A DNA stretch of 32,000 bases. It comes from Candidatus Electronema aureum (GTDB lineage Bacteria > Desulfobacterota > Desulfobulbia > Desulfobulbales > Desulfobulbaceae). Positions 1 through 32,000 of the stretch are shown here, in pieces (position 1 is the first letter of the stretch; each line of letters begins with the position of its first letter). The stretch is taken from assembly GCA_004284765.1 (NCBI GenBank), contig NQJD01000009.1, forward strand, positions 30,001 through 62,000, in the 5' to 3' direction. The notes under the pieces are model-generated. The model worked only from the letters and a program-made list of their open reading frames with translations, was not told the origin of the DNA and did not search any database. A program made the translations under genes and the position numbers.

Positions 1-1
1 G

Positions 2-469
2 CAGCGTGATTCGCTGGCCCAGCAGATGACTACGCAGAATCTGACTTTGCTTCAGCAGGGGTCAGCAGCGGCCAGCCAGATCAGAACGAAAGTGCGGGAC
101 ACCATCATGACGGACCGCTACAAAAACATTTCTGCAATGGCTCCGAATCTGTACAGAAGCAATATTCAGCCTCAGATGGTACAGACCATCATCAGCAACA
201 TCAAACCTTGGGAGCTGCCTAATCGCTTCAAGAGCAAGATGATGCCGATGATCGTTGGTCAGGTGAGCAACCAGATTAAAATGCCGCAGATCAATTTCAT
301 GCAGGAGAACATCAATAGTGCTGAGTTCCCCAATGTGCCTGGTTTGCCGAGTGGTATGGCTGGTTCTGTACCCAACCAAATCAAAGAGCAGCAGATGCAG
401 CAAATGCAGCAGGGCGTGATGGATCCGAATTTCATCAATCCTCAGGACCTGATGAACGGCGGTATGTAA
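2..469 (+). CDS. Met/Gln/Asn-rich protein, 5' end truncated by the window edge; paralog of the central core of the next gene
   Basis: The reading frame is open from nt 2 with no upstream stop. The product aligns by eye with the core of the 653..1633 product (NQNL[TS]LL.Q, QIR..VRD.IMT.R, IQP..VQ.IIS.I.PW..P.RF.S.MMP, FMQ..I.S..FPNV). A terminator hairpin follows. Confidence 0.75.
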   Translation, partial: QRDSLAQQMTTQNLTLLQQGSAAASQIRTKVRDTIMTDRYKNISAMAPNLYRSNIQPQMVQTIISNIKPWELPNRFKSKMMPMIVGQVSNQIKMPQINFMQENINSAEFPNVPGLPSGMAGSVPNQIKEQQMQQMQQGVMDPNFINPQDLMNGGM

Positions 470-496
470 GCTGAAACGCAGTCTTTGTTAAGCTTG

Positions 497-534
497 AAGC
501 CGGAGACGCGAGGAGTGTCTTCGGCTTTTATTTT
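497..534 (+). terminator. Rho-independent terminator
   Basis: An 11-bp stem AAGCCGGAGAC (497-507) pairs with GTCTTCGGCTT (517-527), including one G-U pair. The loop is 9 nt and a T-rich run follows (526-534). Confidence 0.75.
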
Positions 535-557
535 GATAGCGGAGCAGTTGAAAAAAT

Positions 558-586
558 TTTACAAACTTGGCAAAAATTGCTATTTT
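558..586 (+). promoter_or_regulatory. Candidate sigma70-type promoter for the Met-rich gene
   Basis: TTTACA (558-563), a 17-nt spacer, then TATTTT (581-586), about 65 nt upstream of the ATG at 653. Confidence 0.35.
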
Positions 587-652
587 AAAGAGTAGTCGTA
601 TTTTATGGGAAGAGGAGCTGGTGGAATTATGAAAAAACGAGGAGAGAAAGGG

Positions 653-1633
653 ATGAAGAAGACAATCAAAGTTGCGTTGGGTCTGTCCGTTATCTGTTTG
701 GTAGCAGCAGGTTCAGCTTGGGCTGGCGGCAGTAATCCGGGCGATATGGGTATGGGCAATGTAGGCGTAAACCCCATGATGGGCGGCATGAACCCGATGA
801 GCAGTGGCTTCAACATGCCCGTTAATCCCAATTCGTTGGCTGGCACCTATGCAGGAGCGGGCGTTCAGTCAGGCTACGGCGGTGGAATGCCGGGCGGCAT
901 TGGAATGGGTGGAACCATGCCGGGCAACAGTGGAATGCAGCAGCAGGGTGGGATGCCTATGCTCGACCTGCGGCAAGTGGTTATGCAGGGCATTCAGACA
1001 CTACCGCAGCAGCAGCAGTACAACGGGGCAATCGGCATGGCCAATCAGAATCTGTCCCTGCTGAATCAAAGCATGGGGAACGGCATGTCTCCGGTCAATC
1101 AGATTCGGTACAGCGTGCGGGATCAAATCATGACCAATCGCGTCAACGATATCTCCCGGATGGGCCAAGCCACTTTCAGGCCGATGATTCAGCCCGGTGC
1201 CGTACAGAGCATGATCAGCCAAATTCAGCCGTGGAATTTCCCCTACCGCTTCCAAAGTGCCATGATGCCTGCCATGATTCCTATGGTTAGTTCGCCAATC
1301 AAGCAGCAGCAGATGGCTTTCATGCAGAACGGCATCATGAGTCAAGGTTTTCCCAATGTTCAGCTGCCGATGCCTGCTTTTGGGCCTCAAGGCATGTACA
1401 ATAACATGATGCCAAATAATCAAGGGATGATGAATGGCGGCATGATGCAGCAGGGCGGAATGATGAACAACGGTGGATATTACCCATCAATGAATGGTGG
1501 CATGATGATGGGTAATGGTATGATGCCGGGTAACCAAGGCATGTATAACAATGGAATGCCTGGTGGAATGGGAATGGGTGGTATGATGGGTGGCAGCATG
1601 ATGCCGGGCGGTCAGGGCATGTACGGCTACTGA
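653..1633 (+). CDS. Secreted Met/Gly/Asn/Gln-rich low-complexity protein with a conserved central core of unknown function
   Basis: ATG 653 is preceded by GGAGAG (641-646). The N-terminus MKKTIKVALGLSVICLVAAGSAWA/GG looks like a Sec signal peptide. The mature part has no Cys or His, and I count about 53 Met in about 320 residues. The C-terminal tail reads GGMMMGNGMMPGNQGMYNNGMPGGMGMGGMMGGSMMPGGQGMYGY. The longest ORF (605) adds 16 residues with no support. Confidence 0.8.
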   Translation: MKKTIKVALGLSVICLVAAGSAWAGGSNPGDMGMGNVGVNPMMGGMNPMSSGFNMPVNPNSLAGTYAGAGVQSGYGGGMPGGIGMGGTMPGNSGMQQQGGMPMLDLRQVVMQGIQTLPQQQQYNGAIGMANQNLSLLNQSMGNGMSPVNQIRYSVRDQIMTNRVNDISRMGQATFRPMIQPGAVQSMISQIQPWNFPYRFQSAMMPAMIPMVSSPIKQQQMAFMQNGIMSQGFPNVQLPMPAFGPQGMYNNMMPNNQGMMNGGMMQQGGMMNNGGYYPSMNGGMMMGNGMMPGNQGMYNNGMPGGMGMGGMMGGSMMPGGQGMYGY

Positions 1634-1659
1634 TCAAGAGCAAATTGATCGACTCCACC

Positions 1660-1698
1660 AAGCCGGGGATGCGAGAGCGTCTCCGGCTTCGTTATTTT
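1660..1698 (+). terminator. Rho-independent terminator, a sequence relative of the one at 497..534
   Basis: The stem AAGCCGGGGA (1660-1669) pairs with TCTCCGGCTT (1680-1689), followed by CGTTATTTT. The stem and loop sequences resemble the upstream terminator. Confidence 0.7.
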
Positions 1699-1709
1699 CA
1701 GCTTCCCTC

Positions 1710-1738
1710 TTGACGCGCCTGCTGCACCCGGCTACATT
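1710..1738 (+). promoter_or_regulatory. Candidate sigma70-type promoter of the cbiK-ABC operon
   Basis: TTGACG (1710-1715), a 17-nt spacer, then TACATT (1733-1738). Confidence 0.4.
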
Positions 1739-1811
1739 GGCCTTTTTTGCATGAAAAATAGGTTTATCCACAACGGCGGTTGTGCCGCAGAAAAAGAGGG
1801 GAAAAAGAAAG

Positions 1812-2717
1812 GTGGAGCATAAAAACGCCATTGTTTTGGCTATGTTTGGCACCACCATTGAGTCTGCTCTCAAAGGACTGCTCAATATCCGCGACAAAAT
1901 GAAGGCGCATTACCGAGAAACGCCAGTACGGATCGCTTTTACCTCCAATATAATCCGCAAAAAATGGCGAAAGCGGGCTACTGACCGAGAGTACATCAAA
2001 GCGCATCCTGAAATTCCTGCGGAAGTGCTGCACGTCAAAACGGTTTTAGCAACAATTGCCGATTTGCAGGATCAAGGCTATGACACTATCGTCCTTCAGC
2101 CGACCTATATTGCTATGGGCGAGGAATTTTTTGATCTTAGCACCTACGTTGATGGCTTACTACGGATGGGAATAGTCAAAAAAGAAAAATATAAACCTTT
2201 TCACAAAGTAGTGCTGGGCCGTCCTGCGCTTGGTAGCTACAGTACCGCCCATTCTTATGCCGAGGACATCATGGCAGCGGCTAAGGCTTTGGCCGCTGAT
2301 GCCGAGCTGGCGAAAGCAGAAAAAGCCGCGTTGGTTTATATGGGTCATGGCAATCAACATTTCCCCTCCGCAGGTTCTTATTTGGAACTTGCCTACCGGA
2401 TGCGCCAACTGTATCCAGATGTGCTGACGTTGATCGGCAATATTGAGGGCTTTCCTCATCTTACCGATGTGATGGACGAGCTGAAGCGTTTTGAAGTAAA
2501 AAAAGTGCTGCTCAAACCTTGCATGATCGTAGCCGGAGGACACGCAGTGAATGATATGATCGGGACAAAGGATACATCGTGGAAGAACATTCTGGAGAAC
2601 AACGGCTTTTCGGTAATGATTGTCGAGAGCGGTCTGGGCGAGCTTGATGCCTTTGCCGAGTTATTTGTTCGCAATGCGGGCCAAGCTGCCGCTGATGCGG
2701 GCATCTTTTTGAAATAA
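1812..2717 (+). CDS. cbiK: Sirohydrochlorin cobaltochelatase, anaerobic CbiK type
   Basis: Motifs NAIVLAMFGTT, YMGHGNQH and LKPCMIVAGGHAVNDM match the CbiK class II chelatase signature (Salmonella CbiK has FMGHG and LMLVAGDHAxNDM). The start is ambiguous: GTG 1812 has GAGGGG 10 nt upstream, while the longest ORF begins at GTG 1782. There is no signal peptide in either case, and an in-frame stop lies at 1752-1754. Confidence 0.85.
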   Translation: MEHKNAIVLAMFGTTIESALKGLLNIRDKMKAHYRETPVRIAFTSNIIRKKWRKRATDREYIKAHPEIPAEVLHVKTVLATIADLQDQGYDTIVLQPTYIAMGEEFFDLSTYVDGLLRMGIVKKEKYKPFHKVVLGRPALGSYSTAHSYAEDIMAAAKALAADAELAKAEKAALVYMGHGNQHFPSAGSYLELAYRMRQLYPDVLTLIGNIEGFPHLTDVMDELKRFEVKKVLLKPCMIVAGGHAVNDMIGTKDTSWKNILENNGFSVMIVESGLGELDAFAELFVRNAGQAAADAGIFLK

Positions 2718-2719
2718 CA

Positions 2720-3766
2720 ATGGTCACTCGACCGAACGGATTTCCTTACGTGGCAGGTGGCACTTTGCTGCTTATTTTGTTTATAACCATGCTTTTTTCC
2801 GCAGGCATGGGATTTATGCACATTTCTGCCTCGGCGGTGCTGCAAACTGTCGTTGCACATTTTTTCCCGACTGCTGGGGCAGAGCTTGATCCGGTCACGG
2901 TGTCGGTCATCATTGACGTTCGCCTACCGCGTATCTTTGCGGCTGTACTGGTGGGCGGAATGCTGGCGGTCTGCGGCACGGTTTTTCAGGCCATCTTGCT
3001 CAATCCGCTCGCTGATCCTTACACTTTGGGGGTTTCCTCCGGCGCAGCCTTCGGGGCTTCGTTGGTGATTGTCCTCCAAGTTGCCGGGCTGTCCTTCTTA
3101 CCCAAGGTCTTTACCGTGCCGATTTTTGCCTTTGCAGGCAGCATTGCGGCTTTATTAGCTGTATTGGCCTTGGCTGCTGGCGACCGGCGACTTTCTTCCT
3201 CCAGCTTGATTCTCTCTGGGGTCATTGTGGCTGCTATTCTCTCCGCTGCCATCGGTTTTCTCCAATTTCTTGCTGAAGAACAGGTTGGTATCATCATTTT
3301 TTGGCTGATGGGTTCTTTAGCCAGCACCTCCCGACAAGACATCCTCTTGCTCATTCCGGCTGCTTTGATTGGTTCAGCGGTCTGCCTCTTTTGTGGTCGC
3401 GATCTCAACATCATGGCCGCAGGCGAACGCGCTGCTGCCGCCTTGGGTGTGAATACCGTGCGCCTGCGCTGGACGCTCCTCATAACTTGCTCACTGATGA
3501 CTGCCCTTTGTGTGGCTGTTTCCGGTATTATCGGCTTTGTCGGCTTAGTGGTGCCACATCTGCTTCGTCACGTGGCTGGGCCTGATAACCGGCGGTTGAT
3601 TGTACTTTCCTTTCTCGGTGGCGGCTTGCTCCTGCTGTGTGCTGACACCCTGACGAGGGCGGTACTGCCTGCGGAAATACCTATCGGGGTGCTGACCTCG
3701 CTCCTTGGCGGTCCTTTTTTTGCCTGTATTTTTAAAAAACGGCAGCAGGATAATGGTCGCTTCTGA
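2720..3766 (+). CDS. FecCD/BtuC-family ABC transporter permease (iron-chelate, cobalamin or haem type)
   Basis: The motif LRLPRIFAAVLVGGMLAVCGTVFQAILLNPLADPYTLGVSSGAAFG is typical of FecCD permeases, and there are multiple hydrophobic segments. The gene starts 2 nt after the cbiK stop. Confidence 0.9.
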   Translation: MVTRPNGFPYVAGGTLLLILFITMLFSAGMGFMHISASAVLQTVVAHFFPTAGAELDPVTVSVIIDVRLPRIFAAVLVGGMLAVCGTVFQAILLNPLADPYTLGVSSGAAFGASLVIVLQVAGLSFLPKVFTVPIFAFAGSIAALLAVLALAAGDRRLSSSSLILSGVIVAAILSAAIGFLQFLAEEQVGIIIFWLMGSLASTSRQDILLLIPAALIGSAVCLFCGRDLNIMAAGERAAAALGVNTVRLRWTLLITCSLMTALCVAVSGIIGFVGLVVPHLLRHVAGPDNRRLIVLSFLGGGLLLLCADTLTRAVLPAEIPIGVLTSLLGGPFFACIFKKRQQDNGRF

Positions 3767-4544
3767 TCTTCTCTGGCAGCTTGAACAAGTCAATTTCGCC
3801 CACGGCAGCCGCAAGGTGCTGGACGCGGTCAGCCTGAATATCCACGCCGGTCGATGGTGCGGCATTCTTGGCCCTAATGGTAGCGGCAAAACTACTCTGC
3901 TTGATCTGCTCTGTGGCCTGTTGCCCCCAGCCAGTGGTACGGTTGTTTATCGTGATCTGCCGCTGAAGCAATGGAGTCGCCGCCAGCTCGCCCGCCGAAT
4001 TGCGCTGGTGCCACAGGATTTTGCCGTCCGTTTTGATTTCTCCGTGCGGGAAGTAGTGGAGATGGGCCGTCATCCCCATCTTGGCAGGTTAGCCTCGATG
4101 ACCGAGCGTGATTATGCCGTGGTCGATGCGGTGACGGGGGAAATGGGCGTGGCCGAGCTGGCCAACCGCCCGGTGACACAGCTCTCTGGCGGTGAAAAAC
4201 AGCGGGTCGCGGCTGCCCGTGCCTTAGCTCAGGAGCCGGAAGCCTTGCTTTTGGATGAAGCTACCTCAAATTTGGATATTTACCACTCGTTAGCCATCCT
4301 CAGTCTGCTCCGCCGCCGAGTGCGCGAGCAAGGTCTGACTGTGGTTTCTTCTCTGCATGACCTCAATTTGGCCGGTTTTTTCTGCGACGAGCTGATTTTT
4401 CTCAAAGAGGGTCAGCTGATTTGCCACGGAGAAACTAACGTCGTGCTGCGGCCAGAGGTCATCCGTGAGGTCTATGGTGTGGCAGCGCAAGTGCGGCAGG
4501 ATGACTTTACTGGCTGCTTGCAGGTAAGTTGCATCACATGTTGA
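3753..4544 (+). CDS. ABC transporter ATP-binding protein (FepC/BtuD/HmuV-like)
   Basis: Walker A GPNGSGKTT, signature LSGGEKQR and Walker B LLLDEATSNLD are present. ATG 3753 is preceded by AGGA and overlaps the permease stop by 14 nt. The longest ORF (3705) is an unsupported extension. Confidence 0.9.
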   Translation: MVASDLLWQLEQVNFAHGSRKVLDAVSLNIHAGRWCGILGPNGSGKTTLLDLLCGLLPPASGTVVYRDLPLKQWSRRQLARRIALVPQDFAVRFDFSVREVVEMGRHPHLGRLASMTERDYAVVDAVTGEMGVAELANRPVTQLSGGEKQRVAAARALAQEPEALLLDEATSNLDIYHSLAILSLLRRRVREQGLTVVSSLHDLNLAGFFCDELIFLKEGQLICHGETNVVLRPEVIREVYGVAAQVRQDDFTGCLQVSCITC

Positions 4545-4696
4545 AAGCAAGCATTCTGCGATATAAAGGATTTACCCAAGATGAAAAAATGCTTGCAGTT
4601 TGTCGGCTGTAGTCTCATACTTGAACTGCATCGTAAACAGGGGAATCTATTGCCTACACCAAGCAGGCTAACTTTTAATCATCAGCGGGGTCATCT

Positions 4697-5869
4697 ATGA
4701 AGCAGCCGGAAGTCGCCTACTGGGTCGCGTCTATGTTGGGTACGAAGAAAGGCGTGTCCGATTTGAACATCACTGTCGGCAAAGGCCTACAGGTCGAAAT
4801 CGACGGCGGACTCACGCCGGTCAAGGTCGAGCCACCGGTGGAGGTGCTTACCCCCTTTCAGACCGAGGTTTTCGCCCTCAACCTGATCCACGGCAACCCC
4901 CGACTGCTTAAAGATTTAGTAAGCAAAGGCTCCTGCGACCTTTCCTATACCTTAGAGAATTCTGCCCGCTTCCGCGTCAACGTCTTCACGCAAAAAAGTT
5001 GTTATTCCTCAGTGCTGCGGAAGTTAGAAACTAAGATTCCATCGATCAAGGACTTTGGTTTTCCTGACTGCTTTTATAAGATGGCCAAAGAGCGCAACGG
5101 TCTGATTCTTTTTACCGGCGGCACCGGTACAGGCAAGACCACCTCGCTGGCCTCTATTCTCAACGAAATCAACGAAACGAGGGCCGTTCATCTCGTCACC
5201 CTTGAAGACCCGATAGAATACGTTCATCCGCACAAGAAGGCCACCTTTAATCAACGCGAGCAGGGCGATGACTTTGACACCTTTGCCAACGGACTGCGGG
5301 CCGCACTCCGCCAAGCACCTAAGGTCATTTTTGTTGGCGAGATTCGCGACCGTGAAACCTTAGAAATTGCTCTCACCGCTGCCGAAACCGGCCACGTGGT
5401 TTTTTCTTCCATGCACACCATCGATGCGGGACAGACGATCAACCGGGTCATCGGCATGTTTGAACACGATGAGCAGGCCCAGATCAGGGTGCGGCTGTCC
5501 GACACCATCCGTTGGGTAGTGAGCCAGCGTCTCTTGCCCAAAGTCGGCGGAGGCCGGGCGGCAGCGTTAGAAATCCTTCACATCAGTCTGCGCGTCAAAG
5601 ACCTGATCCTCAACGGCGAAGATGTGGCAACAGACAAGACGTTCTACAGTGTTCTTGAGGAAGGCTCGACCTTAGACATGCGCACCTTTGATCAACACAT
5701 CTTGCAGCTTTTCGGGCAAGGTCTGATCACTGAGGAAGTTGCCATGACCTACTGCTCCAACCGCAGCGTGATCAAACGAGGCATGGACACCATCAGGTCA
5801 ACCCGTGGAGAAAGCACCTCCAACATCATGGGCTTGGCAATGGAGCAGGTGGAAGAGGAAAAGAAATAA
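4697..5869 (+). CDS. pilT: PilT/PilU-family type IV pilus retraction ATPase
   Basis: Walker A GGTGTGKTT plus VTLEDPIEY, FVGEIRD and FSSMHT (His box). The 390-aa length is typical of the PilT/PilU branch of secretion ATPases. Confidence 0.85.
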   Translation: MKQPEVAYWVASMLGTKKGVSDLNITVGKGLQVEIDGGLTPVKVEPPVEVLTPFQTEVFALNLIHGNPRLLKDLVSKGSCDLSYTLENSARFRVNVFTQKSCYSSVLRKLETKIPSIKDFGFPDCFYKMAKERNGLILFTGGTGTGKTTSLASILNEINETRAVHLVTLEDPIEYVHPHKKATFNQREQGDDFDTFANGLRAALRQAPKVIFVGEIRDRETLEIALTAAETGHVVFSSMHTIDAGQTINRVIGMFEHDEQAQIRVRLSDTIRWVVSQRLLPKVGGGRAAALEILHISLRVKDLILNGEDVATDKTFYSVLEEGSTLDMRTFDQHILQLFGQGLITEEVAMTYCSNRSVIKRGMDTIRSTRGESTSNIMGLAMEQVEEEKK

Positions 5870-5912
5870 AAACGTTTACTGTTTCTGAACAGTTTCATCA
5901 GCGGAGAACACC

Positions 5913-6662
5913 ATGATCAGCAATTGCCCTCACTGTCAGGGTGCGCTTACCTTCAATGCAGCCCAGATGGCAAAAATCGAGCAGGCTCTGAAGGCTCTCA
6001 AGCCCGGCCAGAAGCTGCCGCTCAAATGCCCGCACTGCACCAAGCCCATGCCTCTTGATGCTTCCGGCCAAGTGGAAGGCGCACCCAAAGTCGCTGCCAC
6101 TACTCCGGCAGCTCCGCCCAAAGTAGAGCCGCCTAGTCCAGCCGAGCAGATCAAGCCGCCGCCACCGCCTAACATGGACTGGCTGAAAAGCAAAGAAAAA
6201 GAAGAAATGCAGTTCGACGACCATGCTAGGGATGTGCCAATGGCCTTGGTACTTCATGGCGACGACAACATGCGGCATTTGATCACATCCTCGATGGAGG
6301 CACTTGGCTATCAGGCTTCGGCAGTCACAACAGCGGAGGAGGCCATTCACGAAACCCAATCGATGAGTTATGCCTGCATTGTCTATCACACCGGCTTTGA
6401 GCCAGGCGAGCTAAAGGATTCCACCTTTCATAATTACATGCGACAAATGCCCATGTCGCGACGACGTTACACTTTTTATATCCTTATTGGGCCTGAATTT
6501 ACCAGCCTTTACGATATCCAAGCGTTGGCCAACAGTGCTAACTTGGTGGTAGCGGAAAAGGACATGAAAAACTTCCAACCCATCCTGCACAGGGCTATTC
6601 CGTACTACGAGCAGCTCTTTGGCCCGCTCCTCGAAGAACTGGCTTCTTACGGAAAAAAATAA
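5913..6662 (+). CDS. Zinc-ribbon (MJ0042-like CxxC...CxxC) protein with a Pro-rich linker and a receiver-like C-terminal domain
   Basis: N-terminal CPHCQG..(27 aa)..CPHCTK, then the linker PAAPPKVEPPSPAEQIKPPPPP. The C-terminal alternating beta/alpha pattern (ALVLHGDD, ACIVYH, FYILIG, ANLVVAEKD) resembles a CheY-like fold without the canonical phospho-acceptor Asp. Confidence 0.6.
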   Translation: MISNCPHCQGALTFNAAQMAKIEQALKALKPGQKLPLKCPHCTKPMPLDASGQVEGAPKVAATTPAAPPKVEPPSPAEQIKPPPPPNMDWLKSKEKEEMQFDDHARDVPMALVLHGDDNMRHLITSSMEALGYQASAVTTAEEAIHETQSMSYACIVYHTGFEPGELKDSTFHNYMRQMPMSRRRYTFYILIGPEFTSLYDIQALANSANLVVAEKDMKNFQPILHRAIPYYEQLFGPLLEELASYGKK

Positions 6663-6837
6663 GGTTGCTGAAAAAAAAGACGGCCTTTCAGCATGAAACT
6701 GTTGTTTTTCAGGGGTATCTTTGGTAAAAGTTCTTTTTTATCGCCGCTGCTCATGGGGAGCAGCGGACAAAATCAACAGCACAACGCTTCATTTACTGAC
6801 GACCGGCATAACCGGTTAGCAGAGGAACGACAAACCC

Positions 6838-8610
6838 ATGACTGACAAGGGAACTCGGCCCGCAGCAGCGGCGGAAGAAAGTGGCATGGAAGATATCAGC
6901 TTTGCTGAACTCTTCGAGCAGGAAGACAACAACACGGTGATCACCGTCCAAGAGGTCGCCATGGGCACTGTGGTCGGAGTCAACGCCGACGCAGTGTTGA
7001 TCGACGTGGGCGACAAGGCGGAAAGCTACATCCCGATCGGAGAGTTCCGCACCGACGATCCGAACCGCGTGATCAAACTCGGCGATAAGTTTGAAGTCTT
7101 CATCGAAAAAAGAAAGGAGGAGGGCGGCCTGCTGCTTTCCCGCGAGAAGGCCATTGCCATCAAAGTCTGGGAAGAAATCGCCAGGATTCAGGAGGAAGAC
7201 CTCACCATCTTGGGCCGAGTTGATAGTCGGGTTAAGGGTGGTATGTCCGTTGATATCGGCGTGCCCGCCTTCTTGCCCTACTCGCAGATCGACCTGCGTC
7301 CGGTCAAGGATATGGATGAGCTGATCGGTCAGAGCTTTGAGTTCAAGATACTCAAGTTCAACCGCAAGCGGAATAACGTGGTCATCTCCCGCCGGGCTAT
7401 TCTGGAGGAGCAGCGGGCCAAACTGCGCGAGCAAATGCGTTCCACCCTCAAAGAAGGCCAGACGGTAATCGGCGCGATCACCAACATCACCGATTACGGC
7501 CTGTTCATTGATCTGGGCGGCATGGACGGTCTTTGTCATATTACCGACTTGTCGTGGGGCCGTGTTTCTCATCCTTCCAAGCTTTACGCTGTGGGTGAGG
7601 AAATCGAGGTCAAAATTCTCAAGTACGACCAAGATTCCGACCGCGTTTCCTTGGGCATCAAGCAGCTTCGTCAAGACCCTTGGGAGACCGTGCCGCAAAA
7701 GTATCCGTCAGGAGCAAAAGTAGTTGGTAAGGTGGTCTCCATTACTGATTACGGTGCCTTTGTTGAGCTGGAAGAAGGCGTTGAGGGCTTGGTCCACATC
7801 TCCGAAATGAGCTGGTCTAAGAAGCCACGCCATCCTTCTCGGATTGTCAGTGTTGGCTCAGAAATTGAAGTGCAAGTGCTGAAAGTTGAGGCCGAAACCA
7901 AGCGCATTTCGTTGGGCATGAAGCAACTCCAGCCTAATCCTTGGGACGTGGTTGAGGAAAGCTATCCCATCGGTGCAATCATTGAAGGTAAGATCAAAAA
8001 CATCACTGACTTTGGTATCTTCATTGGTATTGAAGAGGGCATTGATGGTTTGATCCATGTTTCCGATCTATCTTGGACTGAGCGGATTAAACATCCTTCT
8101 GAAAAGTACGCCAAGGGCGATTCGATTCAGGCCGTTGTTCTCAAAATTGACAAGGATAACGAGCGGTTCTCCTTGGGTGTCAAGCAGCTGAAGCCCGATC
8201 CTTGGCAGGCTGCCTTCAATAATTACCCCATCGGCAGCTTTGTTGAAGGTACCATCACCAACGTGACTGATTTCGGCATTTTTGTTCAGCTGGAAGAAGG
8301 CATTGAAGGTTTGGTGCATGTATCCGAGATCAGCAAAGACAAGGTCAAAACTCCAGTCGGTAATTTTAACATCGGCGACATACTGAAGACTATGGTCATC
8401 AATGTGTCCTCCGAAGACCGTAAAATCGGCCTCTCGCTGAAGTCTTTGGAAGAGGACGAAAAAGGGAGCAGCACCAGCAACAACAGCGGGGCTAATGCTC
8501 CTACTCCAACTGGGACTGACGAGGCAGTGTTGAAGGCACAGAAGGGTTCTGGACCTTCAACCTTTGGCGACTTACTCAAGGCCGCAGCAGCCTCCGCAGA
8601 CGGAGAATAG
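6838..8610 (+). CDS. rpsA: 30S ribosomal protein S1
   Basis: Repeated S1 motifs are present, e.g. ITDYGLFIDLGGMDGLCHITDLSW, ITDYGAFVELEEGVEGLVHISEMSW, ITDFGIFIGIEEGIDGLIHVSDLSW and VTDFGIFVQLEEGIEGLVHVSEIS. An alternative start is ATG 6886 (MEDISFAELF). Confidence 0.95.
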   Translation: MTDKGTRPAAAAEESGMEDISFAELFEQEDNNTVITVQEVAMGTVVGVNADAVLIDVGDKAESYIPIGEFRTDDPNRVIKLGDKFEVFIEKRKEEGGLLLSREKAIAIKVWEEIARIQEEDLTILGRVDSRVKGGMSVDIGVPAFLPYSQIDLRPVKDMDELIGQSFEFKILKFNRKRNNVVISRRAILEEQRAKLREQMRSTLKEGQTVIGAITNITDYGLFIDLGGMDGLCHITDLSWGRVSHPSKLYAVGEEIEVKILKYDQDSDRVSLGIKQLRQDPWETVPQKYPSGAKVVGKVVSITDYGAFVELEEGVEGLVHISEMSWSKKPRHPSRIVSVGSEIEVQVLKVEAETKRISLGMKQLQPNPWDVVEESYPIGAIIEGKIKNITDFGIFIGIEEGIDGLIHVSDLSWTERIKHPSEKYAKGDSIQAVVLKIDKDNERFSLGVKQLKPDPWQAAFNNYPIGSFVEGTITNVTDFGIFVQLEEGIEGLVHVSEISKDKVKTPVGNFNIGDILKTMVINVSSEDRKIGLSLKSLEEDEKGSSTSNNSGANAPTPTGTDEAVLKAQKGSGPSTFGDLLKAAAASADGE

Positions 8611-8641
8611 CGGTAGCGCATCGTTTTTCGCGTATTAACAG

Positions 8642-8684
8642 AAGGGTCCAGCTTCCTGCGCTGCGGGAAGCTGCGACCCTTTTC
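8642..8684 (+). terminator. Rho-independent terminator or attenuator after rpsA
   Basis: A long stem is formed by AAGGGTC-CAGCTTCC (8642-8656) pairing with GGAAGCTG-c-GACCCTT (8666-8681), followed by TTTT. A second perfect 8-bp hairpin, GCGACCGC/GCGGTCGC, lies at 8694-8719. Confidence 0.65.
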
Positions 8685-8745
8685 TGCATTTCAGCGACCG
8701 CCGAATGCGCTGCGGTCGCGCATATCAACAAGGATTAAAACAATC

Positions 8746-9033
8746 ATGCTCAAGCGTGAACTGATAAGCGAGGCTGCCGGGCAGCTCGATGAATACTACA
8801 AACAGGATGTCGCCCAAGCACTTGATGTCATTCTGGAAGAAATCACTCAGGCTTTGACTGACGGTAGGCGGGTGGAAATTCGCGGCTTTGGCAGTTTTTC
8901 TGTCCGCACCCGTAGGCCTCGGACGACCAAAAATCCGAAAACCGGCAGAATGATGGATATTCCGTCCCGAAAAACCCTGCATTTCACTATGAGCAAATCA
9001 CTCAAAGAAGTCCTGATCGAAGACGAGCAATAA
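8746..9033 (+). CDS. ihfB: Integration host factor beta subunit (HU/IHF family)
   Basis: RRVEIRGFGSFSVRTRRPRTTKNPKTG matches the IHF-beta arm. The rpsA-ihfB order is a conserved synteny (as in E. coli). Confidence 0.85.
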   Translation: MLKRELISEAAGQLDEYYKQDVAQALDVILEEITQALTDGRRVEIRGFGSFSVRTRRPRTTKNPKTGRMMDIPSRKTLHFTMSKSLKEVLIEDEQ

Positions 9034-9060
9034 AAACAGGAAACGCTGGAGCATGTACAG

Positions 9061-9092
9061 GCCGGTTCGCCACAACAGGCGACCGGCTTTTT
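9061..9092 (+). terminator. Rho-independent terminator after ihfB, abutting the 3' end of the convergent tsaC
   Basis: The stem GCCGGT(t)CGCC (9061-9071) pairs with GGCGACCGGC (9078-9087), followed by TTTTT (9088-9092). Confidence 0.75.
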
Positions 9093-9093
9093 A

Positions 9094-9720
9094 TCATGCC
9101 TGTTTTTCCATAAAAGGTGTAATATCACCTTTACCTTCCCGCAGAATTTCAGGCAGTTCTTCGACCAAAGAAATTACCGTTGACGGTTCAGGGAAAACCT
9201 CGCCGCCATCGATAATCAAATCCACCATGCTGCCGAACAGTTCTTCTACGGCAAAACCATCTATTGGAGCTTCACGGTCTTCCCGCAGGGCACTGGTGTT
9301 CAGCACTGGATTACCCAGTTGCTCAATCAAAGCAAGACAGATCGGCGACTGCGGCAGGCGAATACCCACGGTTTTTTGCTTGGTCAGCATGATTTTTGGT
9401 ACTAATTTAGAACCGGGCAGCACCATCGTGTAAGGGCCAGGCAGATGCTTGCGCAGCAATCGGTAAGCCGGGCTGCTGACATGGGCATATTGGCTGATGT
9501 CCGTCAACGAGGCGCACATGAAGGAAAAGGGCTTGTGCTGGGGTCGCTGCCTGATTTCATGCACCCGCTTGACCGCCTTTTGATTAAAAATATCGCAGCC
9601 AATACCGTACATGGTATCGGTTGGATAACAGATCACGCCACCTTTTTTCAAAACATCCACAGCCATACCGATCAGCCGCTGTTGCGGGTTAACCGGATTG
9701 ATCTCAATGTATTTTACCAT
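9094..9720 (-). CDS. tsaC: L-threonylcarbamoyladenylate synthase (YrdC/TsaC/Sua5 family)
   Basis: Motifs VICYPTDTMYGIGCD, KPFSFMC and GNPVLNTSA. ATG 9720 is preceded by GGGAAGG. The longest ORF (9807) adds 29 unsupported residues. Confidence 0.85.
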   Translation of the reverse strand: MVKYIEINPVNPQQRLIGMAVDVLKKGGVICYPTDTMYGIGCDIFNQKAVKRVHEIRQRPQHKPFSFMCASLTDISQYAHVSSPAYRLLRKHLPGPYTMVLPGSKLVPKIMLTKQKTVGIRLPQSPICLALIEQLGNPVLNTSALREDREAPIDGFAVEELFGSMVDLIIDGGEVFPEPSTVISLVEELPEILREGKGDITPFMEKQA

Positions 9721-9856
9721 TTTTTTGCCTTCCCTAAATCCTCTTGATTTGCCTGCGCAGACATTGTACACAGAAGAATTCCAATGGACAACCTCGGCTT
9801 TACTCATAGTAACTGCAAACGCAAGGAAATTTTTCCGAACTTTGCCGGAATGCTGC

Positions 9857-9885
9857 TTGTTTCAAAAAATAAAATACCCTATAAT
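9857..9885 (+). promoter_or_regulatory. Candidate sigma70-type promoter of the E2-like gene
   Basis: TTGTTT (9857-9862), a 17-nt spacer, then a perfect TATAAT (9880-9885). Confidence 0.5.
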
Positions 9886-9898
9886 ATTTTTTACCAGC

Positions 9899-9918
9899 CG
9901 AGATGCAGCTGCATCTCG
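9899..9918. promoter_or_regulatory. Perfect 20-bp palindrome in the leader of the E2-like gene (operator or 5'-UTR hairpin)
   Basis: CGAGATGCAG|CTGCATCTCG reads identically on both strands. It lies 14 nt downstream of the -10 and 31 nt upstream of the ATG. Confidence 0.5.
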
Positions 9919-9949
9919 CAAGACTGATTTTATCTTTTAGCAGAAAAAA

Positions 9950-12601
9950 ATGGCTTCACAGAACGACCAGCGTGCCACCGATTTCGAGGAAGTCAAACGA
10001 ATCCTTGAACAACAACCGCGCATTACCTTAATGCAGACGGAAGGCGAGCCGCCTGATTGCTACGAAATTGAATACCGACTGGCTGGAATGGTGCGGGATG
10101 CTGACGGGACTATCCGTAAGGCTTCTCAGCATGTGGTTCTCATCACTCTGCCCTTTGGCTATCCTCATTTTCCGCCCACTGTTAAGCCGCTGACTCCACT
10201 TTTTCATCCTGATATTGATCCAGATGCAGTACGCATTTCTTCACACTGGCAACAAAGTCCTTCTTTAGCCAAGCTCATTGTTCAAGTCGGCGAGATGATT
10301 TGTGGTAAAAACTACAATCTCGAAGACCCCTTTAATCAGGAAGCAGCAGACTGGTATGCCCAACACGCTACCGAATTGCCACTTGACAGCTTAGAAGTGG
10401 CGAGCGATGAATCAATTGACGAATTTGATCTGGGACTTGATGATCTTGATTTGGGGCCGACAGGAGGAACCACTGAGGAGCAGTCCTTCGAGCTATCTTT
10501 GGAGTTAGAGTCACCGCAGGCTGTTCATGATGTTTTGGCCGATGCTTCTGCTGATCATCAAGAAGGCGGAACAGGAGGGCTATCGCTGGAACTGGAATCT
10601 TCATCGACAACACTTGAGGAAGATTTTGATCTTGGCGTAGAGGATGGGCAAGAGGATGATCTGTCCTTAGATATCGGTGAACCAGAAAAACCGCCGCAGG
10701 TTGTTCAACAGGATTTTGGGCCAAAGCTGAAGGAAATTCGCTCGCATATTGATCGAAAGGAAATATTTATCGCCGCGCGGCTGCTGAAAGAAGTTCCTGC
10801 GCTCCCGGAAACGGAGATACTCAAGAAGAAGGTCAAGGCCGCGCAAGATAAGTGCGATGAATTACTCCAGAACATGAAGGTGCTGGAGGATGAGGACAAT
10901 TTTGCGGCAGCGCAAGAGGTATTTACCCAGCTCAAGACCGTGGCGGTGGACACACCCGGTTTAGCTGAAATAGGCAGACGCTTGCAGCAGTCGCAGTCCA
11001 TGCTCGATACTTTTGCCCTAACCAAAGAAAAAACCGAGCCGGAAACCGAGCTGCCCGGCGCAGAAAAAAAGAAAAAAAAATCTGCCAAAGAAACACCACC
11101 TCCTCTGCCTAAACTAAAGGAAAAACCTGCCGAGCCGAAGGAAAAGAAAGAGGTTATTAAAACCAAATCGAGGATTATCCGAGCAGCGCAGCAGAATGTG
11201 CCGGTCGCGCCTTTTGCTGTTGCCGCTGCGGTAGCTGCGGTAATCATCGTAGGTGGGCTGGTTTACACCAGAGATAGCAACACTCTCTTAGAAGCGCAGC
11301 GCGATTGGCAGGAAGCCCAAGGTCTTGTCAAGCAAAAGAATTTTCCCCAAGCAGAGGCCAAAATCAACATCGCTTCTGCGGCACTGAAAACGGTACTCAC
11401 TCCTTTGCCGGAAAAAAGCCGAATCAAGACTGAAATTGCTGCATTATTTGCCAATGAGGACTTTCAGCGCGGATTGAAAAATGAGGCCAAGTATAAAGAT
11501 CAGTATCTACCGCTTCAAGAGGTCAAGGCGCGCGAGCAGTTAGACAAGATGACCACCCAAGCCGAGGCGTTAAAAGCAAACAGCGTCAGCGATGCCGCAG
11601 CTGCTTACGAAAAAGCCCAGTCTTTTGCCGCTGAAAGCGGATTAGTCGTCGAAGCGGAGCAGTTGAAAGAGCGCGTGCATCAATTGCGGATGAAAGAGGC
11701 GTTGGTCAATGCCGGACGGGCAGAAACTGCTGGAGAGTGGGAAAACGCGGCCAAAACTTATCAGCAGGCTTTAGAAATTGCCCAAACCTTGACAGATGAC
11801 AAGGAAAAAGAGGCCATCAGCAAGAGATTAGCCGCTGCTGCCTTCAACCGCGAATTAGATCAGTCCAAAAAAAGTTTCACCGGCTCGCAGTGGCAGCAGA
11901 CCATTGAAATGCTGGAACGGGCGAAAAAATTACTGGAGCAGAATCCAGAAACTGCTACGGTTGAACGGCGGCAGGAGTTAGAGCGACTTTTGGCCAAGTC
12001 TCGTTTGCATCAGGTGCTTTCGACAGCGCGGCAGGCTTATGACAGCGGTGATACCGCTACCGCAGTGAGAGGCTACCGGCAGTCACTGGCTTTGCTCACG
12101 AACCAGCTGTCATTGTTCGACGAAACAGACCGCAACGCTGCCCATTCAATCAGCAGAACCATCACCATGATTGAAATCGGCGGTGAGCTGAACGCAGCAG
12201 TGACAGCGGAAAACCAGAAGGAGTTGACCGATGCGCTTCGCCATTATCGGGCTATTCAAAATCTTTTCAACACGCCCGGATTAACTAAGGATTCCAGCCT
12301 GCTGACATTGGAGGAAAATGTCAATGCCAAAGTCAGCAGCCTGAGTAGCGAAGCAGGCATGAAGCGAAAGACTGCGTGGTTGAACCGAAATTTTAGACGC
12401 ATCTTTATGGAAGTTTATCCAAATTCACGTCCAACTGATCTCAGCAATCCAAATCTCAGCTTGGTCAAAAAAGTTGGCAATCAAGAAATCTACAAACTGA
12501 CCTGCACCGAGCGAAGCAGAGGCAGCGCGTATCAACTTGAACTTATTTATCTCTACGACCCAGTTGCCGATCAGTGGATAGCCTACCGGGGCGTGCTGTG
12601 A
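9950..12601 (+). CDS. Single-pass membrane protein: N-terminal E2/UEV-like (UBC-fold, no catalytic Cys) domain, acidic repeat region, coiled coil, Lys-rich segment, TM helix, and a long helical (TPR-like) C-terminal region
   Basis: HVVLITLPFGYPHFPPTVKPLTPLFHPDIDPDAVRISSHWQQSPSLAKLIVQVGEMICGKNYNLEDPFNQEAADWY aligns by eye with the E2 core ([41 protein letters not shown].L......L..I..LL..PNPDDPL..EAA..Y). The TM helix is PFAVAAAVAAVIIVGGLVY (about nt 11198..11268). Confidence 0.8.
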   Translation: MASQNDQRATDFEEVKRILEQQPRITLMQTEGEPPDCYEIEYRLAGMVRDADGTIRKASQHVVLITLPFGYPHFPPTVKPLTPLFHPDIDPDAVRISSHWQQSPSLAKLIVQVGEMICGKNYNLEDPFNQEAADWYAQHATELPLDSLEVASDESIDEFDLGLDDLDLGPTGGTTEEQSFELSLELESPQAVHDVLADASADHQEGGTGGLSLELESSSTTLEEDFDLGVEDGQEDDLSLDIGEPEKPPQVVQQDFGPKLKEIRSHIDRKEIFIAARLLKEVPALPETEILKKKVKAAQDKCDELLQNMKVLEDEDNFAAAQEVFTQLKTVAVDTPGLAEIGRRLQQSQSMLDTFALTKEKTEPETELPGAEKKKKKSAKETPPPLPKLKEKPAEPKEKKEVIKTKSRIIRAAQQNVPVAPFAVAAAVAAVIIVGGLVYTRDSNTLLEAQRDWQEAQGLVKQKNFPQAEAKINIASAALKTVLTPLPEKSRIKTEIAALFANEDFQRGLKNEAKYKDQYLPLQEVKAREQLDKMTTQAEALKANSVSDAAAAYEKAQSFAAESGLVVEAEQLKERVHQLRMKEALVNAGRAETAGEWENAAKTYQQALEIAQTLTDDKEKEAISKRLAAAAFNRELDQSKKSFTGSQWQQTIEMLERAKKLLEQNPETATVERRQELERLLAKSRLHQVLSTARQAYDSGDTATAVRGYRQSLALLTNQLSLFDETDRNAAHSISRTITMIEIGGELNAAVTAENQKELTDALRHYRAIQNLFNTPGLTKDSSLLTLEENVNAKVSSLSSEAGMKRKTAWLNRNFRRIFMEVYPNSRPTDLSNPNLSLVKKVGNQEIYKLTCTERSRGSAYQLELIYLYDPVADQWIAYRGVL

Positions 12602-12852
12602 TGGTGGTGGTGATGCTCATGCCCCGGCGCAGCTAAGGGGCCGCCTGCTTTATGCAGAGCTTCCGTCAAAGCGTGTTGCGCGGCCTGAAGAGCTTCCACC
12701 GCGCTGCGCAAAAGGGCGGTTGTTTCTGGTGATTCGGCAGCCAACTTGTCTGCCCATTGCAGGAATTCTGTGCTATGACCTTGATTATGCTCAAGCCAAT
12801 GCGGCAGTAGCACCCGTACTTTGTCCAGATTATTCATCATTTGCTCCTTCAT
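12583..12852 (-). CDS. Small helical protein with a C-terminal poly-His tail (putative metal-binding partner of CooT)
   Basis: 89 aa with the motif HWLEHNQGH and the tail PGHEHHHHHHSTPR. Its start overlaps the CooT-like stop by 4 nt (12849-12852). Its 3' end overlaps the convergent 883-aa gene by 19 nt. Confidence 0.65.
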   Translation of the reverse strand: MKEQMMNNLDKVRVLLPHWLEHNQGHSTEFLQWADKLAAESPETTALLRSAVEALQAAQHALTEALHKAGGPLAAPGHEHHHHHHSTPR

Positions 12853-13052
12853 GTTGTTTTTTCTTCGCTGATGAGCAGAATCGCACCGGTCAGCAGGCTG
12901 ATGCTTCTGACCCGCACCCCCCGCACTGTCATCGGTTCCTCAAAAAAGGTGCTGAGAATCACACCATCCTCAGTCACTTCCACGCCAGTGACCGATTCCA
13001 TCAAGGTTTCGCAGCGATCTCCTCGCTCAAGCACTGCCTTTAGTTGGCACAT
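12849..13052 (-). CDS. cooT: CooT-family nickel-binding protein
   Basis: The 67-aa product MCQLKAVLERGD...VTGVEVTEDGVILSTFFEEPMTVRGVRVRSISLLTGAILLISEE aligns with Rhodospirillum rubrum CooT (MCMAKVVL...VLEVRAEGGAVRVTTLFDEE...RVDLRSGVISLIEE), including Cys2. ATG 13052 is preceded by GGGAGGG. The longest ORF (13139) is an unsupported extension. Confidence 0.85.
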   Translation of the reverse strand: MCQLKAVLERGDRCETLMESVTGVEVTEDGVILSTFFEEPMTVRGVRVRSISLLTGAILLISEEKTT

Positions 13053-13062
13053 TTTTCCCTCC

Positions 13063-14055
13063 TTAAATAAGAAAACGGAACTCGCCCTTGCCGAGTAGAT
13101 CGTGCAAATGCAGCAAACCTTGCACCTTGCCCGCCGCATCAGTCACTGCGAGTACAGTGATATCCTTTTCCTGCATCAGGCTGAGGGCATCAGCAGCCAT
13201 GAGTTCTGGAGTGATCTTGACCGGGCTGGTGGTCATAACCTCAGCGAGATTCATGCAATTCTTTCGCCCTGGTTCGGTCAGCAATTGGCTGCGGATCAGG
13301 CAGCGACGGAGATCACCGTCCGTGATGATGCCACGCAGCTCACGATCAGCAGCTACGACCAGCACTGCACCAAGGTTTTTGCAGTTCAACTCGGTAATTG
13401 CCGCGTCAAGATTAGCTTCTTCGCTGACCATCGGCACCTGTTCACCAATGAGCATGACCTCGCGCACAGCCACCTTGAGGCGTTCGCCCAAACTGCCGCC
13501 GGGATGATTGCGCCGGAAATCCTCCGCCTTGAAGCGGTGCCGCTGGAGCAGGGCCACAGCCAGGGCATCGCCGAGGGCCAAGGTAGCGGTCGTGGAGGTG
13601 GTCGGAGCCAAGCCCAGTGGACAGGCTTCCTTGGGGATTGCGATATTCAGTACCACCGCCGCCTGTTCTGCCAGCGAGGAGCGAGGATTGCCGGTCATGG
13701 CGATCACTGGCACGGTACGTTCTTTCAGACTGGCTAAGAGGCGGTTCAGCTCCGCTGTTTCGCCAGAATAAGAAATCGCCAACACCACGTCTGTTGGGCT
13801 GACCATCCCAAGATCGCCGTGCATCGCCTCGACCGGATGGAGAAAAAACGATGGTGTACCAGTGGAATTAAAGGTAGCCGCCATCTTTTGGCCGACCAGC
13901 CCAGACTTGCCAATGCCAGTGATGATCAGACGGTTCGGCGGGCAAGCCATGATCAGGTCAACCGCTTGGACAAATTCCTGCCCCAGCGCGTCCCGCACGG
14001 CATGAATGCCCTCAGCCTCAATGGTCAACACCTCGCGGGCTTGCTCAACGGTCAT
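13063..14055 (-). CDS. kdsD: Arabinose-5-phosphate isomerase (KpsF/GutQ/KdsD family; SIS domain plus tandem CBS)
   Basis: ITGIGKSGLVGQKMAATFNSTGTPSFFLHPVEAMHGDLGM is the SIS domain motif. The C-terminal CBS pair includes GAVLVV and GIITDGDLRR. Confidence 0.9.
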   Translation of the reverse strand: MTVEQAREVLTIEAEGIHAVRDALGQEFVQAVDLIMACPPNRLIITGIGKSGLVGQKMAATFNSTGTPSFFLHPVEAMHGDLGMVSPTDVVLAISYSGETAELNRLLASLKERTVPVIAMTGNPRSSLAEQAAVVLNIAIPKEACPLGLAPTTSTTATLALGDALAVALLQRHRFKAEDFRRNHPGGSLGERLKVAVREVMLIGEQVPMVSEEANLDAAITELNCKNLGAVLVVAADRELRGIITDGDLRRCLIRSQLLTEPGRKNCMNLAEVMTTSPVKITPELMAADALSLMQEKDITVLAVTDAAGKVQGLLHLHDLLGKGEFRFLI

Positions 14056-15071
14056 ACCTTTTCTCCTGTCAAATCAACGACAATTCGCCCGCGTATCTGG
14101 CCTGCCAGCATTGCATCAACTGCTTCGCTGACCTGATCGAGATCAATGCGGACGCTCAGTTGCTTGAGCGTATCCGGCAAAGCGGTCCGCCACGGCCCGG
14201 CCAATTTTGCCCAAATTTCTTCCCGGCGAGAGAGCGGGCATTCAGCGGAATCAATCCCGACCAAGCTAACCCCACGCAGAATGAAGGGGTAAACGGTCAG
14301 AGGTAGCTCGCCAGAGGCCGCGTTACCGCAGCAAGTGACGATGCCGCCGTATTGCGTGGTTTTGATTGCACCAGCCAAGATTTCGCCGCCCACCGTGTCA
14401 ACCACACCTGCCCAGCGTTCGCGGAGCAAAGCCGCGCTGGCCCGGCCTATGGCCTGTTGGCGATTCAGCACCGCCGTGCAGCCGAGCTGACGGAGGAAGT
14501 CGTGCTCGCTTTCCTTGCCGGTGACAGCGGTGACAGCAAAGCCGAGCTTGGCCAGCAGGGCACAGGCCAGCGAGCCGACCCCGCCGGTCGCGCCAGTAAC
14601 CAGCACCGGCCCTTGCTCAGGCCGCAGGCCAAGGGCCAGCAGCTTGTCCACGCACTGGGCGGCGGTGAAGCCTGCGGTGCCGATCTGCATAGCTTCGTAC
14701 AGCGAGAGCGGCTCCGGCTTGGGCAGCACCCATCCTGCCGGAACGCGGATGTATTCGCCAAAACCGCCGGGCGTGTTCATTCCAAGATCATAGCACATGC
14801 AGACGACTTCGTCGCCCTCGGTAAACTGCGGCACGGTCGAGGCCGCCACTACGCCTACTGCGTCAATGCCCGGCGTGTGTGGATATTTCTTGGTTACACC
14901 TCGGTTGCCGCTGGCGGAAAGGGCATCTTTGTAATTGAGCGAGGAAAAATGCACCCGAATCAGCACGTCGCCGGGTGGCAGATCGGCAATGCGGCGTTCT
15001 TCAACGGCCCGTTGAAAGCTGCCGCCCTCTTCCCGCACGACTAAGGCGCGGAAGGTTGTTGTTTTGTTCAT
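14052..15071 (-). CDS. yhdH: YhdH/AcuI-type NADPH-dependent MDR oxidoreductase (acrylyl-CoA / quinone reductase family)
   Basis: The product is collinear with E. coli YhdH: VHFSSLNYKDALSASG, PGIDAVG, VTGATGGVGS, GGIVTCCGNAASGELPLTVYPFILRGVSLVGIDS and GQIRGRIVVD. Confidence 0.9.
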   Translation of the reverse strand: MNKTTTFRALVVREEGGSFQRAVEERRIADLPPGDVLIRVHFSSLNYKDALSASGNRGVTKKYPHTPGIDAVGVVAASTVPQFTEGDEVVCMCYDLGMNTPGGFGEYIRVPAGWVLPKPEPLSLYEAMQIGTAGFTAAQCVDKLLALGLRPEQGPVLVTGATGGVGSLACALLAKLGFAVTAVTGKESEHDFLRQLGCTAVLNRQQAIGRASAALLRERWAGVVDTVGGEILAGAIKTTQYGGIVTCCGNAASGELPLTVYPFILRGVSLVGIDSAECPLSRREEIWAKLAGPWRTALPDTLKQLSVRIDLDQVSEAVDAMLAGQIRGRIVVDLTGEKV

Positions 15072-15089
15072 GAAGTTAAATGATATTCA

Positions 15090-16385
15090 CTATGGCGTAT
15101 TTGTGCATAACGGTATCTCCTTCAAAAGGAGATTGTGATTTTCTTCTACCTTGTAATCATAGTTAATTTTAAAAAAATCTATTTCTTTTTCTCTTTTTTC
15201 ATACGAAGAAAGGATGTTGTAAATATTATTGGCGGTCGTGGAGTAGTTATGGCCGCTATATTCCATAGAGATTCTTTTGTAAATATTTTTTACCTTTTCA
15301 AATAGATGCCTTTTATCACTATCTTTCTCGTAACATTGAAGTAGATACATATTTAACCCAGCTATGCTGATCTGGGCTTCAGGGATAAAAGAACTTTTTG
15401 GAAACTTTTTTATAAAAGATTCGTAACGACCTATTTGTTCATCAACAGACTCTATGCTGCACTCATATTCGTATGGAATATGTAGATAAACATCAGCAAG
15501 AGCTTTCTGATCATCGCTTGCGTTTTTATTGTTAATAACTTTACGGTAAGGCTTTGCTACTTCTTCCATCTGTGCACACTCACCAGTACACTCTTGGTCA
15601 ACTTTATCAACGGAAGTGGAATTGATCGCTGATGTCGCTGACTGCGTCTTCTCGATTTTTTGTTTTTGATTTGCTGCGTCAGCAGTTACAACTTTGTTTT
15701 CTTTGGTTACAGAAATAGGATTATTCTCCTTTTTAGGAATATAAGCATCCTGTTGAGTTGCAATTTGATTATCCTTCTTAACCTCAGCAGGATAGAACTT
15801 GTAATAGAAGAAAACAAAGGTTGCGACAATGACAAAAGATGTAATTACAATTTTATTTTTGCTGATAAAAATTTTATTGTCTTTATCGGTTTTATTTTCT
15901 ATACGCTCAAAGTTTATATTTGCTTTAAAGTCAGATTCAGTTTTTTCTAAATTTTTTACTTTTTTAATTGAATCGCATTGAGTAATTCCTATCGCTTTGA
16001 TTAAACGCTGATATCCATTCGCTTCATATAAATTCATCCAGTGCCAGCGACTAAGACGAGCTGGAACCTCGCAATCTTCAAGGCGGACAGGAATAATAAA
16101 TATTTTTCCTTCCGGTTGTTCTTCAGCAGCATCAAGTGCAAAACAGATTTCTTTCTGAACGTATCCGCGTTTGTTGACTGAATTTCTGGAAAGACAAACA
16201 ATCACTATAGCGGAAGAGCGAACAGCTTTACGAATTTCATACTGCCAGTCTTGCCCAGGCAAGAGGTCTTCTTCATCGAGCCAAGGATAATAACCATCCT
16301 TTTTTAACCGATGATATAGTTCCCTGACTTTTGCTTTGTCAGCCGAAGAATGGCAGAGAAATATGCGAGAAGAAGGTGATGTCAT
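15090..16385 (-). CDS. TIR-domain membrane protein (N-terminal TIR_2-like domain, one TM helix, Cys-containing helical C-terminal domain)
   Basis: RIFLCHSSADKAKVRELYHRLKKDGYYPWLDEEDLLPGQDWQYEIRKAVRSSAIVIVCLSRNSVNKRGYVQKEICFAL fits the bacterial TIR pattern (hhhSasS.D, W.D, L.PG..W, hhhhhS..S..S.WV..E). The TM helix is IVITSFVIVATFVFFYYKF. The gene is strongly AT-rich relative to its neighbours. ATG 16385 is preferred over TTG 16391. Confidence 0.85.
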   Translation of the reverse strand: MTSPSSRIFLCHSSADKAKVRELYHRLKKDGYYPWLDEEDLLPGQDWQYEIRKAVRSSAIVIVCLSRNSVNKRGYVQKEICFALDAAEEQPEGKIFIIPVRLEDCEVPARLSRWHWMNLYEANGYQRLIKAIGITQCDSIKKVKNLEKTESDFKANINFERIENKTDKDNKIFISKNKIVITSFVIVATFVFFYYKFYPAEVKKDNQIATQQDAYIPKKENNPISVTKENKVVTADAANQKQKIEKTQSATSAINSTSVDKVDQECTGECAQMEEVAKPYRKVINNKNASDDQKALADVYLHIPYEYECSIESVDEQIGRYESFIKKFPKSSFIPEAQISIAGLNMYLLQCYEKDSDKRHLFEKVKNIYKRISMEYSGHNYSTTANNIYNILSSYEKREKEIDFFKINYDYKVEENHNLLLKEIPLCTNTP

Positions 16386-16404
16386 AGCCAATGCAATAAG
16401 TTAT

Positions 16405-17163
16405 TCAATTCAATGTAGTATTGATATCCTCTGCCCTAATCGGACTCACATCCCCAGCCATCACCCGCTGTTCCCTACCGCAGCGGTCAATTATAACATA
16501 TCGCCCGTCCTCGGCAAGTCCTGCGCCGACCGCTGGGATCACTTTGTCCTGACTGCAATATTCCAGCGGCCTGTTGAGCAAATAATCTCGCTGCCGCCAT
16601 TCGGCCAGCAAGTCGGCCTTGTCCTCCTTGAGTCGCTCTGTCGCCGCAAGCAGATCCTCAACTAAACCCGGCAGCAGGGCGGCAGGATTGGCCGCTGCCG
16701 CGCCAGTCTCGGCCAAAGCGATGATCCTGCCGCGCAGCTCCGGCGGAAAGCCCTGCGACAAGGCGGCAACGTTGATACCCACCCCGACCACCACAAATTC
16801 CGGCAGCCCAGCCCGCAGCGGCCCGCTTTCGGTGAGAATGCCGCCGAGCTTTTTGTCGGCAAAATACAGATCATTGGGCCATTTGAGCAGCGGCTGCACA
16901 CTGACCGCAGCCATAAGGCCACGGCACAGCCCGACCCCGGCGGCCAAAGTCAACAGCGGGAAATCGACAAGCTCCAGCTCCGGGCGCAGAATCACGGAAA
17001 AATACAAACCGCCGGGCGGCGAGCAAAACTGCCGCCCGTTCTGCCCGCGTCCGCCGGTCTGTTGATCAGCGTGAACCACCGTACCCTGCGCCGCACCCTG
17101 CCGGGCTAAATCAAGGGCTATGCTGCTGGTCGAATCAACAACCGCAAAATGATGCAGTTGCAT
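16405..17163 (-). CDS. birA: Biotin--[acetyl-CoA-carboxylase] ligase, without an N-terminal HTH (group I)
   Basis: Motifs QTGGRGQNGRQFCSPPGGLYFSVIL and KWPNDLYFADKKLGGILTE. The start overlaps the dnaN stop by 1 nt (TGATG). Confidence 0.9.
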   Translation of the reverse strand: MQLHHFAVVDSTSSIALDLARQGAAQGTVVHADQQTGGRGQNGRQFCSPPGGLYFSVILRPELELVDFPLLTLAAGVGLCRGLMAAVSVQPLLKWPNDLYFADKKLGGILTESGPLRAGLPEFVVVGVGINVAALSQGFPPELRGRIIALAETGAAAANPAALLPGLVEDLLAATERLKEDKADLLAEWRQRDYLLNRPLEYCSQDKVIPAVGAGLAEDGRYVIIDRCGREQRVMAGDVSPIRAEDINTTLN

Positions 17164-18311
17164 CAGGCGATGGACGGCGGGCTGCTCAATTTCATCGGCA
17201 TGACGATGCCGAGAAAACCTTTGTCATCCGCCGAGCTGATCAGGCAAGGGCTTTCGTCTGAGCTGACTGCGGCAGAAATGGCATCGCCTTCCAGCACCGA
17301 AAGTGCCTCAATGAAATAGCGACAATTGAAACCCATGCAGAGATCATGACCGCTGTAAGTGATTTCAATCTCATCTCTTGCTGAACCAAAATCCGCATTT
17401 TCTGAAGTCAGAATAAGCCTATTGCCTTGCGCTTCAAAGCGGATGGCATGAAAAATATCCTCGGTGAAAAGATTAATCCGCTTCAGCGATTCAAGAAACA
17501 TGATCTTGTTAATGATCATGCTATTGTCACTCGACAGCGAGCGGAGGATATTCTCAAAATCGGGAAAATCTCCTTCCATCAGACGGATGACCAAAACCGA
17601 GTTCTCGCTTTGCAGCACTAATTTCTTCTGATCAACTCCTATTCGGCAGTTATCTAATTCTTCGCAGAACTTGCGCATTTGCTGCACACCCCGGCGAGGA
17701 ATCAGGACTGATTGACCAAAATCCAGTCCGGCCAAACCCGCTGCTTCTCGGTTCATAATGCTCAGGCGGTGGCCGTCGGACGTAACCATCCGCAGCACGG
17801 TCTTGCCTTCCTCCTCGCGCTTTTGCAGCAGGGCAGCAGTGAGGTTGTACATGTTCTCGCGGTCAGCAGCGATGGAGAACAAGGTTTTGTCGATCAGGTC
17901 GCAGAGCGCGTCGCTTTCCACATCGACCAAAGCCTGCTCGTCGTATTGGTCAAACTGGGGGAACTCCTCGCTCACCATGCCAGCTAACCGATAGGTGCTG
18001 CTGCCCGCACTGATGCGAATCCAATTCTTCTCCTCTTCTTTGAAATTGATCGTCTCTGAGCCAGATTCGCGAACCAACTCAAAGAGCTTTTTTGAAGGAA
18101 TGGTCAGGGTTCCGCCTTCAAAAACCTCGGCAGGTACGATCTGACGCAGACTGACCTCCAAGTCGGTACCAGTGAAAATCACCTCGTTGTTCCGCACTTC
18201 CAGCAGCACGTTGGAGAGAATCGCCAGTGTGCCCTTCTTGTTCGTGATGTTTTGCTGGGCACTGATCGCGTCCAAGAGGTCTTTCTTGGCGATGTTAAAA
18301 TGGAACGGCAT
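17163..18311 (-). CDS. dnaN: DNA polymerase III beta sliding clamp
   Basis: The N-terminus is FNIAKKDLLDAISAQQNITNKKGTLAILSNVLLEV, the length is 382 aa and the C-terminus is GIVMPMKL. GGAG lies 9 nt upstream of the ATG. Confidence 0.95.
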   Translation of the reverse strand: MPFHFNIAKKDLLDAISAQQNITNKKGTLAILSNVLLEVRNNEVIFTGTDLEVSLRQIVPAEVFEGGTLTIPSKKLFELVRESGSETINFKEEEKNWIRISAGSSTYRLAGMVSEEFPQFDQYDEQALVDVESDALCDLIDKTLFSIAADRENMYNLTAALLQKREEEGKTVLRMVTSDGHRLSIMNREAAGLAGLDFGQSVLIPRRGVQQMRKFCEELDNCRIGVDQKKLVLQSENSVLVIRLMEGDFPDFENILRSLSSDNSMIINKIMFLESLKRINLFTEDIFHAIRFEAQGNRLILTSENADFGSARDEIEITYSGHDLCMGFNCRYFIEALSVLEGDAISAAVSSDESPCLISSADDKGFLGIVMPMKLSSPPSIA

Positions 18312-18341
18312 AATAAGTACTCCTTTTATATATAAAAGACT

Positions 18342-18510
18342 TGTTGATATTGGGGCTGTTGATTTGTTGATAACAGACGCAACAAGCTGGTATCAAACGA
18401 ATTGCCCTGTTGATAACTTGGTAGTTCTTTGTTAATAAGATCAGCCTTGCCTTGGTTCCTAACAGGGTTGCTAACACGTTATCAACAAGTTGTTAACAAG
18501 TTATTAACAA
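18342..18510. promoter_or_regulatory. Cluster of DnaA-box-like 9-mers (candidate oriC or DnaA-regulated dnaN promoter)
   Basis: TGTTGATAA / TTATCAACA occurs exactly at 18365-18373, 18408-18416 and 18479-18487. One-mismatch variants lie at 18342-18350, 18357-18365, 18430-18438, 18490-18498 and 18501-18509. The motif differs from the DnaA consensus TTATCCACA at one position. An AT-rich patch TTTTATATATAAAAG lies at 18325-18339, and the flanking genes diverge. Confidence 0.5.
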
Positions 18511-18653
18511 GCAAACAGGCACGGGCCAGAGAAGAGGAAATATACCAAGTTGCCGCCTTGGTGACGATCTTTTATTTCAGCCAAGAGCCGCTGTCAGTTG
18601 CAATTTTGCCCAAATTGAGGTAACTCTGCTTGAAATTCAACCGTCGGAACGCC

Positions 18654-20306
18654 ATGCTCCACCTGATCAGCATCAACTGCCGCTACTCCCACTCTTGCCT
18701 TGCTCAATTCTGCGTCCGCGCCGAACTGGAACGCTACTTACCAGATGAGCAAGTTCTTCTCAGCCAATTCACCCTCAACGATCCGTATTACCCCACGCTG
18801 CTGCGGATTAGCGGCCAGCCAGCTAAGGCTTTGCTGTTCTCGGTCTATATCTGGAATCACGCTTACATCCGCCGCTTAGTTGTTGATATAGCCAAGCTAC
18901 TGCCGGAGATGCCGATCATTCTTGGTGGCCCGCAGGCGCAGGCTTTAGCAGGGCTGCCGATGATACAATGCACCATTTTTACTGGAGAGATCGAAGGCGC
19001 AGGCGAAGAGTTTTTTCACGATCTTCAAGTCGGAACGTTGAAGCCTTTCTATCAGGCTGAACCCAGCCGCAGCTTTCCCTCTCCCTACCGGCAGAAGGAT
19101 TTCCACACCCACCTAAAAAATCGGCAGATGTATTATGAGTCCTCGCGCGGCTGCCCTTTTACCTGTTCTTACTGCCTTTCTTCCATTTCCAAGGGCGTGC
19201 GTCATAAGCCGATAGAGCAGGTCAAAGAGGAGCTGGCGGGCCTGATTGCGGCTCATCCGATGATCATCAAGTTGGTTGACCGCACTTTTAACGACAGCCC
19301 GGAACGCGCCCTTGCCCTTTGGAAATTTCTGCTCAAGGAAGCAGGCAACGTGCGCTTTCATTTTGAGATTGCACCTGATCGATTTACCGAGGAGCTGTTT
19401 GCGCTGCTGGCCCAAGTGCCTTGCGATCTCTTTCAGTTTGAGATTGGCATTCAAAGCTGTAACCAGCAAACCTTAGCGGCGGTTAAGCGGCGCATGAACG
19501 TGGAGCACGCTGAGGCGAATATCCGCCGCCTTGTCGCGTTCGACAGCATCCATATTCATGCTGATTTGATTCTCGGTCTACCCTTTGAGACAGCAGCGAG
19601 CTTTCTTGATTCCTTCAACCGGGTCTTCCGCTGCGCTCCCCATTACATTCAGCTCGGTCTGCTCAAAGTGCTGCCGGATACTGAGATGCAAGCGCGGGCC
19701 GCAGAATTTGGCTTGGTGTATTGCAGTGAGCCACCTTACGAGGTGCTGGCCACCCGTTGGTTAGAGCATGGGCAACTGAGTGAGCTGCACGAGTTCTGCG
19801 AATGTGTGGAGTCTTTCTACAACAGCCGCTTCTTCCGCTCCCTGTGGCCGTATCTCCTCCAGATCAACGAAGAGCCGAGCGGCTTTTTTCAGACGTTGCT
19901 TGGTTGCTGCCGTGCGCATAACTTCTTCCGCCTTGCCCACACCCAGGCCCTGATGAACAGCCTGTTAGTGGAGCTGGCCCAGCAGCGCGAAGACGGCCCG
20001 CTCTTGCTGGAGTTACTGCGCTACGATTGGCTGCGCTGCGGTCAGCGTTTTTTGCCCGACAATTTGGCAAGCAGTTCGCAGTCGGAGCTACGCGACCGCC
20101 TCCGCCGTGAGCTGCCGCAAGAGATAGAAGGGCTTTTCTCGACACGCTCACGGACAGAGTTTCTCAAGCATTCGGTTTTTTTGGAGCTATCCGAGCAAGC
20201 GATGGCACTACTGGTGTTAGGAAAGAGTCCGGCGGTGCTGGCGTTTCTGCCGGAGCAGAGCAGCGGAGTGATGAAGTTCAACCGGGCTGTGGTGGTGGAA
20301 TGCTGA
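18654..20306 (+). CDS. B12-binding-domain radical SAM protein (DUF4080-type C-terminus)
   Basis: The radical SAM cluster motif is SSRGCPFTCSYCLSS (CxxxCxxC). The N-terminal LHLISINCRYSHSCLAQ and IILGGPQA are typical of the cobalamin-binding N-domain of class B enzymes. ATG 18654 is preferred over TTG 18630. Confidence 0.8.
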   Translation: MLHLISINCRYSHSCLAQFCVRAELERYLPDEQVLLSQFTLNDPYYPTLLRISGQPAKALLFSVYIWNHAYIRRLVVDIAKLLPEMPIILGGPQAQALAGLPMIQCTIFTGEIEGAGEEFFHDLQVGTLKPFYQAEPSRSFPSPYRQKDFHTHLKNRQMYYESSRGCPFTCSYCLSSISKGVRHKPIEQVKEELAGLIAAHPMIIKLVDRTFNDSPERALALWKFLLKEAGNVRFHFEIAPDRFTEELFALLAQVPCDLFQFEIGIQSCNQQTLAAVKRRMNVEHAEANIRRLVAFDSIHIHADLILGLPFETAASFLDSFNRVFRCAPHYIQLGLLKVLPDTEMQARAAEFGLVYCSEPPYEVLATRWLEHGQLSELHEFCECVESFYNSRFFRSLWPYLLQINEEPSGFFQTLLGCCRAHNFFRLAHTQALMNSLLVELAQQREDGPLLLELLRYDWLRCGQRFLPDNLASSSQSELRDRLRRELPQEIEGLFSTRSRTEFLKHSVFLELSEQAMALLVLGKSPAVLAFLPEQSSGVMKFNRAVVVEC

Positions 20307-20437
20307 AGAAATACGAATCTTGGGCAAGCACGGAGAGTCGCCTCTTGTCTTTTGCTCATTGTGGTGGTTAGCTACCATCACACGAGCCGGGGAGAGTAGT
20401 GGCGAAGCTGGGGAAAATAACAAACAAGGAAAAACAA

Positions 20438-21127
20438 ATGGCACTGCAACTCAACTTCATCGAACGCATCACCCGCACACCAAAGGCCAACAGCTACCGT
20501 TTTAGCCGACCGATAGACTTTTCTTTTCAGGCCGGACAGTACATGTTGCTCTGGCCGGAAGCAAGCGGCAGTTTGGTACATCCGCTCTCCTTCAGCGATG
20601 GGCCGCAGGAGGATTTTCTTGAATTCACCAAACGAATGACCGGCTCGGCCTACTGTCAGAGCCTTGAGAGCCTGCGCCCCGGTGATCAAATCACGGCCAA
20701 AGGCCCGCTGGGGAGCTTTTCAGCGGAGGGGATTGCTGGGCAGATTGTTTGCATCGCGGGCGGCATCGGCATCACGCCGATTCGCAGCATTTTAGCTGAA
20801 TTGGCACATCAACACGACCGCCGCGCTATTACTCTGATTTACGGCAATGCAGACGAGGAAGATATTGCCTTTGAACAGGAACTCGCCGCACTGAATTTGT
20901 TGAATTTCCAAATAGTACATGTCCTGCAAAAGCCTATTAGCCGCTTACAAGCTCATGCCGGATTCATCAACGCAGAAATCATTCGGGCTGAGGTGCAACA
21001 GCTCGAATCCTCAACTTTCCTCATCTCTGGCCCACCCGTGATGGTCAAGGCAGTGGAAAGCCAGCTCGCCACGCTCGGCATCAGTCAAGAGCAAATCAGA
21101 ACAGATCGCTTTCTCGGCTATAGCTAA
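20438..21127 (+). CDS. Ferredoxin-NADP reductase-like FAD/NAD(P)-binding oxidoreductase
   Basis: Motifs FSFQAGQYM, HPLSFS (RxYS-type FAD motif), GPLGSF and CIAGGIGITPIRSIL (NAD(P) motif). ATG 20438 is preceded by AGGA. The longest ORF starts at GTG 20399. Confidence 0.8.
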   Translation: MALQLNFIERITRTPKANSYRFSRPIDFSFQAGQYMLLWPEASGSLVHPLSFSDGPQEDFLEFTKRMTGSAYCQSLESLRPGDQITAKGPLGSFSAEGIAGQIVCIAGGIGITPIRSILAELAHQHDRRAITLIYGNADEEDIAFEQELAALNLLNFQIVHVLQKPISRLQAHAGFINAEIIRAEVQQLESSTFLISGPPVMVKAVESQLATLGISQEQIRTDRFLGYS

Positions 21128-21423
21128 GGTTCACGCGCGCGCTCTGGCAGCGGCTTATCTTCCCGTTGTTGGCAGGATTTCTCTGGCAGAGTGATGTTTA
21201 ATTCCAAAATTTCGCAGTCCTGTTCTCGATCCAAGGTGATGGAAATATCATCTTGGTTAATATCGACATATTTCTTAATCACCGCCAACAGCTCATCTTG
21301 GAGCTGCGGCAGAAACGAAGGCCGGTCCCGCTGAATCTTGTCCCGGGTAATCAGAATGCTCAACCGTTCCTTGGCCACCTCCGCCGATTTGCGGTTGGCG
21401 TTGAAATAGTCAAATAAACCCAT
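21124..21423 (-). CDS. minE: Cell division topological specificity factor MinE
   Basis: MGLFDYF...KSAEVAKERLSIL plus the minCDE gene order. Confidence 0.9.
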   Translation of the reverse strand: MGLFDYFNANRKSAEVAKERLSILITRDKIQRDRPSFLPQLQDELLAVIKKYVDINQDDISITLDREQDCEILELNITLPEKSCQQREDKPLPERAREP

Positions 21424-22242
21424 TTAATTGCCCCCGAAGAATTTGCTGAAGATACTCTTCTTTTTCGGGTCGATGAAACGCATCTCAATGTCTTCACCGA
21501 GAAAGCGGGCCACGCAGTCCTGATAGGCCATCCCTGCGTCGCTATTCCGGTTGGCAATCACTGGTACACCTTGGTTAGAGGCAGTCAGCACTGCTTCAGA
21601 CTCCGGGATGACTCCCAGCAGCGGAATAGACAGAATTTCCTGAATATCTTTAACCGAGAGCATTTCTCCACGGCTGACCCGCTCCGGCGAATAACGGGTG
21701 AGCAGCAGATGCTCTTTGACCGGGGTGCGGTTTTCCACCACCCGTTTAGTTTTGCTCGCTAAGAGGCCGAGAATGCGGTCAGAATCGCGCACTGAGGAGA
21801 TTTCTGGATTCGTGACCACGACAGCTTCATCGGCAAAATACATCGCCATAAACGCACCGTGTTCAATACCAGCTGGGGAATCACAGACGATGTAATCAAA
21901 GGTTTCCTTCAGCTCGTTGAGGACAGTCTCTACGCCTTCCATCGTCAGCGATTCCTTGTCCTTGGTCTGTGAAGCAGGCAGAATGTAGAGATTTTCCGTG
22001 CGCTTGTCGCGGATCAGGGCTTGATTCAGCCGAGCTTCTTTATTGATCACGTTGACAAAATCATAGACCACCCGCCGCTCACAACCCATGATCAAGTCTA
22101 AATTTCGTAGGCCGACATCGAAATCAACTACAGCGGTCTTGTGGCCTTCTAAGGCCAGTCCCATAGCGAACGCCGCACTGGTGGTGGTTTTACCCACGCC
22201 GCCCTTGCCAGAAGTGATGACGATTATTTTCGTATTGGTCAA
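21424..22242 (-). CDS. minD: Septum site-determining ATPase MinD
   Basis: VITSGKGGVGKTTTSAAFAMGLA (deviant Walker A) and DFDVGLRNLDLIMG. The C-terminal amphipathic tail is KKSIFSKFFGG. Confidence 0.95.
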   Translation of the reverse strand: MTNTKIIVITSGKGGVGKTTTSAAFAMGLALEGHKTAVVDFDVGLRNLDLIMGCERRVVYDFVNVINKEARLNQALIRDKRTENLYILPASQTKDKESLTMEGVETVLNELKETFDYIVCDSPAGIEHGAFMAMYFADEAVVVTNPEISSVRDSDRILGLLASKTKRVVENRTPVKEHLLLTRYSPERVSRGEMLSVKDIQEILSIPLLGVIPESEAVLTASNQGVPVIANRNSDAGMAYQDCVARFLGEDIEMRFIDPKKKSIFSKFFGGN

Positions 22243-22272
22243 GTTTTATCCTCCAGAAAACAGATTGATTCG

Positions 22273-23028
22273 CTATAAGGCGGTGATGTGCAGCCTGCCG
22301 CCGTGCAGGCGGATGTGTACGGCCTTGGAACGCAAATGGGCCGGAAAATCCTCGCTGACTAAATGAATGCCCGCGATGGAGACGAGTTCTGCCTCTAATC
22401 GCTGACAAAAGATGCGGGCCTTGGGACTACCATTGCAACCGGCAAAAGCACGACCCCGCAAGGTACCATAGACGTGAATGTTGCCCGGAGCGGTAATTTC
22501 CGCACCAGAACCCACTGAAGCCATCACGGTCAAATCGCCTTGCTCGACCGTAACACTCTGGCCTGAGCGTACCGGTTCGGTGAGGATAAGCGAGGTGTCA
22601 GTTGCGGTGGTGGGCTTTTCCTGCGCTGCTGGCAGCGGGATCAGAACAGGCTCTTCCGCAAAAAATTCTTCCGTTTCCTCGTCTTGCGCTCGTCCACTTG
22701 CCCGCGTAGTCAGCACGGCTAATTCCATCGCCGCCGCTTGGTGTTTCTGCTGCTCAGTGCAGCCGGTGATCCCAACTGGAATGAAGCCCTGCGCCCGCAC
22801 GATGCTGACCAACATAGCCAAGTCGATATGCTCTTCTTCGTCCAAATGTTGAAGATTGATCACCACCGGGGCGTTATGAAAGAAATCTGCTGCCTGCCGG
22901 ACTTTTTCGGCCAGCTGCACTGCTGCTGCATCCAGATCATTTTTCCGCAGCGACAAGACCAGAATGGTGAAGGACGTTCCTTTGAGATCAAAGGCGGCCT
23001 TATTGTCATGTTTAGCAGAATTGGGCAT
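22273..23028 (-). CDS. minC: Septum site-determining protein MinC
   Basis: The C-terminal beta-helix motifs are SGQSV...GDLTVMASVGSGAEITAPGNIHVYGTLRGRAFAG. The gene sits upstream of minD. Confidence 0.9.
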   Translation of the reverse strand: MPNSAKHDNKAAFDLKGTSFTILVLSLRKNDLDAAAVQLAEKVRQAADFFHNAPVVINLQHLDEEEHIDLAMLVSIVRAQGFIPVGITGCTEQQKHQAAAMELAVLTTRASGRAQDEETEEFFAEEPVLIPLPAAQEKPTTATDTSLILTEPVRSGQSVTVEQGDLTVMASVGSGAEITAPGNIHVYGTLRGRAFAGCNGSPKARIFCQRLEAELVSIAGIHLVSEDFPAHLRSKAVHIRLHGGRLHITAL

Positions 23029-23133
23029 GTATGTTGGTTTTTAAATGCGCTCCGCAGCAGAGCCGAATTGCAAGCAATCATCAATGGTTCTTATCCACTA
23101 TAACCGGTTTCAAAATTACGTCCAGCCGGAAAA

Positions 23134-23172
23134 TAAAAAAAGCCGCTCCGACTGCCCGGAACGGCTTTTTTT
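23134..23172 (-). terminator. Rho-independent terminator with symmetric A/T flanks (potentially bidirectional) after the cell-wall hydrolase gene
   Basis: The stem AGCCGCTCCG (23141-23150) pairs with CGGAACGGCT (23157-23166) with one mismatch. It is flanked by A6 on the left and T7 on the right. Confidence 0.7.
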
Positions 23173-23190
23173 CCGCTGCCTGCAAGCAGG

Positions 23191-23583
23191 TTAGTTGCGG
23201 TAGAACAGATGATCGCCGTATTTGGCGACATAGGTTTTACTTCCAGCCCATTTTGGGCGGACATCGTGTCGGTGGTAAAAGGTCGCGCCTTTAGTAAAGT
23301 CTCTGCTGATCATGGCTTTCATGGCCGTCTGCATACAGTCCATAAAGACATCTGTTTCCGTGGGCATATAGGATTTCTGGAGAAACGTCCAGCTGAACTG
23401 GCGGGGAGCAGTGACCACCTGCTCAACCGTTTGATTGCCTTGGTTGGCCCGATTCAGAGTGACATGGGCGACAGCAAGCTGACCGATCTGGGGTTCGCTG
23501 CGCGCTTCATGATAAATGTTAAGCGTCAGCCAAAGCAGCCCTTCGAGAAAACTCATAACCTGCACCTCATCTGATGTGTTCAT
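23191..23583 (-). CDS. Cell wall hydrolase, SleB/CwlJ (Hydrolase_2) family
   Basis: Motifs LTLNIYHEARSEP, VAHVTLNRAN, APRQFSW and YHRHDVRPKW. An alternative start is ATG 23556. Confidence 0.75.
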   Translation of the reverse strand: MNTSDEVQVMSFLEGLLWLTLNIYHEARSEPQIGQLAVAHVTLNRANQGNQTVEQVVTAPRQFSWTFLQKSYMPTETDVFMDCMQTAMKAMISRDFTKGATFYHRHDVRPKWAGSKTYVAKYGDHLFYRN

Positions 23584-23836
23584 TATCCATCATCGTCGAT
23601 CATTATCTGATCACCGTTTGATCATCATTTGTCATGATCTGGCGCAGGAATATACTTGCTTTTGAGCAAAAAGCAACGATTATCTTGTTTTTTCGGGCAG
23701 CTTCCGTTGGAGTTACATGAGGATGCGGGTTTCCCTTTAATGGAACTCCTTGTATGTCAATAAGTTATCTCTTTGCAGATAAAGAGCGTAGGGCAAACTC
23801 AGGAACTTGCCCTTGTGGTGAGAGGCGAGAAACTAT

Positions 23837-24130
23837 CTACAGTTTCTCAAGTTCTGGGGGAAGAGAGGCTTTTTTGGCGTGGTTGCATTCCTTGCAGCAG
23901 GGGACAAGGTTGCCTTTGACCGAGCGACCGCCTAAGGCCAGCGGCACTACATGGTCCATAGTTAGCTCGCTGGACGCAAATTTTTTCTGGCAATAATGAC
24001 AGAGGCCGGGTGCTGTTTTTTGTTGCCACCATTGGCTTCGGCGCAAATCTCTGGCCTTGTTGCGCTCGGCACGGATAAAGGATTCGTCCACGCCAAAAAT
24101 GAAGTTATCAACGTCATCATTCCTCCTCAT
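23837..24130 (-). CDS. Small HNH endonuclease-family protein
   Basis: CHYCQ...(11 aa)..DHVVPLALGG...GNLVPCCKECNHAK is an HNH motif with two CxxC pairs. The start overlaps the folC stop by 14 nt. Confidence 0.8.
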   Translation of the reverse strand: MRRNDDVDNFIFGVDESFIRAERNKARDLRRSQWWQQKTAPGLCHYCQKKFASSELTMDHVVPLALGGRSVKGNLVPCCKECNHAKKASLPPELEKL

Positions 24131-25451
24131 CGGTCAAGCCTCCAAGCAGCAGCCTGCGGGCCGTGCCGATTAAATAAAGTGAGCCGGAAATGCAAATGAG
24201 GTCATCTTGAGTAGCCATTTTTTTTGCCTGCTCGATAGCCGCCTGAACTGAAGCGGCGCAGGTGGCCTTTGCTTGGAGCGTTTCCGGCAGTACCGCTGCC
24301 AGCTGCTCCGGGTGAGCAGCCCGTTCTGATTCTGCTGCCTTGGTTAAAATGAGAACATCGGCGAGCGGTGCAACTTCGCGCAACGTGGTCTGGATATCTT
24401 TATCTGCCATCGCACCCCAGACAAGCAGCAAGCGTTGGCGAGGAAAATCATTGATCAAGGCTGCTTTGAGTGCAGCCGCGCCTGCCGGGTTATGCGCTCC
24501 GTCTAAAAGAAATTGCTGCCCCTGAGCAGTGCGAAAATACTCCAATCTGCCCGGCCAGCGGGTCTGCGCAAGGCCGCTACGGACATGCTCCTCACTTATT
24601 GTCCAGCCTTGCCGTTGGAGCAATTGAACAGCGGCTAAGGCCAGCGAACAATTGCTGATCTGGTGTCCGCCTTTCAGCGGCATGGGCAAATTGTGCAGCT
24701 CTTGTCTGTCCAACCCGCGATATTGCCAAACATTGCCGCTGCCACTCCCGTCAAAGTCCCGGCCAAAAAGTAAAAGCGGGGCTTGCCGCTCGGCGCAGGT
24801 TTGGTGGATAACTTCACCGGAGTCATCATCCGCAACTGCCGAAACCACCGGCACGCCCTGTTTGATGATTCCAGCTTTCTCTGTTGCAATTTTAGCAAGT
24901 GTATCACCAAGATACTGCTCGTGATCCATGCTCACATTCGTGATGATGGAAACCAGCGGCGTAACTACATTAGTGGCATCTAATCTGCCGCCCATGCCGA
25001 CTTCCAGCACGGCAAAATCCACCTCCTGCTCGGCAAACCAGAGCAGAGCCAACGCGGTAGTGCATTCAAAATAGGTGATCTGACGACCGTCCAGCATCGC
25101 TTCAATCTTGCTGATCAGGCGGGCGAAATCCTTTTTACTGATGTACGTGTCGTCGATCTTGAAACGTTCGCGCACCGAGCTGAGATGCGGCGAGGTGTAG
25201 AAGCCGGTTTTGTAGCCAGCAGCAGTGAGCAGCGAATGCAGAGTCGCGCCCACAGAGCCTTTGCCGTTGGTACCTGCAATGTGGATACATTTCAGGCGGG
25301 TTTGCGGGTTGCCCAACCGTGCCAGAAATTGATTCATGGAATCCAGCCCCAGCTTAATTTTGAAAAGCTGGAGTTGATCGAGAAACTGCCAAGCCTGCTG
25401 GTAGTCGTCAACGGCGTTCATGTCATGTCCTTGGTATTCTCTCGGAAGCAC
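24117..25451 (-). CDS. folC: Bifunctional folylpolyglutamate synthase / dihydrofolate synthase
   Basis: HIAGTNGKGSVGA (P-loop), ITNVSMDHEQYLGDTL and LDGAHNPAG. An alternative start is ATG 25421. Confidence 0.9.
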   Translation of the reverse strand: MLPREYQGHDMNAVDDYQQAWQFLDQLQLFKIKLGLDSMNQFLARLGNPQTRLKCIHIAGTNGKGSVGATLHSLLTAAGYKTGFYTSPHLSSVRERFKIDDTYISKKDFARLISKIEAMLDGRQITYFECTTALALLWFAEQEVDFAVLEVGMGGRLDATNVVTPLVSIITNVSMDHEQYLGDTLAKIATEKAGIIKQGVPVVSAVADDDSGEVIHQTCAERQAPLLLFGRDFDGSGSGNVWQYRGLDRQELHNLPMPLKGGHQISNCSLALAAVQLLQRQGWTISEEHVRSGLAQTRWPGRLEYFRTAQGQQFLLDGAHNPAGAAALKAALINDFPRQRLLLVWGAMADKDIQTTLREVAPLADVLILTKAAESERAAHPEQLAAVLPETLQAKATCAASVQAAIEQAKKMATQDDLICISGSLYLIGTARRLLLGGLTDEEE

Positions 25452-25470
25452 TTGCTTTCTTCCGCCCCAA

Positions 25471-25500
25471 AGTAAAAAAGACCGGCATCTTGCCGGTCTT
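25471..25500 (-). terminator. Rho-independent terminator after the BI-1 family gene
   Basis: A perfect 10-bp stem AAGACCGGCA (25478-25487) pairs with TGCCGGTCTT (25491-25500) around a 3-nt loop. On the minus strand it is followed by TTTTTTACT. Confidence 0.8.
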
Positions 25501-25528
25501 CTGAATTAATCAAGATGCCGCTGCTCTG

Positions 25529-26233
25529 TTAGTCGCGGAAACGGAGTAACATCAGAAATAGGTTGATAAAGTCAAGATACAGAGCCAGTGCGCCGATAAT
25601 TGCACCTTTGCGAATAGCTCCTTCACCTTGGCCCATGATGCCTTCATCGCCCATCATTTTGATCTTCTGCACGTCATAGGCAGTCAGGCCGACAAAGACA
25701 ATCACGCCGATCAGAGAAATTGCCCAGTGCAAGACGGAACTGACCAAGAAGATGTTGACGATAGAAGCGATGAGGATGCCGATCAGACCCATAAACATGA
25801 ATGAGCCGAGGCCAGAAAGATCGCGTTTGGTCACCAAGCCATAGACCGACATAGCCCCGAACATAGCCGAAGTGATCAGAAAGGTGCCGACTATGGATGT
25901 GCCTGTGTACTTCAGGAAAATCACCGACAGGGTTAGGCCGTTCAGAAAGGCGTAGCCAAAAAATAATCCAGTGGCTGTGGCGGGTTGAATCTTATCAATC
26001 CGAGCGGAGAGATAAAAAACTAAGCCCAGCTCGGCGAGTATTAGCACTATGTACAAAGGGGTACTGACAATGCTCTGAGTCAGACCAAAGCTGGCAGCCA
26101 TGTAGGCGACTAAGCCGGTCATTCCTAAACCAATCGCCATCCAGTTGAAGACCTTGGCTAAAAAGACCGTTGATGCTTCCTGCCGAGCCTTGGCTGTGGC
26201 GGTTACGATGCTGCTTGCGTATTTTGTTTCCAT
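25529..26233 (-). CDS. BAX inhibitor-1 / YccA-family integral membrane protein
   Basis: There are seven hydrophobic segments. FLAKVFNWMAIGLGMTGLVAY and the C-terminal LYLDFINLFLMLLRF are typical of the family. Confidence 0.85.
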   Translation of the reverse strand: METKYASSIVTATAKARQEASTVFLAKVFNWMAIGLGMTGLVAYMAASFGLTQSIVSTPLYIVLILAELGLVFYLSARIDKIQPATATGLFFGYAFLNGLTLSVIFLKYTGTSIVGTFLITSAMFGAMSVYGLVTKRDLSGLGSFMFMGLIGILIASIVNIFLVSSVLHWAISLIGVIVFVGLTAYDVQKIKMMGDEGIMGQGEGAIRKGAIIGALALYLDFINLFLMLLRFRD

Positions 26234-26348
26234 CTTGTACAGCCCTCCTTGTGAAAATGGGTTGCGGATGATGCGCTTCCGTGTTTTTATCTTCCTTTAA
26301 TAGTAATCACTCTGTTGGGGCAGGGCAAGAAATTCAGGAGGGAAGATA

Positions 26349-27110
26349 GTGAAAATCGCAGTCAGCGGTAAAGGCGGAGTGGGTAAAACTACGATCATGG
26401 CCCTGCTGGCCGGTGAATTAAGGAAGCAGGGACGAGAAGTTTTGGTGATTGATGCCGATCCCAGTCCGCACATGGCTCAAACTTTAGGCATCGGCGATAC
26501 CGATAACGTCAGGCCGATTGCCGAGATGGGTAAACTGCTGGCTGAACGGGCCGGGAAAAGCCAAGGTTCGCCTTTCTACAATCTTAACCCAGAAGTAAAT
26601 GATCTGCTGCGAGATTTCATGATTGAGCAGGACGGTATCCGCTTGATGATCCTTGGCGCGGTACAGACAGCGGAAGGTGGCTGCGCTTGCCCGGAAAATC
26701 ATGTCCTACGCAAGATGCTCAAAAAAATGCTGCTCACGGCAAAGGAAGTGGTTTTGGTCGATATGGAGGCTGGAATTGAGCATTTGGGCCGGGGTACAGT
26801 AGCCGGAGTTGATTGCTTGCTGATCGTGGTTATTCCCTCAAAATCTGGTGTCCGCACCGCCTTGAAGATTAAAAAAATGGCTGATGACGTGCGCATTCCG
26901 CAGGTTTATTTTGTCGGCAATTTGATTCAGTCCGCTGACGACAGAGCCTTTTTGAGCAAAGAGCTGGGCGAGGAGCCAATTGCTTTTTTCCCGAATTCCA
27001 GCGCAGTACGCCAAGCAGAGCGGGACGAGCAGCCAGTAATTACGGTCAGCGAGGGACTGGAAGATGCGCCGCGTCTGCTGCTGACAAAATTGCACAGCAC
27101 TTTTGTTTAA
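26349..27110 (+). CDS. cooC: CooC/AcsF-type MinD-superfamily ATPase (nickel-insertion accessory protein family)
   Basis: VSGKGGVGKTT (deviant Walker A), GGCACPEN (CxC metal motif) and DMEAGIEHLGRGT. The GTG start is preceded by GGAGGG. Confidence 0.8.
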   Translation: MKIAVSGKGGVGKTTIMALLAGELRKQGREVLVIDADPSPHMAQTLGIGDTDNVRPIAEMGKLLAERAGKSQGSPFYNLNPEVNDLLRDFMIEQDGIRLMILGAVQTAEGGCACPENHVLRKMLKKMLLTAKEVVLVDMEAGIEHLGRGTVAGVDCLLIVVIPSKSGVRTALKIKKMADDVRIPQVYFVGNLIQSADDRAFLSKELGEEPIAFFPNSSAVRQAERDEQPVITVSEGLEDAPRLLLTKLHSTFV

Positions 27111-28150
27111 TGCCTACAATGTTCTCTCCTGCGCCCTACAATATTCTCATTCGTTCTACCAACTGGATCGGCGATGCGGTGATGACCACGCCTGCAATAC
27201 GCACCATCCGCCGCAATTTTCCAAAGGCCCGCATCACGTTATTGGCTCTCCCTTGGGTGGCGGATGTCTTCACCGCCTGCCCGCATATCGACCGCATTTT
27301 CATCTATGATAAACAGGGGCGACACCAAGGGCTGCGGGGTAAACTTCGGCTTGCTGCCGAGCTACGAGCGGAGCAATACGACCTTGCTATCCTCCTGCAA
27401 AACGCCTTTGAAGCGGCGTTGATCACCTTTATAGCTCGCATTCCGACGCGGGCGGGCTACACCACCGACGGCAGAGGCTTGCTGCTGACGCACGGGGTAC
27501 GGAAGCACCGGGAAATCGCCCAAAAACATCAGGTGCATTATTATCAAGAGATGCTGGAAGGCTTGAGTCTTCGGCGCGGCCCGGATGAGTTAGAACTCTT
27601 TCCTGACCCAACAGCAATACAGGCGGCAGATGAACTGCTGGCCCAGGCTTTGCAGGGAAAAACAGGGCCGATCATCGGGCTGAATCCTAGTGCGGCCTAC
27701 GGCCCGGCCAAACGCTGGCCCAGCGCAAAATATGCCGCTCTTGCAAGAAGAATAGCGGCGGCCACCGGTGGGTTAATCGTAATCTTTGGCACCAAGGCTG
27801 ATCAGGAGGCAGCGGCTGAGATTACCGCCGCAGCTGGGGAGCAGGTTCTCAATTTAACCGGAAGAACCAATCTGTCCCAAGCTATTGCCTGCATCGCCCG
27901 CTGCCAAGTCTTTGTGACCAATGATTCTGGGCTAATGCACGTCGCCGCCGCTCTGAACACTCCGTTAGTTGCTGTGTTTGGCTCAACTGATCATATCGCC
28001 ACCGGCCCAGCGAGCGAGCGGGCAGCAGTCATCCGCCATTCTTTGCCATGCAGCCCTTGCCTGAAAACCCATTGCCCGCAAGGTCATCTGCGCTGCATGG
28101 AATTAGTCAGCGTAGATGAGGTGAAAAAGGCAGCGATGGCATTGCTATAA
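27110..28150 (+). CDS. waaF: ADP-heptose:LPS heptosyltransferase II (GT9)
   Basis: ILIRSTNWIGDAVMTTPAIRTIRRNFP, YGPAKRWP, FVTNDSGLMHVAAAL and FGSTD. The ATG overlaps the cooC-like stop by 1 nt (TAATG). Confidence 0.9.
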   Translation: MPTMFSPAPYNILIRSTNWIGDAVMTTPAIRTIRRNFPKARITLLALPWVADVFTACPHIDRIFIYDKQGRHQGLRGKLRLAAELRAEQYDLAILLQNAFEAALITFIARIPTRAGYTTDGRGLLLTHGVRKHREIAQKHQVHYYQEMLEGLSLRRGPDELELFPDPTAIQAADELLAQALQGKTGPIIGLNPSAAYGPAKRWPSAKYAALARRIAAATGGLIVIFGTKADQEAAAEITAAAGEQVLNLTGRTNLSQAIACIARCQVFVTNDSGLMHVAAALNTPLVAVFGSTDHIATGPASERAAVIRHSLPCSPCLKTHCPQGHLRCMELVSVDEVKKAAMALL

Positions 28151-28164
28151 CCAGTCAATATTCC

Positions 28165-29877
28165 ATGTTCCTCCCCACCACCTCGCAAGAACTCCAGCAG
28201 CTTGGCTGGGACCGCCTTGATGTCATCCTTGTCAGCGGCGATGCCTACATCGACTCCCCCTTTATCGGTATCGCAGTGATTGGCCGGGTGCTGGAGGCGG
28301 CAGGTTTCCGGGTCGGCATCATCGCCCAGCCTGACCTGCACAGCGATGACATCCGCCGTCTTGGTGAGCCGCGCCTGTTCTGGGGCATCAGCGGCGGCTG
28401 CGTGGATTCGATGGTTGCCAACCACACCGCCTCCGGCAAGAGGCGCAAGCAGGACGACTACACGCCGGGTGGCCTGAATACCCGCCGTCCCGACCGCGCT
28501 GTGCTTGCCTACGCCAACCTGATCCGCGCCCATTTCAAGCAGACCTGCCCGCTGGTGCTCGGCGGCATTGAGGCCAGCCTGCGCCGCATTGCCCACTACG
28601 ACTGCTGGGCGAACACGGTGCGCCGCTCCATTCTCTTTGATGCCAAGGCCGATTACCTGCTCTACGGCATGGCCGAACGAAGCGTGGTTGAGCTGGCAAG
28701 CTGCCTCCGCGATGGCCAAGACCCCCGCCGCATCCGGGGCTTGTGTTATATCAGCAAAGAGCGGCCTGCGGACTATCTGGAGCTGCCCGCGTACAGCGAG
28801 GTTGCGGGCGCGGAGCGGGCGCGGAGGATGGCTTTCACCCGTATGTTCCGTCTCTTCTACGAGAACAACGACGCGCTCACTGCGCAGGGACTGGCCCAGC
28901 TGCACAGCGATCGCTGGCTGATCCAGAACCCGCCGCAGCCGCCGCTGACGCAGGAGGAGCTAGACCGCGTTCATAGCCTGCCGTATCAGCTTGATCTGCA
29001 TCCTTCGCACAAGCAGCAGGGCCAAGTCCGCGCCTTGGAGACCATCCGCTTTGCCCTCATCACGCACCGGGGCTGCTACGGTGAGTGCAACTTCTGCGCC
29101 ATTGCCGTGCATCAGGGCCGCACCGTCACGTGCAGAAGCCGCCAGTCTATTCTTGCTGAAGCGCGGCGGCTGACCAAGCATCCGGCCTTCAAGGGGCGCA
29201 TCCACGATGTCGGCGGTCCGACCGCCAACATGTACGGCATCGAGTGCCGCAAGAAGCTGACCAAGGGCTGCTGCCCTGACCGCCGCTGCCTTTTCCCCGA
29301 CATCTGCAAGAACATGGTGGTTGATCACGGCGAACAACTGCGCCTGCTGGAGGAGCTGCGCTCGCTGCCGGGCGTGAAGCAGGCCGTGGTCTCGTCCGGC
29401 ATCCGCTATGACCTGATCCTCGCTGACCGCAAGAACGGCCTGAGCTACCTGCGCCAGGTGGTGCGGCATCATGTTTCCGGCCAGATGAAGGTGGCACCGG
29501 AGCACTGCCAGCCGCACGTACTCGCCTGCATGGGCAAGCCGGGCGCGGACAGCCTGCTCCGCTTCCGCGAGCTGTTCACCCGCCTGACCAAGGAGGAGGG
29601 CCTGCCGCAGTTCCTCACCTATTACATCATCGCCGCGCACCCCGGCTGCGCTCAGGCCGACATGCTCGCCCTGAAAGACTTCGCCCGCAAAGAACTGAAG
29701 GTGCTGCCCAAGCAGGTGCAGATCTTCACCCCCACGCCGTCAACTTGGTCAACGGTGATGTACTGGACAGGCGAGAACCCCTTCACCGGCCAGCCTTGCT
29801 CTGTGGAGAAAGACGCGCGGCGGCGGGAGCGGCAGAAGGAAGTGCTGACGGGAGCAGGGCAGGAGGGCGGCCAGTGA
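28165..29877 (+). CDS. ygiQ: YgiQ-family (UPF0313) radical SAM protein
   Basis: FLPTTSQELQQLGWDRLDVILVSGDAYIDSPF aligns with E. coli YgiQ ([31 protein letters not shown]). The cluster motif is HRGCYGECNFCAI. Confidence 0.9.
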   Translation: MFLPTTSQELQQLGWDRLDVILVSGDAYIDSPFIGIAVIGRVLEAAGFRVGIIAQPDLHSDDIRRLGEPRLFWGISGGCVDSMVANHTASGKRRKQDDYTPGGLNTRRPDRAVLAYANLIRAHFKQTCPLVLGGIEASLRRIAHYDCWANTVRRSILFDAKADYLLYGMAERSVVELASCLRDGQDPRRIRGLCYISKERPADYLELPAYSEVAGAERARRMAFTRMFRLFYENNDALTAQGLAQLHSDRWLIQNPPQPPLTQEELDRVHSLPYQLDLHPSHKQQGQVRALETIRFALITHRGCYGECNFCAIAVHQGRTVTCRSRQSILAEARRLTKHPAFKGRIHDVGGPTANMYGIECRKKLTKGCCPDRRCLFPDICKNMVVDHGEQLRLLEELRSLPGVKQAVVSSGIRYDLILADRKNGLSYLRQVVRHHVSGQMKVAPEHCQPHVLACMGKPGADSLLRFRELFTRLTKEEGLPQFLTYYIIAAHPGCAQADMLALKDFARKELKVLPKQVQIFTPTPSTWSTVMYWTGENPFTGQPCSVEKDARRRERQKEVLTGAGQEGGQ

Positions 29878-29928
29878 AGGCCGTCCATTGATTGACTTTG
29901 CAGGAGCATATAACAAGGAGGCAGGATC

Positions 29929-31287
29929 ATGGACAACCAGTTCAGCAGCAAGGGCGGCGAGCAGAACGTCGGCCAAGGCGACCACGCCATTGGCAAGCAG
30001 GTCAACAACTACGGCATTCCCCCAGAGGTCTTTGCTGAGTACGCTGGCAAGCTCGCCGTCACGGACTCCGCCCTTGCCAGCTTCTTCAAGATACTGGAGG
30101 AGCAGCAAGTGCCGCCGGGCGACTTGGATGCCAAGCTGCGCGAGATAGCGGCCAACTACAAAGAACTGCTTGCCCGCGTGGGCGGCAACCAAGCGGCCAA
30201 GCAAGCGATTGAGCGCGGCGACTACGCCAAGGCCGAGAAGCTGCTGGACGACGTTGCCAACCAGCACAGCCTTGCTGCTGCCGGGGCTTATGCCGACAAC
30301 GCCCGCCTCCAGCGCATCCAGTTGCGCTACGCCAAGGCTGCCGTGTACTGGCAGAAGGCCGCCGCCCTGCTGCCGGATGACAAGAAGAAGGAACGCGCGC
30401 TCTATCTGCACAAGGCAGCCTTCGACCTTGACCGCATCGCCAAGTACAAGGAAGCCCTGCCCCTGTATGAGCAGAGCCTGAGCTTATGCAGAGAGACCGG
30501 CGACAAGGCAGGCGAAGGCACGACGCTGAACAACATCAGCCAGATTTACGATGCGCGGGGCGACTACCCCACTGCCCTGAAGTATCTGGAGCAAAGCTTA
30601 GTCATCAGGCAGGAGATTGGCGACAAGGAAGGGGAAGGCGTGACGCTGAACAACATCAGCCAGATTTACCATGACCGGGGCGACTACGCCACTGCCCTGA
30701 AGTATTTGGAGCAAAGCCTACACATCAGCCAAGAGATCGGCGATAGGGCAGTGGAAGGCACGACGCTGAACAACTTCGGCCTAATTTACCAGACGCGGGG
30801 CGACTACGGCCCGGCCCTGAAGTATCTGGAGCAGAGCTTAGTCATCCATCGTGAAGTCGGCAACCAGACAATGGAAGGTACAACGCTGAGTAACATCGGT
30901 GCCCTTCACCATGCCAAGGGCGACTACCCCACTGCCCTGAGCTATCTGGAGCAAAGCTTTATCATCAGCCAAGAGATAGGTAACAAAGCAGGGGAAGGAA
31001 CAACGCTGAACAACATCAGCCAGATTTACGATGCGCGGGGCGACTACGCCACTGCCCTAAAGTATCTGGAGCAGAACCTTGTCCTCTTCCGGGAGATCGG
31101 TGCCAAGAGAGAGGAAGCAGGTACGAGCTGGAATATTGGTCTGAACTACGCAGAGCACGGCGACCTGAGCAAGGCGGAGCAATACATCAGCCGCGCTGTG
31201 CAGCTTATGGAGGCCCTCGCTCATCCTAAGCTAGAGGAATGCCGCAAGCGTTTGGAAGCCGTCCGCGCCAAGCTCAAAGCACGGTAG
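29929..31287 (+). CDS. TPR-repeat protein with an N-terminal domain of about 175 aa that I do not recognise
   Basis: Six 40-aa repeats of the form ALKYLEQSLxIxQEIGDKxGEGTTLNNISQIYxxRGDYxT. AAGGAGG lies 7 nt upstream of the ATG. Confidence 0.85.
   Translation: MDNQFSSKGGEQNVGQGDHAIGKQVNNYGIPPEVFAEYAGKLAVTDSALASFFKILEEQQVPPGDLDAKLREIAANYKELLARVGGNQAAKQAIERGDYAKAEKLLDDVANQHSLAAAGAYADNARLQRIQLRYAKAAVYWQKAAALLPDDKKKERALYLHKAAFDLDRIAKYKEALPLYEQSLSLCRETGDKAGEGTTLNNISQIYDARGDYPTALKYLEQSLVIRQEIGDKEGEGVTLNNISQIYHDRGDYATALKYLEQSLHISQEIGDRAVEGTTLNNFGLIYQTRGDYGPALKYLEQSLVIHREVGNQTMEGTTLSNIGALHHAKGDYPTALSYLEQSFIISQEIGNKAGEGTTLNNISQIYDARGDYATALKYLEQNLVLFREIGAKREEAGTSWNIGLNYAEHGDLSKAEQYISRAVQLMEALAHPKLEECRKRLEAVRAKLKAR
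30454..31173 (+). repeat. Six tandem 120-bp intragenic repeats encoding the TPR units
   Basis: Units begin at 30454, 30574, 30694, 30814, 30934 and 31054. Unit 1 (30510-30600) and unit 5 (30990-31080) are nearly identical at the DNA level (..ACGCTGAACAACATCAGCCAGATTTACGATGCGCGGGGCGACTAC..). Confidence 0.85.
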
Positions 31288-31332
31288 GGGCGAAAAATCG
31301 TGCGTCCGCTGCGCCCCGCCGGACGCGGCTGA

Positions 31333-31514
31333 GGGAGGCATACGTATGCCTCCCCTTGGTCCCAACAGGTTGGTGCCGAGCGTCCCAGCAGGTTGCCTTA
31401 CTCTGTCCCAACAGTATGCCTCCCACCGAGCCAACCTGTTGGCGCACTCCGTCCCAACCTGTTGCCTTGCTCCGCACCAACCTGTTGCTTCCAGCCGAGG
31501 CATACGTATGCCTC
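31333..31514. repeat. Dyad-symmetric repeat element: two terminal perfect palindromes bracketing six palindromic 12-mers at a 23-bp period
   Basis: The terminal palindromes are GGGAGGCATACGTATGCCTCCC (31333-31354) and GAGGCATACGTATGCCTC (31497-31514). CCAAC(AG)GTTGG-type cores start at 31362, 31385 and 31408. CCAAC(CT)GTTG(G/C) cores start at 31431, 31454 and 31477. The overall symmetry centre is about 31425. Confidence 0.8.
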
Positions 31515-31748
31515 TGAGCGCGTCAAGCAGGCTGGCGATAAAAATCCCTCATAGAGGAGAAAAAGAGGTAAGGAGACGAACTCCTCTTAGGGTACCTTTT
31601 GCAAAGGCATGAAAGCAGCAGGTCAGCCACCTTGTCCTGACCTCAGAAATCTCTTCCGTAAAACCGCCCTGTATGTTTTATTTCCGGGTCAGTGGTTCAT
31701 TCATCTTTGACAGAAACATTCAGCAGAACATTCTATAACGAGGCAATC

Positions 31749-32000
31749 ATGGGTTTCCAGTGCGGTATTGTCGGCCTACCTAACGTAGGTAAATCAACTA
31801 TTTTCAATGCGTTAACCGCAGCAGCAATTGCAGCGGAGAATTACCCTTTCTGCACCATCGAACCCAATGTAGGCGTAGTACCGGTACCAGATAAGCGCTT
31901 AGATATCCTTTCTGCGTTGGCTAAAACCCGCAAAACCGTGCCAACTCAGATGGAATTCGTGGACATCGCGGGCTTGGTCAAGGGTGCCTCGCAAGGTGAA
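31749..32000 (+). CDS. ychF: Redox-regulated ribosome-binding ATPase YchF, 3' end truncated by the window edge
   Basis: [41 protein letters not shown] and [15 protein letters not shown]. The frame stays open to nt 32000. This ORF is absent from the supplied track because it has no stop. Confidence 0.9.

What the first reader, a model, noticed from the sequence alone, without database searches (positions are those of the whole stretch)
2..1698. Tandem pair of secreted, extremely Met/Gly/Asn/Gln-rich proteins sharing an unrecognised ~110-aa core
Two adjacent same-strand genes (2..469, truncated, and 653..1633) encode proteins of very unusual composition.

- The complete copy has a clear Sec-type signal peptide (MKKTIKVALGLSVICLVAAGSAWA).
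- Its mature chain has no Cys and no His, and almost no charged residues.
- By my count it has about 53 Met in about 320 residues, roughly 1 in 6, concentrated in G/M/N/Q/P/Y runs such as GGMMMGNGMMPGNQGMYNNGMPGGMGMGGMMGGSMMPGGQGMYGY.
- Between the low-complexity flanks both proteins share an ordinary-looking conserved core: NQNL[TS]LL.Q ... QIR..VRD.IMT.R...IS.M ... IQP..VQ.(I/M)IS.I.PW..P.RF.S.MMP ... IK ... FMQ..I.S..FPNV.
- The two terminator hairpins are also sequence relatives, so this is a tandem duplication of a whole transcription unit.

I do not recognise the core as any named family. Two hypotheses, both inference: a periplasmic thioether-based soft-metal (Cu(I), Ag(I), possibly Ni) buffer, by analogy with Met-rich motifs in copper-resistance proteins, or a self-associating, fibre- or condensate-forming periplasmic protein, since the G/Q/N/Y/M composition is prion-like.
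Basis: partly seen in the sequence, partly recalled or inferred. Interest (0 to 1): 0.65.

Follow-up and report, generated by a model that had tools for sequence, protein, structure and literature searches.

The report
Secreted methionine-rich proteins of cable bacteria
The two genes are real and are the last two of a conserved tandem array of up to five secreted, methionine- and glutamine-rich proteins found so far only in electricity-conducting cable bacteria; they match no known family and are testable candidates for the unidentified protein matrix of the cable-bacterial cell envelope.

Summary
ORF 653..1633 encodes a 326-aa protein with a Sec-type signal peptide. Its mature chain has 53 Met and 61 Gly in 302 residues and no Cys, His or Glu. 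ORF 2..469 is the 3' part of a paralogue (47% identity over 116 aa). The window is about 95% identical to Candidatus Electronema nielsenii F5, a freshwater cable bacterium. In related genomes the two genes are numbers 4 and 5 of a conserved five-gene array of paralogues. At least four of the five have their own terminator, and gene 5 has a promoter conserved in all nine genomes. An exhaustive search of 1.84 billion representatives found 16 genuine clusters, and every member with an organism name is a cable bacterium. There is no Pfam, NCBIfam, PDB-sequence or Foldseek match, and AlphaFold2 gives only low-confidence helices. The core is under strong purifying selection (dN/dS 0.08-0.17). The uncharged Gly/Met/Tyr tails keep their composition but not their sequence, and Met trades off against Tyr. 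This favours a self-associating periplasmic scaffold or matrix protein over a dedicated soft-metal buffer, but nothing decides it. The neighbouring CbiK/FecCD/ABC genes are a separate unit, controlled by a cobalamin riboswitch in relatives. The function is unknown. The link to the conductive fibres is speculative but testable.

The parts
2..469 (+). 3' part (155 codons plus stop) of paralogue 4 of the array. It holds the core from QRDSLAQQM to FPNV, followed by a Q/M-rich tail that repeats the IKxxQMxxMQ motif. The window cuts off the N-terminus and signal peptide.
   Evidence: The full-length orthologue in L002 runs 8761-9519 (253 aa, GTG start, signal peptide MKKVAIRFTAGIGLALAVTAGSAWA).
496..528 (+). 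Intrinsic terminator of paralogue 4.
   Evidence: 14-bp stem followed by a T run. The stem is kept in most orthologous loci despite sequence differences.
558..586 (+). Promoter of paralogue 5: -35 TTTACA, a 17-nt spacer, and an extended -10 TGCTATTTT, preceded by an A-rich stretch.
   Evidence: GAAAAAAATTTTACAAA ... TGCTAyyyT is conserved in all 9 genomes while the rest of the spacer has diverged. Paralogues 2 and 3 have a similar TTGACa ... ctgTGCTAyCnT.
639..646 (+). Shine-Dalgarno sequence GAGGAGAG of paralogue 5.
   Evidence: Read directly from the sequence. Conserved in the orthologue alignment.
653..724 (+). Signal peptide of paralogue 5 (24 aa, cleavage predicted at AWA|GG).
   Evidence: Judged by inspection; not run through SignalP.
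725..952 (+). N-terminal uncharged Gly/Met/Asn/Pro low-complexity flank (residues 25-100). It contains the conserved motif SGFNMPVNPNSLAGTYA at 803..853.
953..1360 (+). Conserved core (residues 101-236): MPMLDLRQVV ... IQPGAVQSMISQIQPWNFPYRFQSAMMP ... FMQNGIMSQGFPNV. Predicted as five helices at low confidence.
   Evidence: dN/dS 0.08-0.17.
1361..1633 (+). C-terminal uncharged Gly/Met/Asn/Tyr low-complexity tail (90 aa; 30% Gly, 28% Met; no Lys, Arg, Asp, Glu, His or Cys) ending in YGY, plus the stop codon.
1660..1689 (+). Intrinsic terminator of paralogue 5, a sequence relative of the one at 496..528.

Best explanation
The two genes are members 4 and 5 of a lineage-restricted family of Sec-exported periplasmic proteins of cable bacteria. 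I think they most likely act as self-associating structural or scaffold proteins of the specialised cable-bacterial envelope.

Proposed mechanism, with each step marked as shown or inferred:

1. Each gene is its own transcription unit with a conserved strong promoter, a strong ribosome-binding site and its own terminator. The sequence features are shown; high expression is inferred.
2. The proteins are exported by Sec and cut by signal peptidase I. This is inferred from the N-termini.
3. The conserved core of about 136 aa, rich in Met, Gln and Ile, forms amphipathic helices with no stable fold of its own. It acquires structure by packing against copies of itself, against its paralogues, or against a hydrophobic, sulfur-rich partner. 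This is inferred from low-confidence all-helical models and from strong purifying selection.
4. In paralogue 5 the two uncharged Gly-rich flanks, studded with Met and Tyr, act as cohesive sticker-and-spacer segments that gel or cross-link the assembly. This is inferred from composition that is conserved while sequence is not.

Which envelope structure the proteins belong to is not known. Candidates are the fibre sheath, the cartwheel junction and a periplasmic filler.
For: **Real, selected genes.** The core has dN/dS 0.08-0.17 against eight orthologues with saturated dS. The flanks have 0.13-0.55 and many indels.

**Restricted to cable bacteria.**
- An exhaustive HMMER search of 1.84 billion representatives found 16 genuine clusters.
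- A word-indexed search found 76 proteins. Every one that carries an organism name is Ca. Electronema or Ca. Electrothrix, including 'Desulfobulbus sp. F4/F5' (the genome record names isolate F5 Ca. Electronema nielsenii).
- The genome scan found only Ca. Electronema genomes and two MAGs labelled Desulfobulbaceae.
- The divergent locus L014 is also from a cable bacterium. Its glycogen phosphorylase is 90-91% identical to Ca. Electrothrix sp. Rat3 and AS4_5.

**Conserved array.** Five paralogues lie in the same order in six Electronema-type genomes, and all have signal peptides.

**Separate transcription units.** Four of the five genes have a strong terminator of their own and the fifth a weak one. 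The gene 5 promoter and Shine-Dalgarno sequence are conserved in 9 genomes.

**No globular fold.** AlphaFold2 gives pLDDT 47 and 54, all helices.

**Tail properties.**
- The tails have essentially no Lys, Arg, Glu, His or Cys (only L009 has any Arg, at 2%). They contain 17-53% Gly, 9-35% Met and 2-16% Tyr.
- Met and Tyr substitute for each other. L006 has (GGYGGGM)n and L009 has (MGMGSMSGGMGMMPSSS)n.
- Matrix framework proteins of mollusc shells have similar compositions: GY-rich shematrins and the methionine-rich nacre protein MRNP34 (PMC4660305).

**Open question in the field.** The proteins of the conductive fibres are still unidentified (PMC11774119). The Ni-dithiolene nanoribbons lie in 'surrounding protein' whose sulfur-containing amino acids had to be accounted for (PMC13534509). 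Mature paralogue 5 is 5.3% sulfur by mass, against 1.1% for CbiK.

**Easy to miss by proteomics.** Trypsin would leave an 83-mer and a 109-mer, so shotgun proteomics could overlook the protein.
Against: - I found no expression, localisation or assembly data.
- Self-association is inferred from composition alone.
- The Gly/Met tails occur only in paralogue 5 of Electronema-type genomes. At the loci examined, Ca. Electrothrix carries only two short members (165 and about 105 aa) without such tails, and these contain His and one Cys. All cable bacteria build fibres, so a universal structural role for the tails is unlikely.
- E. halotolerans has only paralogues 4 and 5 at this locus.
- The organisms behind several metagenomic members (L013, L017, P0008-P0010, P0012, P0014, P0016) could not be identified, so restriction to cable bacteria is not proven.
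- A predicted helical core differs from classical beta-rich bacterial fibres.
Confidence: 0.4

Rival explanations
1. Periplasmic soft-metal buffer. The many thioethers, arranged as MM, MxM, MxxM and MxxxM, bind Cu(I) or Ag(I) and keep them away from sensitive periplasmic targets. This would work like the Met-rich motifs of copper-resistance proteins and of Ctr1.
For: - Mature paralogue 5 has 53 Met in 302 residues, with 11 MM, 4 MxM, 6 MxxM and 11 MxxxM.
- The location is periplasmic.
- All five paralogues are Met-rich, at 8-21%.
- The upstream neighbour in Electronema is a secreted beta-helix protein with a NosD-type match.
- In other loci, family members lie near metal-handling genes: LarC plus ZnuABC in L013, and CbiK-FecCD-ABC in L014 and in the window.
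- Electrogenic sulfur oxidation by cable bacteria affects trace-metal cycling in sediment (title of reference 46, Van de Velde et al., in PMC13534509).
Against: - Met positions and Met content in the tails are not conserved (9-35%), and Met is replaced by Tyr, Gly or Gln in orthologues.
- Other family members have flanks without Met.
- The Electronema proteins have no His. This differs from SilE and PcoE, which from memory use His-Met pairs.
- The 32-kb window holds no cop, cus, sil, pco or cue genes.
- The promoter has no palindromic operator.
- The CbiK-FecCD-ABC unit follows a cobalamin riboswitch in L006, L009, L019 and L014, so it is a corrinoid unit and not a partner of the array.
- A general metal-defence function would not be confined to one clade.
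- PDB sequence searches found no Cu or Ag protein.
Confidence: 0.2
2. Periplasmic holdase or carrier. Flexible Met-rich helices offer a pliable hydrophobic surface, like the Met bristles of the SRP54 M domain or the cradle of Spy, CpxP and ZraP. This surface would chaperone unfolded envelope proteins or a hydrophobic cofactor. The Gly/Met tails would act like the GGM tail of GroEL or the Gly/Met/His tail of ZraP.
For: - The architecture is a signal peptide, a helical core and a Gly/Met tail, as in ZraP (ZraP sequence recalled from memory).
- Paralogue 4 contains an LTLLQ stretch resembling the LTXXQ motif.
- One Electrothrix member has a weak PF13801 Metal_resist hit, E = 0.014.
- The models are all-helical and of low confidence, as expected for flexible binders.
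Against: - Profile comparison of the family with ZraP and with CpxP aligned only the signal peptide or 8 residues (probability 4.5% and 1.6%).
- The Pfam hit is far below threshold and is found in 4 of 76 members.
- The LTXXQ-like stretch is not conserved; it reads LSLLN in paralogue 5.
- A five-gene paralogue array would be unusual for a general chaperone.
Confidence: 0.15
3. Sacrificial antioxidant. Surface methionines scavenge reactive oxygen species produced where the filament reduces oxygen, and so protect the envelope. Periplasmic methionine sulfoxide reductase would regenerate them.
For: - The Met content is extreme and the location is periplasmic.
- Methionine acting as an endogenous antioxidant is established biochemistry (from memory: Levine et al. 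1996).
Against: - No msr gene lies in the window or in the related loci examined.
- The Met content of the tails varies fourfold among orthologues.
- The hypothesis does not explain the conserved core or the five paralogues.
Confidence: 0.1
4. Not genes: chance ORFs in a repetitive or low-complexity region.
For: None beyond the odd composition.
Against: - The core has dN/dS of about 0.1 over saturated dS.
- The promoter, Shine-Dalgarno sequence and terminator are conserved.
- Orthologues occur in at least 9 genomes and dozens of metagenome contigs.
Confidence: 0.01

Closest known systems
ZraP / CpxP / Spy periplasmic helical proteins (LTXXQ, Pfam PF07813/PF13801)
   Same: Sec-exported, small and predicted all-helical. 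ZraP ends in a Gly/Met-rich tail (from memory). Paralogue 4 has one LTLLQ stretch.
   Different: No significant sequence or profile similarity. The LTXXQ-like stretch is not conserved. The Electronema proteins have no His. The low-complexity tails are far longer (76 and 90 aa). The genes form a five-paralogue array. The family is seen only in cable bacteria.
Met-rich Cu(I)/Ag(I) binders: SilE/PcoE, CopC/PcoC, CusF, Ctr1 'Mets' motifs
   Same: Periplasmic or extracytoplasmic location, many MxM and MxxM motifs, and partial disorder.
   Different: No homology. No His-Met pairs. Met positions are not conserved. There is no linkage to copper or silver resistance genes.
Gly/Tyr- and Met-rich framework proteins of biomineral matrices (shematrins, MRNP34; PMC4660305)
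   Same: Secreted, uncharged Gly-rich repetitive low-complexity segments studded with Tyr or Met. Both are associated, or here proposed to be associated, with an organised inorganic or organometallic phase.
   Different: Those are eukaryotic and unrelated in sequence, with no helical core domain. The resemblance is in composition only. No association of the cable-bacterial proteins with a material has been shown.
Prion-like / sticker-and-spacer low-complexity domains (FUS-type G/S-Y-G/S; also the GGM tail of GroEL), from memory
   Same: Uncharged, rich in Gly, Gln, Asn and Tyr, with composition conserved while sequence and length drift.
   Different: Met rather than Tyr or Phe is the main sticker. 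The location is the bacterial periplasm. The segments flank a conserved helical core.
Curli CsgA and other bacterial functional amyloids
   Same: Secreted, rich in Gln, Asn and Gly, and proposed to self-assemble.
   Different: CsgA has five imperfect beta-strand repeats and dedicated csgEFG/csgB genes. Here the core is predicted helical, the repeat architecture is absent, and no such accessory genes are nearby.

Membership tests
CpxP/Spy/ZraP (LTXXQ; PF07813, PF13801) | Significant match to the family profile | tested here: not met
   Neither window protein matches at E <= 10. PF13801 is seen in 4 of 76 members, best E = 0.014 and 16 bits against a 29.2-bit cut-off. hhalign against ZraP and CpxP gave probabilities of 4.5% and 1.6% (the comparison sequences were recalled from memory).
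CpxP/Spy/ZraP (LTXXQ; PF07813, PF13801) | Two conserved LTXXQ motifs in a helical hairpin | tested here: not met
   Paralogue 4 has one LTLLQ. Paralogue 5 reads LSLLN at that position, and it varies among orthologues. The fold could not be judged (pLDDT 47 and 54).
CpxP/Spy/ZraP (LTXXQ; PF07813, PF13801) | Export to the periplasm | tested here: met
   Type I signal peptides are present in all paralogues, judged by inspection.
Met-rich Cu(I)/Ag(I)-binding proteins (SilE/PcoE, CopC, CusF) | Sequence or profile homology to a characterised member | tested here: not met
   Pfam, NCBIfam and PDB sequence searches were negative.
Met-rich Cu(I)/Ag(I)-binding proteins (SilE/PcoE, CopC, CusF) | Conserved Met (and His) ligand positions | tested here: not met
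   The Electronema proteins have no His. Met positions and content in the tails are not conserved among orthologues. Only the core Met residues, such as the MMP motif, are conserved.
Met-rich Cu(I)/Ag(I)-binding proteins (SilE/PcoE, CopC, CusF) | Linkage to metal-resistance or efflux genes, or metal-responsive control | tested here: not met
   None lie in the 32-kb window or the related loci. The conserved promoter has no operator-like palindrome. The adjacent CbiK-FecCD-ABC genes follow a cobalamin riboswitch in relatives.
Met-rich Cu(I)/Ag(I)-binding proteins (SilE/PcoE, CopC, CusF) | Measured soft-metal affinity | not testable with these tools
   Needs purified protein and ITC or ICP-MS.
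Sticker-and-spacer / prion-like low-complexity domain | Uncharged, Gly/Gln/Asn-rich with interspersed aromatic or Met residues; composition conserved while sequence and length drift | tested here: met
   The tails have essentially no Lys, Arg, Glu, His or Cys (one orthologue has 2% Arg), with 17-53% Gly, 9-35% Met and 2-16% Tyr. Indels are frequent and flank dN/dS is 0.13-0.55 against 0.08-0.17 for the core.
Sticker-and-spacer / prion-like low-complexity domain | Concentration-dependent self-association, gelation or phase separation | not testable with these tools
   Needs recombinant protein.
Curli-type functional amyloid | Imperfect beta-strand repeats and dedicated secretion or nucleator genes | tested here: not met
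   The core is predicted helical. No csg-like genes lie in the neighbourhood.
Protein component of cable-bacterial periplasmic conductive fibres (no defined family yet) | Present in all cable bacteria and absent from non-cable relatives | tested here: inconclusive
   All named hits are cable bacteria of both genera. I did not survey every cable-bacterial genome. Several metagenomic members have no assigned organism. The Electrothrix members are short and divergent.
Protein component of cable-bacterial periplasmic conductive fibres (no defined family yet) | Physical presence in extracted fibre skeletons | not testable with these tools
   No fibre proteome is published in the papers read.

The most novel reading that the evidence does not exclude
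The family supplies the protein matrix of the periplasmic conductive fibres of cable bacteria, or an assembly scaffold for it. Amphipathic Met/Gln-rich helices would coat the sulfur-rich nickel-dithiolene nanoribbons. In Electronema, the uncharged Gly/Met/Tyr tails of paralogue 5 would gel into the insulating sheath. This would account for the sulfur-containing 'surrounding protein' seen around the ribbons. It would also explain why the fibre protein has escaped tryptic proteomics.
Probability: 0.13. Interest if true: 0.95.

Novelty: categorically new. Interest (0 to 1): 0.7.

Why it matters
Cable bacteria conduct electrons over centimetres through periplasmic fibres. The nickel-organic core of these fibres has just been described, but their protein components and assembly genes remain unidentified (PMC11774119; PMC13534509).

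This family has four features that make it a short, concrete candidate list for that missing protein fraction:
- It is secreted.
- It has been found only in cable bacteria so far.
- Its genes carry strong expression signals.
- One member is more than 5% sulfur by weight and nearly invisible to trypsin-based proteomics.

Antibodies, non-tryptic proteomics of fibre skeletons and transcript mapping can test it directly.

Even if the proteins have nothing to do with conduction, they define a protein family that I found described in none of the libraries or papers searched. It combines one of the most extreme methionine contents I am aware of in a bacterial protein, a conserved core with no detectable relatives, and a clear case of composition-conserving tail evolution in the periplasm.

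The label 'categorically new' refers to the family having no detectable relatives. It does not refer to a demonstrated new mechanism.

Tried and rejected
1. **Pfam and NCBIfam scans of both window proteins.** Only noise was returned (IL5, E = 0.27).
2. **Pfam scan of 76 family members.** Scattered sub-threshold hits only: DUF6395, Glyco_trans_4_5, Metal_resist and FHIPEP. The FHIPEP hit explains a JGI 'FlhA' misannotation.
3. **PDB sequence search with the family profile.** Best hit was Dcp2 at E = 0.02, which I take as chance.
4. **ZraP/CpxP idea.** Prompted by the LTLLQ stretch and the Gly/Met tail, and rejected by hhalign.
5. **AlphaFold2.** Run on the window core with 76 sequences and on an Electrothrix member with 34 sequences. 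pLDDT was 47 and 54, so there is no usable fold. Foldseek against PDB with both models gave nothing below E = 4.
6. **Functional link to CbiK-FecCD-ABC as a nickel/cobalt clue.** Rejected. The unit lies after the array's terminator and is preceded by a cobalamin riboswitch in L006, L009, L019 and L014. The riboswitch is absent from the window.
7. **Sigma-54 promoter upstream of gene 5 (TGGCA...TTGCT).** The GG-to-GC spacing is 8 nt, not 10. Rejected by inspection.
8. **Transcript ends from short Logan contigs (L018, L019).** Inconclusive.
9. **Literature searches for a described Met-rich cable-bacterial protein, a fibre proteome or expression data.** Nothing was found. Kjeldsen et al. 2019 is not held in the library.
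10. **Organism of L013 and L017.** Cluster look-up gave no names.
11. **Plasmid origin of the window.** No match.
Full report
**Observation**

The window begins inside one ORF (2..469, 155 codons) and then carries a complete ORF at 653..1633 (326 aa), both on the + strand.

- The complete protein starts MKKTIKVALGLSVICLVAAGSAWA|GG, a textbook type I signal peptide. I judged this by inspection because no SignalP tool was available.
- Its mature chain of 302 residues has 53 Met (17.5%), 61 Gly, 33 Gln and 31 Asn. It has no Cys, His or Glu, and only 7 Arg, 1 Lys and 4 Asp.
- The other 23 genes of the window average 2.4% Met (sd 1.2, maximum 5.2).
- The two proteins share a core with 47% identity over 116 residues, E = 5e-29.
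- Each gene is followed by a strong hairpin terminator (496..528 and 1660..1689). The two terminators are sequence relatives.

The mature chain is 302 residues, not about 320. The core is about 136 aa. The first copy lacks roughly 98 N-terminal residues.

**Source organism**

A scan of one genome per species found the core at 100% identity in Candidatus Electronema nielsenii F5. It found 64-82% identical copies in six other Ca. Electronema genomes and two MAGs labelled Desulfobulbaceae. The window is 95.2% identical in DNA to the F5 contig over 2.6 kb, so it comes from a close relative and not from that assembly. Ca. Electronema is the freshwater genus of cable bacteria, the filamentous Desulfobulbaceae that conduct electrons over centimetres through periplasmic fibres.

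**A five-gene array**

The F5 contig (L002) extends upstream of the window. There, and in five other Electronema-type loci, jackhmmer finds five consecutive same-strand paralogues:

| Paralogue | Approximate length |
|---|---|
| 1 | 110 aa |
| 2 | 112 aa |
| 3 | 155 aa |
| 4 | 210-285 aa |
| 5 | 280-355 aa |

- The window's two genes are numbers 4 and 5.
- All five have signal peptides and 8-21% Met. In Electronema almost none has Cys or His in the mature chain.
- Only paralogue 5 has the Gly/Met-rich flanks.
- In L002, paralogues 1, 3, 4 and 5 have strong terminators of their own, and paralogue 2 has a weak one.
- Upstream of paralogue 5, nine genomes share GAAAAAAATTTTACAAA ... TGCTAyyyT. 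This reads as an A-rich upstream stretch (possibly an UP element), a -35 and an extended -10. They also share a GAGGAGAG Shine-Dalgarno sequence, while the rest of the spacer has diverged.
- Paralogues 2 and 3 have a similar TTGACa ... ctgTGCTAyCnT.

There were more duplications than the window shows, and they predate the divergence of the genus.

**Size and distribution of the family**

- A word-indexed search with the core alone found two proteins among 5.8 billion.
- An exhaustive HMMER search of 1.84 billion representatives with a three-sequence profile found 17 clusters. One of them (P0017, a 1621-aa concatemer matched by 32 residues eleven times) is spurious.
- A search with a 17-sequence family alignment found 76 proteins. 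Every one with an organism name comes from Ca. Electronema (VV, JC, PJ, halotolerans, 'Desulfobulbus sp. F4/F5') or Ca. Electrothrix (AR1, AR3, AR5, GW3-4, communis).
- A divergent member on contig L014 also belongs to a cable bacterium. The glycogen phosphorylase on that contig is 90-91% identical to Ca. Electrothrix sp. Rat3 and AS4_5, against 73-76% for Desulfocapsa and Desulfobulbus.
- Several metagenomic members remain unassigned.
- At three Electrothrix loci there are only two tandem members (163-165 and 103-106 aa). They have no Gly/Met tails and do contain His and one Cys.
- E. halotolerans has only paralogues 4 and 5 at this locus.

**No known relatives**

- Pfam and NCBIfam give nothing for the window proteins.
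- Scanning all 76 members gives only scattered sub-threshold hits.
- A family profile against all PDB sequences gives nothing credible.
- The architecture (signal peptide, helices, Gly/Met tail) and an LTLLQ stretch recalled ZraP/CpxP/Spy. I therefore compared the family profile with ZraP and CpxP, using sequences from memory. Only the signal peptide or eight residues aligned.
- AlphaFold2 on the window core with 76 sequences gave pLDDT 47. On an Electrothrix member with 34 sequences it gave 54. Both models are all-helical with no confident packing.
- Foldseek against PDB found nothing below E = 4.

**Evolutionary pattern**

- Across eight orthologues of paralogue 5, the core has dN/dS 0.08-0.17 with saturated dS. 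These are real genes under strong constraint.
- The flanks evolve faster (0.13-0.55) and differ by many indels, yet keep a narrow composition. They have essentially no Lys, Arg, Glu, His or Cys (one orthologue has 2% Arg), with 17-53% Gly, 9-35% Met and 2-16% Tyr.
- Met and Tyr trade places. One orthologue has (GGYGGGM)n, another (MGMGSMSGGMGMMPSSS)n, and the window copy has GGMM/GNGMM runs.
- Two short elements in the flanks are conserved: SGFNMPVNPxSLAxxYA in the N-flank and a C-terminal YGY.
- More distant family members carry unrelated flanks, such as QNPYP repeats, a duplicated QPRLRNYTAPPAT stretch, or G/S/R/D-rich segments.

The conserved functional module is therefore the core. The flanks are selected for physical character and not for particular ligand positions.

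**Neighbours**

In Electronema the array lies between two units:
- Upstream is a 939-aa secreted beta-helix/PKD protein with Beta_helix and NosD-type matches.
- Downstream are CbiK, a FecCD permease and an ABC ATPase.

The CbiK link recurs in L014, and Electrothrix has CbiG nearby. This looked like a metal clue at first. However, L006, L009, L019 and L014 have a full cobalamin riboswitch (131-136 bits) directly upstream of CbiK. That unit is therefore a separately controlled corrinoid module, and the adjacency is best read as inherited synteny. The window itself has lost the riboswitch.

**Interpretation**

The data show a lineage-restricted, exported, multi-paralogue family with expression signals typical of abundant proteins. 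It has a helical core that does not fold confidently alone and, in one paralogue, long uncharged sticker-and-spacer tails.

I consider a self-associating structural or scaffold role in the specialised cable-bacterial envelope the most likely explanation (about 0.4). The rivals are:
- The soft-metal buffer (about 0.2). It is weakened by non-conserved Met positions, Met-for-Tyr substitution, the absence of His, the lack of resistance genes or metal-type operators, and restriction to one clade.
- A Spy/ZraP-like holdase or carrier (about 0.15).
- A sacrificial methionine antioxidant (about 0.1).

None of these is excluded.

**The most novel reading**

The most novel reading is that the family forms the protein matrix or assembly scaffold of the conductive fibres (about 0.13).

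- Their Ni-dithiolene nanoribbons lie in 'surrounding protein' containing sulfur amino acids (PMC13534509).
- The fibre proteins are still unidentified (PMC11774119).
- Mature paralogue 5 is 5.3% sulfur by mass.
- Trypsin would cut it into an 83-mer and a 109-mer plus a few Met-laden peptides, so it could easily be missed by shotgun proteomics.
- Gly/Tyr- and Met-rich framework proteins of shell matrices (shematrins, MRNP34; PMC4660305) are a compositional precedent for such a role.
- Against this reading, Electrothrix lacks the tailed paralogue at the loci examined.

**Verdict**

The family has no detectable relatives and I found it mentioned in none of the papers I could read. Its function is unknown, but it is directly testable and bears on an open question in cable-bacteria biology.

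Noticed in passing
window 1782..4544; L006 10747..10932; L009 10632..10817; L019 1141..1327; L014 16150..16346: The CbiK-FecCD-ABC ATPase unit downstream of the array is preceded by a cobalamin riboswitch in four related loci. The riboswitch is missing in the window, where the gap is only 149 nt and Rfam found nothing. The window's CbiK has no signal peptide and there is no adjacent substrate-binding protein. In L014 the CbiK has a signal peptide and a Peripla_BP_2 gene is adjacent.
   Followed up: partly
L002 3608..6427 (just upstream of the window's left edge in the genome): A 939-aa secreted protein with right-handed beta-helix, NosD-type and PKD domains is conserved immediately upstream of the five-gene array in seven Electronema-type loci (68-78% identity). 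It is absent at that position in E. halotolerans.
   Followed up: partly
window 9950..12601 (+): An 883-aa protein with an N-terminal ubiquitin-conjugating (E2-like, UQ_con) domain, E = 2.5e-8. The rest of the protein has no Pfam match, and there is no PADLOC match.
   Followed up: partly
window 15090..16391 (-): A 433-aa TIR-domain protein. Its best PADLOC matches are Argonaute-associated TIR-PNTD models (E = 1e-20). No Argonaute gene lies next to it in the window.
   Followed up: partly
window 17163..18311 (-), 21424..23028 (-): dnaN is present without an adjacent dnaA. minD and minC lie a few kb away. The array therefore lies in a housekeeping region of the chromosome, possibly near the origin.
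   Followed up: no
window 4697..5869 (+) and 5913..6662 (+): A PilT-like ATPase (T2SSE family) is followed by a 249-aa protein with two CPHC motifs and a Pro-rich linker that has no Pfam match.
   Followed up: no
L014 10825..11175 and 11436..11816: Two small secreted, Met-rich ORFs (116 and 126 aa) follow the family member in the Rat3-like cable bacterium. The family HMM did not detect them, but they resemble paralogues 1 and 2 in style (MQPMMKNKIMNTQM). They may be very divergent members.
   Followed up: partly
P0015 (L013 10001..10657): JGI names this family member 'flagellar biosynthesis component FlhA'. This rests on a sub-threshold FHIPEP hit (E = 0.001, 18 bits against a 29-bit cut-off) and is a misannotation.
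   Followed up: yes

Follow-up and report, generated by a model that had tools for sequence, protein, structure and literature searches.

The locus and its gene

The window, by which we mean the whole stretch of 32,000 nucleotides that was analysed, contains a gene for an 883-residue protein in which an amino-terminal E2-like domain is joined to a single transmembrane helix and a long carboxy-terminal region (Table 1). The gene product is uncharacterised, and the gene stands alone and is strongly conserved. In a search that returned 180 homologs, a hypothetical protein of 'Desulfobulbus sp. F5' is 98% identical to the window protein, and residues 1-150 share 99% identity with Ca. Electronema nielsenii F5. 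NCBIfam has no family for the protein. Literature searches on cable bacteria or Desulfobulbaceae together with ubiquitin, and on bacterial transmembrane UBC or pseudo-E2 proteins, found no paper on it, and the original prediction likewise knew of no described function for such a protein.

Table 1. Positions in the window of the gene, the parts of its product and its upstream neighbour
Feature	Positions	Strand	Basis
Whole gene, membrane-anchored E2-like pseudoenzyme, 883 aa	9950..12601	+	Open reading frame, exactly as originally predicted
Cytoplasmic UBC (E2) fold domain, aa 1-145	9950..10384	+	UQ_con, AF2, Foldseek, column identity
HPD triad, aa 86-88, replacing the E2 HPN motif	10205..10213	+	Homolog alignment
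Arg95 codon CGC, catalytic-Cys column	10232..10234	+	Alignments with P0166, P0243, UBE2C, UBE2D2
Val78 codon, column of the second Cys kept in Cys-bearing relatives	10181..10183	+	Cluster counts
Acidic, probably disordered linker, aa 146-260, two LSLELES repeats	10385..10729	+	Composition, gap fraction
Conserved cytoplasmic region, aa 261-360	10730..11029	+	Ungapped in family; collinear with P0166
Lys/Pro-rich juxtamembrane segment, aa 371-402	11060..11155	+	12 K and 6 P in 32 residues
Single TM helix, aa 417-440, predicted N-in/C-out	11198..11269	+	Kyte-Doolittle peak, K+R bias
Predicted periplasmic TPR-like helical solenoid, aa 441-822	11270..12415	+	AF2 model
C-terminal small beta domain, four-stranded antiparallel sheet aa 831-878	12416..12598	+	DSSP on model
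tsaC/yrdC (Sua5_yciO_yrdC), divergent upstream neighbour	9094..9807	-	Pfam

Across Desulfobulbales the gene occupies a conserved slot between kpsF and either a PATAN-domain gene or yrdC. The kpsF gene, which is present in the window, is convergent with it in 62 of 85 loci, and the PATAN-domain gene is divergent and adjacent in 65 of the 78 loci that have enough upstream sequence. YrdC adjoins the gene in the window and in 11 related loci; such loci come from Ca. Electronema, Ca. Electrothrix and one Desulfobulbaceae MAG, and there tsaC/yrdC fills the slot of the PATAN/DUF4388 gene found in most other Desulfobulbales. The gene does not lie in a variable or mobile defence island; its chromosomal slot is conserved. 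Overall, the gene stands alone, keeps its synteny and has been inherited vertically in Desulfobulbales. In most members of the order the PATAN-domain gene is the leading candidate as functional partner, although this adjacency has been lost in cable bacteria. The neighbours at related loci also include SecDF and a BamD-like YfiO gene.

Genes for a ubiquitin-like pathway were sought around this slot. No match to the Ubl, E1, JAB, VWA/FHA or two RING proteins used as tblastn queries lies within 10 kb at the 85 loci or in the window, and Pfam annotation of the window ORFs revealed no E1, Ubl, JAB or RING gene, in agreement with the original prediction regarding the first three. The best 80 species-genome loci are all of the membrane type (80/80), with none of the operon type. 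Among the 120 matches listed for an operon E1, no Desulfobulbales name appears, though few of these matches carry names; homologs from Planctomycetota, Hydrogenedentes and Sumerlaeota filled the list, so this result carries little weight for Desulfobulbales.

A bacterial UBC domain

The N-terminal cytoplasmic domain of the window protein is a true UBC/E2 fold, as had been proposed by eye. Pfam UQ_con (PF00179) matches residues 42-140 at 34.1 bits in the full protein and at 38.2 bits when residues 1-150 are scanned alone, both above the gathering cutoff of 27. When the protein was compared with the PDB using phmmer, 251 E2-type sequences were retrieved at E<=10, with UBE2C at E=1.2e-8, and a family-profile search reached UBE2C at E=1.5e-9. 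An AlphaFold2 model of residues 1-150 (pLDDT 91.6, pTM 0.87) has the helix-sheet-helix order, and Foldseek returned 346 PDB matches for it at E<=1e-3; all 50 of the 50 matches listed are E2 structures, with TM-scores of 0.52-0.65. The sequence motifs quoted originally are genuine, in that LPFGYPHFPP, FHPD(I)D, W100..P104(S/N)L and DPFNQEAADWY are nearly invariant in 120 homologs.

The description of this domain as UEV-type is useful as a functional analogy but fails as a family assignment. No match to the UEV, RWD or Prok-E2 Pfam models was found for residues 1-150 in a scan to E<=10. UEV membership can be rejected because only UQ_con matches, the His-Pro of the HPN motif is kept and the best solved relatives are canonical E2s. 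By sequence, the domain is instead classed as a derived pseudo-E2 within a Desulfobulbales family of membrane-anchored E2-like proteins. The same Pfam scan gave, beside UQ_con, one weak unrelated repeat match.

The domain was also thought at first to stand apart from the Cys-containing prokaryotic E2s that have E1 and JAB partners. This view must be reversed, since E2s of such operons, with the Cys, are the nearest relatives outside the membrane-anchored family. Residues 1-147 share 42% identity (E=9e-34) with P0243, an HPN-and-Cys E2 in a YukD-Ubl/ThiF-E1/JAB/VWA-FHA/Prok-RING operon. This type of Ubl-E1-JAB-RING operon recurs in other bacteria (for example, at L005, L087 and L088), and identity to both L005 E2s is 40-47% at the best-scoring loci. 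A recent arrival from a eukaryote was considered and rejected, given that eukaryotic E2s match far less well (E about 1e-8; Foldseek identity 14-22%) than bacterial operon E2s do.

The active site

Two features of classical E2s are missing from the window protein. The catalytic Cys is replaced by Arg95, and the HPN triad reads HPD in place of its Asn. The absence of a catalytic Cys had been noticed from the sequence, and the homologs bear it out: column 95 holds Arg in 120 of 120 close homologs, and without exception in the 118 of full length, and no Cys lies between HPD and W100 (aa 88-100) in 120/120. Among the best 80 species-genome loci, 75 have Arg at this column and none has Cys. The assignment of the column is consistent, in that Arg95 aligns without a local gap to the Cys of both P0166 and P0243, and the catalytic Cys of UBE2C and UBE2D2 falls at the same place. 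The Arg95 codon CGC is a single transition away from the Cys codon TGC. In the triad, H and P are invariant and Asp is found in 119 of 120 sequences; HPD is common to the Cys-type membrane relatives, whereas operon E2s carry HPN.

Other residues were evaluated as substitutes for the nucleophile, and S97, S98 and C118 were all rejected because none of them is conserved. In the 120 close homologs, position 97 is A in 86, S in 19 and T in 15, and position 98 is most often D (48), S (36) or A (20). C118, in helix alpha2, is Cys in 107 of 120 homologs and Ser in the remainder, and it is unconserved among the Cys-type family. NCBI and UniRef sources name several close homologs of the Arg clade 'Ubiquitin-conjugating enzyme E2', a name that is misleading because the nucleophile is absent, and the present analysis corrects it for this clade.

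Derivation of the Arg lineage

The family was sampled as 142 clusters at 50% identity, of which 66 are HPD+Cys (median 828 aa), 32 HPD+Arg and 21 HPN+Cys; Ser occupies the Cys column in five family clusters. Most members of the Desulfobulbales membrane-anchored family keep Cys at column 95. A second column varies in concert with it: of the 87 clusters with Cys95, 86 also have Cys at position 78, compared with only 2 of the 32 with Arg95. The Arg lineage has lost a coupled Cys pair at positions 78 and 95. It is tempting to view the HPN+Cys class (median 311 aa) as a separate short, soluble form, but many of these sequences come from contigs of 1.6-2 kb and are possibly truncated; among genuine operon E2s the shortest has 245 aa and the longest 932.

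In a neighbour-joining tree, 31 of the 32 Arg clusters fall inside a Cys-free group of about 40, with modest bootstrap support for the exact Cys-free clade (20/60 replicates). This support was counted on unrooted bipartitions because rooting on HPN+Cys failed, as one long HPN+Cys protein groups with HPD+Cys. The Cys-type ortholog of Desulfomarina profundi is collinear with the window protein over its full length (E=4e-70) and occupies the same syntenic slot, between PATAN and kpsF. Because sister genera share the architecture with Cys95, the window protein is a Cys-to-Arg derivative and not anciently Cys-less, and the Arg95 state is derived within a Cys-bearing family.

Loss of the Cys pair has not been accompanied by visible decay. 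Conservation along the protein is highest in the UBC domain (column identity 0.60-0.88), which has about 44 invariant positions and is under strong purifying selection across 270 species genomes. Within the Arg set the domain has a pairwise identity of 0.662, and within the Cys set one of 0.657, compared with 0.38-0.45 in other regions. Judged by these identities, UBC constraint has not been relaxed in the Arg lineage relative to its Cys-type relatives. Equal constraint in both sets could mean that the Cys-type proteins are also not classical E2s, in which case the term 'pseudoenzyme' would overstate the functional change.

Linker, membrane helix and predicted periplasmic region

The remaining parts of the architecture largely follow the original prediction. 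The acidic region is present (34 D+E versus 2 K+R in residues 145-260), with LSLELES repeats at residues 182-188 and 211-217. These repeats are not a family feature, because their segment is gapped in 70-90% of the aligned sequences (gap fraction 0.7-0.9 for residues 161-220). Residues 261-360, a putative helical or coiled-coil region, have a column identity of 0.52-0.58 and are ungapped across the family. The Lys/Pro-rich segment is where it had been described.

There is one hydrophobic segment, at residues 417-440, with a peak Kyte-Doolittle value of 2.46, and none is N-terminal, so the single predicted TM helix holds. The 25 residues flanking the helix contain 7 K+R on the N side and 4 on the C side, and an excess on the N side is seen in 112 of the 136 Arg-type proteins and 154 of the 164 Cys-type ones. 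By the positive-inside rule, our one basis for orientation, the topology is likely N-in/C-out, which would make residues 441-883 periplasmic.

This region of about 440 residues, originally described as helical and TPR-like, was modelled by AlphaFold2 (pLDDT 90.7) as 16 helices, with helical hairpins followed by a four-stranded sheet; a long helix (aa 782-822) precedes the sheet in the DSSP assignment. Pfam TPR matches are weak, and Foldseek of the periplasmic model gave generic TPR proteins only (TM 0.12-0.20). The fold search provides no functional lead, because it returned only generic TPR solenoids at TM-scores of about 0.2 or below. No specific fold match was found for the C-terminal beta domain, whose conserved motifs include YPSSR..LS.P and C852/E854/G858.

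Proposed function and alternatives

We consider it probable that the window protein is a bitopic inner-membrane adaptor that has no catalytic activity, a pseudo-E2. This role is suggested by a domain that has lost its nucleophile and yet is strongly conserved; with no active-site nucleophile, the UBC domain should be unable to carry a thioester or oxyester. The UBC head may have been kept as a binding surface for a cytoplasmic partner, by the logic of UEV- and AKTIP-type pseudo-E2s. More speculatively, Arg95 might contact a carboxylate in the groove where active E2s accommodate the tail of the Ubl. The acidic flexible linker, the conserved cytoplasmic region and the Lys/Pro-rich segment would tether the head to the TM helix, and it would thereby be coupled to the 440-aa periplasmic TPR-like solenoid and terminal beta domain, which may bind an envelope partner. 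Such a protein could connect the state of the periplasm or envelope with a partner in the cytoplasm, or could localise that partner at the membrane.

Before the original prediction was pursued, certain outcomes had been named as contrary to it, namely a lack of UBC matches, an aligned catalytic Cys or canonical partners nearby. UBC matches were found, no Cys aligns and no E1 or Ubl gene is adjacent in the 85 loci. The most pessimistic explanation, that the domain is a decaying relic or a chance resemblance, can appeal to nothing more than the lack of a Cys and TM-scores against solved E2s that are moderate, and it has already been refuted by a Pfam score above the gathering threshold, E values of 1e-9 against the PDB and 9e-34 against a bacterial E2, a confident model and strong purifying selection. 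A further explanation is that the protein is still an enzyme, carrying a Ubl or other acyl group on a nucleophile other than Cys. Bub E2s conjugate in this manner via a Ubl~Ser oxyester (bioRxiv 10.1101/2024.11.21.623953), and the five clusters with Ser at the Cys column give the idea some appeal. Nevertheless, no such intermediate can form on Arg, positions 97 and 98 are variable, C118 is Ser in some homologs and unconserved in the Cys-type family, the Asn of HPN is Asp and E1 is not nearby, all of which make this very improbable.

Two other explanations deserve more weight, though each seems unlikely. The protein might be a non-catalytic cofactor of a Ubl-conjugation pathway encoded elsewhere in the genome, pairing with a Cys-bearing E2, an E1 or a Ubl, as Uev1a/Mms2 pairs with Ubc13, and directing conjugation at the membrane. 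Its closest outside relatives are indeed E2s of complete Ubl-E1-JAB-RING operons, two operon E2s are large with TM segments and one weak TPR match, and strong constraint on the UBC surface fits a kept contact with ubiquitin-type machinery. Against this stand the empty 10-kb searches at the 85 loci and the window, the lack of a Desulfobulbales name among the operon E1 matches listed (few of them named, in a list that was saturated) and the uniformly membrane-type best 80 loci. Somewhat less probable still is that the protein acts chiefly as a TPR scaffold of the periplasm or envelope and that its UBC head is minor or structural, serving dimerisation or stability, with the E2 ancestry a historical accident and no ubiquitin-like logic left. 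The periplasmic part is half of the protein, confidently folded and conserved, and envelope-related neighbours (kpsF here; SecDF and the BamD-like YfiO gene in related loci) would suit a scaffold. However, the UBC domain is the most conserved part (0.66 versus about 0.4, with about 44 invariant positions), far above what passive spacing or simple oligomerisation would require. The membrane-anchored adaptor is therefore our preferred reading.

A broader interpretation is offered tentatively, as an unlikely one. A mobile bacterial ubiquitination operon might have left in the core genome of Desulfobulbales a domesticated descendant, a membrane-spanning E2 that works with no E1 or Ubl adjacent. 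Cys-type proteins (Cys78/Cys95, HPD) would perform an unrecognised thiol reaction at the inner membrane, either conjugating a Ubl or sulfur-carrier protein encoded at a distant site or acting as a redox or acyl relay. Arg-type proteins would be receptors, with this clade, including cable bacteria, reading the product or partner and signalling across the membrane. If true, this would reveal a housekeeping, non-defence ubiquitin-like system in bacteria and a natural enzyme-to-pseudoenzyme switch.

Comparison with known E2 systems

Some E2s are also anchored in membranes. Ubc6, UBE2J1 and UBE2J2 are tail-anchored ER E2s, active Cys enzymes with few residues past the TM helix. Like them, the window protein has its UBC domain at the N terminus, facing the cytoplasm and joined by a linker to a single TM helix, but it is Cys-less and has a 440-aa extracytoplasmic domain beyond the helix. 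The eukaryotic pseudo-E2s, including UEV proteins (Mms2/Uev1a, Tsg101) and AKTIP/FTS, have a UBC fold that has no catalytic Cys and serves as a protein- or ubiquitin-binding module. A Cys-less UBC fold is held in common, and the shared logic of a retained binding module is what we propose for the window protein. Its domain differs in keeping the His-Pro, in giving no Pfam UEV or RWD match, in its independent origin from bacterial E2s and in being fused to a TM helix and a periplasmic TPR domain.

Among bacterial proteins, the closest counterparts are the Cys-type orthologs of Desulfomarina, Desulforhopalus and Desulfopila (e.g., BCL59355.1 / WP_228855589.1, 'UBC core domain-containing protein'), which are uncharacterised. 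They have the same full-length architecture, HPD triad and C-terminal beta domain, but keep Cys95 and Cys78 where the window clade has Arg95 and Val78. The window clade also differs by the fixed changes F71Y and I67L and by G97A, at a position that is variable in close homologs. The operon E2s are more distant. They have a homologous UBC domain with the same shortened active-site loop (1 residue fewer before and 3 fewer after the Cys column than in human E2s), and two of them (816 and 921 aa) have TM segments, with one weak TPR match. Unlike the window protein, they carry HPN and the Cys pair and adjoin genes for YukD-like Ubl, ThiF E1, JAB, FHA and Prok-RING proteins; the window protein has HPD, Arg95 and Val78, is stand-alone and syntenic, and shows homology to them limited to the UBC domain. 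Such 'eukaryote-like' bacterial Ubl-E1-JAB-RING operons are known from a comparative-genomic study (Burroughs, Iyer and Aravind 2011, as cited in PMC3417536). PADLOC models (2023 PADLOC-DB, which may lack Bub) leave the window protein, P0166, P0243 and the 932-aa E2 of L005 unmatched at E<=0.01, and thus the P0243 operon type differs from CBASS or Bil.

The E2s of Bub, Bil and CBASS-Cap2 are encoded in operons with E1, plus Ubl and peptidase where described, and their role in antiphage immunity has been shown or proposed (bioRxiv 10.1101/2024.11.21.623953). The window protein has a bacterial E2 fold as they do. Bub E2s have no catalytic Cys yet conjugate (bioRxiv 10.1101/2024.11.21.623953), so a Cys-less E2 is not necessarily inactive, but the Bub nucleophile is Ser where the window protein has Arg. 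The characterised bacterial E2-fold proteins belong to sparsely distributed E1/E2/Ubl operons with shown or proposed antiphage functions (bioRxiv 10.1101/2024.11.21.623953). The membrane E2-like family differs from these in being stand-alone and membrane-spanning and in occupying one conserved chromosomal position in the sampled Desulfobulbales, which include sulfate reducers and cable bacteria. Its two natural states, a Cys pair versus Arg and Val, provide a ready comparison for the role of an orphan bacterial E2 and for the path from E2 to pseudoenzyme.

A diverged UBC domain at the N terminus

The open reading frame has 883 codons and lies exactly where the original prediction placed it. 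Its closest database protein is a hypothetical protein, 98% identical, from "Desulfobulbus sp. F5," a cable-bacterium single-cell genome, and the best locus in the species-genome collection is that of Candidatus Electronema nielsenii F5 (99% identity over aa 1-150). A partial 505-aa protein of Desulfobulbus sp. F1 (P0014) aligns with 43% of the window protein's length at 99% identity. Its annotation is carboxymuconolactone decarboxylase family protein, and it has both PF02627 and PF00179; a fusion created by gene calling or assembly of a single-cell genome is the probable origin.

Several methods agree that the N terminus carries the ubiquitin E2-like (UBC) domain originally proposed. The Pfam model UQ_con matches aa 42-140 with 34.1 bits in the full protein and 38.2 bits in aa 1-150 (gathering cutoff, 27), and the PDB matches are canonical E2s, with UBE2C at the top (E=1.2e-8 by phmmer; 1.5e-9 with the family profile). 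None of the UEV, RWD, or Prok-E2 Pfam models matched in a scan to E<=10. An AlphaFold2 model of aa 1-150, made with a 23-sequence alignment (pLDDT 91.6, pTM 0.87), has the secondary-structure order of a UBC domain, and Foldseek retrieved 346 PDB chains with it at E<=1e-3. Because all 50 of the matches listed are E2 structures, at TM-scores of 0.52-0.65, the predicted fold is clearly that of a UBC domain, yet a diverged version of it.

Arginine in the catalytic column

The absence of a catalytic Cys after the HPN-type motif, noted earlier for this protein, is borne out in 120 of 120 homologs. None has a Cys between HPD (aa 86-88) and Trp100, and the stretch follows the pattern FHPD(I)DP(D/A)A(V/I)R(I), in which the Arg is invariant. 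HMMER alignments to E2s set the Cys in an insertion adjoining Arg95. That Arg95 occupies the Cys column is settled by alignments within the bacterial family, which need no gap at this residue. A MAFFT alignment with human UBE2C and UBE2D2 also puts Arg95 in the catalytic-Cys column; relative to the human loops, the bacterial one lacks one residue before this column and three after it. The Arg95 codon, CGC, is one transition away from the Cys codon TGC.

Active-site stretches, aligned within the bacterial family with no gap at Arg95
Protein	Stretch
Window protein	HPDIDPDAVRISSHW
Desulfomarina ortholog (P0166)	HPDFDPAAICLGDFW
Operon-encoded E2 (P0243)	HPNFDPSAICIGDHW

Detection of the domain is not new, because several homologs have been named "ubiquitin-conjugating enzyme E2" by NCBI and the Desulfomarina ortholog has the UniRef name "UBC core domain-containing protein." For the clade with Arg, however, the enzyme name is misleading.

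A family with and without the cysteine pair

When 1.84 billion representative proteins were searched exhaustively with a profile, 1419 clusters matched at E<=1e-3; of these, 729 reached E<=1e-10 and 188 reached E<=1e-30. We sorted 142 sequences, namely the query and 141 of the listed clusters, by what they carry in the HPN-Asn and Cys columns.

Residue classes at the HPN-Asn and catalytic-Cys columns
Class	Clusters	Length	Remarks
HPD + Cys	66	median 828 aa	one TM helix near aa 350; architecture as in the window protein
HPD + Arg	32	median 803 aa	class of the window protein
HPN + Cys	21	median 311 aa	
Other residues	23	varied	Ser 6, Lys 3, His 2, Ala 3, Gln 2, seven singles

The single cases at column 95 are Asn, Tyr, Phe, Gly, Leu, Pro, and Asp. 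Ser at this position resembles the oxyester E2s of Bub systems, and Lys resembles engineered C-to-K, ubiquitin-trapping E2s such as Ube2K C92K (6jb7, among the Foldseek matches listed). In a subfamily of ~530 aa (P0143-P0145, P0149, and P0152; loci L079 and L082), most members have the TM helix right after the UBC domain, near aa 165. Their active-site stretches are degenerate (e.g., HPE..VVPI), and the gene is stand-alone where checked (L006).

Full-length Cys-type members come from Desulfomarina, Desulforhopalus, and Desulfopila, and Arg-type members from Desulfobulbus, Desulfogranum, Ca. Electrothrix, and Ca. Electronema, all of which belong to the order Desulfobulbales. Among the best 80 species-genome loci, column 95 holds Arg in 75 and Cys in none. 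The Cys-type protein of Desulfomarina profundi (P0166) aligns collinearly with the window protein from end to end (E=4e-70), and its gene occupies the same chromosomal slot, with PATAN upstream and kpsF convergent downstream. Thus, it is a positional ortholog that has retained the Cys.

A neighbor-joining tree built without the two diagnostic columns places 31 of the 32 Arg clusters in one Cys-free group of ~40. Of 60 bootstrap replicates, 20 reproduced precisely this group, and the largest Cys-free split had a median of 40 members, 31 of them Arg-type. The lone Arg cluster elsewhere in the tree suggests a second, independent change. Cys is the ancestral state because canonical E2s, operon E2s, and sister membrane proteins all have it, and the window protein descends from Cys-bearing bacterial E2s. 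HPN had given way to HPD before the membrane family diverged, since Cys-type members also have HPD.

Cys-bearing members, operon E2s included, have a second Cys at the Val78 column (PPSCKP). It is found in 86 of the 87 clusters with Cys95 versus 2 of the 32 with Arg95, and this co-occurrence means that the Arg lineage lost a cysteine pair. We know of no described role for a pair of this kind in E2s. Mean pairwise identity of the UBC domain is 0.662 among 59 Arg-type proteins versus 0.657 among 55 Cys-type proteins, and that of the pre-TM cytoplasmic and periplasmic regions is 0.38-0.45 in both sets. These identities point to strong purifying selection on the UBC domain and to no relaxation after the cysteines were lost.

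Linker, membrane helix, and predicted periplasmic region

Further elements of the predicted architecture are also present. Residues 146-260 are strongly acidic (34 D+E versus 2 K+R) and contain the LSLELES repeat twice. This repeat is not a family feature, because most of the region is gapped in 70-90% of aligned homologs. Residues 261-360, the putative coiled-coil stretch, are conserved and ungapped in the homolog alignment, and are followed by the Lys/Pro-rich segment (aa 371-402) and the one TM segment, a single hydrophobic helix (aa 417-440). The N-terminal flank of this helix is the more basic one in 112 of 136 Arg-type proteins and in 154 of 164 of the Cys type, and no N-terminal signal-like segment was found. 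An N-in/C-out topology is therefore likely, which would place the C-terminal ~440 aa on the periplasmic side. This large region is indeed helical and TPR-like: the AlphaFold2 model of aa 441-883 (pLDDT 90.7) is a long array of helical hairpins, closed by a 40-residue helix that packs against an antiparallel sheet of four strands, and Foldseek matched it only to generic TPR proteins with low TM-scores.

A conserved chromosomal position

The neighbors in the window are ordinary chromosomal genes (rpsA, an HU/IHF-type gene, tsaC/yrdC, kpsF, alcohol dehydrogenase [ADH], biotin/lipoate ligase, dnaN, minCD, and a Mur ligase), and the E2-like gene appears to be monocistronic. This stand-alone gene keeps its position across relatives. 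Downstream, kpsF is convergent in 62 of 85 loci; upstream, a PATAN/DUF4388 gene (~210 aa) is divergent at a distance of ~283 nt in 65 of the 78 loci with enough sequence on that side, including the Cys-type Desulfomarina locus. In the window, the PATAN slot is taken by tsaC/yrdC and the available sequence contains no PATAN gene; the same is true of 11 related loci, those of Ca. Electronema and Ca. Electrothrix together with one Desulfobulbaceae MAG (L023). The divergent PATAN pairing may be considered the one recurring clue to a functional partner, the locus of the window organism excepted. The Desulfomarina PATAN/DUF4388 gene also has a cNMP-binding domain.

Coordinates of genes, codons, and operons in the window and in other loci
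Feature	Sequence	Position	Strand
E2-like gene	window	9950-12601	+
Val78 codon	window	10181-10183	
Arg95 codon	window	10232-10234	
89-aa ORF	window	12583-12852	-
CooT-like gene	window	12849-13139	-
TIR-domain gene	window	15090-16391	-
PATAN/DUF4388-domain gene (PF14332)	L002	9089-9718	-
PATAN/DUF4388-domain gene (PF14332)	L004	8214-8867	-
PATAN/DUF4388-domain gene (PF14332)	L052	9032-9748	-
Complete YukD-Ubl/ThiF-E1/JAB/FHA/Prok-RING/UQ_con operon	L005	248-12451	
Complete operon, same composition	L087	8289-15762	
Complete operon, same composition	L088	9679-16231	

Two other loci in the window deserve mention. An 89-aa ORF on the opposite strand overlaps the 3' end of the E2-like gene by 19 nt; it encodes the conserved motif LPHW(L/I)xHNxGH...GGPL and the C terminus HEHHHHHH, has homologs in 40 sequences (window included), and belongs to no Pfam family. 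The CooT-like gene comes after it, and the two may form a nickel-handling pair. A 433-aa TIR-domain protein is encoded in a stretch of 34% GC, versus about 50-55% for most of the window, between the ADH and ligase genes, which are adjacent to each other in related genomes. PADLOC matches it best to Aga_TIR-PNTD1-PNTD2 (E=1e-20). The only ORFs of at least 150 aa on its flanks are ADH and ligase, so a partner gene is not apparent, and the TIR gene looks like an inserted, orphan defense-type gene.

Possible roles of the protein

The UBC head would no longer carry an acyl intermediate and might have been kept as a binding module at the cytoplasmic face, tethered to the membrane by a flexible linker. 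It could be coupled to the periplasmic module of TPR and beta domain, which would bind an envelope component, so that the whole protein would serve as a trans-membrane adaptor or signaling scaffold. On balance, a non-catalytic adaptor of this kind is the probable explanation.

As a whole, the observation that led to the original prediction was confirmed, and its interpretation is supported in part. The UEV-like label fits, as a functional analogy, a UBC fold that lacks the catalytic Cys. The UEV model does not match the protein, however, and descent from Cys-bearing bacterial E2s also speaks against the label. A role as UEV-like cofactor for a Ubl pathway whose genes lie in another part of the genome seems rather unlikely. 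Even less weight is given to a mainly periplasmic scaffold role or to residual catalysis, the latter being opposed by the Arg in the catalytic column and by neighboring Ser and Cys residues that are not conserved.

Relation to bacterial Ubl operons and defense systems

A literature search found no paper on the family. The existence of E2-like proteins that span the membrane, are encoded by stand-alone genes, and keep one chromosomal position throughout Desulfobulbales, their natural division into Cys-pair and Arg/Val forms, and their descent from the E2s of Ubl-E1-JAB-RING operons all appear to be undescribed. PADLOC has no matching model for the window protein, the Cys-type ortholog, or the operon E2s. 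The E2s of Bub systems use a Ser oxyester (bioRxiv 10.1101/2024.11.21.623953), so the absence of Cys alone does not make an E2 inactive. The window protein differs from these E2s in having Arg at the column and no conserved Ser or Cys nearby.

The operon of P0243, an HPN+Cys E2, encodes in order a YukD-like Ubl, a ThiF-type E1, a JAB peptidase, a 175-aa protein with no Pfam match, a VWA/FHA protein, a Prok-RING + RDD protein, a second Prok-RING protein, and two large UQ_con proteins. The same core occurs again in a Phycisphaerae MAG and on another long contig, and operons of this type match the mobile E1/E2/JAB (sometimes E3) operons known from comparative genomics (PMC3417536). Among the complete operons, that of L005 encodes two large E2s of 932 and 816 aa, with TM segments detected in the 816-aa protein; in L087, MotA/ExbB-ExbD separates the Ubl gene from the E1 gene, and terminase-like genes lie immediately downstream; and L088 encodes a trypsin-like protease in addition.

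With tblastn (E<=1e-3), the operon's Ubl, E1, JAB, 175-aa, VWA/FHA, and two RING proteins were unmatched in 85 loci (10 kb flanks where available) and in the window, which upholds the earlier statement that the window holds no E1, Ubl, or JAB gene; the E2 domain was matched in every one of these sequences. The protein had also been set apart from the Cys-containing E2s of E1/JAB operons. This separation does not stand, since its UBC domain is 42% identical to that of P0243 (E=9e-34), the homology between the two proteins ending at aa 147.

Follow-up and report, generated by a model that had tools for sequence, protein, structure and literature searches.

An AT-rich islet of Candidatus Electronema aureum encoding a predicted membrane-spanning TIR protein with a CpoB/BamD-like C-terminal domain

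The interval between a birA-like and a yhdH-like gene of Candidatus Electronema aureum, in the window analysed here (the whole stretch of 32,000 nucleotides), was found to be an AT-rich islet carrying one gene for a protein with an N-terminal TIR domain, a single predicted transmembrane (TM) helix and a helical C-terminal domain. The reading favoured here, at about even odds, is that the islet is a horizontally acquired single-gene cassette whose product is predicted to be a self-contained envelope-sensing TIR sensor-effector of type II topology (N-in, C-out). The features concerned, in positions of the window, are as follows:

15072..16404, no strand: AT-rich islet, the full interval from the yhdH-like start to the birA stop (composition profiles)
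15090..16385, minus strand: TIR-TM-periplasmic-domain gene, 431 aa (stop codon 15090-15092, ATG at 16385), product identical to P0001 (Candidatus Electronema aureum)
16002..16364, minus strand: TIR_2 domain, aa 8-128, predicted cytoplasmic (PF13676 match)
16149..16151, minus strand: codon of Glu79, the putative catalytic glutamate (alignment; codon checked)
15852..15980, minus strand: Lys/Asn-rich cytoplasmic linker, aa 136-178, with the lowest GC of the gene (0.217)
15795..15851, minus strand: single predicted transmembrane helix, aa 179-197, IVITSFVIVATFVFFYYKF (Kyte-Doolittle 19-residue mean 1.97)
15591..15794, minus strand: low-complexity, probably disordered periplasmic spacer, aa 198-265 (pLDDT about 25-30)
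15093..15590, minus strand: C-terminal all-alpha domain, aa 266-431, eight helices, BamD/CpoB-like (putatively TPR-like), predicted periplasmic
16405..17163, minus strand: birA-like biotin-protein ligase, upstream flank (Pfam BPL_LplA_LipB)
14052..15071, minus strand: yhdH-like zinc-type oxidoreductase, downstream flank (Pfam ADH_N and ADH_zinc_N)

Composition, locus and distribution of the islet

The low-GC zone spanned about 15050 to 16450. In 400-nt windows, GC was 0.31-0.36 at 15201-16000, against a mean of 0.533 outside the islet (sd 0.051, minimum 0.42), which places the islet minimum of 0.31 at z = -4.4; all windows below 0.40 GC in the 32 kb fell within 15001-16300. The TIR-TM gene itself had a GC content of 0.355 (35.5%) and a GC3 of 0.309, compared to GC3 values of 0.63 for dnaN, 0.66 for birA, 0.68 for the yhdH-like gene and 0.65 for kpsF. 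The foreign composition noted in the first-pass annotation was thus borne out (GC3 of 0.31 versus 0.63-0.68 in the neighbours), and the GC values counted by hand at that stage were about right (e.g. 18% at 15850-15899). A chimeric origin had also been suggested from the higher GC of the TIR-coding third, which is explained by amino-acid composition. As GC3 was uniform along the gene (0.319 in the TIR part and in the C-terminal part alike), this origin is unsupported and was rejected.

Translation from the conserved ATG at 16385 yields a protein of 431 aa, as in the orthologues and in the database entry P0001; a longer ORF of 433 aa (15090..16391, minus strand) begins at a TTG. The ATG is separated from the birA stop (16405) by 19 nt and the TTG by 13 nt, and 18 nt lie between the gene and the yhdH-like start (15071), so that the three genes, all in one orientation, are tightly packed in an operon-like arrangement. 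Placement between core genes had been reported, and comparison of the junction in relatives agreed with it: in the related genome UBA5173 (L004), the yhdH-like gene directly follows birA, and this adjacency constitutes an empty site. In the junction alignment, the 3' end of birA was not alike in genomes with and without the insert, and synteny breaks after birA within the genus Electronema. In the third Electronema species (L001), the TIR-TM gene lies at another locus with other neighbours, while in E. nielsenii a ParE/Phd toxin-antitoxin pair is inserted beside it. Homology among the three loci is lost within some 10 nt of the ORF; around the islet, neither flanking repeats (direct or inverted) nor a target-site duplication were detected. 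The gene is patchily distributed, being present in three Electronema species and absent from the other Electronema sampled, so that cable bacteria are cleanly polymorphic for its presence.

No partner gene was recognised within ±15 kb, as the first-pass annotation had also concluded: the other genes scanned in the 32 kb were housekeeping genes or had no Pfam match, and no Thoeris, CBASS or pAgo partner was found among them. A phage origin was rejected, as there were no relatives in IMG/VR or among GenBank phages and no viral structural matches; PHROGs matches were confined to the TIR region, save one weak match (E=0.001) over aa 33-260. Plasmid relatives were limited to TIR-domain matches with identities of 57% or less.

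Domain architecture, relatives and selection

The N-terminal domain, previously proposed to be TIR_2-like with a Glu at the catalytic position, was identified as such by HMM search (PF13676, E=5.9e-29, 101.5 bits versus a cut-off of 28, profile positions 1-121 of 122). In alignments, Glu79 stands at the position of Glu77 of the SPARTA TIR-APAZ protein, of which E77A is the catalytic mutant (PMC9097488), and of the KE of PdTIR, and it was invariant in all related TIR domains aligned (126/126). More than 1,800 proteins, including TIR-FGE-sulfatase, TIR-Clp_N, TIR-EAD and TIR-CHAT proteins, contain a TIR domain 60-73% identical to it. Relatives in the TIR clade occur in tandem arrays of TIR-plus-variable-domain genes adjoining HicAB and HepT/MNT modules, and also on plasmids of filamentous bacteria.

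The order TIR, TM helix and extracytoplasmic helical domain given by the first reading holds, as a prediction, with a single hydrophobic helix. The linker at aa 136-178 was poorly conserved among the three orthologues and had low pLDDT. The segment at aa 179-197, the only hydrophobic one, was modelled as a helix in AF2; its assignment as a TM helix is based on the hydrophobicity scale, the flanking charges not being decisive. The spacer at aa 198-265 was without secondary structure in AF2 and, in the alignment of the family, is not part of the conserved domain. The full-length AF2 model, built from three sequences, was poor (pLDDT 43).

The C-terminal domain was modelled as an all-helical unit of about 165 aa (pLDDT 92.7). 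The earlier description of a Cys-containing helical domain of about 230 aa was therefore right as to its Cys and helical character and too generous as to its size, the domain proper (266-431) following a spacer of about 65 aa. An exhaustive HMM search recovered about 35 clusters, a rare family without a Pfam model, which is characterised by the motif PYEYEC..VD.QI..Y..FI..FP.S.F.PEA...IA.L..Y.LQC. It thus defines a new domain family, predicted to be periplasmic and confidently modelled, with no Pfam entry. Among the five Cys residues of the C-terminal part, Cys309 and Cys351 co-occurred in the family (17 members with both, 9 with neither and 3 with only one; Fisher p=2e-5, uncorrected for phylogeny), the pattern expected of a disulfide in an exported domain; a Cys309-Cys351 disulfide is accordingly considered probable from the alignment.

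A BamD/YbgF-like stretch had been pointed out as well. It is present, and the resemblance is weak: the family profile matched CpoB at E=2.7e-4 and BamD/YfiO at E=2e-3, both at a borderline level, and YfiO was matched by two of 33 relatives of the domain (E about 1e-4), while the query itself had no Pfam YfiO match. In Foldseek searches the best matches were TPR-like and not significant (E>0.2, TM-score about 0.45). The family appears, from these profile matches, to be remotely related to CpoB and BamD. Elsewhere, the domain is found behind a Sec-type signal peptide, or behind a TM helix that follows a zinc ribbon, DnaJ or kinase domain; its fusions include DnaJ, zinc ribbon, kinase, SH3, M23 peptidase and BON domains. 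The family is not specific to cable bacteria and is not otherwise linked to defence, so that it could report on ordinary envelope physiology.

The full-length fusion was represented by three Electronema orthologues among 5.8 billion proteins and was seen in Electronema only; a scan of JGI metagenomes for further full-length relatives returned TIR-domain matches only. The label of orphan used in the first-pass annotation thus applies to the full-length fusion and fails for its domains, the TIR domain occurring in more than 1,800 proteins and the C-terminal domain in about 35 clusters. Likewise, the layout had not been recognised as a described system: the fusion was seen only in Electronema, but of the 120 TIR relatives closest to it, 24 had a TIR-TM-tail layout with other tails. 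About one fifth of the TIR clade is laid out in this way, the tails including CarboxypepD_reg, BNR/sortilin, CBM, NlpC/P60 and FGE-sulfatase domains.

The ORF is intact in the three species at a dS of about 0.4, with dN/dS values of 0.12-0.31. For the TIR domain and the C-terminal part, dN/dS was 0.12 and 0.23, respectively, with a dS of 0.42 near that of the neighbouring genes, and the whole gene compared with that of E. nielsenii gave 0.26. Purifying selection acts on both domains; the possibility of positive selection on the periplasmic one found no support at the whole-domain level (dN/dS 0.23-0.29).

Comparison with described TIR and envelope systems

Among the closest described systems are the single-protein TIR systems (a number of them with TPR or TM domains) that protect E. 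coli from phages and require the TIR active site (PMC11350192), together with SpbK of B. subtilis, a single-gene TIR abortive-infection NADase (PMC12847820). Like these (in E. coli TIR-II with TPR, TIR-V/VI/IX, TM-containing type), the Electronema protein is the product of one gene and combines a TIR domain bearing a Glu at the catalytic position with a non-catalytic accessory domain; in both cases no signalling partner would be required and the gene is accessory and horizontally mobile. The accessory or mobile context of this solitary gene is seen in its foreign composition, the empty site, the alternative locus and, in E. nielsenii, the toxin-antitoxin pair. The accessory domain here is predicted to lie across the membrane and is BamD/CpoB-like, whereas the TPR of TIR-II is cytoplasmic and of the Avs/STAND type. 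In sequence, the two are related through the TIR fold only.

The TIR-plus-variable-domain conflict proteins described by Kaur, Burroughs, Iyer and Aravind (2020/2021; PMC7159879, PMC8195603), including TIR-FGS, TIR-EAD and TIR-CHAT, belong to the same TIR clade (60-73% identity) and share its syntax of N-terminal TIR, linker and variable C-terminal module, as well as a multicellular host. The variable module here is instead predicted to be extracytoplasmic, and its family goes unnamed in the two papers. Neither a fused EAD adaptor nor vWA, MoxR or STAND NTPase neighbours were found in the protein or in the neighbourhoods examined.

No full PADLOC or NCBIfam defence model was matched, and the partial matches covered the TIR part only, far below the family cut-offs. 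Thoeris ThsB shares a TIR domain with a conserved Glu, with weak ThsB profile matches; no family-level match was obtained (PADLOC E of 2e-4 to 4e-3 only; NCBIfam ThcB4, 18 bits versus a cut-off of 220), and the Electronema protein differs by its membrane anchor, its large extra domain and the lack of a ThsA neighbour. Concerning CBASS and Pycsar, no SAVED, STING or cNMP-binding Pfam domain was detected in the protein and no cyclase gene in the window, a PADLOC SAVED_TIR match being limited to the TIR part. For SPARTA, no pAgo gene was found nearby, and similarity to TIR-APAZ chains stopped at about residue 104-133.

With animal Toll-like receptors (TLRs), the protein shares, as predicted, a topological logic: in both, a binding domain of alpha or solenoid type outside the cytoplasm is linked by one TM helix to a TIR domain inside it. 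The polarity differs, the TIR domain being N-terminal here (type II) and C-terminal in TLRs (type I); moreover, the ectodomain is putatively TPR-like, with no LRR found, and the TIR domain keeps the enzyme-type Glu. The protein is an analogue, not a homologue, of TLRs beyond the TIR fold. According to a recent survey (PMC11350192), TLR-like TM and repeat features seem to be lacking in bacterial TIR systems.

With BamD/YfiO and CpoB (YbgF), the C-terminal domain has in common the hairpin motif F-I-x-x-[FY]-P-x-S-x-[YF]-x-P-x-A, tentatively an all-alpha repeat fold, and a periplasmic location (here predicted), while its PYEYEC...LQC signature with the probable disulfide is its own and the structural similarity is low (TM-score about 0.45). 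The likeness to Zorya (ZorAB) is one of concept, a membrane component sensing envelope events and triggering a cytoplasmic response (PMC11946911); the proteins are unrelated, and Zorya comprises several genes, which encode a motor complex and nuclease effectors.

Possible mode of action and alternative readings

Under the envelope-sensing interpretation, the periplasmic TPR-like domain would bind an envelope protein or peptide originating from the cell itself or from an invader. If that binding changed, for example through envelope damage at phage entry or loss of the partner, the protein would cluster differently in the membrane and the TIR domains would be brought together, the signal presumably passing through the single helix and the two low-complexity linkers. 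TIR enzymes form their active sites through TIR-TIR contact. The joined domains would then cleave NAD+, leading either to depletion, by which an infected or damaged cell would stop growing or die, or to an ADP-ribose-derived signal, and no nearby partner gene would be needed. We infer from the features above that the protein may have NADase activity, function in defence and signal in the manner of a receptor.

A first alternative, which we consider unlikely although it fares best among those weighed, is that the protein serves as an envelope surveillance or programmed-cell-death switch of the multicellular filament and not in phage defence, the periplasmic domain monitoring a structure or partner in the periplasm of the filament's envelope and the TIR domain killing or silencing a damaged cell. 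The full-length fusion is known from cable bacteria only, its TIR clade is of the type described from conflict systems and apoptosis-like systems, which are enriched among multicellular prokaryotes (PMC7159879, PMC8195603), and CpoB and BamD, the remote relatives of the C-terminal domain, are envelope-biogenesis proteins. A core filament function nevertheless fits poorly with the patchy presence of the gene (three Electronema species, absent from the others sampled) and its foreign composition, and the C-terminal family extends beyond cable bacteria.

The membrane-anchored TIR domain might also be a producer of signal and not an executioner, making an ADP-ribose-derived messenger for an effector encoded elsewhere, as ThsB does in Thoeris; this alternative comes second and is likewise improbable. 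Thoeris TIR domains are known to produce cADPR isomers or His-ADPR, and both the conserved Glu at the catalytic position and the weak ThsB-type PADLOC matches (E about 2e-4) are in line with such a role. No ThsA-like gene (SIR2, SLOG, Macro) was found, however, within ±15 kb or adjoining the orthologue of the third species, and the ThcB4 score of 18 bits stands against a cut-off of 220.

There is still less reason to expect a non-catalytic TIR domain acting as an interaction or scaffold module that would link a partner in the cytoplasm to a BamD/CpoB-like protein on the periplasmic side of the envelope. TIR domains do serve as adaptors in animal TLR signalling, and the C-terminal domain is elsewhere fused to non-enzymatic cytoplasmic modules (zinc ribbons, DnaJ). 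Against this reading, none of the 126 related domains departs from Glu at the catalytic position, a residue needed by the tested bacterial TIR defence proteins (PMC11350192), and the TIR domain is strongly constrained (dN/dS 0.12).

Lastly, that the gene is a silent or decaying passenger, i.e. functionless foreign DNA at a rearrangement breakpoint, is very improbable: its extremely foreign composition, the synteny breakpoint of the genus after birA and the lack of a clear Shine-Dalgarno sequence before the ATG are outweighed by an ORF kept intact under constraint in three species, by the retention of invariant functional residues and by the tight, operon-like packing in the orientation of birA and the yhdH-like gene.

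In the literature searched, no paper linking cable bacteria with TIR domains was found, nor any experimental study of defence or cell-death genes in cable bacteria. To our knowledge, the cues to which the characterised bacterial TIR proteins respond are cytoplasmic, such as phage proteins, nucleic acids or second messengers. It is conceivable, though doubtful, that the Electronema protein stands for an unrecognised class of bacterial receptor-type TIR proteins, with an ectodomain, a single TM helix and an enzymatic TIR domain, as a TLR analogue of inverted polarity. If so, the members of this class would sense cues from the periplasm or the cell exterior, unlike the characterised bacterial TIR systems compared here, which respond to cytoplasmic ones. 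With a TIR enzyme connected through the membrane to a periplasmic protein-binding domain, bacterial TIR biology would gain a mode of outside-in activation, and the protein would offer a tractable one-gene model of TIR oligomerisation controlled from across the membrane.

Position, composition and history of the TIR gene

The TIR gene of Candidatus Electronema aureum, a cable bacterium of freshwater, belonged to a single run of minus-strand genes (dnaN-birA-TIR-yhdH-kpsF), in which it was flanked as follows:

14052-15071, minus strand: yhdH-like oxidoreductase gene, head-to-tail with the TIR ORF (gap 18 nt)
15090-16391, minus strand: TIR ORF at its longest extent, a real ORF
16405-17163, minus strand: birA-like gene, head-to-tail with the TIR ORF (gap 19 nt from the ATG at 16385)

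The start common to the orthologues, the ATG at 16385, gave a protein of 431 aa. The ORF product showed 100% identity to a database protein of E. aureum. The first-pass annotation had considered the gene compositionally foreign, and possibly chimeric in that its TIR-coding third was distinct; a strong compositional anomaly was indeed found, but it was shared by the whole gene. GC of 400-nt windows averaged 0.533±0.051 outside the islet between the two flanking genes and reached a minimum of 0.31 within it (z = -4.4); no window of the 32 kb was below 0.40 GC except in 15001-16300, and GC3 was 0.31 in the TIR gene compared with 0.63-0.68 in its four neighbours. A separate origin of the TIR-coding third was not supported: GC3 was identical (0.319) in the part encoding the TIR and in the C-terminal part, so that the GC difference along the gene is due to amino-acid composition. 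The best sigma-70-like match of the region (16490-16517, minus strand; TTGCCG-16-TATAAT with a TG extension, 10/12) was located in the 3'-terminal part of birA and preceded the TIR start by ~100 nt; as this sequence was also kept in the genome without the insert, it may be mere coding sequence.

The proposed acquisition was supported by the birA-yhdH junction of relatives among 20 loci obtained by a dnaN-anchored scan of species-representative genomes. The insert was present in E. nielsenii, with the same gene order as in the window (rSAM-dnaN-birA-TIR-yhdH-kpsF-E2/TPR), and missing in the next closest genome, UBA5173 (dnaN 90% identical), where birA was followed by yhdH after a 72-nt spacer. 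A third Electronema species carried a 77%-identical orthologue in unrelated surroundings (PPDK, TIR, a 97-aa ORF, DUF533). In five to six further Electronema species (among loci L005-L010), a different housekeeping gene followed birA (in L005-L008 and L010: PF00152 class II tRNA-synthetase-like; GAPDH with carbonic anhydrase; ClpB; phosphonate-binding protein; cyclophilin-FKBP PPIase), which marks the position as a synteny breakpoint. Moreover, in E. nielsenii the TIR gene and yhdH were separated by an inserted ParE-toxin/Phd-YefM-antitoxin pair (L003, 13306-13771), so that accessory genes entered this junction on more than one occasion. The cassette was not flanked by any repeats or target-site duplications, and homology of the three TIR-gene loci ended ~10 nt or less from the ORF. 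At 17163-18630, dnaN did not adjoin dnaA, recF or gyrB; its stop overlapped the start of birA, and the gene transcribed divergently from it encoded a radical-SAM/DUF4080 protein, an arrangement kept in all nine other Electronema-related loci (L003-L011), with birA located elsewhere in E. halotolerans.

Between E. aureum and E. nielsenii, dS of the TIR gene (0.42) was similar to that of its neighbours (0.26-0.72), which places the gene in their common ancestor, and purifying selection on both parts was indicated by dN/dS, which was 0.12 in the TIR domain and 0.23 in the C-terminal part. The TIR gene is thus an acquired accessory gene of foreign origin, retained by selection. Synonymous third-position changes (15093-16385 compared with E. 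nielsenii and the third species), which were few in number (46 W>S, 27 S>W), implied an equilibrium GC3 of ~0.40 vs ~0.62 for the neighbours; the AT-richness of the gene accordingly appears maintained rather than relaxing to host composition.

TIR domain, layout and gene neighbourhood

The TIR_2 domain with a Glu at the catalytic position, as read in the first-pass annotation, was confirmed. Residues 8-128 matched Pfam TIR_2 along its full length (E=5.9e-29), and in HMMER alignments with solved structures Glu79 (codon 16149-16151) aligned with the KE of Paracoccus PdTIR and with Glu77 of SPARTA TIR-APAZ, E77A being the catalytic mutant employed in work on SPARTA (PMC9097488 and others). Glu79 was invariant in all 126 TIR domains taken from the 120 best matches. 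The clade was unusually well conserved, with 60-73% identity to proteins of Acidobacteria, Chloroflexi and many metagenomes, and relatives were also carried by plasmids of Chlorohelix and cyanobacteria. The C-terminal modules joined to its TIR were very varied, including FGE-sulfatase, Clp_N, CarboxypepD_reg, CHAT, kinases, HTH, vWA and EADs. Kaur, Burroughs, Iyer and Aravind (PMC7159879, PMC8195603) treated this TIR type in the context of conflict systems in multicellular prokaryotes. On one metagenomic contig (L023, 4285-12160), four TIR paralogues of this clade stood in tandem next to HicAB and HepT/MNT modules. One consisted of the TIR alone, and the others were TIR-FGE-sulfatase, TIR-FGE-sulfatase-TIR and TIR-Tricorn/PD40 propeller proteins; the set resembles a TIR array undergoing diversification.

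In the protein of E. aureum, the TIR domain was followed by a linker rich in Lys and Asn (aa 136-178), a single hydrophobic segment (IVITSFVIVATFVFFYYKF, aa 179-197) and a low-complexity spacer of ~65 aa leading to the domain at aa 266-431. As the N-terminal TIR carried no signal peptide and the helix was single, an N-in, C-out topology is predicted. The layout had seemed unlike any described system, and no description was found in the literature searched; it is nevertheless recurrent, since in 24 of the 120 closest TIR relatives, 21 of them outside Electronema, the TIR was followed by a single hydrophobic segment and the tail measured 100 aa or more, with the crude hydrophobicity predictor making these counts indicative only. 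Their tails included CarboxypepD_reg, BNR/sortilin-like, CBM, NlpC/P60 and FGE-sulfatase domains. A 2024 survey of TIR defence in E. coli reported single-protein TIR systems, some new systems having TM or TPR domains, and noted that TLR-like TM-plus-repeat features appear missing from bacterial TIR systems (PMC11350192).

Matches to PADLOC and NCBIfam models were confined to the TIR part and far under family cut-offs, so that the protein is not a Thoeris, CBASS/Pycsar, SPARTA or retron-TIR component; judged by these profiles, it belongs to no named defence system. No partner gene was found among the genes scanned in the 32 kb, as the first reading had it: the others were housekeeping genes or had no Pfam match (CbiK, Fe-siderophore ABC transporter, PilT-like ATPase, S1, Sua5, KpsF, DnaN, radical-SAM enzymes, MinCD, Mur ligase, BI-1, heptosyltransferase). 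Two further features of the window were recorded:

9950-12601, plus strand: 883-aa protein that begins with a UQ_con (ubiquitin-conjugating-enzyme-like) domain (E=2.5e-8), continues through a long linker rich in acidic residues and Lys to a hydrophobic segment, and contains TPR in its C-terminal half
12583-13139, minus strand: two adjoining proteins, one of 89 aa ending HEHHHHHH and without Pfam match, the other homologous to CooT-like nickel chaperones (PF10133, E=5.6e-14)

The former, an unusual membrane-associated bacterial E2-like protein, was conserved beside kpsF, at 98% in E. nielsenii and 60% in UBA5173; the latter two look like a nickel-handling pair.

C-terminal domain

A profile of the C-terminal part, run exhaustively against 1.84 billion representative proteins, recovered ~35 clusters with a common domain of 130-170 aa (signature PYEYEC..VD..I..Y..FI..YP.S.Y.PEAL..IA.L..Y.LQC), the ten members looked up all being rare metagenomic proteins. 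None of the 33 relatives scanned carried a TIR domain, so the TIR fusion is specific to Electronema; the protein is an orphan, as first described, only as a full fusion, whereas each domain has relatives. No Pfam model covered the domain, with a weak YfiO match in only 2 of 33 relatives. Its AlphaFold2 model (29-sequence alignment) was confident and had eight helices (pLDDT 92.7, pTM 0.87). The BamD/YbgF-like stretch noticed earlier held as a remote relationship: in a sequence-profile search of the PDB, the FI..YP.S.Y.P.A hairpin gave a match to CpoB (E=2.7e-4), and a match to Rhodothermus BamD extended over 125 residues (E=2e-3). Foldseek gave no significant match against the PDB (best E 0.2-0.5, TM-score ~0.45), the best ones being TPR-like (Tom20, BamD, YbgF-TPR, MamA). 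The domain defines a new family, predicted to be BamD/CpoB-like.

An extracytoplasmic location is predicted from three features. In relatives, the domain stood behind a Sec-type signal peptide (e.g. P0132, P0135) or behind a TM helix that itself came after cytoplasmic modules (zinc-ribbon, DnaJ or kinase); CpoB and BamD, its sole detectable relatives outside the family, are periplasmic; and Cys309 and Cys351 were present together in 17 sequences, both absent in 9 and single in 3, a pattern to be expected of a disulfide (Fisher p=2e-5, without phylogenetic correction). One zinc ribbon-TM-domain relative (P0123) had its gene among a series of genes for small zinc-ribbon/TM/BON proteins, together with a Peptidase_C92 gene (L024, 5518-9886), which suggests an envelope-associated gene cluster.

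Proposed mechanism and alternatives

The most likely mechanism, for which confidence and doubt are about balanced, is that of an envelope-sensing TIR protein cleaving NAD+ upon clustering. The periplasmic TPR-like domain would bind an envelope protein or peptide; an altered envelope interaction would change the clustering of the protein and bring TIR domains into contact, and these would then cleave NAD+, causing cell arrest, death or a signal. TIR enzymes become active on oligomerisation (e.g. 10.1101/2023.09.23.559129). Precedents are single-protein TIR defence genes (PMC11350192), SpbK (PMC12847820) and the envelope-sensing defence system Zorya (PMC11946911).

Foremost among the alternatives, though unlikely, is a non-immune role in envelope surveillance or cell death in the filament, which would employ the same predicted periplasmic domain. 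Nearly level with it, and likewise unlikely, is a Thoeris-like producer of a signal whose effector would be encoded elsewhere, set beside profile matches so far under the cut-offs. Use of the TIR as a non-catalytic scaffold, set beside an invariant Glu79, is more doubtful still, and a silent passenger gene, set beside purifying selection on both parts, is very unlikely. Under the preferred envelope-sensing reading, the protein would be a TIR effector with a variable sensor module, the sensor here being placed in the periplasm.
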